Of a stretch of DNA of 64,000 bases, positions 1-64,000 are shown one piece after another; the first letter of the stretch is position 1; each line of letters starts with the position of its first letter. Location: the NCBI GenBank assembly GCA_030704615.1, contig CM060731.1:88908001-88972000 (forward strand). Reading direction: 5' to 3'. The notes below the pieces were generated by a model. The model saw only the letters and a program-made list of their open reading frames with translations. It ran no database searches and had not been told where the DNA came from. The position numbers and the translations under genes were made by a program. The stretch comes from Takakia lepidozioides (Eukaryota; Plantae; Bryophyta).

Positions 1-22
1 GTATGCACAAATAGCAGCACCA

Positions 23-1948
23 TTGAGCAAACTACTGAAGAAAGATGCAGTGTTTGCCTGGACAGCTGAATGTCAACAGGCATTTGAGGAACTTACACTG
101 TCAGTAACAACTACACCTGTGCTGATTAACCCTCACTGGCATGTAGTATTCCATGTTCACTGCGATGCATCAGGAGAAGCGTTGGGAGCGGTGTTAGCCC
201 AGAATGTTACAGGGAATATAGATTCACCTGTGTACTATGCTAGCCGGTTGATGAACAGTGCTGAGAGGAACTATAGCACAACGGAAAGAGAAGCATTGGC
301 AATGATCTATGCAGTGAAGAAATTCAGGCATTACCTGTTGGGCAAGAAGTTTATGTTCTATGTGGATCACCAGGCTCTGATATACCTGGTAAACAAACCT
401 CTGATAAGCGGAAGAATAGCAAGATGGTTGATAATCTTGCACGAGTTTGAGTTCGAGGTTGTTTACAAGCCTGGGAGACTGCATCTTGTGGCGGATCATT
501 TGTCACGATTGTCAACAGGAGAACCAGCCACAGGAATAGATGATCAATTACCAGATGCGAGTCTCTTTGCAGTGGAGGTGCAGGGAAGTGCAGATGACTG
601 GTTAGATTGGCAGTGGCCAATCAGATACTACCTTGCTCATGGTCAGTGCCCACCTAGTTATGGTAAGGAGCAGAGGAAGAGAATCGCTATCAAAGCTTTA
701 CCTTATACTATGGTAGGAAGCAGAATGTATAAGTTAGGACCTGATGGAGTACTAAAACGATGCTTGTACCACCATGAAGTAAATAAAGTTTTGGCGGAAG
801 TTCATAAAGGAGTGGCTGGAGGTCATTTTGGAGAAGAGACTACCAGTAGAAAGATACTACTCGCAGGATACTGGTGGCCTACTTTGTTCAAAGATGTACA
901 CGAGTATTGTCAGAAGTGTGATGAATGTCAGAGGCTAGGACCTTTGCAGAGATCTGGAAGGATGGCCTTGCATCCTACAATGCCTACGGAACCATTTCAG
1001 AAATGGGGACTAGACTTTGTTGGACCAATTAACCCACCATCCAAGAATACACGAAACAGGTACATAATTACAGCCACTGATTATACTACAAAGTGGGTGG
1101 AAGCTAAAGCTTTGAGGGACAACACAGCCAAGTCCACAGCAAGGTTCCTGTACGAGAACATACTTACACGATTTGGCTGTCCCTTAGAATTTATCAGTGA
1201 TCAAGGAAGTCACTTCATGAATGAGACCATTGAGTTGTTGACTAAAGAGTTTATGATTGTGCATAGAAAGAGTACAACATATTACCCACAGGGTAATGGG
1301 CAGGCAGAGGCTACCAACAAAATACTATGTACTATCTTGGCTAAGATAGTCAATGCAAACAGAACGGATTGGGATACGAAGCTGCTGACAGCTTTGTGGT
1401 CATACAGGACTTCATATAAAGTCACCACTAAGTATACACCATTCCAATTAGTTTATGGTATGGAAGCCTTACTTCCAGTGGAATTCCTGTTACCTACCAT
1501 GAGAACGGAGTGGGGAAAAAGAATGGAATTGCAAGACTCCATCAAGGTCAGGAAACATGAATTATACCATGTGGAAGAAGTACGTGCTGATGCAGCTGAT
1601 AATATGACCAGAATTCAGATGAAGCGAAAGGAACAGTTTGATGAAGGCAAGTTAAAGACTTTTAAGACGGGGGATTTGGTTCTATGGTTGCAGAAGAAAG
1701 GAAAGATTCAAGCTTCTAAGCTTAAATCACCGTGGAAAGGACCTTATGTCATACAAAAGATGTATGATAACAACACCGCCATGTTACAAACCATTAACAA
1801 AGAAATGCTGGGAAGAGTCAATGCAAATAAGTTGAAGGGGTACAGTGGTATCCATGACAAACCTTGCAGCATGATTTGCATGTTGAACCGCAAGAGAGTC
1901 ACGGGCTGCACCAGTGTTACGAACGGAGTATGGAACACTTGTCGCTAG
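23..1948 (+). CDS. pol: Gypsy pol C-terminal part: RT connection/RNase H and integrase (non-chromovirus, Athila/Tat-like)
   Basis: RNase H motifs HCDAS, ERNYSTTEREALA, VDHQAL, ADHLSR; integrase HHCC (H..GGHFG...CDEC), WGLDFVGP, SDQGSHF, PQGNGQAE, WKGPY. Confidence 0.95.
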   Translation: MSKLLKKDAVFAWTAECQQAFEELTLSVTTTPVLINPHWHVVFHVHCDASGEALGAVLAQNVTGNIDSPVYYASRLMNSAERNYSTTEREALAMIYAVKKFRHYLLGKKFMFYVDHQALIYLVNKPLISGRIARWLIILHEFEFEVVYKPGRLHLVADHLSRLSTGEPATGIDDQLPDASLFAVEVQGSADDWLDWQWPIRYYLAHGQCPPSYGKEQRKRIAIKALPYTMVGSRMYKLGPDGVLKRCLYHHEVNKVLAEVHKGVAGGHFGEETTSRKILLAGYWWPTLFKDVHEYCQKCDECQRLGPLQRSGRMALHPTMPTEPFQKWGLDFVGPINPPSKNTRNRYIITATDYTTKWVEAKALRDNTAKSTARFLYENILTRFGCPLEFISDQGSHFMNETIELLTKEFMIVHRKSTTYYPQGNGQAEATNKILCTILAKIVNANRTDWDTKLLTALWSYRTSYKVTTKYTPFQLVYGMEALLPVEFLLPTMRTEWGKRMELQDSIKVRKHELYHVEEVRADAADNMTRIQMKRKEQFDEGKLKTFKTGDLVLWLQKKGKIQASKLKSPWKGPYVIQKMYDNNTAMLQTINKEMLGRVNANKLKGYSGIHDKPCSMICMLNRKRVTGCTSVTNGVWNTCR

Positions 1949-1983
1949 GCCCAGCATATATGACCAGGGTGGGCAAAACAAAC

Positions 1984-2225
1984 GTGACACATCCTATCAC
2001 AGCCCATCAAGGCAAAGCACAGCCTATCACAGCCCATCACGACGTGACACAGCCTATCACAGCCCATCACGTCGTGACACAGCCTATCACAGCCCAGCAC
2101 GGCGCAACACAGCCTATCACAACCTACCACAGCGTGTCACAGCCTATCACAGCTTACCACAGTGCATCACAGCCTATCACAGCGTAACACAGTATGACAC
2201 AGCCTGTCACAGCTCAACATAGCCT
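1984..2225 (+). repeat. Tandem ~30-bp repeat (gtgacacagcctatcacagcccatcac-like), about 8 units, after pol
   Basis: Directly visible periodic acagcctatcacagc units. Confidence 0.9.
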
Positions 2226-2474
2226 ACTAAAGTTACACGATCCATAGAATCAGTGACAAGTGGACACATAATAACTTCAGGAAAATGGCTGACGGAAGAG
2301 GAAACGGAAATTACTTTAAAATGGACACGTGGAGGTCAGGGCGCGACACACAGCCGAGAAGGAAGTGCAAGAACAGGTGTCAAAAAGAAAGATGACAAGA
2401 GCGGCGGTCAAAAGGGATGAAAGAAACAAACGATTGCTACCCCACAGGCGATACAGATACTGGAGGAGCTGAGA

Positions 2475-4630
2475 TTGCAAGGATTGCAAAGCCTAGATTG
2501 GACACTACACCATAGACAGTACATGTTACAATTTTTGCAGAACTTTGAGCCAAGGACAGGAACAACAACGGTGAAGGGAGTTGAATTAATGATTACTCCC
2601 CTATACCTCCAGCAATTGTTTCGATTGCCAGCAGGTCAGGTGCATGTGGAGCAACACAGGGCAAGACTGCAAATAGGGGACTTATTCCAAGAAGGGAGTT
2701 TCTTTAAAACTCAAGGTTATGCTTGTACCAAGGCTGTGTACCCAGGGCTAAAAGAGGTAGGCCAGGTATTGAACGTTCTAATTGCCATGAAACAGAACCA
2801 ACAATATTTGAGCAGATCCTTCACGGAGGAAATACTCAAAGGCCTGAAGGGACAAGAGGTACAATGGGCGGACATAATGTACAACGCACTGGTAGAGGAG
2901 ATGAAAAGATTACAAGGGTACTACCGCAAAGTCTCCTATCATAGTGTCTGGCCAATCATTGCTCAAATAATCCTTGATTCTGGCATACTTGATGCACAAG
3001 AAAGGAAGGAAATGGGGAGTGTTTGAGCCAGAAAAACTGCAATGGAAGGAGCAAGGCTCTTCACACAGTGAGGGTGGACTAGCACGGCAACCGAGACTAA
3101 GAGGCAGAGAGGGGAAAGACTGTAGTGGCAGATCCACTGGCTTCACGGACTCCGCATGATAATGTTTCCCAAGCTCATGGTCAGGAAGGGGCACAGCAGC
3201 ACAGAGCAATGCTATTACTGGAAGCAGGACCTTCAGAGAGGGAGGAGGAAGTTACTTCTGTATCACAATCACCACAACCAGCTGATCAACTTGACACAAG
3301 GTCACAAGTTATCCATGCAGCTCAACCAGAAATAATTGATTTGGAAAAAGAAGGGTTAGATATTCCAACTACAGAACAGATAGTGGCAGAAATGGAGAAG
3401 GGGGACCTTCTCTATGAATATTCTGGTCTGGTCAAGGAGACAGAGATCCCAGAGGTGCAACAGTTGCCCAAGGGAAATCCTGAGGTGCAAATAATACACA
3501 CACCTGTGTCGGAGGTACCACAGGCGGAAGGTCATGACACTGTAGCACCGGTGATAGATGAAGTAGTTCAGGAAGAAAATCCGGTGGGACAATGGCCTGA
3601 ATGGTTAGTGAGACATCACACTGTTGAAGATCAGGAGGAACAGCAGCAACCTCACCATGATGACCCTCAACAGGCAATGCTGATGAGTTCCATAGGCAGG
3701 ACACTTAATTTGTTGGGGACTTATGTCAAATCCCATGTTCCAATTACCCAATTGACAGCCTTGAGAGAGGAACTCAGGAAGGAGTTTGAGGCTCGACTAG
3801 CCCTGAGTGTGCAAACAAGGTCGATGAAGAGGTCACTCTCAAGATGAAGCAGGACTTGGAAATACAGAAATGGCTTTGCAATTGGCCAAGGAACAATTGA
3901 TTGAGGCAGGCCTCGCGCAAGACCAGTTGCATGAAGCACATAAGCAACAGCTATACCAAATGTAGGTGCACATGAAAGCAAGTTGCAAGAACTGAATGCA
4001 CTACCATACGGAGTTGCAGACAGTGCATAACAGGATGGCGATACAATGTGCTACATTCACAACTATGCTTGACCAATCTACAAAAGAAATAAACAGTCAA
4101 GCGGAAAAAATGTACGAAGGCAGAAGAAGAGAATGTTGAGCAAATGAAGCTCATTGTCGATATGAAGAATACAATCTGTCGCAATGAAGATACTTTCAAG
4201 CAATACAGGCAGATTGAAGCTGATCAAGAGAAGCACATCGTGGAGTTGCAACAACCATCATGGCCAATAGAAATGAAATCGCGGTCAATAACAAGGCTTG
4301 GAAGGAAGCCAATAATCTACTTGCTGCTTATGCGCAATTGGTTGAACCTCAGGCGAAGCGCATGGAGGCTTTACAACAGCAGTTGGAATTGTACAAGCTA
4401 AGAGAGGAGCAAACTCTCAGGGAACCACAAGCAACTTGGTGGATAACAGCCTTATGCAGGTCTGGTTAGCACAAGGGCCAGTAGAGGGCAAAGCACCACG
4501 GAAGCTCACCCAAAGCGAGATGAATGAGCTCAGGCTGCAGGTGCAGAACATTGCCACAACTACTATAGACAATGTCTATAGTAGGATAGCAAGTACTATA
4601 GACTCAATGTCTATATCTAGGAACAGCTAA
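2475..4630 (+). pseudogene. Extra retrotransposon ORF after pol: Athila ORF1/plant-transposon-domain-like N-terminus followed by an acidic/coiled-coil region, broken by frameshifts
   Basis: MLQFLQNFEPRTGTTTVKGVELMITPLYLQQLFRLP resembles the EFY...VRG..I.....I...LGLP pattern; consecutive same-strand ORFs 2475-3026, 3125-3847, 4144-4630 are E/Q/K-rich. Confidence 0.55.
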
Positions 4631-5571
4631 TGGCTTCTTATTTACAAGCCAGAACTTTGGCTTTTCAGTCTTCACAGGAGGTGCAGGAGATGCCAATGAT
4701 ACAAGAGCCAGTACCACCACCACCACAACAAGTCACTGTACCAGTAGCTGAACCTGTGGTTACTACAACCACACCACAGCCACCACAGCCGGAGGTATGG
4801 GGCAATGCCGCTTTTAACCCACCTAAAACTCCAGCTGCAAGGGAGTACAGTAGGGCTATGATTATGCCCTTCAACCAAATTCCCATCATGTTGGATTTGG
4901 CTTGGAAAGAATTTAGTCCTCCGCAGTCATTCGCACATTACTACCAAATCATGCGTATTTGGCTGCCAGTGGCAACTAGGACTAAAGTTCTTCCGAACAA
5001 TCGACATATTGAAGATCATCACTTTGCACAATACTGGCACGAAGCAGGTACCATGTTGAGGGAATTGATTGCTTTCCAGGTTGTACATGGACTCATTTAT
5101 ACCAAGACCAAGGAGATAGCAAGTATTGTCATGGGGTGCGGGTTATACTACGCTGCTTGTTTTCTGGTACGTTACCACATTGAGCAACAAAAGATGCAAA
5201 CACGCTTTCTGAGTTATTCCAGTGGAGATCATTGGGTATTACCTTCGGTGCCACCTCATATGTACCTATATGACCCAAAAGTTATGATGCAAAAGGATTC
5301 TCAAATTCGTTCATGGTTTCAAGCGGCCTGGAACCATTTGTCAACACAGAAATTTGGCATTGATGACATTTTCTATAAGGGACATGTGGCATGGAAATAC
5401 TTGCACGCTGCACCAGTAATTGGTACCCCACTCACCTGGACAGACAAGGAGCTCAGTGTCTACACCAATTTTGCTGTTCAGCGGTTACACCAAGTTGTAA
5501 AATACAAACTTCCAGACATGGTAGGACAGCATTGTATGCCCCAGATGATTCCACAAAAAGTTCAAAATTAA
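4630..5571 (+). CDS. Unknown 313-aa ORF of the Gypsy element (Pro-rich N-terminus, globular W/Y/H-rich C-terminus)
   Basis: Intact ATG-started ORF overlapping the previous stop (TAATG), located between pol and the PPT. Confidence 0.6.
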   Translation: MASYLQARTLAFQSSQEVQEMPMIQEPVPPPPQQVTVPVAEPVVTTTTPQPPQPEVWGNAAFNPPKTPAAREYSRAMIMPFNQIPIMLDLAWKEFSPPQSFAHYYQIMRIWLPVATRTKVLPNNRHIEDHHFAQYWHEAGTMLRELIAFQVVHGLIYTKTKEIASIVMGCGLYYAACFLVRYHIEQQKMQTRFLSYSSGDHWVLPSVPPHMYLYDPKVMMQKDSQIRSWFQAAWNHLSTQKFGIDDIFYKGHVAWKYLHAAPVIGTPLTWTDKELSVYTNFAVQRLHQVVKYKLPDMVGQHCMPQMIPQKVQN

Positions 5572-5895
5572 AACACCTGAGAGGCGATGAGGATTCTGAT
5601 ACAACTGTTTCTTCACCGAATTCTTTTGACATGGGAGAAGACTATGCAGTTCAGATGGCAGAGAAGAAGCGAAGGGGATCTCCTATGCCGGAAAGGTTAC
5701 CTCGATATCAGCCTCCAGAGGGCCTCACTTATCCAGGTAGTGATCAACCATCTCCGTCAACCAGAGACAGACCTCGGGCTCGTACACACAGTCCGCCACG
5801 AAACTCTCAACGTCAAGAAGGTGCTCACTCACAAAGGTTTGCTAGTCGAAATCAGTAAACCGTGAGGACACGGCTTTTTGAGGGGGAAGGGGTAA

Positions 5896-7277
5896 TGTTA
5901 GAGGACTGTCGGGGACTTAGACACTTATACGGGATCTGTAGGGTACCCTTAATTTTTGCACAGACTGAGACCAACAGAGCCTTAGGGGTGACAGCAGCGC
6001 ACTGTAGAGGGGGGTTACACAGCCAACACAGCCCCCGTCACAGCCAACACAGCCAACACAGCCACACAGCCCGTCACAGTCGTCACAGCCAACACAGCCA
6101 ACACAGCCCGTCACAGTCGTCACAGCCAACACAGCCCAACACTCCCAGCCCGTCACAGTCGTCACAGCCGACACAGCCAACACAGCCCATCACAGTTGTC
6201 ACAGCAAACACAGCCGACACAGCCGACACAGCCCGGCACAGCCACACAGCCAGTCACAGCCCGACACAGCCAAACACAGTCGCACAGCCAGTCACAGCCC
6301 GTCACAGTTTCACACAGCCAGTCACAGCTTGACACAGCTGTCACGATCATAGGGAACGAAGAGTAGGACAAGGAACGACTGTGGGGAACAACACCTGCGA
6401 AGGGAACATGTTAGTTCACAGACACGGTTAGTGAGGGAAACGGTTAGAACCGCGGAGAGGAAGATAAAGGGAGAAACGGGGAATTGAGGGACATCATTCG
6501 GAGGAGGACTTCTTGGTGATAGAGGAGAGGGGATCGGGCAGAGATGAAGAACGGAAGTGAAGATAGAGAGATGATGAGTAGATGCTTGATATAGGCAAGG
6601 CTGTAATGATATTGTAGAGCAGATTAGAGACACAATGGCTTCGGCCTGATACCTGATAAATCATAATCGGATACTTTTACGATACAATCACACTGTGTAG
6701 AGAGATCTGAGTGAAGCTGTGAATGAATGGATGAGCTGATGGAATCCAATAGATTGATAAAGCAAACTGATACTTAATTATCAATGGTAAGATAACTAAC
6801 ATGAATACCAAAAGGGAAACAAATAGGAAACACCCCCATGATACACTAGCTGTAGGTCATGACTGATTGTTCTGCGCGGGCTGAGTACTTAGAGATTTCC
6901 AACTCTTCTATCTTGGAGTTTCCGCCTCGAATAGCGAAGGGATGGGTGAGTAAAAGCCGCGCGACATGTACACCCTGTGATTTTCCAATGATGACTTCTG
7001 TAGGGAAGAAGAACCCTGGCATATATGATGATCTGTTCACTAAAGAGACCCAATAACAATTTAGATAACCTCAGCCCTGTCCATGTCTTCTCTTCCGTGC
7101 GCGTGGATAAGGGTATAAAGTCTCTAGTCATAAATAGATTTAGAATGAATTAAGTAGGGTCTGAGTCATTTTAGAAAGAGCAAGTAGGTTGATGTCATAG
7201 GGCAGGGCCATGGATCACTGCTTAAGTTAACTATAGTTTACCAGAAGGGTTTCATGCCCCTTCTTTTTCACACTACA
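5896..7277 (+). repeat. 3' LTR (~1.38 kb) containing an acacagcc/gtcacagcc microrepeat array at ~6016-6343
   Basis: PPT immediately upstream, TG...CA ends, host sequence resumes at 7278. Confidence 0.8.
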
Positions 7278-7386
7278 GTGTGGCTTTTCCTTAATGTAGG
7301 ATGTGAAGAAGTTTGTTCATCCTGCAAATGTGGGCTTTTGGCTCCTGTTAGTACGGTATTCTTCCTGATGTTTACAAGGTTCTTGG

Positions 7387-7950
7387 GAGAATCAGCTTGG
7401 TCTTAGCAGCCCGCTGATTCATTTCCTGATTCAACCTATTTCAGCCTGTTTTGCCCTCTTATCAGACTCGGGCCTGATATGCATATTGAATTCTGTAAGT
7501 TAGCTCGTTGGTGCAAGAAAGAGAGTCAGCTTGGTCTTAGCAGGCCGTGAGGGCACCTTCTTCTTCAACCTATTTCAGCCTGTTTTGCCCTCTTATCAAA
7601 CTCAGGCCTAATATGCATATTGAATTCTGTTAAGTTAGCTCATTGGTGCAAGAGAGAGAGTCAGGTTGGTCTTAGCAGGCCGTGAGGGCACCTTCTTCTT
7701 CAACCTATTTCAGCTTGTTTTGCCCTCTTATCAGACTCGGGCCTGATATGCATATTGAATTCTGTAAGTTAGCTTGTTGGTGCTAGAGAGAGAGTCAGGT
7801 TGGTCTTAGCAGGCCGTGAGGGCACCTTCTTCTTCAACCTATTTCAGCCTGTTTTCCCTCTTTCAGACTCGGGCCTGATATGCATATTGAAATCTGTAAG
7901 TTAGCTTGTTGGTGCAAGAGAGAGAGTCAGCTTGGTCTTAGCAGGCCGTG
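7387..7950 (+). repeat. Tandem ~134-bp repeat, ~4 copies, related to the intron sequence of the PDF array
   Basis: gagagtcagcttggtcttagcaggccgtg recurs at ~7387, 7521, 7656, 7789, 7922. Confidence 0.9.
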
Positions 7951-9519
7951 CCTTGTTCAAACCTGGTATTGTACCTAATGTCATTCTGAACACTGCCTGG
8001 CAGCTCTGGAAAAGGGGAAAGAGGTTGACATGTTTGCAAAATGAAGGCCTTGCTTGGTGCCTGCAGAATCCATGGCAATGTGGAGATGGCTGAACGTGCA
8101 GCATGAAGGTGTATTCTTCAACACATTTCACCCTGTTTTTCCCTATTACCAGAGTAGTCCCTAAATTTTCATGTAGAATTCTGTAAGTTAGCTCATTTGT
8201 GATGTGAGGTTGCATGAGTTTTATACCGATCCTTCACGATGGTGGGACAACCGCAATCACCAGGTGTGGCTTTTCTTAATGTACGATGTGAAGAAGTTTG
8301 TCCATCCTGCAAAGGTGGGCTCTTTGTACCTGTGAGTACCATGATTTGGTATTCTTCCTAATGTTTACAAGGTTATTGGGAGAGTCAGCTTGCAGGTCTT
8401 AGCAAGCCGTGTTTCAGTCTCTCCCTGCTCAGCTGGCCGTGGTGGTTCTCACAGACCAATCCGACATTACCTGACTACAGACAAACAGCACGCACAAGAG
8501 GTCATTTTGGGTTGATGGTCGGTCAAATCCTCCATGGGTCAAGGACAATGTGGTGAGGGCACGTTTCAGCCTGTTTTTCCCTCTCATCAGACTTGGCCCT
8601 GAGATGCATGTTGAATTCTGCATGGGTGATAAGTAGGGTTGGGTGTTTGCTGGAACAATTGTAGGCTGTCATTGTCAGCCACTAGCAGCAAGGGGAGGAT
8701 GTATGCATGATTTGTGCAGAGCTTGGATAGCTGAGGGAGCAGGGGTAGAGTCTGGCCGGTCCAGATTCATCCAAGAGGGCGGGACTTCAAGCTCACGATT
8801 ACCTATAATTCCCTATGGATCAATAGCTGCAAGAAACCTGCATGGGTAGATGGTCAACTGGAAGCCGCAACAGCAATGACACAATTGATAAAATCAGACA
8901 CTGCTAATGAAGGCACCTTCTTCAACACATTTTCATCCTGTTTTTCCCTCTTATCAGAATTGACCCTAAATTTTCATGTTGAGTTTTGCAAGTTAGTTGG
9001 TTGAGTGAACCGTTGATAGTTTGGAAGCGACTTGGACATGGTACTGCCAATGTGACAATAGGGAAGTATCCAGTTCTAAACATGTAACAGCTGAGACAAG
9101 GAGAAGCTGTGGAATGAATACTTTTCTGACCCCAGTCAATGGTGGGACAATCGAGGCAAAAAGGTGAATGCCTGTTGGATTACAGAGAGTAGCAGATGCA
9201 ATTGACCATAGTGATAAGTTGAGTTGGGTGTTCCCTAGAACAAATCTAGGCTGTCATTGTCAGGTGCTAGCAGCAAGGCAAGGCTGTATGCATGATTTGT
9301 GCAGCGGCATGTATAGCTGAAGGAGCAGGGATAGAGTCTGGGTCCAGATTCATCCAAGAGGGCCGGACTTCAAGCTCCAGATTACCTATGATTCCATGTG
9401 GATCAATAGCTACAAGAAACCTGCTGCATGGGTAGATGGTCAACTAAAGGTAGCAACTGCAGCGGCACAGTTGATAAAATCAGGCACCTCAACCATGACC
9501 ACAGCTTCTGAAAGTGGAT

Positions 9520-9810
9520 CAAGAGAGGTGGTTGAACGAGATGTGGTCTTTTGGAGTGCCATGATTGCAAGGTATGTGCAGCATGGGTATGGGATTAAGG
9601 CTTTGGAAACCTAGGATCAAATGATGTGGGATGGGATGAAGCAAGACCAGGTCATGTTCATTTGTGTTTGTAATATGCATATGGGAGCCTAGCAGCCCTG
9701 GGAAGGGGCAAAGAGGTTCATGGTGACATTATCAAAGCTGGAATTGTACCAGATGTCATTCTGAACATTCCCCTGGTGTACATCTACATCAAATGTGAGC
9801 CTAGCAGCCC
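9520..9810 (+). pseudogene. PLS-class PPR fragment
   Basis: ERDVVFWSAMIARYVQHGYGIKALET*..M..DGMKQDQVMF..., then GKEVHGDIIKAGIVPDVIL. Confidence 0.8.
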
Positions 9811-10039
9811 TGGCCAGAGAAGAACATGAAGAGGGCTTACAATTTCGTTCGCCCGGGCGTAGACATTGCTGGCAATGAGAAGAAGGCAGGAAAGCAGTTC
9901 AGTGTTCCTAGCATGCATGCGGAGACGCCGTGTAGAAGTTAGGCTTAGACTTTTATCATGGCTGGATTTTGTTGACAGTGTTTCAGCACTTACTCTCTGG
10001 GATTTTATTTGTGGAGCTTGAATCCCCAATGGTACTTCT

Positions 10040-10876
10040 TTCACTACAATAATGGTATGTGTTCCTCTAGTCATGTTCATAATCACTTGCACATCACTGT
10101 AATAGTGGTATAATTTAAAACTGTGGGAGTAGCCAAATGCACACAATTGCCTACATTACCACTTGTATAGTGGTATTAGTCACATATATATTACTGTACT
10201 AGTGGTATGAATTCCTCTAGTGGTATTCCTAATCACTTACACACCACTCTGTTAGTAATGACTCCAATCCATAGTTCCCACTCAGAGAGACACCATGAAT
10301 GACTCAAATAGCTTACACACCACTCTGTGGGTAATCATTCCAATGACCTGCTGAGAGACGTCATCCACTCACATAACCACTCTGTGAGTGATATTGTATA
10401 TTCTCAGTTTTCATAGAATGACTCTATGAGTCATTTTGTGGTCACTCAACAAGTGGTTTCGGAAGTCATTGAATTTTTCACTCCATCCATTTCGTAGCAC
10501 TAACACATGACACGTGTCCATGCTGGGAGTGTCGCCACTTGTCGACATAATCTCCAATATCATCCACGGACCACCGGCTTACACGTCTCCACTACAAAAC
10601 AGAAGTGGTTACTTTACCACTATGACACGTCAGTTTACCATTGTGACACGTCATAAGTGGTTGGTTTACCTCAGTGACACGTCAGCTAACAGGTGGACCC
10701 GGACGTGAGTGGTTCGAACCACTGTCCTTAACCACCAGTGCCACGTAATGTCTTTTACCACTCACTTGTTCTAATGCACTGGTTCTTCATCACTATGAGG
10801 CCAGAGTGGTTTATTGTCTTTTACCACTCAAAATGAGTGGTTAACATAGTGGTTATTCCGCGTTTTTCTTCTAGTG
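10040..10876. mobile_element. Non-autonomous CACTA-like end region
   Basis: Ends in ...ttcttCTAGTG at 10876 directly before a PDF exon; dense accact/agtggt/gacacgt subterminal-type motifs; left end not resolved. Confidence 0.5.
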
Positions 10877-12429
10877 AGATGAGGAGAAGCTGTGGAATGA
10901 ATACTTTTCTGACCCCGGTCAATGGTGGGACAATCGAGGCAAAAAGGTGAATGCCTGTTAGATTACAGAGAGTAGCAGACGCAATTCAGCATAGGAACTA
11001 GTGGGATAAGCTGATTGGGTGTTTCCTAGAACAAATCTAGGCTGTCATTGTCAGCTGCTAGTAGCAAGGCAAGGATGAATGCATGATTTGTACAGAGGCA
11101 TGGATAGCTAAAGGAGCAGGGATAGAGTGTGGGTCTAGATTCATCCAAGAGGGCCTGACTTCAAGCACAAGATTACCAATGATTCCCTGTGGATCAATAA
11201 CTACAAGAAACCTGCATGGGTAGATGGTCAACTGGAAGCTGCAGCAGCAACGGCGGAATTGATAAAATCAGGTACTGCTAATGAAGGCACCTTCTTCAAC
11301 ACATTTCACCCTGTTTTTCCCTCTTATCAGTAGCCTCTCTAAGTTTTCATGTTGAATTCTGCAAGTTAGCTGGTTGAGTGAACCTTTGTAGTTTGGAGTG
11401 ACTTTTGACATGATACTGCCAATGTGACAACAGGAAAGAATCCAGAAACAAGTAATGGAGACCACAAGAAGCTGTGGAGTGAATACTTTTCTGACCCCAG
11501 TCAACGGTGGGACAATCAAGGCAAAAAGGTGAATGCATATTGGATTACAGAGAGTAGAAGATGCAATTGAACATAGGAACTGGTGTGATAAGTTGAGTTG
11601 GGTGTTTCCCAGAACAATTCGAGTCTTTCATTGTATCTGTTAGTAGCAAGGCAAGAATGAACGCATGATTTGTGCAGATCAGGCATGGGTAGCTGAAGGA
11701 GCAGCGATAGAGTGTGGGTCCAGAATCATCCAAGAGGGCCAGCAAGAGGGCAGCTCTTTGTGTGCTTGATTCTCACTCCCATTTGGTGTTAATTGTCGTG
11801 GTCTCCTTAGCAGGATTTCCCACCACAGCCCCTTTCTTCCAAGTAGCCAGTTGTCAACCTTGCTCTCCCATCCTTCACCATCTTCGTCAGTGAAGTACTC
11901 CCTTTCTCCTTTTTCATGTTCCAGCCATTTAGGTGGTTTCTCCCTCAATACTGCCTTCATTTGCTGCATTGCCATGTATTTACTCTCCGTGGTTTTAATT
12001 TGCTCATGCCCAACAATTGGAAGAATTCCATGTGTTGGGCTGATTCCACTCTGAGCTGCAATTTCCATTCTTTTCAGTGCTTCCCACAGGCTGGCTTTTG
12101 CTGGAACAGGTCTGTCCTCTTCGCTTAAGTTTTCCTCTCCTCATCACATCTTCTCCAAATCTGGTCATAGGCGTCCTCATTTCCTTCTGTCTCTGGCCCA
12201 TCATGCTCATCCTCCTTGACTGTCCCTTGTCGTTCAGCTCTTGTTTGTGTGTCTCCATCAAAGGTACATCCTTCGTGTGGTGGAATGCTGCTCACAAGAA
12301 GTGCTTGTAGTGGGCTTCTTTGCAGAATTTTTCAGCTCTGTTATTCCCTCATCACCTTTCCTCTTTTCAGGTGATCATCCTCTCAATTCTAGTGCCTTTG
12401 TTTGGTGCATTGCAGTGTGGTTCCTCCGT

Positions 12430-12645
12430 GTGCACATGATCCATTTCTCCACAATGTGGAGAGATGGTCTATGGCTCCCACTCTTGGGATCAAGGGAAAG
12501 ATGTGGAGAGTTGTCCATAATTTGCATGCTCACACCAGTGTGGGCTGTGTCAACAGTTAATGGACAGAAGTCTAACTTCTATGACATAGACCAAGATGTG
12601 GCTCAAAGATGTACCCCCTCCCCCTTTTATGTTGAATTATTCAAG
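12430..12645 (+). pseudogene. LINE reverse transcriptase fragment
   Basis: FSTMWRDGLW ... VNGQKSNFYDIDQDVAQRCTPSP, equivalent to the non-LTR RT motif GV.QGC.LSP. Confidence 0.65.
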
Positions 12646-13139
12646 TAAGCTAATTGGTTGGATGCAACTCACATGTATCCCTAGTGCAGGAGCCTCGTGG
12701 ATGTAGCAGGAAGTAACAACAGCAATTGCACACTTGGTACCCTCATCTTTAATACAACCTGTTCTGTCCTCTTTTCAGAGTAGTCCCTAATTGTCCAGCG
12801 AAGGGGAGGATGTATATGGATTATGGGTGTTGTGGTAGGGATAGCTAAAGGGGCACACAAAGTAGGGCTGGTTCTGTTTTCAGTGCACATGGTGCTATTT
12901 ACAAAATTATTCGATCAGAAATACAGGGTGATGAACTTGTGCCCTTAGACTGTGTTTTGAGGAGCTAGATTCTGGGACAACAACGCTATTTTGTAAATCT
13001 GATTGGCAGTTGTTTAAGAGAATCTCTTTTTACATCTGCTGTTGGCTTAGTGTCTCTGTTATGTCCATTTGACTTTGTCACTTTGTTCTTTCTTGTGAAT
13101 GATGGTGTGTTATGATTTTCCAAATAATTAAAAAAACCA

Positions 13140-13713
13140 AATTCTCAAACAACTAATTTGATGCCACGCGTCCAACCCAACAAACCCCTTTACAGTAGGC
13201 ACCATGACTACACAACATCGTATCATACATTGACACATGTCATATCCTTGGAAAAACACATAGCAACGAGCTCCTACAGGCATAGTCATTGGAATGACTT
13301 TAAATACATTTAAAATTTAAAATAAACTAATCATATGATGCCACGGGTCCAAATATCAACATGTTGGTAGTCAGGATAATGACTGCAAGGCTTCCTTATA
13401 ATATGCCACGTGTCAATTTTTGGAGATGCCATATGGCGCATGTCCACGAAAACCTTCTGGACTTATTAAAAAGAGACACGTGTACAGTTTGCAGCAGCAC
13501 ACTAAATCATGGATGGTAGAAGTACATATGACTACCAAATGACAGTGAGATGTATCACTTGGTTCATCTTATTGCAGTCATACGTGACCGACCATCATAT
13601 ACTCATTGTATTCACTTGGTTTGCACGACTTAAAGTCATTGCAGTCATATGTACCGTTTATGACTACGGGATAGTCATATATACAGTCATATATACCGCG
13701 ATCTGTTGTAGTG
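13140..13713. mobile_element. Non-autonomous CACTA-like end region
   Basis: Ends ...ctgttGTAGTG at 13713; repeated atgact/agtcat/ccacgtgtc motifs; left end not resolved. Confidence 0.5.
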
Positions 13714-14367
13714 TAAATTTAAGTGTTTGTCGGATTTGTGCATCAAAAGCGGCTTTAGTGTGCCAGAAGTTTATACTTGATACAGCATGGTACCTTACAT
13801 GGGTGGGAGTGACTGAGCTGTTGGGGTGGGCATAATTCTGACAAACACACTTTCATTTGTGACAGTGAACCCTAAACAGTCATGAAGCTGTGGCATGAAT
13901 ACTTTTCTGACCCTAATCAATGGTGGCCCAATTGTGGCAAAAAGGTGAATGTCTGTTGGATTACAGAGAGTAGCAGATGCAATTGAGCATATGAACTAGT
14001 GTGAGAAGTTGAGTTGGGTGTTTCCTAGAACAAATGTAGGCTGTTATTGTCAGTTGCTACCAGCAAGGCAAGGATGTATGCATGATTTGTGCAGAGGCAT
14101 GGATAGCTGAAGGAGCAGGGATAGAGTGTGGGTCCAGATTCATCGGTGAGGGCCACATTTCAAGCACAACATTGCCTATGATTCCTTGTGGGAGAATAGC
14201 TACAAGAAACCTGCATGGGTAGATGGTCAACTGGAAGCCGCAGCAGCAGCGACACAATTGGTAAATTCAGGCAATGAGGGCACCTTCTTCAACACATTTT
14301 CACCCTGTTTTTCCCTCTTATTAGAATCGGCCCTAAATTTCCATGTTGAATTCTGCAAGTTAGCTGG

Positions 14368-14730
14368 TGGTGGACACATGTATAGCAAATGTGGGAGCAC
14401 TGAGGATGCGTGTTCAACACTATGGCTGAACGAGATTGTGCGTTTGCAGTGCGTGTGCAAGTCTGGCAGCTTTGGATGCATCACCAAAGTTGGAATTGTA
14501 ACAGATGCGATCCAAATGTGGGGAGCATCAAGGGTATGCCAAATGCCTCATATGCCAAATGTGGGAGCATCAAGGGCAAACCTGGCAGCTCTGGAAAAAG
14601 GGAAGAGGTCCATGGCTTCATTGTCAAAGCTGGAATTCTACCTGATGTGATTCTGAACAATGCCCTCGTGGACATGTATGCCAAATGTGGGAGCATCAAG
14701 GATGCAAAGGCAGTTTTCCAACACTATGGC
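14368..14730 (+). pseudogene. PLS-class PPR fragment
   Basis: VDMYSKCGSTEDA, EVHGFIVKAGILPDVILNNALVDMYAKCGSIKDAKAVF. Confidence 0.85.
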
Positions 14731-15778
14731 TCTTGGAGTGATTTTGACATGTACCAGCGAAGGGGAGAAAGTGGGGCCCTCAGTAGACGAGTTGAAAAGC
14801 ACTAGTTAAAAAGCACTGGCGCTTGATAGGGTGGGGCAAATTCAGGCTGGGGTGATCATTGATATCCCGGACGCAATGTAAAAAAGACGGTTGTGAGTGA
14901 AGGACACCCGTAGCAAAAAAACCTTGCTGTCTCAAAAAAGGAGGCAGTCACAAAGAGCAAGGCACTTTGTCCAAGCTTCTTGAATCTAGCAACAATGTGG
15001 ACAGGGATTGAGTCATTGGGAACAATTTATGTAAGGTGGCAAAGAAAACCTTGTCTGAGGATCACTGGATATTTCTCTAGTACGGTTGGACTAGTAGAGA
15101 TTGAAATCCGTGCTCAGCTCAGCTTCAGACTGTCTCATTGTGAAGGGTCACGGTTGACTGGACAGAAATGGGATTGACATTGCCGGGCTCCCAAATCTCT
15201 GAGACGACATGTGGTAGTTTTATCTATAGCTTCTCAAAGCAATTGTTTTACATTGTTCATTATAGTGTGACATTCTCATAACGATATTGTCGTCAGCTGC
15301 ATGAGCAGTGCATCTTTTTGGATTGTTGGTCCCCATAACCCTAATAACCTTTTTGAATTTTTTAAATTCTCTAAACAAAAGTCTATGTGTTATGTCGTCC
15401 AGGGCATGTTGAATAGAGGTGGAAGTCATTTTATCCATCCATCTTCCACCTGGATGGTCAATGGGCCAAGTCATATCCACCTTGATGGTCAATGTGCCAC
15501 GCCATATAGTTGCCCCAAATTCCTGTAGGACATCTGACACTCACCTCACACTCCATGACTCATTTGACACTCATGTCAAATGCCCCATATGAATTATCTT
15601 GGTCAACATCTGTTGACCGTATGGGTGTCATTCGAGTGTGAAATTTGTAACACCATGTGGCTTTTCCTACAATGATCCAAATCACACCTTGCCTCGTCTC
15701 ACATGGGTGTAAGAAGAGCCGTTCAAAGTGCCAGGTGTGAACTATGGGTGGTGTTGGAAAAACCGGTTTCTGTAGTAG

Positions 15779-16179
15779 GTTGTGCTTGAAATGTGGCCCT
15801 CTTGGATGAATCTGGACCCACACTCTATCCCTGCTCCTTCAGCTATCCATGCCTCTCACAAATCATGCATACATCTTTGCCTTGCTGGTAGCAACTGACA
15901 ATAACAGCCTATATTTGTTCAAGGAAACACCCAACTCAACTTCTCACACTAGTTCCTATGCTCAATTGCATCTGCTACTCTCTATAATCCAACATGCATT
16001 CACATTTTTTCCACAATTGGGCCACCATTGATTAGGGTCAGAAAAGTATTCATGCCACAGCTTCATGACTGTTTAGGGTTCACTGTCACAAATGAAAGTG
16101 TGTTTGTCAGAATTCTGCCCACCCCAACAGCTCAGTCACTCCCACCCATGGAAGGTACCATGCTGTATCAAGTCTAAAC
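15779..16179 (-). repeat. Inverted copy of flanking host sequence 13769-14170 (PDF exon a, intron, start of exon b) inside the CACTA
   Basis: Reverse complement aligns over ~400 bp with few mismatches. Confidence 0.9.
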
Positions 16180-16213
16180 CCTGGAAAAGTACATGCAATA
16201 GCAGAAACCAACT

Positions 16214-19200
16214 CTACACCATAGCACAACTGGCTTGGTACCTCCCATGTGGAGCTTGCCTCCGCCTTCTACCATTTCGCCTCTGCCTTGCAGGTGCATT
16301 CAAGTTGGCAATGGCCAATTCATCTACCTCACTCAAAGGAACACAAACAGCAAGCTCAGTCATGATGTTATGAGGAATTTCAGGAGGCACCATGCCTACA
16401 TAAATGTCCCCCTCACCCAGTGCCACTTTTGTAATATCGTGAACCACTCGTCGGGATCGAGGGTCCTTGTGAAGGACCACCTTCCAGTTCCCTCGTGAAC
16501 TTTTTTCATCCGAGAAAAAAACTTGCTCCACCTGACTAGAGAATGTCCAGGGCTGCTCCATCCCAGGCAACATGCGACTGAAGTCAACCAAGAGAAAGCC
16601 ATAATCATCTCGTTTCATGGTGGCATTCCGGCCCACCATGTGTGACCTCACCCATGTACACAAGAACAGAATTGGGTGAAGAATTCCGTAATCCAGTTGA
16701 ATTATTTCTCTTACAACACCCACATATTCCAATTGGGATAACACTCGTCTGGACATACCTGCTCTGTTTTCGCTTTCCTGATGGAATACTTGAGCAACTC
16801 CAGAATCAAATGTCACCCTGTCTCTGGCGCCAGTCCCATCACTTATTGCTCGAAAGTGATTGCCGTAAGCATACATGGACTTGAAGCCCAATGACTGTAC
16901 TGCTGGTGGTATACATAAATGGCATATGTCCAAATCATAGGACTCACTTGAACTCACCTTGCGTTGGACAGCACCTTCAATCCATTCATGGAATGGAGCC
17001 AGTAAGCGCATATCTGTTGGGTATGGAATTTCTCCATTGTGGTGGTCTTGGTCTTGTCCACAAAGGTATGCTGTTCTGAACTCAGTGCGGGATGCTTCTA
17101 TGAGTGCCATCTCCTCTTCATAGGCCCTGTCCAAATGAGAATTGCAAATTAGGATTACAGCTTATACCATTGGCAGAAATGAAACACACAGGATATGATA
17201 AGCAACATACTTACTCAAGGAATGGTTTCATGCAATCTGTGTTGTGCAAAATATACTCGTGTGCACTGTCTCGTTCTTGAATGGTGATGACTCGTACAGT
17301 TCCCAATCCTTCAACCACCTCCCCACTAACTGAGTCTTCTTCATTGGAGTCCCACACCCTTTGGCTTGTAGCATGAAATTCAGCCATATACTCAGTTAGA
17401 AACCCTAGGGCCTCATCCAAAGCATACCCTTCCGCCATGCTCCTTCAGGTCGGCTCATATTCCTTACATAGCCTTTTAATGTCTTCATATACCGTTCCAT
17501 AGGATACATCCAACGGCTAGACACGGGACCACACACCTCCAATTCGTCCACAAGGTGTACAAGCAAGTGAGTCATGATATCAAAAAATGACGGAGGGAAT
17601 TCTTTCTCCAGCAGACACATAGTGATTGCAACAGCTTCTTTTAAGGCCAGTACCTCAGCTGGATTAATGATCTTTGCACACACTTTTTGGAAGACTCGAG
17701 AAAGCCTCATAATTGCCATCCGTGGACCCTTTCCCAATACCCCTCGAATGCAAAGAGGTAAAATCTGCTGCATCATTACATGGTAGTCATGGGTTTTCAT
17801 TGTAAACAGTTTATTGTCAGCCACATGTTTCTGGAATGTGGCAGCATAACCTGTGGGGGCCTTTACTGCAGCCAATGTTTCCAAAAACAGCACCTTCTCA
17901 TCTTCAGTAAGAACATATGGGGCCAAAGGCTTGACCAACTTGTTCGGGTGAGAGGGATGGGGTCTCAACCACAAGTGTTCACGAATGACATTGAGTTCCA
18001 TATCCTTCCTAGATGTGGCTGTGTCCTTCTCCCAAGAATGGTTCTCAGCACATTCTCACACAATTTTTTTTCACAATGCATCACATCCAGTGTGTATCGG
18101 ATGAGTAAGTCTTTCCAGTATGGCAATTGGTTCAAAACAGTGACCCGTTTCATGCCATGTTCCTTTGAAGGGTCCAGTTTTCCCCCCTCAGCCCCTCCCA
18201 TTGCGAGATACAACTCTCTGGTTGTAGCCCGGTCAAATTGCTCACTTGCAGTGACCACCATAGGAGCTGCTCTATGTTCCACATGTCCATTAAAGTGGGA
18301 CGAGTTATTCCTATAGGGATGAATAGCAGGCAAGTATCTCCTATGACCAAGATACAAAACTTTTTTGCATGCCTTGGAGTACCTGGAATCAACATTAGGG
18401 CCGCAAGCTGGGCAGGCCTTGTATCCCCCGTGTGCGCATCCTGCTAGCAACCCATAAGCTGGAAAGTCGTGGATTGACCACATCAAGCTGGCCCTCATGC
18501 GAAATGACTGTTGCCCCACTAGGCTACTTCCATCCAATGCCTCCACACCAACTTCCCACAACAATTTCAGCTCATCCACAAGGGGCTGCAGATAAACATC
18601 TGCATTGTCATTTCCCACAGATTGTGGTCCAGGAATCAATAAAGCCAACATCGTGAAAAATGGCTTAGTACACAGCCATGGTGGAAGATTATAGTTTACC
18701 AACATGACAGGCCAAGTTGACCATTTGTTTGATTTATCACTATAAGGATTGACACCATCCCATGCGAGACCCAATCGCAGATTTTTTGGGGTCCGCTGCA
18801 AACTCAGGCCATTTTTGGTCAATGTGGGCCCAAGCCTTGCTGTCTGCTGGGTGCCTAACCAAGCCATCCAAACTTCGATTCTTAAAGTGCCATGACAATA
18901 ACTCTGAGATGGATTTGGCTTTATACATTCGAAGCAGCCTTGGAATGATAGGGAAATGTCGAAGGACCTTACGAGGTACTGGTGTCTTCGTACCCACCAC
19001 ATAACGACATGCCTGACATTTTGGACAAACCTCCAAATTTTGAAGCTCCCTTCTGAACAACACACAACCTTTCGGACATGCATGTATACTCTCGTAATGA
19101 AGCCCGAGTTCCATTATGAGTTGTTTTGCCTCATAGTGGGACTTTGGCAGGCAATTGTCTGCTGGCAACAGTTGTCTTCCTAACAATGTAAGGAGTTCAT

Positions 19201-20024
19201 CGACAAAGGTGTTTGACACACCATGGGTTTGACAAGCATTTAACAGCAGTAAGGTAGCAGACAATCGAGAGGAAGAACTCCCTACATACAAAGCCCTAGA
19301 TGCCTCTTGCTCAAAACGTAAGGCACTCGCTGCACCACGATCACCATCGCTCTTCAGTCCACCATCAGTCTGCTCTGGCACTCCATCTGTGTCCCATTGG
19401 CCCTGTGTTCCATCTCCCGGTTCCTCATGTGCATCACCAGTTTGCACCCCATTATCTGTAGTTGCAATGTCTCCCGGAGCATTCTAAGCATGTCAAGATT
19501 ACGATCCAAGGTATCAGGACCACCTGTAGGGCTGGTTTCCGTTCTAAACCCCTCATGTTCGTCTCCAGAGTTTTCCTGCTTATAAGCATATCAGTCCACA
19601 TGTCAATCCACAATAAGATGGGGAGTTTAGGGTTGGAAATGGTGGATGTGGAACGTGCCATAATACAGGCACGTGGCAATAGGAAAACGGGCATGTACAA
19701 TACTCTACACACCTTACAACAATCCCGCTACCAGGAATTTGAACTGTTTCTTATAATTTCAAAGTATGCATCAGGGTTAAGGGAAGAGAATCCACAGATA
19801 TGCACCGGGAGTTCTCGCAAGTTAGGATCTCGCAAGTTCAAAAGCAGATGACGCTTAGCCCGGCCAATGGTTTGCCAGTTCCCACCATGACAGGCATTGC
19901 ATGGACATAGAATTTTCCGAAGACCCAGTCTTCTTGCTCGCGCTTCCTCTAGTTTCCAAAATCTGTCATCGTCATGTTCTGCTTGTGTCCGCCTTTGCAA
20001 TCGATGGGCAGTAGGAGGGATCAT
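16214..20024 (-). pseudogene. CACTA TnpD-type transposase (Transposase_21, DUF4218 and DUF4216-like regions), frameshifted
   Basis: LCPCNAC; IHACPKGCVLF..CPKC; LRHFPIIPRL; RHPADSKAW; NLRLGLAWDGVNP; WSTWPVMLVNYNLPPW; DFPAYG; LDVMHCEK; KTHDYHVMMQQ; FPPSFFDIMTHLLVHL; RWMYPMERYM; QVEQVFF. Confidence 0.95.
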
Positions 20025-20711
20025 CTTGGCGACTGAGTGAGACTTGTCAGGAAATGGAGACAGACATAGAGTGTCCAGAAGTTACACCAGGGCGCAAGCC
20101 TACAGCAAGGGAGGTAGAACGAGCAAAGCGTCAAGCGGAGAACAAGGCATTCTTCGCACGACTGAAGATCTACGACATTGCAAAGAGGTCCGAACTTGCG
20201 TTTTTTCATATGCCCTACCTAGCCCTAGCCATGAACCGCATTAAAAGCTCAAAACCTGCAGAGAGGATATGTTAGGGTTTTGCTGCTGCTGACATTGTCT
20301 TTCTTCTTCTTCTTGAAGCGAAGATTGAGTCGCCCTAAACGCCTCGTTGAGGAAATCCTCAAACACACAGGTCCTCCTCGCCGAAGTCACAGGTTCAACT
20401 CCTGCACTCTGCAATGTCACAACGGGAGAAAGAGGTAGAGCAAGAGGAGGAAGCGCAGGTGGTAGCAGAGTCAAACACAGAGGAGGCACGAGAGCAAGAA
20501 TTGCAGTGAGACCAAGATTATGCCGCACATGAAGACTTGAATGAGACCAGCTCGGAGTCAGAGATGGAAACGATGAAAGAAGCCCCCAAAGAGAAAGCAC
20601 GCAAAGCACCCTGCAAACTCCCCAACCCATCAGCAGGTTTGCGATCTGCACCAAAGTTCCGAGTTTCAAACACTATATAACTTGTCCCAGTATAATTTAG
20701 GGTTCTGAGAC

Positions 20712-21345
20712 CTAACAAGCTTGATTGATATCTTTACGGAGCTGGTAGTACCTCGCCCAATTCTCTGTTGGTTCCAAATTGCAGCACTCTTTATAGAGGG
20801 CTCGTCTCTTAGCTATCTTGAGTTTAATCTCATTGGTCCACCAATTAACAGCTCTAGCACAGACAATTAGTTTCATCCCAATGATCTTGTCAACCACGGA
20901 GGAAACGAAACCTCTCCCAAGAGTCCCCTGCTCTTCGACTCATTTCTTTTCTTGCGTATCAGAGCGAGACTGAAGTTCTTGGAGCGATTGCATCGAGAGG
21001 GAGAGCCTCTTGCAAGGCCGGATATACTCAACCTTGACCTCCTCATTATGAAGTTTTTCTATGCGCCACTTCCGAATCGAATGTTTACATATCTCTTGGT
21101 GTTGGAAAACACCTTTTGATCTCATTCCAAACCAGGAACTGGTCAGAGGTAGCAATATCAGTTCTGTCGATCACACATTCGCACACTGGGGAACAAATTT
21201 TTGTCCATTATGATATAATCCACAATGGAGCGTTCCCCTAGTTTGGGATTTCTCACGAGTCCACTGCACTTGGTCACCTCTTGTCTTGATTCAAGGTGAA
21301 AAGCTGAAGATCTCTAGACAGTTAATTAACTGTCTGCCATTAGAA
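20712..21345 (-). pseudogene. LINE fragment (endonuclease end and linker) inside the CACTA
   Basis: SIVDYIIMD, DIATSDQFLVW, KWRIEKL, NWWTNEIKLKIAKRRALYK. Confidence 0.6.
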
Positions 21346-21665
21346 TGAGGGGCTCACTCCATTAGTAGGACTTACCGTGTTATAAACATTAGTTCAGGCT
21401 TTCCAGATTCCTTTTAGAAAGCCCTTCACACGTTCATCAGTTTTGTTGTATGTGGGCTACCAAGCAATGAGACCCCACAGGGCCCACCGCTTAGACTCAG
21501 CCTTGAGATATTGATAGTTGGTGAACAGAGGTGCAGGGACTATGTTCTTGATGGTCCTAAAGAGGGTCGCTCTCTGATGAGAATACCCAGACTTGTATCA
21601 CAAAATGGACATTGTCTTCAGGCCACCCACACCAGTGAGCATCGACACAATCTCCCTTTCCTCTT

Positions 21666-21933
21666 TGCATCTGTTTATTGTTCAAAGGTAACTCCCCCCA
21701 TCCGGAGGTTAAATTTTTTCAGTCTAGTGCCAGGTCAGGTCTGCCCTTCAGATCATCCTCAAAGTCCTCACCCATGTCACAACTGGAAATCACCCATGTC
21801 ACAACTGGAAATGCATCTGTTTATTGTTCAAAGGTAGACTCCCCATCCGGAGGTTAAATTTTCAGTCTAGTGCCAAGGGTAGGTCTGCCCTTCAGATCAT
21901 CCTCAAAGTCCTCACCCATGTCACAAACTGGAA
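21666..21933 (+). repeat. Tandem duplication of ~125-145 bp
   Basis: tgcatctgtttattgttcaaaggta...cacccatgtcacaactggaaa occurs at 21666 and 21812. Confidence 0.85.
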
Positions 21934-24900
21934 ACGAGTTCAGGGAAGTTTATGCCTAACATTGTTTTGTTCGGACATTCTTCATGCTTTTGACATGGCC
22001 TTAGACACTTCAGCCTCCACGTCAGATTCATCTAGCAGGGTGAGTTCTTCCTTCCATATTCAGGTATTTATCATAGGGTCGTTGGTATGAGGCATGCGAT
22101 TCAGCTGACTACAGGTCTGACTGACAGGGTCTTCTTGCATAGGCCTTTGGGCTTGGCTTACCCACGTGGTTTGCCATCCCTAGTAGTATGGTCGTATTGT
22201 TTCACATGTTTCTGTTGAGCAATGTGTGCAGAGTTCAGTAAAAAAAAGGAAGGGAATTGCAAGAAGGATGCGAACGAGCATTAAGTCTCTTACCTAGCAA
22301 AGTGTGCACCAACTATTTGCGCCAACTGCTGTGATTAGTGGCGCGGTTGTTCCCCCTTACGAAAAACCAGCCCCGCCCACTGACGTTCCAGTCCACCAGT
22401 ATTGGCTCCTCCCTCGTATCCGCTTAGCTACCCACAGTATCCTGCCATGTCAGGGTATAATCTGCATGGGCACATGCCGTATCCTCACAATCAACCTCAA
22501 AAACAATGATTCTCAGTGCCAGAATTACAATTTCTTTTGCTCCACCTGCAGGCGCTCCAATGCATGATCCTAGTCAAGGTGGGTATTCCATTTACCACCA
22601 TTATGGAATGCATCCCCATAGTATGTATCCTCCTCGCCTATGTACAACCAACCTACTTCCTCCCTCTATTCTACCAACCCTGCAAGACCACACCAGGGGC
22701 AGGTCCAGTATGGTGGCCACCAACCTTCAGGATCCAACTACAGGAGGTTTACTATTTCATGAGCGCATGAGCCCATGAGCCCATGAGCCTATGAGCTCAT
22801 GAGCGGAAACATCGCGGAATTTGGAATTTTCCTGCCTTTATTGACGGTGTTATGTCTTGTATGTCCTCTGACCTAGGAATAGGGTCTGTTTCTCCTAGTC
22901 CAGGATGCGGAATGAGGTATTTCGGCGCCCTATTCCCAAAAAAGAAGCAGTTGTGCTAAAATGGTGTTTTTGAAGACATCCCACCGGGGTATTTCGGCAC
23001 CGAAATTACCTCTTAAAATGTGATATAGTGCGGTATTTAATGGCGCAGAACGGGCTATTTGGGCGCCGAAATACCCAAGTGGAATGTGCTGAAGTGCCTT
23101 GTGCTGAAGGCTTCCATCGCGATATTTTGGTACAGTAATTCATCCGTGGAATTTTGAGGCCCATATAACGAAGGCGCGCATTGGCTATTTCGGCGCCAAA
23201 TTCCCAATAGGAATGTTAGAAACGGCAGGGTTTTCATGGCTTCAAGTTCTCGCTCGATGGTGTGCATAAATTACTTGTAGGGTTCTTCAATGAAGTTTGC
23301 GTCTCTTCTACTTTTATTATACATTTTGGTTGGCGGGAAGAAATGTAGGGCAACGGACAAGCAGTCCGAACACAATGATTTTTCCAAATCGTCAATATTT
23401 CATTAAGTGTTTCAGAACTGTACAACAAAAGGATCCAAATGAGACTTTGCTAGGTGAGGATCCGCTATCACTGTCCGATGCATCCCCGGCCTCATGGCAA
23501 GGATGGCTGCCTTCCACCTGCCTCCGAACCCTGCACTGCCGTTTACCGCTGGTACTCTGAAAGCCCTCCCCTCAAAAATACCATCCTCACCAGCCGGAAC
23601 TGTCCACTTGGGTGCGGAAGTGTCCTCAACATTCCCCTCGCTCTCGGACGCGGATTCTATTACGAACTTCCCTACTCTGCCTTCACAATTCTATTGTTTG
23701 GCCTCACGCCTCATTATGATTCTCTGCTCATTCCCGTATGTCAATTGCTCTAACCGAGTAGGCCTATCCTCCCTGCTGATGCTTCTCTGGCAGCCGTGTC
23801 TGCATAGGCTGGTAGAAAAAAAGGCTTCTGGGGCTCGCGAGAAACGATTTTCTGGCAAAGAATGGCCGATGCGATTTCTCTCTTCCTGTGCAACAGGGTC
23901 CGATTCGGGCAAGTCTCCCAGCTTCTCCTCGTCGGACGACTCTGCAAGGCTGAGTGTAGCACAAACATAGAATGAAGTACATTAGAGAATTCAAACAGGG
24001 AATCATCGGCAGGTTGCATGGTCCCTACAACCGAAACCAATACACTTACTATGGTGCAACTCACTCGAAGATAGGCATTGGGGGAAGCGGCTTCGGGCGC
24101 CCTGCATCGAACGAATTTCCTGGACTTCCTCCTTTCATCTTCCTCTCCCCTTCCACAATGTCATCTTCTGCATTTTTGGGATCCTCAGTCGGAGGCAAAC
24201 GCTGAAGGCCCGCCAATTGTAATCGTACAAGGCCGTATCCCCCTCAAATGAGAACACAAATCGGTTCGACATCCTTCCCGCCCACATACAGCACCTGCAA
24301 TTCATAGACACAACCACACCAAACTCAAGAATGAGGCGCTTCCTCGCAAAAGCAAACATACACAAACAGAAATGGTGTCAATTTTGGTGCCGCATTCAAT
24401 TAACATTCTCACCTGTATTTGCACGTGATGTCGAGGACCCTGCCTTCAACATCCGTACATGTTTCCATGAGCGTGGGATGAATGCAGGACTCATGGTCCT
24501 GCCATACCTCCATGGCTTGCCCGACAAATCACAAAGAATGTCCTTCTCTCCCACATGGTTGAACATGACGTTATACTCCAGTGGATCAACTATGGAATCA
24601 ACAAGTCTTCCTGTTTCACGTAATTTGAATTTCTAATGTTTCTTCACGAAGCAAAATGCCTGAAAGATAAGAGTCCGCAAGCTCCAGCAGGTTCTGATCG
24701 TCGCCAAGTCGTACCACGTTGTCGTCCTGCTCCTTCTGTCAGCTCAAGGGGCGCCCTTCTGCAGATCCAACTCCCACACTCCAGCAGCCTCCACCGCATC
24801 CGTGTTTTTTGAAATGACTGCAACCCAAATCTCTGCTTCCAGTTCTCCCTAGGGTTTTACTGGCGAAGCCATGGGCTCCTTCTGTTCCTCGACTTCCGAA

Positions 24901-25719
24901 CTCTAGGTGGGCTTTTTCTGAGGCGATATCTGAGGTGTTGAATGAGGACTCGCCTGCCTCGATGCACTTCCACCTTGCGAGCGCAGCACCCGGGCAGGAG
25001 TATCCAAAGTTGACTGTGTTGCTTCGCCCCCTGCGATCCCTCCCCAGCTCCCATGTCAAACAAACAGGAAAACATGAGACACTGCACGCAAAAAAAAAGG
25101 TGTAAAAGGAATATTGCGTATGGAGTGCTTCACATCTGCAAAGCACGAATCTCTCACTGGTGGGCGATCCGAGTCTCCGGATAACGAGGTCTACATTTCA
25201 TGCATGAGACGGAGCTTAAAGTCGTGTCGTCGGCGGCTTCCCAAAATCCCGCGTCCTCCTTCTCTTTGCCGGAGTCACCTGACCTTCCACAAACTCTATG
25301 CTACCACTATGCCGCATAAGGAGAGGAAACGCAGGAGAATGTCACTACAGAAAGGCAAGGAGCGATAGAGCGAAGCGGTGGAAACATGCAACCACTCTAC
25401 ACGAGCAGATGTGTAAGCAGCCACGTCTCCCGAAGCGTTGCCACCGTCACCACTTTCTGCCGTATGGGTGATGAAGAGATTGTGACCCCTGACACGTTCG
25501 CAACAGATGAAGTCGACTGAACACGACGCGTGCCAGTTCCAGCCACCAGTACAAGATGGTTTATCCGAATTGCGGCACCGGAAATACCTTCCGTTCACCA
25601 TGCTGTTCCCGGAGCAGCCGACATTGAATGAAATATCCGCACATCATGAAACCCAACCGCATGAAAATCCCCTGCCTATGACATTCAACAGTCAGGTCGG
25701 TACATTTCATAAGCGGACG

Positions 25720-27372
25720 GATGAATTTCGGCGCCGAAATTCATCCTATTCAAGTACTTTCGTACACAAACTTACAAATTTCGGCGCCGCAATTCATCGC
25801 TTCCCAAGTCCTAATTCGTCATGAGCAAACCTGTCAGTGGGATATCGGAGCCGGAATTAAATCCGGAAACAGTGGAAACGGCTGCACTTGGGCACATTTC
25901 ATCCATATTTCGGCGCCGAAATTCATTACGAATATCTCCGTCCACGCGTAGACGAGGTGAAATCATCCATATTTCGGCGCCAAAATTCATTACGAATATC
26001 TCCGTCCACGCGTAGACGAGGTGAAATCATCCATATTTCGCGCCGAAATTCATCCAGAGCGAAGACTAAATCGGCACCATGCTATGCTTTGCCGCCATCA
26101 TTGCCCCTGACGGATGCTGTCCATGCCTGTTGGACTTGCCATTTCTGGACATTTAACTATAATTTCGGCGCCGAATTATCCTTTATGTGCGGCAACGTCC
26201 CGTGCGAAAAAGACCACTTAATGGATACTGTCGGTTTCAAATGGAAAAAAACGGCTAAAATACAATTAATTTGACAGAATGGGTTCAATATGCCGATTTC
26301 TCCATTAAATGCAGGAATATTCCTGTTATCTTCGTCGGAACGGGGTATTTCCAACGATTTACGGAAAATTATATCATCCAGAAGCAAATAGTAAGTGTCG
26401 GGTTTGGACGAATTTCGGCGCCGAAATTCATCCATTTCAAAGAAAAATAAATATTGGAGGGAGGGGCATTGGATGAATTTCGGCGCCGAAATCCGGCGCT
26501 CAAACCCTGAAAAATTTGGAGGGATGGAGTCGGTTGAATTTCGGCGCCGAAATTCATTGCTCGCGAAGAAAAATAAATAAATTCGGGAGGACTTCGGATG
26601 ATTTCGGCGCCGGAATTCATTGCTCGCGAAGAAAAAATAAAATCGGGGAGGACTTCGGATGAATTCGGCGCCGAAATTCATTGCTCCGAAGAAAAAAAAA
26701 AATTCGGGAGGACTTCGGATGAATTTCGGCGCCGAAATTCATTGCTGGCGAAGAAAAAAAAAATTCGGGAGGACTTCGGATGAATTTCGGCGCCGAAATT
26801 CATTGCTCGCGGAGAAAAAAATAAATTCGGGAGGACTTCGGATGAATTTCGGCGCCGAAATTCATTGCTCGCGAAGAAAAAGGAAAATTAGAAGGGAGGA
26901 CTTGGATGAGATTCGGCGCCGAAGTTCATCTGTCGCAAAGAAAAAAAAAAAAAAAAAAAAAAAAAGAGACTTCAGATGAATTTCGGCACCGAAATCCATC
27001 CGCAGGGCAGCAGAATTAGGGTCGGAAAAGGAGATGAAGAATGAATTTCGGCGCCGAAATACATCCATTCTGCCGATTCAGGATTACTGTCATTCGGATG
27101 TCGGCACCGATATCCGGACACGTGGTGAATCACGACTGTAATCAGGAACACATTCATCTGTATTTTGGCATCCAAATTCAACCCTCATGTGCAGAAACAA
27201 TTTGATGAAGAAGATGTTCATCCGAATTTCGGCACCGAAATCCATCCGTTGGATGCTTGGTCAGTTTCATGAGGTGAACAAATTACTATTTCTGTCGCCG
27301 GAATTCATCCCCTGGCTTCCAAAGTTGTTACATGACAGAGATGTTCATCCAGATTTCGGTGCCGAAATTCAT
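25720..27372. repeat. Array of palindromic GAATTTCGGCGCCGAAATTC motifs; ~62-bp tandem period at 26530-26930
   Basis: More than 20 visible full or variant copies; related half-sites at 22920-23200 and 29520-29990. Confidence 0.95.
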
Positions 27373-27747
27373 GGGAAGGCCTGATTTATTGTAGCCCAAG
27401 TGGTTGTACATTACAATTCAGGCACCAAATATCCGATGTGAACTTGCTGTTGTCGTCCGTTTTTGTAACGTACGTTACATACCTTCATCTTTACGTGCAC
27501 TGATCACCCATCCTGTTGGATACGGAATCCTCCAGAAAATCATTTGTGTTATTAGGTAGGACACACTCTTCTCACTGCAGGACTTCGCTGCGGAGCGTAC
27601 CGAGAGGTCCCGTCTTCAACATGGACTCCCGTGTTTGGGTAAACGTGTACTTCCATCCTGATTCTCTGAAAGCTAAAATACGTTCCACGAAATCCAATTC
27701 CCAGTCGTCATCCTCCTCCCACAAGAAGCTCTTCGCCCCGCATACCG

Positions 27748-28167
27748 GTGGGTGACCCCGCAGCTTGGCCCACCCATCGGTGGGGGAAACTGAAAAGACG
27801 GCGGCCACCAACAAAGGCGAACGACACCAGGATGGCCAACGCTCTTGCAATGCCTTGCATAGTGCAAGGTTGCAGGGATGTTCCTCACCCCGGGATGGGG
27901 CGCATATTTCAGTTGTCAACAGCCGGGTCTGCTGCGCGCAGTGTCGTGTATACAATCACGGTTTCACAGTACCCAGCTTGCAACTGTGAGGACTTCCTTG
28001 TTATGGAATCGAAGAATGCAGCATACGTCCCCTGCAAACACCTTTATTACATTTTTCTGAAGCGCATGAGTTGCATATCCGCAGTGGACGTCTTCATCCA
28101 TGCTCCAACACTGAGTTTCAACGAGCTGCACAAGGCCCTACGGCAGGACACTAGTCGGACTGCTTGA
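27748..28167 (+). CDS. SWIM zinc-finger protein (probably a terminal exon) within the MULE
   Basis: YTITVSQYPACNCEDF...YVPCKHLYYIF = CxC...CxH SWIM motif. Confidence 0.75.
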   Translation: MGDPAAWPTHRWGKLKRRRPPTKANDTRMANALAMPCIVQGCRDVPHPGMGRIFQLSTAGSAARSVVYTITVSQYPACNCEDFLVMESKNAAYVPCKHLYYIFLKRMSCISAVDVFIHAPTLSFNELHKALRQDTSRTA

Positions 28168-31100
28168 CATTCCACATTCGGGAAGGAGAAAGTGGCAATT
28201 ATATTACATTCATCTTCTTGCACCCTATTTTTTTTGGAGGAATTATACACTTGGTGGTGCCGCATCGCCATGGCTACATGTGAATTTTGGTGCCGCAATA
28301 CATGAGAATGTGGTTTTTGGCCATGAATGGCATGCGCATGCTTTTTTTATTTTGGTTGTCTACAAATGGATCCGAGTAAAGCATACATTGTGTGGAGATT
28401 AACGGGCATTGAGGCCTATTTCAGCGCCGTTTATGGTCTATGTACTGCATAGTGCTTCCTTGTTACTGCTCTTCATTCAATTTGTAGTGATTTCGCAGCC
28501 CATCCTGGCGTTTTCGTCCACCTCTATGAGAAGACTCCAATTTGCTACAAATACATTGTTACTGTTCTGCAAATGTGATGTCTTTACAAGATTGCTAGTT
28601 CTGTGTCCCAGTGGGAAGGGTCCTACTGCACATTCCAGCATTTGCATACTGCACTTTGTGCAAACAGCAATCCATACGACAAAGGACACGTCCCAGCATA
28701 CTGGCAGTGAATTGCAAAAAACCTTAACAGAAGATTATCCAAGCATGTATATTCCCCATATGGCACAGGGAAGCTGCTTGATTTCTGAATGAAAATGTAT
28801 GTGCCATGAGTGTCGGCGAGTCGAAACATGTCTACTCTAGCATGCAAGACCTATGGTCCCCTCGCCCAAGAAGAAGGAACTCTAACTGGCCTCTCAAGGA
28901 CCTCCTGAGTGACCGGGTGCCTATATTTGAACAAAATGTCAGTGGTTTCTGTCGCCCGGTTGAAACTAACGAGGATGTCGTGTTTATCGATAGCGCCCCC
29001 TTGGTAGAAGGACATTTTCACAGTGGGCCCTGTGTTCCCCTCCTCCTCATCCTCATAACTGAAGAGAATGTCCCACTTTCCGAGCCAGTCCGTCCACGCG
29101 TAAAGTTTTCACCTATGCACTCATCATACGTCCACTCGCAACAATTCCAGCGATACAGCAACGCTGTGCGTGATCTGTTCGGCTCCCACTCATGCGGAAA
29201 GTCCAGGTCCATGATGCGTAGGAACCACCTGCTCCCCAACCGGGGTCCAGGAGAATCGTGCAATCCTGGAAGAAACTCCATTGCTCTCAGCTGGACAAGT
29301 CGAGGATCGTCCCTATAAACATCCAGGAAAACAATGATGTCGTCTGCTTTCGGGAAAATGACTCCCGTCTAGCGTCGATAGATGTGATTCGGGCACGACA
29401 TGGCCTCACGACATAGCACGAACTCAAAGCAGGGAGGAGATGGGCACAACAGAGAAGAGTGAAGAGCAAAATGAGAGCAAGGCCTCCCTTACCGTAAGGC
29501 GGGTATTTGCTCTCCGGAGCCCAATTTTGGCGCCGTTATTGGATGGAGTGCGGAAGCTTCAGCTGAGAATTTTGTTTCCGCAGGTCAATTTCGGCGCCGT
29601 TATTGGTTGCAATCCCTAGCCTTCAGCCGGGTATTTGGTTTTCGGACCCAATTTCGGCGTCGTTATCGGCTGCACTCCGGTGGCTTCAACCGAGTATTTG
29701 ATTTTCGGGGCCCATTTCGGCGCCGTTATCGCCTGCACTCCGGAGGATGCAGCCGGGTATTTGGTTGGCGGAGCCCAATTACTTTCACCGTTGTTGGCTT
29801 CACTCCCGAGCCTTCAGCCGGCTATTTCTTTTCCTGTGCCCAATTACGGCGCCGTTATACCCAACCATCATGCACTTCTGCAACAGTACTATCCACGGTT
29901 ATAGGTCGCCATTGCGTTTTCGGAGTCTGCAAACCCGGATCCTAATTCCGCTTGCGTCTCTGCCTCTGGGATAATTTCGGTGCCGTTATTGCCCAGAATT
30001 CAGTTTTTCTATGACCTGGCCTAGCGGTCCATGAGCCTGGGCTCCAAGTCATGAGCGTACACTGGTACTCATGAGCGGAGTGCTTCCAGCATGAGCGCGG
30101 AAATCTTCGATTTTTGATTATTTTATAGTTTTGGGCCCGAAAAAAATCTGCCGAAATTCGAAGTGTGTTACTTTGCGACTCATGGGTGAGCCATGCCCGC
30201 TCATGAGCTCATGAGCTCACCGCTCATGAGCTCATGGAATAGCAACCCCCCAACTACAGTGGAGTACAACTGCCGGCACCTTCGAGCTTCACTGCACCGC
30301 GGCCACCTCTTTATCCAACATCTCCAGGTACACCTAATACCCTGAAAGGGAAAGGCATTCTGAAATAGACCGAGGATGCATTTGCTCCGCATCATCCTGT
30401 GGGGTGGGAGACAGCAGTCCAGCCCCAACAGAGTGAAGGTGGTAACATGCATGGTACTGCTGAAACTTTGCAGGATTCCAGCCTTAGTCCTGGGGGGACA
30501 TCAGGTGTGACTCCTATAGAACGCAAAAATGCTTTAAGGAGGGAAAGAAGGGCACTTGCAAAAGATCTGAGAGACCAGGCTGCTCAGAATGTGGCTGTAG
30601 GGAAGAGGAAATTTTTCATTTCTTGTGATGAACTTGGAAACCCTGAAGGTCCTGCTCGGAACCAGTGGATGACAGCTCTGCGAGGGCAGTGTCAACGTTT
30701 GTTGGACTGGTCATTGTATGCTCAGGATCAACCATTACACTTAATTGAAAAGATCATGGAGATCCTGGCTTCAGATTGGGAATACGGACCTCCTGGTCTT
30801 AACATAAAGGCTATTACAAAAACAATTTGCGGGCAGCTCAAGTACCAACGAAATAAGCTGTTCAAAAATTACTATAGTGTGGGGCTGCCCAAACCCCATC
30901 ATGTGCCAGACAAGACATGGGCACAACTAGTTGTTAGTTGGGGTTCCACTGATTTCAAGAAATTTCAGGCAAATGGTGTCAAGGCGCGCGGATGTGTGAA
31001 GAATACATCTCGATCAGGTCGCAGTGGAATCAGCGGTGTTGTAGCACGACTGGTATACTTCTCTTACAACATAGGAAGTTCCCACATTGTTTTGCATTGA

Positions 31101-33848
31101 CAAACTTTATGTGTTGGGTTTTTTTGGCTAGAGCTCAGAGTCTATTCCTATCACCATTGAATTAGTACACATTGCTACTACTTGGGGGCCTTCTCAGAGT
31201 TGGGCGCCAGCAAGAAACTAAGCACTCTTATTGAGGGGGAGTCATTGACGCTATCCTAGATAATTCTTTACTGTTGGCAGTGTGCTATGCTAGTCATTAA
31301 CACTTGCAAGTTTGTTGCAATCACAGGAGAAGGAGACTGGACGTACACCAAGTTTGCAGGAGATCGCCGGTAGCGCCAGGAGTGACAAAGGCTACGGCTC
31401 GGGGTGTACAGGCAGTGCAGCCACAACGGTATATAAACTCAGTACCAATTCTGGTGTGAATTACATATTCGTGATTTCCATGCCATTGCTAGTTGCCGTT
31501 TGGTTCTGTTTTCTTACTAGTTCATCAGTCAGTGTAGTGAATTGTTACTTTGGAGGTGTTCTATGTGATGGGGCAGGGAATTGGTTCACTAGCAGCTCGC
31601 CTCGATGCTATGGAAAACAAACAAGTGCAGATGGAAGCCAGCTCCAAGGCAGCTTTGGAAGCAGTCCAAGGCCAACTGGAGGCAGCAGCTGCATTCAACA
31701 TTGCGCTCGCAGCTAAACTTGGCATGAATGTGCCAGATTCGGAACCTACAGGTCCACCATGCACCACCTTTGCACCACACACAACAAATGAGACTATTTC
31801 TCATGTTATGGGCTCACCACTCAACCTGTTCAAGGCAGTTTCTTCACCGCCACCAAAGCCAAACACAATAGGCTCATTGTTTGGGCTTTCAGAAATGGAG
31901 GGGGATGATGACATGGAGGGTTGGTCTGAAGGTGAACTCAATCCATCCCCCCATATTGTTGAGGCAACTGCAAAGTGTTCATCCGTTTTGTTGTCCCCTA
32001 CACCAGTAGCACTTCCGGCATATGTACTACCCTCTCAATATGCCTATGAGGTCTCCATGAATTTGCAGAGTGCCCCACAGAAAGGTGTGTCTTTTGTACA
32101 TGATAATCATGTACAAGTTGTTGGTAATTGCCCTTCGGCAACTGAGAGGCAGAAACACATCCTTATACTTGACTTGAATGGATTGTTATGTGAGAGCAGA
32201 CTACGAACAAGGGAACACCTAGAGCCCACTGTCACCTCCAGACCTGGGTGTCAGGAGTTTCTGGACCGATGCCTTCAGATTTTTGATGTAGGTGTATGGT
32301 CTTCCATGTCATTGAGTAATGTCCTTCCAGTTGTGAAAGCATTGTTTCCTGGGAAGCAACCAAAGATGGTGCTTCACCAAGACTATTGTGACCAACCTGT
32401 GGGAATGGTGGACCCTCTCAATCCTTCTAAAACTGTCATGTACAAGAACTTATGTAAGTTTTGGAAGGACTACAGCCATTACAATCCAACCAATACTTTG
32501 CTGGTGGACGATTCCCCACTCACTTGCTTACCCAACCCTGCAAATAATTGCATCTTCCCGTATCCATGGAAGTTGAGGGATCAGCCAAACTGCAAGAGGC
32601 TTATGAAAGAATTACTGCCTTGGTTAGAGGGTGTATCCAAGGCTGCACACATCCCTGAGTATGTGTTAGGGCACCCATACAGATATGGGCAGCCCAACTA
32701 CTTGTTCAATACTGCAGCCATGGGTAGTGGATCACAACAATCTGCAAAGGCATCCGAACCAGGGCTTCCTGCTGCCAGAGTTCCAACGACTTTGCCTCCC
32801 GATGCAACAACAAAGCATAATCAAAGAAAGGTGAGAGCAAAAGATTCAATGCGTGGGTGCGTGGGTGGATTTGTATTGTTAATGCTACTTCACAATGTGT
32901 GTCATTCGTGCTATTCTCATTTTTTGATCATGTGTCATTCAATATGCAGATGGTGAAACCAGTGAAGCGTTCAATGGGCAGGGAAAGCACAATATGTGCT
33001 ATCAATCAGACTACAACCACAGTGGATGTAACTGAACCATGGGGTGACCAACAAAATCCGCACAGTGTAAGTACTTCCTTTGTCCTCTTTTGTTTCCTTG
33101 TCTGATGCTGGATCAATATACCCCCTATGTATCGCTGTGTAGCTGCAGGATTGACAACCTACAAAGGTAGTTTTGTGACATCATCCTACCACATCCATGT
33201 TGACCATGCAGAACCTGCTATCAACTAGGTATGACACTGTTCCACCTTTGATCATGTCAGCATGGAGTATAGAGACAGGCAAATGCAATTCAGAATTGGA
33301 AGTACTGCAATAGGTAGGCTTGGGGTGTTTGCTGGAAGAACGAGGATGCATTTTGCAGGAGTGCCAAGCTGTCAGTCTCTGTTCTCCAGGGTTCATTTCT
33401 GATATAGGAATCTGGTTTTTGTTGCAGTTTCAGATCGGCGACAAGGTGTTATTGTTTGATCCTTGTGCACCAAAAAGAAGGGCAGGTGTGGGATATATTG
33501 CTGGATTTCCGAAAGCAAATGTGCCAGACAACTATTACCGTATCCATGTGAAATCGGTCATGATTTCAGAGGTTGTGTTGCCGTACCCGGACTACTCTGT
33601 TACCCCTAATCATACCACATTGGGTGACACGCAGGGAAGTGCCACCTTATGGTCTGAAAAGTTTATTAAACACGCGTGATATTGAAGATGCTACAAGTTT
33701 AGTTTAGTTTTCTTTATGGATTGAAGGTTGCTGAGACAGGTGAACAAAACAGCTCTTCTCACATGAACAGTATTTTTTGAATTGATGCTCTTGCTATTCT
33801 CATGTATGATCACAAGATCCCCTTGTTCAAAGGCAACTTCATTTTCCC

Positions 33849-34194
33849 TGTCAAGTTAAATAAGCACAGTGTGAAAACAGCTAGAATAAAACTAGTTATT
33901 TGTATTTAACACTTGGATTTAGGTCAAGTGTTAAATCAGGTGTCAAGTTTAGTTTGACACCTGGTCCGTCTTATCTTCACGAGAGCGGCAGTCGCGCGGC
34001 TCATCTCTCTCGAGTTGAGCCTGCGCGACCGAGCTCCTGCATGTGTTTAGGTTTGAGTGTGCTTATGTAGGGGTACAGGTTGTTGTGGGGTGGAGTCCCC
34101 ATAGCTTGGGGTGCCCCTGGCTCGACTTCTGTTTCAATGAGTGATAGCGATGGATTTTATATTTCTTGTGTTGGGAGTGTGTCCTTTTTTTAGC
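33849..34194 (+). repeat. Repeat A1 (346 bp)
   Basis: Matches 43464-43811 except for one substitution and a 2-bp indel. Confidence 0.95.
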
Positions 34195-34399
34195 TTGTTT
34201 ATCACTCGAGAGAGATGAGGCTTGCATCTGTGAGTGCCAGAGGTGAGTTTAGTTTTAAGCACTTGTGGTTTTTGTTTTAGAAGTGAGAGAAGAAAATTAT
34301 GGTAGATTATGTTTGTGACAAGGCTGGTGGAGCAGCAGGATGATGCGCAAATGTAAGGAAGACTGTATGCAGCATGCATGCAAGAGTGTGGTTGTGACA

Positions 34400-35569
34400 A
34401 GGGAACAAACGCTTGCGGTTGAATAGTTGTTGCAAGTTGGGCACTCGGTGCGTCGCTATAACTGCAACTGTACAGGAGCACCGCGAGAGGCAGATTGCTC
34501 TACAGCCTTTGCTGTACTTGGTCAGTCCAATGGTGACAAATCCAGACCTTGTTAAAGCAACATAGACAGAGAAGCAATTTATAGAAAGAAGGTGAGGAGC
34601 AGTGAAGAGTGTACGGGAAAGGGAGCCCTGGCAGCCATGGCATAGCATCGTGCTCCGCACCACGGGTTATCTCGAAAGAATCGATGAAGAGTAACGATGC
34701 GAAAAGCCCGCTTACAATGTTGAAAATATTCAACACAACATGCGGATTATCTACCTGAGTGCTTCTGAAGCTGCATGGATTAAGCTTCTTCAACACAGCC
34801 AATGGAGTGTTCATTATATGACAATTATGACCAAGGAAGTGAGGAAATGCCTCATCTGCTCAGCTCAAGCTTCCCCGCTCTACAAGCTCCACGCTCAAGC
34901 TCTTGCTCCACGCTATAGCAGACATGGTGAAATGGAAGGGATGCACTCGGCTTTGTGGTATCTGAAGCCAAGAGACAGGGAAAACGATTGATACTCACCT
35001 TCACCAATAATTATTCTATCTTCGGTGGAAGACGCAATATGTGCAATGGGCGAGCCAGTATGCTGGTATTCATCTGAATTCAGAGGATGGCGGCGTATGT
35101 GAAGAACTGGGATTCTAATCATGTGTTGGAGCTGCAGGGAGGTAGCGTGGTGGCGTAGGGTCGCAAGCACGGGGTCGGGGACATTGGCTGGTAGGACAGC
35201 AACGGCAGTGGTAGCGCCGGCCGGGTAGAAGGCTGAACTGAAATGCTTGGTGTCAGTTGGAACAACCTTTCCCTCCAGCAAGTCCACCCAACATAGCTCA
35301 AAGACAAAGGAGACCTGTGACCGAGACATGGAGTGAGTGGTTATCCAACCTTGAAGTTTGTGGCCAGTCTGAATGCTGTTGCTGCCCAACTTGGCCAGAC
35401 ACTCGGTACACGAGCTTGCAAAGCTGCAGGGAACATTGCAGACAAGTCCAACGGGGATGTTGCGGTGGATCAGTATACCGCTAGCGGGTATGCTTCTACT
35501 TTGAACATGATCGCTACCTGAATTGAGATAGTGCCTTGCCCTATCGGAGTATGCAGACCTATGCTCCAA
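34400..35569 (-). other. Possible spliced antisense cargo gene in the retroelement leader, product unknown
   Basis: 218-aa minus ORF with acceptor tcacag| near 35315 and donor AG|GTGAGT near 34998; further open blocks at 34400-34750. Confidence 0.4.
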
Positions 35570-36878
35570 GCTTCAACTAAATGACGAAGCTGATATGGTT
35601 ACTCTCTACTCTGTGGATAGTCCAACACAGTTGCCTTTGTCAATAAGCTCCTTCACCACTTCCACATTTGACACTAGGTCCGAAGATTGTCTGAAGAGAG
35701 AGCAAGTGCAGATGGCAGCTGCCCACCAGGTTCTGACAAAGTATCATCAGGGCTTGTCCCTGCATTAGGGATGGCTCGAGTGCTTGCATCACGGGAAACA
35801 GATGCCTGACGCTGCACAGGCCATCACCATCGCCATAGCCATACACCCGAGCTCGAGAGCCGTCGCTGGAGCAAAGCAGCTCACTAAGCGAGCAAGTCTG
35901 TGGTGCACCTGTAACCACAAATGAAACCTGGGAACGGTTCTTAATGGCGGGAACGTTTTGGTGTTAAAAAAAAAAAACAAAAAACTTTGATATAATTTAA
36001 ATGATTTAGAGCCTGGTTGGTCATAACTTTGTCAAATGGACTCCGTTTGACTCAGTTTTTGGGTGGATAGCTGCAGAAAGGGGAAATCTGCATATCTGCA
36101 TATCCGCAACCGTCTCAAAGCTTTCGAGTTGAGAGACTATTAGACCCTACCTTTGTTTTCTCTAGTGTTCAGTGAGCGGGAGATAGGGGAGTATTGCTTT
36201 GTCTCTACTTGGCAGAAAGAGGAGGAGGGTTGGTTAGAGCGAGCTACTGTAGCTTGGGACAAGGTTGGTGGCAGGTTTCAAGACATAGATATACCTCCTA
36301 CACCTTACCATCATGCAGAGAGAGGCACTTTGAGAGAAGTCTGGCAGTTGATAGCATAGATCAGGATTAGATCTTGCTTGGGCGGGCTTCTATTCTTCCC
36401 CTCCATTTCTGTACTATTTTCATTACCTTGTACTTGTAGTTGCCAAAGCCTCTCTTGGTGGAGGCCAGTCAGTCCGGGGTTTTGGGCTGGGATATTCTGC
36501 AGGATCAGCATTGCAGCTGGATTTTGGTGTGGGGGTGTTGATGTTTTGATTTCCTGTGTTTGGATCCCCCCCAACACCTGCATGCTTGACTGTGCGCCAT
36601 GTTGGTTTTGTGTGGGCGCTTGCTTTCATAGGGATTAGGCCGGATTTGATCACCGGTCAATCCTAGAGTATGCTGTCGGTGGTGAGGCTGGAGTGATGAC
36701 CAGTAAGACCACCAGTGTTTCTTCTATGGTGAGGCTGGGTTGATGACCAGCCAACCATAGGAGTTCTTGCGGTGGATGCAGGTGCAGGTGCCCTGAGCCA
36801 TTGGGATATGACCCTTAAACTGCAACAGGTGCCCACCCGTGTCACTATTAGATTAGTACTAGAGCCTTATAGTGTCAC

Positions 36879-39830
36879 GTGGAGGAGGTGCACATTGTGA
36901 GTGTCATTACGGAGTTACCCAAGGGTTTTGAGGGGAGTACGGCTACAGGCAGTAACAGTGAGAGTGGGTTCACAAGACGAGGTATTCGATTCAGACCACC
37001 TTCACCGCCACCCTCAATTACTGTAGAGTCAGACACAGACTCGGAGGCTTCATCAACAGGTGTGCACTTTCATTCGCCATTGTTGTGGGACGACATGGAG
37101 GAGATGTATGGAGCTACCAAGGGGCCTCGTAGGTACTCTGGAGCTGTGGGCACAATCGAGTTGGATGACTTTATCTAGGAGTTCGACAGCTGGTGTGATT
37201 TGCAGCAGATGCGCAATCCACAACTATTCACCCCATTCATGGCGTGGAAGGGACTGTTTCAGCATTTGGAAGGCCCGCCTATGGACGATTACCACAAGTT
37301 CAGGCGAGGACATGAAGCAGAGATTGAGGAGTGGAGGATGTATTGGTCACCTGACTACGTCTCCATTACTCAAGGCACGACGCGACCAGTAGCTGCATCA
37401 GTACCAATAGCTCCCACTGCCAGCACTAGTAGTGGAGCAAGTAGTGCTGGTACTTCTGTAGGTGGTACCAGTTCAAAAGGTGCTACTACTCTTCCTGCCA
37501 CGACTACAACACATGTGCCTAGATTCAACCCGGTGGTGGAGTTCTTCCAGGAGTTGCGGAAGAACTACCAAGGTGTACGGACAGAGAAGCTGCGAAGTTT
37601 GCAAGACTTCCAGCGCAAACCCAGTGAGAGCCTGCGAAAGGCGTATACTCGTATGAGGCGCTTGATAAGTGTGACCCAAGGGGTTACTGAAGCTCAGGCA
37701 ATCCAGTTTTGGTATGGAATTCTAGACAAGGAGCTCAAGAGAAGGGTGCGAGATGCAACCCTATTACAAGCAGCCCAACCCACATTAGCAGATGTGTTTC
37801 TGCTGGCTGAGCGGATTGAGCTCAACATGGTGGAGGAGCGAGTTGTTACCATTGGATTTGGCAAGGACATGCCTACACGGGGCACAACTGTGAGCCCACA
37901 GGCACAAGGGACTGCCCAACAGCGTGGTCAGGGGGGCAAGGTTGCCCAGCCCAAGTTCCATGGAGCTTACAGGGGACCTCAGGAGCAGAGGCCCGTGGCA
38001 TCTTTTGCAGGCCAGCAGCAACCAGGGGTGATATGTTGGACATGTGGAGGACCCCATGTCAAGAGAGATTGCCCAGAGAGTGGCAAAAGGCCGGCACAAG
38101 CACAGCCTGCACAGTTGCAGTGTGGGCATTGCGGCAAGTATGGGCATGGAGATGCCCAGTGTTATGACTTGCATCCTGACTTGCGCCCAGGCCAGTTCCA
38201 AGGGAATAATGGTGGTCGGGGGCGAGGTGGACCAGCCCAAAGAGGACGAGGTGGTCGGGCACGAGGTGCAGGCCAAAGGCAAGCTCCACATGGCCAAGGA
38301 CGCGGAGGTCAGGGTGTTGACCAAGGCATGGCCAATCGGCTTCAGCAGCTAGAGCAGAGGCTCGCTGCCATGGCTATAGCTCAGGCGGTACCGGCTCCCA
38401 GGCGGGATGGTCCACCTCCTGCTCCTGAGGGAGGAGATATGGGAGGCATGGGATTCATGTGCGGAGCAGCACTACCACTAGAGCAGGTGGAGTCTGCTGC
38501 AGCAGTGACTCGAGGAGCAGCACGAGTTCCTGAGCCACGAGGTGCAGAGGTGGAATTGGATCCCCAGCGTGGGGAGGCAAGCCGTCAGGCGAGGCTTCCT
38601 CAGTCATTCACATTGGCGGAGACTGTGTTGACGCCATCCATGGCACCTAGTTCTCGCCCGACTGTTACCGAGGCGCAAGTTACTATGCCATTGGGGAGAG
38701 CTACACGTGCAGCACTGACACCTGCTACCAAGGCTAGTGCAGCCGGTGTGTTATTGGGGGCAGCCACCTCTGTGTGTCAAGCCCCATTGTTCTCGGCAAC
38801 CATGATTGCGACGCCGGGGGTAAGGCCAGCTGCAGTGTTCAGACTAGCAGCAACACTCTGTGAGAGTGGGGAGGTCACTTCATCTTCTGCGGAGTTAGTG
38901 GAAGGTGTAGTGGCAGAGGGATCCTCGGATTTGAGGGTCAAGACTGCCATGGCTGCGCCCTGGCAAGCTGCAGCTGCCAGGTTGACGGAGCTGCCAGCTA
39001 GGCCAGCCTTTGAGCGCGCCATGGTGACACCTGGAGTTGTCTTGTTAGACAACCAGGATGGCATTTTCTCTTTGAGTGGACCGGCAGGCAAGAAGTACCG
39101 GCCATTGCGGGTCTTGTTGGACTCGGGAGCTCAGCCACTGATGTTGGGCAGAGCTGCTATTGCAGGTTTGGGCCTTATCGAGGCGGATATGGAGCCTTGT
39201 CCTTTCCAGATACAGACATCTCTGGGAGGATCAGAGCAGGCTCGGGGCATGACACGGCATCAGTTGGCCATTAGACTACAGCCGGATCATCCTATCGATG
39301 GCTCAGTAATGCGAGCCAAGGCCATTGTAACAGACGCGGTCTCTTATGATGTCCTCGTTGGTGGGGCAGTGTTATACCCCATGGGCTTCACCCTGGATTT
39401 TTGGGAGGAGTCAGCATTCTACAGGCCTGGATGGCAGTCAGGGGATGGTCGTCGTGCACAGCTCCCTGTAACATTCATTGGGGGTATTGCGGCTGCCCAG
39501 CGGGGCAAGATGCCAACACTAGCCGCCTTTACAGCTGCAGTTAGTTGGCCTGGAGAGTTGCTGGAAGGCAATGCCCATGTAGAGGATGTGCCACCTCCAG
39601 CAGAGCAGGATGATATGCATGGTATGGCGGAGTTGCCTGCCATGATTACTCACACTCCATTGTGGGGTACGAGCAAGGATTTGCAGCAGGTTGCTGATCG
39701 ACGGGTGCAACAAGCCTGGGTAGAGGCTTTTGTACCGTCAGGAGAGGAGGAGAGTGCGGGTATTGCACCAGGACCACCTCAGTTGTCACCATTGGATACC
39801 ACACCTATTGTGTGGCAGTATCCGGATAAA
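36879..39830 (+). CDS. gag: Gag (two zinc knuckles) and aspartic protease; one in-frame TAG at 37176
   Basis: LQDFQRKPSESLRKAYTRM; CWTCGGPHVKRDC and CGHCGKYGHGDAQC; VLLDSGAQP ... YDVLVGG. Confidence 0.9.
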
Positions 39831-40775
39831 GACATTTGCCTTTTGGACTTGTTTGGCAGAATCAGCACCGAATTGGCTGCTGTGCTACAGGCAGGTGTGC
39901 GGGTAAGGCGTTACCTGTATGTGGAGAGGGATGAGATTGCACGACGCGTCTCACTACGCCATGTTGCTCAGTTGGTACAACAATATCCTGCTTTGTTGCC
40001 AGTGTCTGCAGTTCGTGGATACCAACAAGCCTTGCCATTAGACATTTCGTTGCTGGGGGCGCCGGATTTGGAGCAGATTGGCTCCATTGATCTGGTAGTG
40101 GCAGGTTGGCCCTGCAAGGGCATTCATCAGCCGGGCATGGCAATGGATTGCGAGACTCGAGGACGGGTCTGTTTTGGGAGATGGTGCGGATTTTGCGCCA
40201 CTTGCAGCTTTATCAAGCTGTATCGCCAGGGAGAATGTGCCACTGATGGGCGATTCTCGGGCCAGGGTGATGGCCAGTGTGCATCAAGTCCGGTCATGGC
40301 TTGGGTTAGCAATGCTGCTGGATGCAGCTGCAGTGGGATCACGGGCTCATCGTCCACGGCTATGGTGGACTAACTTGATGCCACCTGCACTACTCAAGCG
40401 TGCATTTGATGGGGTGCAGCGGCCAGCACACCTCACCGTGGATGGCATTTTGGACACAGGGAGGCAGTCTCAACGTGTGAGACACGATGACCGTTCGCCT
40501 TTGGCAGTGGTCAACAGGGTGGGTCAACCACGAGCAACATTACCTACACTGCTCAGCTTCCCAGGATCCCATGCTTTTCGGGATGGTGGACCTGGCCTCC
40601 TATGGGATGCTCAGTTGCAGCAGTTAGTGGAGCCTAATGCCGACGAGCGAGAGCGGGCTATGGGGTTTTCCACTGGGACCACGGCGGTGCCTTCTCTTTT
40701 TGAGGCAGCACGGCGTCAGGTGTTGGGGCAAGCAATGGATCTCAATTGCTTGACTTGGATTATCAGCTTGGCTAT
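39831..40775 (+). pseudogene. C5-cytosine DNA methyltransferase domain, DNMT3/DRM-like, in frame with gag-PR at its start; frameshifted
   Basis: Motif I LLDLFGRI; II YVERD; IV DLVVAGWPC(QG.S.AG after restoring 1 nt) then GLFWEMVRIL; VI ENV; VIII AHRPRLWWTNL; IX ERERAMGF..GTT; X RRQVLGQAM. Confidence 0.9.
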
Positions 40776-41199
40776 GGCTGAGCAACGTAGAGTGCGGAGT
40801 GCATTCCCCTTCATGGTCTCTCTGCCTACCGAGACGGTACAGGCAGCGAGTGGGGGCGAGCCGGTGAGGACCACGGGGTGTAGACATCCATGGCACACGT
40901 GGGAGGTGCTCGAGGTCCAAAGGGAGTTGGCAGCCAAGGCAGCTGTGATGGATGAGGTTGGGGATTTTTCTCGGGTTGAGGAGGTTCTCAATGATGAGAT
41001 GATGGGGCAGGATGAGGCCTTGTCATTGACTGAGCAGGAAGGGGGTACTGCTCAAGAGGTTGCAGCATAGCAACCACGGGACGCGTCCTCTACCTCTAAG
41101 CCCACTGGACTTAAGGTTGCAGTTACGGAGGACAATTGGGAGCCTGACATTGGACCCATTGTCACCGGAGGAGAGAGACGACGTATACGGCGGGTCCTG

Positions 41200-41480
41200 A
41201 GGGCTTACAGGAATTGCTTTGCCTTCAGTTTGAAGGACTTGGGAGCACTGAAGGGTCAAGAGATCCGTATTGAGTTGGCCACTGACACGCCAATCTTTCG
41301 GAGACCCTATAGATACAATGACATGGAGAGGTCTTTGATTCAGATGAGGACTCAAGATCTCTGGGAGGCAGGTTTGGTGGAGCTCTCTGGTGGAGAGTAT
41401 GCTTCAGCCACAGTGATGCCAGCTAAGCATCGACCGGGTTTGGTCAATCGCAATGCAGATGGGTTGAGTCACAATCCATG
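41200..41480 (+). pseudogene. Start of Gypsy RT fused in frame to the end of RNase H (internal deletion)
   Basis: IRIELATDTPIFRRPYR...LWEAGLVE..EYASATVMPAK joined directly to HRPGLVNRNADGLS at 41427/41428. Confidence 0.85.
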
Positions 41481-41769
41481 CACGAGCCAGCAGGATGACA
41501 CTGGAGCTCGGTGGCATGGTGAGACGGACGAGGAGATGGTGCCCGGATGGCATGCATCTGCATTTCTGTGTATCTTGGCAGCGGAAGGCCAGGTTGGACC
41601 TGCAACAGGGATGACTGTAGATCAAGTGTCTGAGAACCCTGAGGCCAGCAATGAGCAAGGTGGCGCCAAAGATATACATGATGATTCAGTTGTGTTGGAC
41701 TACCTCCGCACTGGAGACACGGCAGCCACTGTGACTACCAAGGAGAGGGATCGGATCCTACAATGAGCC

Positions 41770-43116
41770 AAGAGGTTCAAGTGGGAGGGGACACACCTGC
41801 TCCGAGTGTGGGAGGATGGTCGAGTGAGGATTGTGCCTCACCCAACACAGCGGGCACGGTTAGTGCGCCATGCCCATGAGGAGTTGGGGCATTTTGGGGT
41901 GCGACGCACTCATAGTCTACTGCAGGGGCAGTATTGGTGGCGTGGTATGCACACAGAGGTGCAACAATTTGTGGCTAGGTGCATGGTGTGTGTGACAGGG
42001 TGCGTGCTTCATTCAACGCCCTACTCCACAATTGCACCCTCTTCCGATCATGGGATTGGGCTACAGGTGGAGTCTTGACTTCGCAGGGCCGTTGCCACTG
42101 ACCATGCGCCACAACAAGTACGTGTTGGTGATGGTGGAGCACTTCTCCAAGTGGATTGAATTGGTTCCATTGCCTGATAAGGCTAGTGAGGGAGCTGCAT
42201 ATGCATTCCTGGATTGTGTGCTTAGCCGATTCGGTGCTCCAGCTGAGGTACTCACGGACCAAGGGAGAGAGTTCTTGGGGAGTTTCAGGCTTTGTGTGAC
42301 AAGGCCTTGATAGACCACCGCACCACTTCTCGGGATCATCCTGAGGCCGATGGCTTGGCAGAGAGAGTTGTTCAGACAGTAAAGAGGGGTTTGCGCAAGT
42401 ATGGCTTGCAGAAGGGACACCTAGGAGATTGGGACCTTCAGTTACCCTGGTTAGCCATGGGCTACAGGTTCAGCAAGCAAGCATCACTTGCCTCCTTCTC
42501 ACCATACTTTCTTCTCTTTGGCCGAGAGCCGGATTTGCCTACATCCATTCGCAGAGAAGCTGCTACAGTTCTTAACCTTGACGATTCGGACGTGTGGGCA
42601 CGTGCATGTGAGCAACGTGCAGAGTTGTTCAAGAGAGTCATGCCCATGGCTTTCGAGAACCTTGCCATTGCACAACACCGTGATACGTTGAGGTATGCTA
42701 CCATACGTGGTGGGGGCTATCGTCCTGGGGTTCGGAGATTCAACCCTGGTGAATATGTCTATCTGCAGCAGACTGCTCCTACGACCCTGGATGTGACTGC
42801 AGGACGTGTTATTTTGAGGGTTCGAGAGGTCTTGCCCTCAGGCGTCTTGGTCTTGGAGGGTCGGGATGGCATAACTTGGAAGGACCATGTGCGTAATTGT
42901 GCGCCATGTCACCTTCCGAATGTCGATGGCAGGATTGACCCAAACCTGGCAGTGGTATCTGCAGGTTTGAGGTGCATGTTGTGTGGGTCTGCTAAAGGGG
43001 CAGCCACCATGCTGGTGTGCGATCGATGCTCTAGAGGTTGGCATATGGGATGCTTGACTCCACTTCTTGAGATGGTTTCTGATGGGGATTGGTTATGTCC
43101 ACATTGCATTGGATAG
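41770..43116 (+). pseudogene. DDE integrase with a C-terminal PHD finger; frameshifted
   Basis: HAHEELGHFG..YWW..CMVC; WSLDFAGP; TDQGREF; HPEADGLAER; SPYFLLFGR; PHD CMLC..CDRC..WHMGC..WLCPHC (C4HC3). Confidence 0.92.
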
Positions 43117-43374
43117 TGGGAGTGGATACAACCATGGAAGGCTAACAAGCAACGCAAGGCCCAGCGACTAGGAGACCTTGAACACACGAGATCCTGGCTC
43201 AAGTTCACAGATTGCAAGACGGCGACTAACGATGGGGCTACTCTTGTACCCGGCCCCTTGGTCTATAGAGTTTGAGTACAATAGGGACAGTGATAGAGGA
43301 CTTAGTACGGCTGTGGCTATTACATCTTGTAGCTATCTGGAGGTAGAGGGACCTATCCACCAGCTAGGGGGGCG

Positions 43375-43461
43375 ATTGTGGCAGACTACTTTATTGTGCA
43401 TATATGTGTGGTGTGGTTTGGACAGCGATGTAGTTGTGTAGCGATATGTATGCGCACGACA
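43375..43461 (+). repeat. Repeat B1 (87 bp), preceded by PPT-like AGGGGGGCG
   Basis: Matches 43812-43898 with one substitution. Confidence 0.95.
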
Positions 43462-43463
43462 GC

Positions 43464-43811
43464 TGTCAAGTTAAATAAGCACAGTGTGAAAACAGCTAGA
43501 ATAAAACTAGTTATTTGTATTTAACACTTGGATTTAGGTCAAGTGTTAAATCAGGTGTCAAGTTTAGTTTGACACCTGGTCCGTCTTATCTTCACGAGAG
43601 CGGCAGTCGCGCGGCTCATCTCTCTCGAGTTGAGCCTGCGCGACCGAGCTCCTGCATGTGTTTAGGTTTGAGTGTGCTTATGTAGGGGTACAGATTGTTG
43701 TGGGGTGGAGTCCCCATAGCTTGGGGTGCCCCTGGCTCGACTTCTGTTTCAATGAGTGATAGCGATGGATTTTATATTTCTTGTGTTGGGAGTGTGTGTC
43801 CTTTTTTTAGC
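43464..43811 (+). repeat. Repeat A2 (348 bp)
   Basis: Direct repeat of A1. Confidence 0.95.
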
Positions 43812-43898
43812 ATTGTGGCAGACTACTTTATTGTGCATATATGTGTGGTGTGGTTTGGACAACGATGTAGTTGTGTAGCGATATGTATGCGCACGACA
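43812..43898 (+). repeat. Repeat B2 (87 bp), element 3' terminus
   Basis: Direct repeat of B1, followed by the TSD TCCC. Confidence 0.95.
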
Positions 43899-44701
43899 TC
43901 CCACATCAAGCCAAATTAAACTTGTGTAGACATGAATGTGGTATTTTGCTGGTTGTTTGCTATATTTAATATTAATAACATTACTACTGGTCAATGTGGT
44001 TCATAATACAATTATTATCCATGTTTTAAATAAGCTTTTGTTTAAATGAAACAAAACAAATCAAAATTCTAAAACAATAATATATTACATATTAAATCAA
44101 GCAGCCAATGGCTTTTGGGGTGCTATCCCATTTATTATAAGAATAATAATAATAATAATATGACTATTCATTTTGGCATTTGTCAACAAATAATAATTGT
44201 TTACTTTTCATCCAATAGGAACAAAAGAGTGGATGTGACAGTATTCACACTAGTGTCATTGCGATCACACCACGACTTGAACCTGGTGTTAAATCTGTGT
44301 GAGAGAGTCCGTAAGAAGAGCCCTTAATATCTATTATTTATTTAATAATTCTGATGGACTCTATTACGTGGCATTCCCTTTGACATACATGTGGCAAACA
44401 TGGTGGCGCCGAGGTGTAACAAGTACCGTAGAAAGACCATTAAGATTACTTAGTCAAAATAGTAGTTGAACTAACCAGTCAAAACGACCGTCAAAATATC
44501 CGTCAAAAGAGCCACCTAAGCCTACTGCCACATCAGGTGCAAGTTTGGTGTGAGATGGTTTTTTTCACAGGACCAAGAAAGTTCACATGTGGTGCAAAGG
44601 ACTAGGTTAACCTAACACCAAGGGGGGGGTGTGAACTTGCGTTTTTTTCACACCAAAATGTGTGAGAAGAGCCGTTAAAAAAACCAGTTTCTGTACTAGT
44701 G

Positions 44702-47700
44702 AAGTGGTTGGACAGTTTATGGTGGAGTACATTGGAAAGGGTCCATTTTTGGATATGTAGTTTGGTATGGCTAAGAGAAGCTGAGGCTTGTTTGTTGGCT
44801 TCTTTAGTCAGAGTCTTAAGAAGGTTCCGAATTGGCCTAGGTTCCGGGGGGTCAGGTACTGGGTGGATTAGCTAGAAATGGTGTGCATGAGCAATGTGAA
44901 TGGGGTCGGTCGAAGGTTCTACTGAGGGTTTGGAGGCCCCCGGCTGGGCGAGGAGGTCAGCCTCCTCGTTGCCAGTGATACCAGTGTGAGAATGAACTTT
45001 GAGAAAATGAATAGGTTTATCGATGGAAATAACGAGTTTGATAATTGCGGAAATAAGGTTACAATCAGGGTGATGTGGTGGGAGGAGGGGCAAGCGAGAT
45101 GATTACTAAGTAAAAAGAGGGAGTTGAGGCTGTCCGTAAAAATGTAGTATGGTGGTGGGAAGACATTTAATTATGAGAGAGCTTAAAAAATAGCCATAAG
45201 TTCGGCACGAAGTATGGTTGCGGAGTGGTGGGCCGTCCCTTTGTTAGTGGCGGCATGGTAGATGCCATATCTGGCATGGGAGCCAGATTGGGAGCCGTTG
45301 GCGTAGAGTGAGTGGAGAGTGGGGTATTTGGGGGAAAGTGAACTGGGGGAGCGTCATATGGGGTTATATAGTGGATGGTAGTGGGGCGGGGAGGTGCATT
45401 GGCCCATAATTTGTTAGATATTGGCCTAGGAGTAGGACTGGTAGAGAGGCTGTGTGAAGGTGGGAGCGGATAGGTGGTGATTAACATGTTGTGGGTATTG
45501 GCTAGGAGATGATTGAGGCGAGTGGGGAAGTCGTGGGGTAAGGAGGTGTGGGGGGTAGCTTGGACTAGATGAATTAGGGTTAGTGAGGGTTCCTTGTGGC
45601 GGAGGTATTTAGGGAAGGGCAGGTTGCATGTATAGCGTAGCTGGTTGGGTTCAATGGCGACTAGTGGTGTCACCCCCGAGGGAAGTTGTAGGAGGGGGGT
45701 GTTGATGGTCATGTGAGTTTTGCTGTGTTAAAATGAGGATAGTGGCGGCGGAGGAGGAGGAGCGGACGGCAAGGCGTGCCCACTGAAGGGCCTCATGCGA
45801 GAGGGGCCCGAGAGGCGGGTGGGCAAGGCCACTGCCTGACCAGGTATGTTGAGTTGCGGAGCCTAGGGCTCCAAATACACAGTGTCGAGGGTGTGGGTTG
45901 TCATAGGAAGAGCTCAAGGGGGCAAGTGAGCGGGCTTGAGTAATATGAATGGGTAATCTGGAATGAGGTGATAAGAAACTTAAGGATGTCCTGGGGGATG
46001 GCGCAGTGGGTATAGGCTTGGGCTAGTTTGTCCAGGGTATGAGGTTTTTTGGTGGGGGTGTCGTGTAGATACCTAGCAACAAGCCAGCAAACCTCAGTGG
46101 CAAAGTCTTGCCTAGGGGGTTGTAGCTGGCTAGTGGGGGTGGTGGACGCGGTGTATCGGGTCCAGAGCCAAGCTAGCCTAACATGCGAGATAGACCCAAC
46201 GAAGTGGCCATTTAGAGTGTAGATGTGGGATGCTATCCGGCTAGGGCATATGATGGGGGAGACTTGGTCAATATCTTTGTCAGGGTAGCACTCATAGGTT
46301 TGTATAAGGATTTTTGGAGTGACTAGGGGGTTGTGAATGTATCGGACGTCCATCGTTTGGGGTTGGGAGACATGCTGTTTGTGGGTGTGCGCTAGGTATT
46401 TGGTGTAGTTGATTTGTGGAAAATGGTGAGGAGGTCTCAGTTGTGGGCAGGGTCGCAGTCATCATGGGTCCCGAAGAGGTCTTCTTCGATTTGCCAAGTG
46501 TATAAGTAGTATGTATCGACACAGGTGGCGCCAAAAGCGTCAAGGGAGGTTTGGGTTTTGATGCCTAGAATAGCCTCAACAACGAAGGCCTCGGGGTGGT
46601 CAGAGTTGTCTAGGCCGTTGGGGTTAAGCGGGGAAGTGGGAAGTGGGAAGTGGGGAGCTAGAAGGGGTGAGTTGATATTGATTAGTGGCGGGATTGGGGG
46701 AGGGAGAGATAGGGGGGTGTCTAGGGGGGGGGGGGGAGTGGGGCGCCCGTGAGAGTGGTGAGAGGATTTGATCCGTTGGAGTATTGAGGGAGCCGGGGCT
46801 GTTCTAAAAGCAGGGAGGAGTGGGAAGAGCGAGCATGGGAAATCACAGTTAAGAGTACAAGAAGTTGTTGGATGACATAAGAGGGAGCGGAGGTGTGGGG
46901 TATCTACATGTTTTGATAGTAGCACGGGAGTGTTTCAAGGTAAATTGACTGGGAGTTAATAGCCGAACATCGTCGGCTGTGGTGAGTTGGGTGAGGTTAG
47001 ATATATGACGAGTTTTGAAGTAGGCAAGGATGAGTTTCTTTTGTCGTGGGTGTGAGGTTTCAAATTGTGAGAGAAATGGGCTGGCAAGCCAAACACGTTT
47101 AAGTGGTGAGATACTGATTGAATATACGGGTAAGTCAGTTTGTATGCTAATCTTTATTTGACGTAGGATGAATAGTGTACGGGCGGTTGGGGAGTGGAGG
47201 CAGCACTGGGGATGGAGAGTGGGGAGGGAGTATAATCCATTATATTTAGCGGCCAGGTATTTAAGGAGCCCTCTAAAAATTAGCCCTAGGCGGCCAGGGT
47301 CGTTGAGGGCTTCTTGAAGTTGAGATCCTAGGGTGCGGGCATATGAAATAATTAGGGGGCTAGATCCGATTCCATAGCTATCCTGGGGAAGTTGAGTGAG
47401 AACGTTCGAGGTGCTAGTGGGTAGTCCACAGATTCGTTTGGTGATGAACTAGTAGAAAACTGCCTCACTGAGCCTTCAGCAACCTCACCAATGGATAATC
47501 TTTTTGTCGAGTTGTTTGATGTCAGGAAGAGAGAAGGGAGCTGCGTGAAAGGCGTATTGGACTTGTGGTTTTAGGACTGTTTGGATGATAGCAAGTTTAG
47601 GGCGGATGGAGATCGGGGATTTGAGTAGGGCTATGCTTCTGTCGGTTAATTTAGAAGTGTGGTGCTTTTCTGTACATGCTAGGTGAGAGAGGGAATCGGT

Positions 47701-47765
47701 TGTATGCCCAGATGAGTATAGGGCTCATCTGGGCCTAGGAAGGGAAAGGGTTTTTGTTGGTAATG
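44702..47765 (-). mobile_element. 5'-truncated, degenerate non-LTR retrotransposon (LINE) with RT thumb, extra domains and RNase H; a short continuation lies at ~14750-14799
   Basis: PFLGPDEPYTHLGI, VQYAFHAAPFSLPDIKQLDKKI (RT end); YIFTDSLNSL, HFLKVHSHTGITGNEEADLLA (RNase H). Confidence 0.85.
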
Positions 47766-48087
47766 TATGTGGAGTTTACAATGTGATGCAATCATGGATT
47801 TTGTGAGTTTACTGAGGTGTGTGGCAGCAGTGACCACGCATTTGCGTAATATATACAAGTTTATGGTCTATCCAACATCCCTTTGTTTAATACTAGATAA
47901 GTAATGTCGGGGAGGCACATTTGCCTAAACATGACTAATTGAGAGTCATAAATTGTCGTGCTTATAATTTTGAATTGTAGTTGCATATGAAAAGAAGTCA
48001 TGAATACTTACAATTGTTTTGTTGATACAAATTATTATATAAATATCTATGCGAAAATCTCATAATGAGATTTAAGTTATTGCACAT

Positions 48088-48327
48088 CAGCTGGTAGCTC
48101 TGCTGGTAAGTGCACAGTGTGTCGCCTTAGTGGTTCGGGGTTCAATCTTGCTGCCCTGCCTGGTGTGTGGATCGTTCGTGACCGGTTGGTCTGGTGGTGA
48201 CGTTTCCTACCTGTGTGCCTAATGGCTTATCTGAAAAGGGGTTAATTTTTCCCCCTCCTCAAGGGCCTGAATTGTGAGCAGTCGCTCCCAGGTTTCCTTT
48301 GAAATAAATAAATAAATAAATAAATAT
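48088..48327 (+). mobile_element. tRNA-derived SINE
   Basis: A box TAGCTCTGCTGG (48095), B box GGTTCAATC (48139), ~150-bp unrelated body, (TAAA)n tail. Confidence 0.7.
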
Positions 48328-51300
48328 AAATATATTATTACTTTATATTTTTTGTTTTGAAAAGTCACAAAGGGCCCCAAGAAGCACCCAGGAAAGGCAC
48401 TGGAACTGAATTAAAAAGAGGTGGATTACAAAAGGAATTAGTAATTAATTGTAATGGATTAGATGAAAGCCACCTAAATGTTTTTTACAAATGGCTTGTT
48501 CACGCTTTGATCATGGTTAGCTAAAATTACCTATTTCGTTAATTAGGACATTTTGGATATTCATATTAGTATTTTGTGTGTTGGGACTTCATTTGACCAA
48601 GTGAGGGGTCAACTCACTTGGGATGTGAGGATGGGTTTTATCCTGGTTTTATCCTTGTGAGGATTGAGGAGGCTCATTTGAGCCTCCATGAGTCTCTTTC
48701 ACCTCCATAGCTCTAGGTATTGAGAGAGAGTGTCTAGAGGGCTTTGTAGGGTGGATTCATTTAGCAGAAGTGCTATTGGCTTGACTTAATTTATATGATT
48801 GAGAAAGGTGTCCACCTTCCAACCGGAAGGCAGTAGCCCTTAAGGGTAAAGAGACACCATAATTTACGCTTCCTTCGGGAGGCGTCATCTATATATCTAT
48901 ATATGATTGAGTGAATTTTCACTTGATGGAGTGTGCTATTGTGTTTCCACTTTCATTATCATTGTGGCATAACTTTCTAGGATGATATGCTTGTAAGTGT
49001 GGTCAAACAACGATGTGGGTTGTGGCACAATGCTTAGGTGCATGACAGGCTCAAAATTCAAATGCGTTTTTTAATTTTGAGTTCCTATTTTTATGATACT
49101 TAGGGCCTCCAATTTATTTTGTCGTCAAGTTGTGCAGGACCGGAAGAATTCCACAAATTAAGAGAGCGTCCAATTACTCAGTGAGAAAGTTGGAGAACTG
49201 GATTGCTTGCGAATCGGAATGTCAAATGTAGAGGATGTTGCAGGAGTTGAAATCGTGAAGATGAATCAATAGTCTGGTTTCACAACATCTAATCTAAAAA
49301 TCTCAAACGGCAATTGGCTCTCTCGGTTTGCTTTGGCACAACATAAGAGGAAGGTAGGGAGCATGAGTCAGCACAACACACCAATCAGCACCTTGACACG
49401 GTGTATAAGGTACTTTGACCATATTTTCTCCATTGACTTGCATGTCTCTCTCTACAAGAGAGCCAACAAATGCAAAGCACATCAGGGAAATAAGAGGGGG
49501 TGACATGTAGGGAAGGGATGCGTAGTATTCTAAACAGGAGCCAATAAAAGTAAATTGTAGGATAGAAAGTTCAAAGAAGTGGATAGAAATAATAGAAAAT
49601 GAATTGGGATGAGGTGACACGTCATCAGAGTGTATAGATGACACTTGTTTGTTATCTTCCAACTTGTCACTGGACTGTCCCTAGGCTTTATCACTTGCAC
49701 TGCAAATCATGGCATGCAGGCAGCTTGAGGGTTTTGCAAGTGGAGTTGTCAAAGGTATCCAAGCTCTTCAAACGTTACGTCTTTGGTTCTGTGCCTGATA
49801 TATACCGGGTTCATCGTGTGAGGTTTGGAAATATCTGCGCTGAGCGATTCTGATGGACGGAGATCGAGGTCAATGGTGGGTTCATGCGCAGCTCATTGAT
49901 CGTTGTGAAACAACAAGGCGGAGGTGGAAAAGAGGAGGGGGGATATCTGTCCGGGAAACTCAGGTGTTTAAGCTCTACATTCTGTGCAGAATATATTTTT
50001 AATTTGGTGGCTGATGCTCCCCTGATGCTTCATCTTCAATAGAATTCAGTCTGTCCACCCAAAAAGGCGCATCAACAGAGTCCCCCTTGGTTCTCCCAGG
50101 CCTCCCGTGTTCCAATTCCTTTGTTAGGAACTTCCTTTACTTTTAGTGGAGCAGGTGCATTTGGTCGTTTTCTGGGTAACCAACTCATAGGTTTCCTGTT
50201 TCCTCCTGCATGCGGCTATGATGAACGGATCATCCTATCTGCGAGGCCTGTCTCAATCTGCACATCTCTCCATGTCGTTATAAACACATAAAGGACAATT
50301 CGAAGGAAAAGAAGTTACAGTAGACATTCTTAACACTAGGTATGCATATTCATGGATACAGGTTGAGATATGACTTCAGATTGGGGATAGATGCCGTGTA
50401 GATGCCGGTTATCGAAATGATGGTCTCTCACCTTTTAACAAAGCAAGATGTTCCACCCAGACGTTTTTTAGCAGTATTTCCATTTCAATTGGTGTTATTC
50501 GAACATTTGACCATATGAAGGAGGAGAACGGTGACCGGGAGGTGGCCATTGAGCTCAACCCTTCTTCGTTGTGGCAGGGAAGTGATCATTGACTTCATAA
50601 TGCAATGTCATATTTCCAGCCATGGCATGCCAGGACATAGCTGTCAGCTGGAATAACCGTTAGTTCCACGAATTTGTTGTCACCCCATATGGTTTCAGCT
50701 CAGTCGGTTTTGCCATTCACACACTGCTAGTAGTGTTTGAGAATCTAGATCTTGGGTTTACGTTCCTTGTGAGGGTTGATGCCTCTGGCCTGTTCCCTGG
50801 GGCGCCACTAGAGAGGATGCATGCAAGCACATGAGCGTACAATAGAGCCCACCCCCCAAAGGAGACAGTACCCTTAGGGGAAGAGGCTCGTATTGACGCC
50901 AACTGCAGTTGGCGTCATCTCTCTCTTGCCCTGAGACAATTTGGGCTGTATTCGGGGCTTGAATGGTAAACTGAAACAATTCATAAACAGCACGCCGGTG
51001 ATGGAGTGGATTAACTTAATATTGGAGCAAGAGCAGTTACCGTTGCTTTCATGGGGGGCTACTGCAGGATTGGAAACGTCTTTAGTGCATATCTTGCCAG
51101 GGTGTGTTTGGATAGGCTAAGGTTAATGGATTTTGCCAGGTGGTTCGCATGATTAATTGACAGGTCTCTACAACCTTTCGCAAACACCTCATACGTTGTG
51201 GTCATTATCTGGTCCATGTGTAAGACGTCCTTGGGGAATCATGAGGGAATTGGATTTCTAAAATAACCGGTCTATGGAATTCATGGGAGCTGCTTTGCCT

Positions 51301-52769
51301 CGGGTTCATCATGTTGGATTTTCAGCATGATGTAATCGAGCTCCTTTAGATCGACCGTTTGTAGCAGACTTCATGCATTTCAGTAGTAATCTTTGGCTAT
51401 CTATTTCCTCACTTCCTCACTTCCCTCTTCATGCTGGATGCATTGCAGCTGAAATTGCTGGACTTCAGTGTCCAATAACAAAAACTGCCAGAATTTCATT
51501 CCCTTGTCAAACTGCGCTACCTGCAAGCCTGAGGATGCTGCCAAAGGCAAATGACAAAGAAACGCACAGAGTTGATGAGGCCAATATGAAGGTTGCCTAA
51601 TAGAGCTGGATACAGATCCAAGAGGGGAAGAACTGCTCAAAGGAGGTACGGAGATGGGTTCTTGAGTGTTTCGCCCAGGCATGGGTTGTAAACATGTCTG
51701 AATACGTCTGGTAACCTGAACAATGCATTGCATGCACTTCTGTATCTCCTCTCCATCTAATGTGATGGACCCTTCCTTGCAGGCAGGCAATCCTTGTCTT
51801 GAAGGTTTCACGAAGTTCTTAGATTGTCCTGGGGGAGAAAGGGCCAGTGCTTGCAGGGTCAAAGGGTTTTGGATTATAAGTTATTGAAATACTATCCTAA
51901 TTTGAATGATATTACAGTACATATCATTTATATTATATTATAATAAACGATAGGTATAATAATTTTGGTTAGAGATGGAAGGCCAATCACAGCTTGGTGG
52001 ACCTTGCTAGTCATCTCCAACTTAGGCCTCTGCATACCTCAGACACATCTGTCCATTGGCCCTGATGGCTTTGCTAGAGCAATATGTTCCATAAATTGCT
52101 TCTCTTCTTTGTTTCGTTGATTGAAGTTACAGGATCTTACTCTTCCATGAGATATCTTCTTCGGTCAACTTGTCTCTGATCTTCCAGCAAGCAAGGCAAG
52201 TTAACCAAGAATGATGCTGTCTATTCAGTAAACTCCGGATGGAGAGGTAGGGTGAAGTGGAGTATGGGACAAGAAGAGTCCCGAAGTTGAGCTAGCTGAG
52301 GCAGGAAGGGATGCAGCTATTTGGAGGATGGGTTATAAAGTGAGTTGTGTGCCAACCCAAGGAGGCTAGCTGCCAATTGACTAGCCGCCAAGTCATTGAA
52401 AAAGTTCAGTGCTGAGTGGGTTTTGAAAAGTAGCTGCTGCAGAGGTTTGAAAGAACTTGCAAGTAAAGAAAACTGTCAAAACCAAGGGTGAAATGCTCTG
52501 ATATTTTGCCTGTAAAGGTGGTCTGAGATCATGGTTTTGTAGTCCAGGCCAGGTGAACAGAGATCTTCACCATGGACAACAAAGGAGGTCTCTGGAAAGA
52601 AGCTCATCCATCAACCCACAACCTAATCGCCTCAACTGCGCTCGCCCAAGACATGTCGAGGACCAAGAAGGCCACGAGGTAGGACTTTTAGGTGTGCTCT
52701 TTGAGCTCGGTCTTTCAACATCATACATGTTCAAGGATGATGGCTTCTTGCATATGGTGATTTAGAAAA

Positions 52770-55351
52770 TCAGCTGCCGACGAGTTGGAGTCCAGACACA
52801 TCGGTTTGGCAAGGCCGAAGGGATTTTACAAAGTCCCTTACACGCTGCCCATTTACATCTGCATCAAAAGGGCAATCATAGGATACCGGAGCCCCTTGGT
52901 AGCATCCATCAATTGCTTGCCCTCGGACGCACCCCTTTTTCCAGCTCTGGCTTCTATGGTTTACTAGGTAAGGCATGAGGCCCCCGTAGGCCTGAGCAAG
53001 CTCACTGTAAGTGGACGCAGGGGTCGTAAAAATGGAGTCTGACAGGCTCAAACAAAGGATTTCCACCAGAGCTTCACTATCGTCTTCAATGGCAGGTGCA
53101 TGTTGGCCACCCTCTTGGGTAAGCTGCACCACCCCTACAAGCTCTCCGGTGCTGGTTGGTTGTAAGGGATACAACCTGCTCAGAGCATCTCTCAAGCCTC
53201 CATACAGAGATGCAACAAACACCACTGTGTGGGGTGTGGAGTGCTTGGCAGGGAAGTCTTGGCCTGTGACTGGGGACCCCTTCAACTCCATGTGTTCTGT
53301 CACATTCGGAAGAATCTTGTTCTCTATAGCGCATTCCAGAATGCGTGCGTTAACAACGTCGTGAAGCTCATTGTACTCTTGGGCACCCCCCATGTACCGC
53401 ATTTGAATGCCCACAATATGGTCCGCAGCCTGCATGCAGAATTGATGATGCTTTGTTGTTAGAACCTTGTTGTTAGAACCTTGGAGTCTTTTGGACGGAA
53501 GACCAATGAATAGCTACACTGTCATATGTACTTGAGGAGATGTGATTTCAAAACAGTACCTGCAAATAAGTCTCCTGCACTCTTCGAACGCGAGCCCACA
53601 GCGAGTCGATAGGGAGCATGGCGTAGCGCAGCAGGGGAGTGAGAGGCACCTTGTCCGGGAACAGAGCCTCCAACACTGCATTGAACTTGGATATGGCGAA
53701 AAGCTGAGGAAGGAAGTAAAGACAGCCGCCTAGCGAGACCCATGTGACATTATCGTAGAGATATTGCTCAGTGTTGCAATAGAATCGGCTATGAGGACCC
53801 CAGTCATTATCAGCCTGTGCTGCGTAAACAGCCGGTGTGGACGTCCCTCCTTGGAATGCAGCCTCCGCCTCTGTCAGAAATTCATCGGAGGTGACCCACA
53901 GATCCCTTCGTATGTCCATAAAGGGGAAGTCCGGTGGGGCTGCCCATGAAGATCCTGGGAAAGGCTCGCACATTATCGAGGGAATAAGGAAGCGAGGATC
54001 AATGAGTATGACTCTCTGGGTCAAGATCGCATAGAGAAGTGTCGATATAATCCAAAGCACCCTGTTTCCAATGCCGTTCCCCCCTTTGCCCACCAGGAAT
54101 TTGCAACCTGTGCTGTCATTCTTGGTGAGGAAAAGCTGGGTGAGGTTGCCAGCCTTCTGTATGCACGTCCGATGAAGAGTCTCGTACTCTTGCAGTATAG
54201 TGTTGAGGTGTCCGGGGGTAGCAATGACATTGCCAGTTCTTCGCCGTCTCTGCCGGTACTGTGCGTTGAGCTCCAGTCGGCTTCTACAGGGGTTTTTCTT
54301 ATTCCAATCTCTTCTCTGAGCTGTTGTGAACCTGCTACAGTCAATAAGAAACAGCGAATCAGACGCTCTCAGCCTGCGTCGTTCCAACAAAAGATTTCAA
54401 GCTTTGACTGAAAGCATGATGCTCAACGTTTTAGCCGTCCTTCAGTCTCAATGACAAATGTTCATCTGCTGCACCTGAAATAAAGTGTGGAAGTGCACGG
54501 GGATTCATGTAGAGCACCACCCCGGAATAGATGCTTCCAACAGGAGATTAAGTGTCCCCAGATCTACAGAGATGAGACTACGCTCGTAAGAAATTGATGG
54601 AAGGGGCAAATCATCTTCAAACATGCTAGCGTGTCTGAGACTTCAGCAGCTCATTTTCGTGGCATTGCCAAAACGATACAAAGGAATGCATGGAGATGGA
54701 AATTTGGACTCCTCTGGTTCTTCAGGTTGAGTGCAGATTTTACTCTCAAGTATTGATGGAGGGATTGCCGTGTTTTAGAACACGGTATTCCCTTGCAGGA
54801 CTCTCCACAATTCCCTGCCGGAGTTGCGTGTCACCCTATTTAGAGGCGCCATTTTCTTACGCACAACTTTCTTTACCTTCGGGACTGTCTTCGATGTCAT
54901 ATTACGCACGAGCTTTGGTGATTTTTACCATGTTCGCTATTGTAACGGGTGTCCTGCACAGCAAAATAAGGCCGGGTTCCAGAACTTCGCATTTGCTATG
55001 GCCATGTACTCTCTCTACAAAACCTGGATGTGTATTGATTCAGCTTTAAGTGCAAGTGTTCTGATTATCTGGAGTCCCCCGGTACCCCATCACTCACCCC
55101 GATAGCACACTTTCACCGGACCTCCTTGTTGCAGCTGCCTGGATGGCTTTCCCAAGGGCTTTCAGAAGAGAACGGATAGGAATAGGTGGCTTGGGATCAA
55201 TGAGCTTGTGCCCGGTGTTGATGTATTCGGAAAAGAAACCAAATCCACTGTTGTCAGGCTGATAGCCAGAGTAAGCGAAAAACATCAGTAGCACAAGCGC
55301 CGCCGTTGCTGTGAGGGACTTGAGCGAAGTGACTGACGTCTTCAACGACAT
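52770..55351 (-). CDS. FUT: Xyloglucan alpha-1,2-fucosyltransferase-like (GT37); exons 55351-55098, 54331-53560, 53429-52770
   Basis: N-terminal TM segment; CRSR, YETLHRTC, GIGNRVLWIISTLLYAILTQRVILID, CEPFPGSSW, VGIQMR, ALVEILCLSLSD..TTPASTY..AQAYGGLMP; GT-AG introns with matching phases. Confidence 0.92.
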
Positions 55352-58300
55352 TTGAAACTTGCCACTCGAGTTTTCTGTTCCCTTCGTCAGTACTCTTCCA
55401 CAGCTTTTGATCACGGAGCCTGGTTTATCCTCTCTACTGCCGCCTCCTCATTCTCTGAGATCTATCCGCCTACTGTCCATGCAGTCTTCTTGTGCACCTC
55501 CTAGGCTGAAGACCCACCATGACACAATCTTGCAAATAAACCTGAACATGAATGTGGCTCCAGACACTGCGCTGGGGAGGGAGGGGTACGATACACATGT
55601 CTCCTGAATCTAGGGCTCTCACCGCAGCTCAAGATCAAGAACTGTCAATCAAACCCGGATCAAATTCCGGACAGTCATCACTTCTGAAACGTAAATCTTG
55701 AAGTTACATTTCGGATTTCTTGACTGATGAGAGCAACCCACCTGCGCGATATCAGATTAGTTTCAAGAATGTGGTTTTATAACGTATGGGTGCTTCAAAT
55801 TATGCCGTATCTTTGTCCACAGTCCTTTGATGTTGCCAACAAGAGTTCCTCTCAAGCAAAGCTCAAGCTTGAGCTCGGCCCAGAATTGAAAGGGAGAGAG
55901 AACAAGATCGAACGTCCACACCACAGTTGGGACTTCGGACTTTCTTGCAGCAAAATTCCAAAGCACACATCCCTCGATCCATCACCGCTACTCCATCCAA
56001 GGGCCGAAATTATCTAACGCTTAACACACTATCATAACCAACATTACTCTTGCTTGAGAGTATTAAAGTAATTAATTACTGATTTGCCTCGGATGCTTGT
56101 ATGGCAGTACACTTTGGATGCCTGATTACCACCTGTAATCCACCTGCTTGTTACCAAACCCTAAGTCTTGGTGCTCTGCCTTTATGGCCATTACACTTTC
56201 TTCACTTGTGCTCTGTCAGAGTAACTACCTCCCATCATTACAATACTATTACTAATTCTAATATTTTATGATAGCATGTCTGCCTTCCCTCATTGGCGGC
56301 CTCCTTCTTTCTAGAAAGTGCCAATAATATCTCTGCTGAAAAATCTTCGGATTGTCATCTGAATTTGTCGGTATTACCTTACTTACTCAAAATGATTCCA
56401 CCCTTTGAGCTATAAAGGAAAAATGTATATAAAGAAAAGAAAATAACAGGGAACAAAATCTAACATATTTTAATAATCTAAGTAGAGAAAGAAAAAAGAG
56501 GGGGAAGCTGGGGAGGGGGAAAAATAACCCTGTTACATTCATCCAATAGCCCAAGACCCAGTATTGAACCCAGACCCACAGGCCAATGCACAGGCTCAGC
56601 AAAGATGCCTATCTATTTGGGTCTTCAATTCCCTTTAAATACAGAAAGCAGGAATAAGAAATTCATTTGGTAGCCGCCCCGGCGGACGTTCCCATGCCCT
56701 CAGGCTTTGTCGCTTATCACCAACTCACATACTTACAACCCGCGCACTCCCTACTGTACATACCATTTCACTCCAAACCCATCATTTGGACTGCCCTTCA
56801 CGGTTGACTCCGGTGTGTTGGACGGTATACCTGGTTGAACCTTAGGTATGGACTACAGGTATGAGTACGTGTATCGAAGAACATACCGGGGGGGGAGTAT
56901 GTCTTTATTACCCAAACTAGTCTGGGTAATAAGTTATACGCAGGCATGGCATGGTCCCCATACCAGTACTGCGGCGAGTTCATGGCGGATGGAGGTAGGT
57001 ATGAGTCTATGCTAGTGTAATGTGTACTACCAGTTTGTTAATTCGAGGCTCCCTGCTGCAACTCAGACTTCAGTTGCTGTCTTTGCCAAGTGTTTCACAG
57101 TTTAGACTACAATTAGCTCTCTGCTTCATCACATTTATTTCTATGTATGTATGCCCAAAATACAATTACTCATACCAGATTCATATCCAAGTTGCTCGTA
57201 TAGAAACCTATACCAGCCTGGTATGAAAAAAGGGGTTGGACATTTCATACCAGGACCGGTCTGGTATTAAGGAATGGACATACCAGTCCAACACTGGTCG
57301 GCTCCCAACAAAAAATTTATCGGCATTTCATCCAGTCGTGATATTACCACAATCGATTCCGTAACCAAAATATGACAATTTTGATTCTTGCCTATAGGAC
57401 CAACTCTTCAAGATACAACCTGCGCAATATATGTACAAGAGACTCGGTAGGTAGCCGAAAGGCAAAGTGGCTCTTAGTTACTCGGGCTTTGGCCAGCGTC
57501 TTCTCTCTCTCTCTACAGGAGACCCACATTTCAATAGAGACCCACTAGTGTAATGTTGAGGGTTGACTCCAAACTATTTATGGACATTTCATTCTGTCCT
57601 GACATAGAAATAGAAAATGGAGTGTTAGAAAATGGAGTGTTGCCGATAGGAGATGCGACCAACTCTTCCAGATACAACCTGCGCACTAGCATGTACACAA
57701 AGAGTCTCGCATCGCAAAAGAAACCCGCTCAGGTTGACTCCAAATTTTTTATTCGATCGTGATTAGTGATTACCTCAAAACAGAAATAAAAAGATTGACT
57801 CTAGCAGAAACGGAGAGCAATTATATTATACTATATTATTATTTTATTTCGAGAAAAGGGGAGGAAGCCCTTGGAACTTTATTCGCATTATTGAAGGGAA
57901 AAAAATTTAAAACCCTTGAGTGGCCGAAGGCCGCCATAAGGCATGTGTAAATTACGGTGTCTCAAAAACATAAAAAAGGGTGTCTCAAAGAACTTGCAAA
58001 ACAAGAGGTTCCTAGTTCGCAGTCGACCCACAGTTTGTTTCCGCAATGATTCAGTACAAATTTATCGGCAAGTGATCGCAGAAGAGTAATAAGTAAAAAT
58101 ATAAGGCAGCAGTAAATGGCGATCCATTCAAGTCGTTGGCGTCGTTTCCCGCGCCGCAGACGAGAGCGCGCGAGGAGGTCTGACCAGCGTGTTGCGTGCG
58201 GGCACGTGGAGGCATGAGGGAGGACCGGCTGCCCGGTCGGAATATGGCCCCACCTCCTGGACCCTCCATCTCTCGATTATACGAGGTCGTCGTGTCATTG

Positions 58301-58953
58301 AATTGCTCTAAGCTGCCCTGTAGCTCTCTAGTTCGGCGCTCTAGCTCTCTCTCTCTATCCCTTTTCTACCGCAATTGACGTACTCCTTGTTTGCTCTTCC
58401 CGAAGATTCATAGTCTTCTTTCCAGTTGAAAGATTCGTAGGCTTCTTTTCAGCTGGGAGATTCACAGGCTTAGTTTGCCTTCTTTTTCTTCTTCTCTGCC
58501 TGGTTCACAAGCCCGCGAGCTGTCATACAGCACTCTGTCCGGGCTGTTCTTCTTGTGCTCCATTCAGCGCTCTACGTATTCCCAAAGTTTTATCCTGTCT
58601 GCGGTTCGATCTCTTCGCTGCACTGTTCTGCATTGACGGCAGCATTAACAGGCTTCTTTCTCTATAACGATTCTTCCATCCTCGCATATTTTTTCTTTTT
58701 AGTCTGGGACCGTGTTCCTGTAGGCCTTCGGCTTAGGGATTGTCCCTTGTGCGAATCCGCTCCGCAGTATTTGCTCTACCTCTTCAGCATTGTGATTTAT
58801 TGTCCACATCGGTCCCTTCCCTGTTCGGGGCACTTTGCGCTAGCAGGCGAGGCAGTATTCCTGAGCTTGGCTTGGCCTTTGTTCTCTTCACGTACCAGTT
58901 TTTACTCGTGTTTTTTATCTTCACCGTAGGTCTACGTTCTTTGAGCTCCAAAC

Positions 58954-59319
58954 ATGACAGGCCGCACATTGAAACCTCGTGTAGTGCAGTCAGCTCCCTC
59001 CCCGATCCTTCCTCTCTTCTTCGTAGCAGTGATGCTGGTTATGGCCGCGATGCCGTGGTACCTGCGCTATCACGCTCTCTTCAAGATAGCGGCGTATCAA
59101 ACTAACTACGTTTTGTTGATTGTGCCTCTTGTGCTGGTGATGGTACTCTCTCTAATGTCCTCTGTTCCAGAGTGGGCCTCTCCAAATCCTCCGATGTACG
59201 GACGCAGCAGGAACTGGAACTCTGGACATTTCTCTGGCGAGCACCACCATGGCGATGGCGCGGGCATTGGCCTCTTCATCCTTCTTGTCTTGTTGCTGAT
59301 TTTGGTCCCCTGGAGATGA
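58954..59319 (+). CDS. Small plant three-TM membrane protein, 121 aa
   Basis: SP.LPLFF...WY..Y...LLIVPLVLV...G.GLFILLVLLL pattern of a conserved plant small-protein family; upstream CT-rich UTR-like tract and a CACGTG at 58204. Confidence 0.75.
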   Translation: MTGRTLKPRVVQSAPSPILPLFFVAVMLVMAAMPWYLRYHALFKIAAYQTNYVLLIVPLVLVMVLSLMSSVPEWASPNPPMYGRSRNWNSGHFSGEHHHGDGAGIGLFILLVLLLILVPWR

Positions 59320-61483
59320 AGATTCTGATTGGAATTCACTCCCTATCTTCTCCAGGTTGGTTCCTCTTTTGAGCTTCACTTCCAATGTTCTTTTACACAC
59401 TAGCAACGATTATCTTCCTGTAATTGTGTGCATTCTCGTTCCTCTCGCAATGAAGTCGCTGGACAGTTGTGGTACGCACTCAGATCAGAGCTGACAGCTT
59501 TTAATGTCTTCAGAGTATCATCGTTGCCAATGGACTGTAACTCGCTTCAGCCTCATATGTAGCTTCCCTGGTCTGTGCCTGAATTATTCCGACACGTCTG
59601 ACCAACTGTCACTGTCTTTCTCTTTCTCTCCCTCAAATGTATGCAATAAGTTTTTTGAGGCATAACAGTTTCAGATTGTTGCACAGCTCCAATGGAGCAC
59701 TCTAGCTCGTAAACTCCTCATGAAGACTGCTTTCGCGGCATTGACCCTTCATTTGAGGTCTGATGCTGAAGAAGGCAAGGTGGCTGCGCAGGTGCTTGCT
59801 GTGGTTTGTCCTGCCGTAGGCTGCCTTTGTTTGAATCCCTCTTTTACCGATGAATTCTCAATTCAATACTGTGTTGTGCATAGCAGACGATGCACACCTC
59901 AACACCAGATATCTTCAGGAAGGATGGAAGCAGTGCTGCTTATTCAGAGAAGATCGTGATTATTGTCTATAAGAGCTCCCATTACCCGTCTAAATCCAGA
60001 TGACAGTCATGAGTGGGTGACAAGAGAATGCTGTTTAGGGCAAGAGTTTCCCTCGTCTCAAGAGGGGATGCGGAATTGTACCCCTCAGTTTGAAGGGAAG
60101 TTCAAATTTTGGACTATGCCGGAGGTGCGCATAGGGCTCTCCCCTGCGGCGGCTTTTGAGTGGGGAAATGGTCCAGATTTGTCTGTGTGGTGCCTGATAA
60201 GGCTGCTGGACATACTCGGAAATCCCTTGGCTTCTAAATGAACTACGAAAATCTGTACAACGGGGCAATAGAGTAACGGTCAACCTCGTTGTGTAAATCT
60301 CACTTTGCTTGTATATATATGACGGTCCACTTGACAGCATCCAATTTGCCTCTGTTTGTGTTTTGGAAACACGACCTCTAGTTCCGTGATGTGTGATCCC
60401 TTACTCTTTTATCTTGTTGGTAAATGTAATGTTAAGAACAGAGGGCTGTCACAGAGGAGTAATGGGGTGCTCGAAAAAGCCTCGTGGTACTCCGCACCTT
60501 GCTCTGCCTATCCCTCTTCTTTAGGCTACTATGAATGGCGCAGTTGCACCTGGGGTGAAGTTCGTGGGCATTGACAATGCATCCGTATTGCTCGCTGCTT
60601 GCAATCCGAGCTATGTAGGTAGGATTGTTGCGGATTTGATGCAGGCCGTCGTGGCTTCCTTTCCACATAGAAGTGCCAGTACTTACAGAGCAAGACTCCG
60701 GAAGACGATTTCTGCACAGCGGAAGACAAAAACATGGTCGCATGTCCAGTGGGTGGCCTCAATACGGCAATGCCGGTTGTTTAAGACTCTCATAAATTCA
60801 CACCCTTGGCCTGTACCACCACGACATTCCTTTTTCCGGTGCCTTCCGGAGTGGCGGCCCATCAATACACTTGGTCCTACCTCCACGGCCCGTGAACTGA
60901 CGAGTTGGCAGGTGATGCATGTGAGCATTTACCTATTTGTTGACCCTGCCACAACTCCTTTTGCTCTCTTTGTAGGACTATACATACGTCATACATATGT
61001 GGGGGAAACAGGAAGTCCAAGTGGGAGGGTCATAAGCAGACTAGTTGTCCATCAGAGCAGCTCACTGCCTTCTGTCTTGAGACTTCAGCAGACACCCCAT
61101 CCCTTCGTAAACGTAATGTACCTCCTCTTGGGACCTAAACCATATTTGTCCTTCCAATCCCTATCCATTTTGTCTAATTGGCATCCCATACATGTCTCCA
61201 ATGGGTGTTCCACAGGATGGCCTGTCGCTTGGGACCTCAAAGCAGAGCAGCACAACCATTTCGTCCCCACGTCTGTGCTGTTCTCTCCACCGTCCAAGAA
61301 TTGCACACCCTCACACACATTTCGTGTAATCAATCCGTCATTTGCCACGCGGCCTCTTCCAAGGCAGCGACTGCTCTTGGAAGATATTCCTACAGGAAAC
61401 AGACAAAGGGAGTGTAAAGAGGGAAGAGAGAGCAATATTGTGGAAGGAGGGAGCGAGGGAGGGACGGTGGGACGGAGGGAGAG

Positions 61484-63266
61484 ATGAGCTTTTTGGCAGG
61501 GAGGTTGGCGGCCACGGAGGGTGCCTTCTTCACACAGCATTCCAAGCAAGTCGCCGCCGCCCTCAAGCACAAACTTGGCTCTCTAAAGACAATTGACTCT
61601 ACAAATTCTTCACCTACTAACCCATCTGTCTCAGATACTTTGCAGGCTGATGTTTTGCCAGAAGTGCTTAGACACTCGACCCCACTAGCACCCAATCGAC
61701 CGCCATCTCTCTCATCCGCGACCGAAACTGCACCAGCCCCTTCCTCTCTGGCCGCGGCTCTTCAATTGACCTTGGGCTCCCGGAAAGCAGTCAAGAATGC
61801 GGAGATTCGAAATGGATTTGGTGGCAATGGTCCTGTGGCTCACCTTCCAAGTATTCCTCAGACCACTCTTGGCCGGAGAAAGTGAGTAATTTTCAACGTT
61901 GTGGGCATATTTGGTTTCCGTGAAAACACAGTGCACTCCGGGGTTGTACAGTTGTGTTTCTGGTCTGGTTCGAATTCATGGAAGTTTTTGGTAGTGTGAA
62001 ATTGAAGAGCCTTCAAATTCATACTAGGAATTGATGGTTCTTGGATCTGAAACAGACTGAAATGGTTGTATACAGCTGATAGGAATCTGGTTGCAAAAGG
62101 CGAGTCTTGATTTATGGGCTAGCATGGACGATCTGCTGAACGATGATGCCAGTGCTATATGTGTAACCCAGGCTTAGTACTAAGCGAGAGTTGCCGCGGA
62201 AGTGGTGATAACGTAGTGGGGCATCTGTATATTGTTCTTCATGTTTCAAATTCCAAATTCTTAAGCTTCCGTTCAATGTGCTCCACTGAACATAGGACAG
62301 AGAACTGGATATTCTATTTAGTACCAACAGTGTTGGTGGGGACTGCTAGATGGAATATAGAGGCACCGGAAGTCAGGGTGGCAGCATCCACAGCTAATGA
62401 TGCTCGAGTGGGTGTGGAAAATAGCGAGAATGTCAAAGCAATGATGGAGGGCTTGTTTGATGGTACGCCATTGCTTCTACTCTGCAGGTCAAGGTGGAGG
62501 CCCTCTTAAAGTAAATTTATTGGTTTTTGTTTTCCACCTAGACCCTGACTTTTGAGCTGGTTGATACTCTTATACACACTGGCTCAGATGGTTAAGTCAA
62601 TCTGCAACCAATGCCAGGAATCTATGACCTATTTCATAGGATGATTTATCAAGTCCTAAGCAAAGGATCATTTTGACCCCTCTAGGTTCTAGACCATCTT
62701 AACTAAACACAACAGATGTTTCATTGTTTGTTATTCTCAATTGGAGCATTTTCTTAACTCTTTACATCATGCCTACTGTGTTGATACTATGCAGTACCGG
62801 TCAACCTTAGCCCACATTCATATCCTGAAAGCACTTACTCAAATTAAACCAAGTTGTGGCTGAAGAGCGTAGAAGTAACACTAAAAACTGAAAGAAGCCT
62901 GCACATGGTGGCCTGCACATGTGCTTATGTAGCACTGGCTTGTTAAATAAAGTATCAGTTGGAAAAGCAGAGGCGGCAGAGCTTGTGAGTTTGTAGCCCA
63001 TTATTAAGCGGAGCACTTTTTGCACATTGATTCTCGCTTTTACTTGCAAGCAAGCCAGTCTTCCAAATGCTATTCTCTACTGTTTAAATCTCGAATCCTC
63101 TACTGGGTCATCTATGTCTTGTGCTATGTCATTTGACTTAACATAAGTGCACCTGCTGTGCTATTTGGGAGCAGTGACAAAAGCCTTTTTAGTGGCTTCT
63201 GGGCTGGTGTTTGGAGGGGGTGTTATTGGAGTCTCCATAGTCAGTGCACGCCTTGAGTTGCGATCG
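61484..63266 (+). CDS. Conserved plant protein of unknown function with a TM segment; partial (exons ~61484-61881, 62301-62462, ~63175-63266), continues downstream
   Basis: MSFLAGRLAATEGAFFTQHSKQ, ADVLPEVLRHS, RW...ASTAND.R, KAFLVASGLVFGG; phase-compatible GT-AG junctions. Confidence 0.8.
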
Positions 63267-64000
63267 GTGAGTAATTCTTATCTCCTGAGCAATAAAGCTG
63301 GCTCTGAGCCTCATCCAGAGAAGAATTTGAACTGACATTTGGGTTGAATGTGTCTGGCCATTGCTGCGGGGATTTCCAAGGGGATTTTCATACCTGGAAG
63401 GTGATAAATGAGGGAGATTGTGTCAACTCATAAACTGTGCTTGCTTTAGCCTTATGCCGATGAGAAGATGAGTGAGAAGGAGGGGAAGACACAAAGACGG
63501 AACGTATCCCCACATGTGTTGCTGTAGTAGGACTCGCCTTTGTTGAATAAGTTTATTTTGGTTTTCCAGATTTCCTCCAGCATGTCCAGTATAGTATCAT
63601 CTATTCGCCTCAAGAATACATGATAGAATTAAGCCTAAGCCAGGCCAATTTAGATTTGAAATCTGACCCTGGGAGGGGCAGCTGGATGATGTGCGTATAA
63701 AAGGGCGAGAAGCTTTTCAGCCTCGGCTTGAAAGACTACAACAACATTTTGAGCCTTTAAGGCTTTGGGTACGTGAGTATTATTTGCTAGAACATGAATG
63801 TCGTGGTTTTGAGATGGACCCTTTGTCTTCAATAATTACCCTTGGTATCACGGATGGTACACAACTATTGATCCATGGTGTCTTTAGCTGCTTACCCTGT
63901 CTGTATCACAGGGGCCTCCCATGGGTGTAATACTTCCGCTGCCTCTTCCCTAGGCCTTCTGGCCCTTTGCTGTGGACAACTTAAACATCTTATGCTCTAC

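Follow-up and report, generated by a model that had tools for sequence, protein, structure and literature searches.

How does a retrotransposon begin to copy its RNA when the sequence behind its left repeat offers no site for a tRNA primer? This question is raised by an element at positions 33849-43898 of a 64-kb stretch of Takakia lepidozioides DNA (hereafter, the window). The element is a Ty3/gypsy-DNMT3 retrotransposon of the bryophyte/streptophyte kind, and an initial annotation of this DNA had drawn attention to two complementary 16-mers, one inside the left repeat (repeat A1) and one just past its end, reading them as a signature of self-priming. To our knowledge, self-primed reverse transcription has been proven only for Tf1 of fission yeast and is elsewhere a prediction from sequence. 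The Tf1 primer is 11 nt long, and its use requires an extra stem, similar to the U5-IR stem, beside the primer duplex. Here we ask whether the two 16-mers of the window belong to such a system, and we argue that they are probably the self-primer and the primer-binding site, of the Tf1 type, of this Ty3/gypsy-DNMT3 retrotransposon.

Results

A Ty3/gypsy-DNMT3 element with permuted repeats

The element starts with TGTC and finishes with GACA, and the same 4-bp duplication, TCCC, is found on both of its flanks (Table 1). Its repeats are split and permuted, in the order A...B-A-B, and the two copies of A, A1 and A2, align with one mismatch and one 2-nt indel. At the junction between B1 and A2 both element ends are repeated head to head with 2 nt between them, and together with this intervening GC the junction forms a 10-nt palindrome (window 43458-43467), which is conserved in three relatives (L004:16456-16471, L005:14468-14483 and L006:13950-13965). 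The A...B-A-B order itself is also found in L004 (Calypogeia), in L005 (Sphagnum), in L016 (a metagenome contig) and at the 3' end of L006 (Riccia). Because the layout is common to several relatives, three of them complete and one represented by its 3' end, we rejected a one-off rearrangement as its origin. Target-site duplications of 4 bp were seen in three elements, as TCCC in the window, AATG in L004 and ATTC in L005.

Table 1. Positions of the features discussed in the window and of the 12-nt arm and its complementary site in eight related elements
Element	Feature	Positions	Strand	Remarks
Window	Target-site duplication, left copy (TCCC)	33845-33848	+	
Window	Repeat A1, starts TGTC	33849-34194	+	Holds putative promoter, arm and R/U5-like part
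Window	TATA-like box TTATCT	33971-33976	+	About 28-32 nt upstream of the arm; putative function
Window	5' arm, predicted self-primer and first RNA bases	34000-34015	+	Exact complement of 34204-34219
Window	Second stem, 5' half TGAGCC	34016-34021	+	Predicted to pair with 34119-34124
Window	Second stem, 3' half GGCTCG	34119-34124	+	Predicted to pair with 34016-34021
Window	9-nt spacer, A1 end to primer site	34195-34203	+	Missing at the A2/B2 junction
Window	Predicted primer-binding site	34204-34219	+	Complementary to the arm
Window	Coding region: gag (CCHC), protease-like and DNMT3-like	36150-41070	+	Frame breaks
Window	RT/RNase H remnant	41335-41745	+	By comparison with a 530-aa relative
Window	Integrase (H2C2 zinc finger, rve core) and C-terminal PHD finger	41800-43116	+	Three frames
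Window	Conserved polypurine-type tract adjoining B1	43357-43374	+	Motif in Calypogeia, Sphagnum, Riccia and an assembly scaffold
Window	Repeat B1, 87 nt, ends GACA	43375-43461	+	
Window	Repeat A2	43464-43811	+	Preceded by GC; second arm copy at 43615-43630
Window	Repeat B2, right element end (GACA)	43812-43898	+	
Window	Target-site duplication, right copy (TCCC)	43899-43902	+	
Window	12-nt arm; site	34004-34015; 34204-34215		
L001	12-nt arm; site	4460-4471; 4640-4651		
L004	12-nt arm; site	2016-2027; 2197-2208		
L019	12-nt arm; site	5466-5477; 5622-5633		
L018	12-nt arm; site	4758-4769; 4926-4937		
L002	12-nt arm; site	5680-5691; 5850-5861		
L005	12-nt arm; site	5909-5920; 6079-6090		
L003	12-nt arm; site	4441-4452; 4557-4568		

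The direct repeats run in the same order, A1...B1-A2-B2, as those of Ngaro/DIRS elements, but the element differs from these in having a DDE integrase (Pfam rve), TG...CA ends and 4-bp duplications and in lacking a tyrosine recombinase; these features, together with the empty site described below, led us to reject a tyrosine-recombinase reading of the Ngaro/DIRS kind. The polypurine-type tract runs up to the first base of B. Since this tract adjoins B and the primer site follows A, the LTR that reverse transcription defines would be B-A, and the ends used by the integrase are where A starts and where B stops. A leader of about 2 kb without similarity to relatives separates the primer site from gag (34220-36100); long leaders, of 1-5 kb, are usual in the Gypsy-DNMT3 family studied here.

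The coding part of the window copy is broken, and its RT/RNase H region carries a clean internal deletion at 41427/41428, by which residues 34-396 of a 530-aa RT/RNase H relative are missing (about 363 codons, in comparison with L007). Relatives of the segment 40174-41070 carry PF00145 and have RVT_1, RT_RNaseH, rve and PHD among their neighbour genes, and no match to the Pfam DNA_methylase family at E<0.01 was obtained from the window's own open reading frames. For the DNMT part, relatives were found in Calypogeia fissa, Sphagnum, Marchantia and Riccia. At its C-terminus the integrase carries a PHD finger and no chromodomain. As a lead only, a language-model search for look-alikes placed fungal, vertebrate/chordate and plant RT clusters nearest.

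For the comparison we fetched 20 loci around related DNMT genes. Three short motifs proved to be conserved, namely the polypurine-type tract at B1, the palindromic B/A junction and TGAGCC inside A. The comparison of the arm/site module is confined to eight elements, the window and seven relatives: L001, L004 and L019 from Calypogeia fissa, L018 from Marchantia paleacea, L003 from M. polymorpha, L005 from Sphagnum and L002, an assembly scaffold. A DNMT-gypsy lineage from JGI metagenome contigs (L007-L015) was excluded as more distant, the three motifs being absent from it; its reverse transcriptase, RNase H and integrase genes are intact, and no terminal repeats were found within its contigs of up to 16 kb. 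In Sphagnum jensenii one element (L020:15348-15480) ends with the polypurine tract, B and flanking sequence, with no A2-B2 beyond; this element is either A...B in form or has undergone a deletion between B1 and B2.

Complementary 16-mers at the end of the left repeat

The initial annotation described 34000-34015 and 34204-34219 as reverse complements, and the match is indeed exact over all 16 positions. Beyond the 16-mers there is no exact pairing on either flank, and a 27-nt version reaches 81% complementarity. Within the 64 kb of the window the 16-mer is present three times, as the arm, as the site and as the arm copy in A2, where about 0.04 occurrences would be expected by chance. It is also the longest exact reverse-complement match between A1 and the 40 nt that follow it, and over 20,000 shuffles of A1 the maximum match was 13 nt, against the 16 nt observed. 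The annotation had further placed the site 9 nt past A1 and had noted that its polarity would prime synthesis back into A1. The distance agrees with the alignment to A2, which puts the end of A1 at 34194 and leaves the site to start at 34204. The polarity is correct as well, but it adds no evidence, because any inverted repeat shares it.

No TGG occurs in 34190-34235, and a primer site for a tRNA 3' end (CCA) is thus absent there, as had been claimed; with TGG lacking close to the repeat end, priming by a tRNA 3' end was rejected. No tRNA genes were found in the window or in the 11 of the 20 fetched loci that were scanned for them, and an Rfam search of 33700-34700 returned nothing but a sub-threshold miRNA match. 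By eye, no shared tRNA-type site was found in the sequence after the primer site of the relatives.

In the three relatives with both copies of A (L004, L005 and L016) the site begins 0-1 nt past the end of A, which is where reverse transcription is required to start if A ends with U5. In L001 the site likewise lies at the repeat end, as judged against the A of another copy in the locus. Compared with this spacing of 0-1 nt, the 9-nt spacer of the window is long, and it is also spanned by diverged contigs of the same genome. An extension of the pairing into the spacer was considered and rejected, since the spacer bases have no complement in the sequence 3' of the arm.

The pairing is conserved and co-varies across eight elements

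In eight elements the arm consists of the 12 nt directly 5' of a TGAGCC-type motif (with a single deviating base in L003 and two such bases in L005), and the complement of the arm follows about 130-190 nt downstream. This family-wide core of the arm corresponds to 34004-34015 of the window. All 12 pairs are of the Watson-Crick type in five elements, the window included, and these five have five different arm sequences; L001, L004, L018 and L019 each show 12-13 exact pairs. L002 keeps all 12 pairs, two of them as G-U, which is legal in RNA and not in DNA. Mismatches, one or two, are found only in the old copies L005, whose A1 and A2 are 90.6% alike, and L003, whose second repeat is gone. In a scan of the window and the loci gathered by that stage, Watson-Crick matches over all 12 positions beside an exact TGAGCC were found in LTR modules only.

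The initial annotation had proposed compensatory covariation among copies as a check on its reading, and across the eight related elements the complementarity is both conserved and co-varying, with both sides changed at 8 of the 12 positions of the arm/site helix. In an alignment of seven sequences this helix has 96.4% of its cells paired, with covariation at 8 of its 12 pairs. A second stem, formed by the TGAGCC-type motif and its downstream partner, is paired in 92.9% of cells across seven elements and has one pair changed on both sides. When the two helices are taken together as one structure in the seven-sequence alignment, none of 500 shuffles came up to the values observed, and a partner shifted by 1-3 columns left 26-51% of cells paired, against 95.2% observed. 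As far as aligned sequences can tell, the covariation shows that the pairing matters, but it does not thereby prove a role in priming.

Promoter-like box and predicted fold

In all eight elements the first arm base is preceded, at a distance of about 30 nt, by a TATA-like box (TATA, TAAA or TAGA in relatives, TTAT in the window), and from its position the RNA of the window element is predicted to start at about 34000-34004, that is, at the arm. This lends indirect support to the start near 34000 that the initial annotation had proposed. The minimum-free-energy fold of an RNA spanning 34000-34225 brings its first 16 nt onto the site and 34016-34021 onto 34119-34124, at -95.1 kcal/mol compared with -67.6 for shuffled sequences (z = -6.1). 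The predicted fold of L004 has the same closure (z = -2.5).

A sequence nearly identical to the primer site stands 1-4 nt upstream of the arm in several relatives (L001:4445-4471, L004:2001-2027, L002:5667-5691 and L003:4426-4452); in the window and in L018 such an upstream copy is absent or degenerate. This upstream copy and the arm can fold into a tight hairpin that spans the predicted RNA start. On the RNA, only the 3' copy of A would have the hairpin, which could block priming by that arm.

The window copy is young and was moved in trans

In a contig from a public run of the same organism (X1), position 33848 is followed immediately by the sequence that comes after 43902. This contig is the empty site, which identifies the whole unit as one recent insertion. 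Since the target site stands uninterrupted in X1, the sampled material must be polymorphic or heterozygous for the 10-kb insertion. Having lost its reverse transcriptase, the window copy is unable to replicate on its own, and others must have mobilised it; it is a young, non-autonomous copy moved in trans. The recent move of a copy without reverse transcriptase, documented by its near-identical repeats and the empty site, implies that its cis signals worked in trans.

Over repeat A the summed contig depth is about 20-250 times that of the flanks, which suggests many genomic copies, though it is not a copy count, and the stretch just after A is at about ten times the flank depth. Among the variants listed, none with a frequency of at least 5% falls in 33999-34038 across the A copies of the genome, with several on both sides of this interval, and none is a substitution in the primer site. 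The variant-free interval among genomic copies of A is suggestive only.

Discussion

A candidate self-priming mechanism

The comparative evidence supports the self-priming that the initial annotation had proposed, and the biochemical steps may be sketched by analogy with Tf1, on which the RNA start, the RNase H cut and the extension into cDNA are modelled. Transcription would start at about 34000-34004, some 30 nt past the weak TATA-like box in repeat A, and the first 12-16 nt of the RNA would fold back over about 190 nt onto 34204-34219, with the neighbouring conserved stem 34016-34021/34119-34124 possibly assisting the fold. The RNase H of the element, as in fission-yeast Tf1, would then cleave the RNA where the duplex has its 3' end, and from the 3'-OH released in this way minus-strand DNA would be made back across the R/U5-like part of repeat A. 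Finally, the plus strand would copy the primer, so that the site would be rewritten as the exact complement of the arm. Such rewriting predicts that young copies are perfectly complementary whatever the sequence of their arm, and that decay appears only in old ones. The five different perfect primer/site pairs seen in young copies are the pattern expected if the site is rewritten in each cycle.

One observation fits poorly with this scheme. If synthesis started beside the primer, the 9 nt at 34195-34203 would be predicted at the A2/B2 junction too, and they are missing there. One way out would be that the joint between A and B is made by end-joining and that the 9 nt were lost in the window insertion.

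Going further, we hypothesise, tentatively and with some doubt, that self-priming could be one half of a replication cycle that has not been described for integrase elements. The LTR would then run from B, after the polypurine tract, to the end of A, before the self-primer site, and the integrase would take the palindromic B/A junction inside this LTR as its ends. An inserted permuted copy would need a circular or end-joined intermediate, similar to a 2-LTR circle, and the absence of the 9-nt spacer at A2/B2 would reflect trimming at the joint.

Alternative explanations

The main rival to self-priming is that the pairing is a conserved stem of the leader RNA, closing R/U5 and serving in packaging, dimerisation, translation control or strand transfer, while another primer, such as a tRNA fragment or a small RNA, starts the DNA. 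We consider this unlikely, but it has several points in its favour: what covariation proves is selection on pairing, and a packaging or translation stem would co-vary too; the spacer missing from A2/B2 sits badly with synthesis starting at 34203; and the second site-like copy just upstream of the arm in several relatives hints at alternative folds. On the other hand, neither a TGG near the repeat end of the window nor, by eye, a shared tRNA-type site in the relatives was found, and in the three relatives that have A twice the complement lies exactly where the repeat ends. Moreover, the contrast between perfectly Watson-Crick young copies and decayed old ones is expected from rewriting of the site, and less so from a stem that is kept by selection.

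It is also conceivable that the pairing has no part in priming and serves the formation of the A...B-A-B layout, by bringing ends together for circle formation or template switching. The family does insert as A...B-A-B, with its TG...CA ends inside the LTR of reverse transcription and with 4-bp duplications, and a permuted insertion with internal TG...CA ends needs some unusual step. This explanation is nevertheless quite improbable, in view of where the two sequences lie: arm and site both belong to the left end of the RNA and have nothing but the R/U5-like part of A between them, neither of them touches B or the B/A junction, and their geometry is that of Tf1-type priming. Least credible of all, to a degree that we hardly entertain it, is that the match arose by chance or is a functionless leftover of a local duplication or inversion. 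A small palindrome in the arm, CTCGAG, does raise the odds of a self-match slightly, but none of the 20,000 shuffles reached even 14 nt, the pairing is conserved with compensatory change in Calypogeia, Marchantia and Sphagnum, and full 12-nt matches beside TGAGCC were confined to LTR modules in the scan described above.

Relation to known systems

Self-priming has been proven for Tf1 and is implied for the Tf1/sushi group (PMC4600332). Like Tf1, Tf2, Tj1 and the Tf1/sushi elements, the family studied here has no tRNA site and carries, beside its 5' repeat, a site complementary to the (here predicted) 5' end of the RNA. A loop precedes the primer site in both, of about 130-190 nt in the elements compared here, and the second stem beside the primer duplex may be the equivalent of the U5-IR-like stem of Tf1. 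The arm differs from the Tf1 primer in its length of 12-16 nt, and the RNA start and RNase H cut are in our case placed by analogy. The family further differs from the Tf1 group in having a PHD finger instead of a chromodomain, a DNMT3-like domain in pol, and permuted A...B-A-B repeats.

Among plant elements, the accessible part of the survey of Neumann et al. 2019 gives self-priming as a prediction for 12% of LTR elements, a share made up of Tcn1, from mosses and clubmosses, and TAR, of the Ty1/copia superfamily (PMC6317226). As described in that part, these have a site complementary to the LTR and no tRNA site, which is likewise the case here, in an LTR element of bryophytes; the same part contains no mention of elements that carry a DNMT or have split repeats (PMC6317226). 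Self-priming has thus already been predicted in plants, in Tcn1 and TAR, and what the present analysis adds is a case in a DNMT-carrying family with permuted repeats.

The closest description of such repeats that we found is that of KnitGypsy-Dnmt3 from Klebsormidium nitens, whose repeats are arranged as in DIRS and whose domains are those of Gypsy, according to the legend of figure 4c in de Mendoza et al. 2018 (PMC5890265). With this and other streptophyte Gypsy-DNMT3 elements, as that source presents them in its accessible text, the window element shares a Dnmt3-like domain inside a Gypsy pol, and the DIRS-like order corresponds to the A...B-A-B found here (PMC5890265). The hosts differ, being bryophytes in our case, and the likeness is one of description and not of Klebsormidium sequence. 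No statement on the priming of Gypsy-DNMT3 elements was found in the accessible parts of two sources (PMC5890265; bioRxiv 10.64898/2026.05.21.726589).

The eight elements provide a comparative and well-controlled case of a self-priming layout in a DNMT-carrying Ty3/gypsy family of liverworts and mosses. In a family with permuted repeats, the primer site and the polypurine tract fix where reverse transcription starts and ends, which makes the origin of DIRS-like repeats in an element with a DDE integrase directly testable. There is also a practical consequence, in that Gypsy-DNMT3 elements of the A...B-A-B type will be mis-handled by annotation pipelines that expect a tRNA primer site and a plain pair of LTRs.

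Other features of the window

Several features outside the element were observed in passing. The tandem arrays at 25899-27029 and 29519-29845 consist of units of 61-64 nt with a palindromic TTTCGGCGCCGAAA core, and just to the right of the element, from 44000 to 48000, the sequence has a strong GC skew of 0.38-0.44. The region 8600-14700 holds several families of dispersed direct repeats, and one repeat pair there, 9711-9797/14603-14689, appears by eye to resemble a pentatricopeptide-repeat gene.
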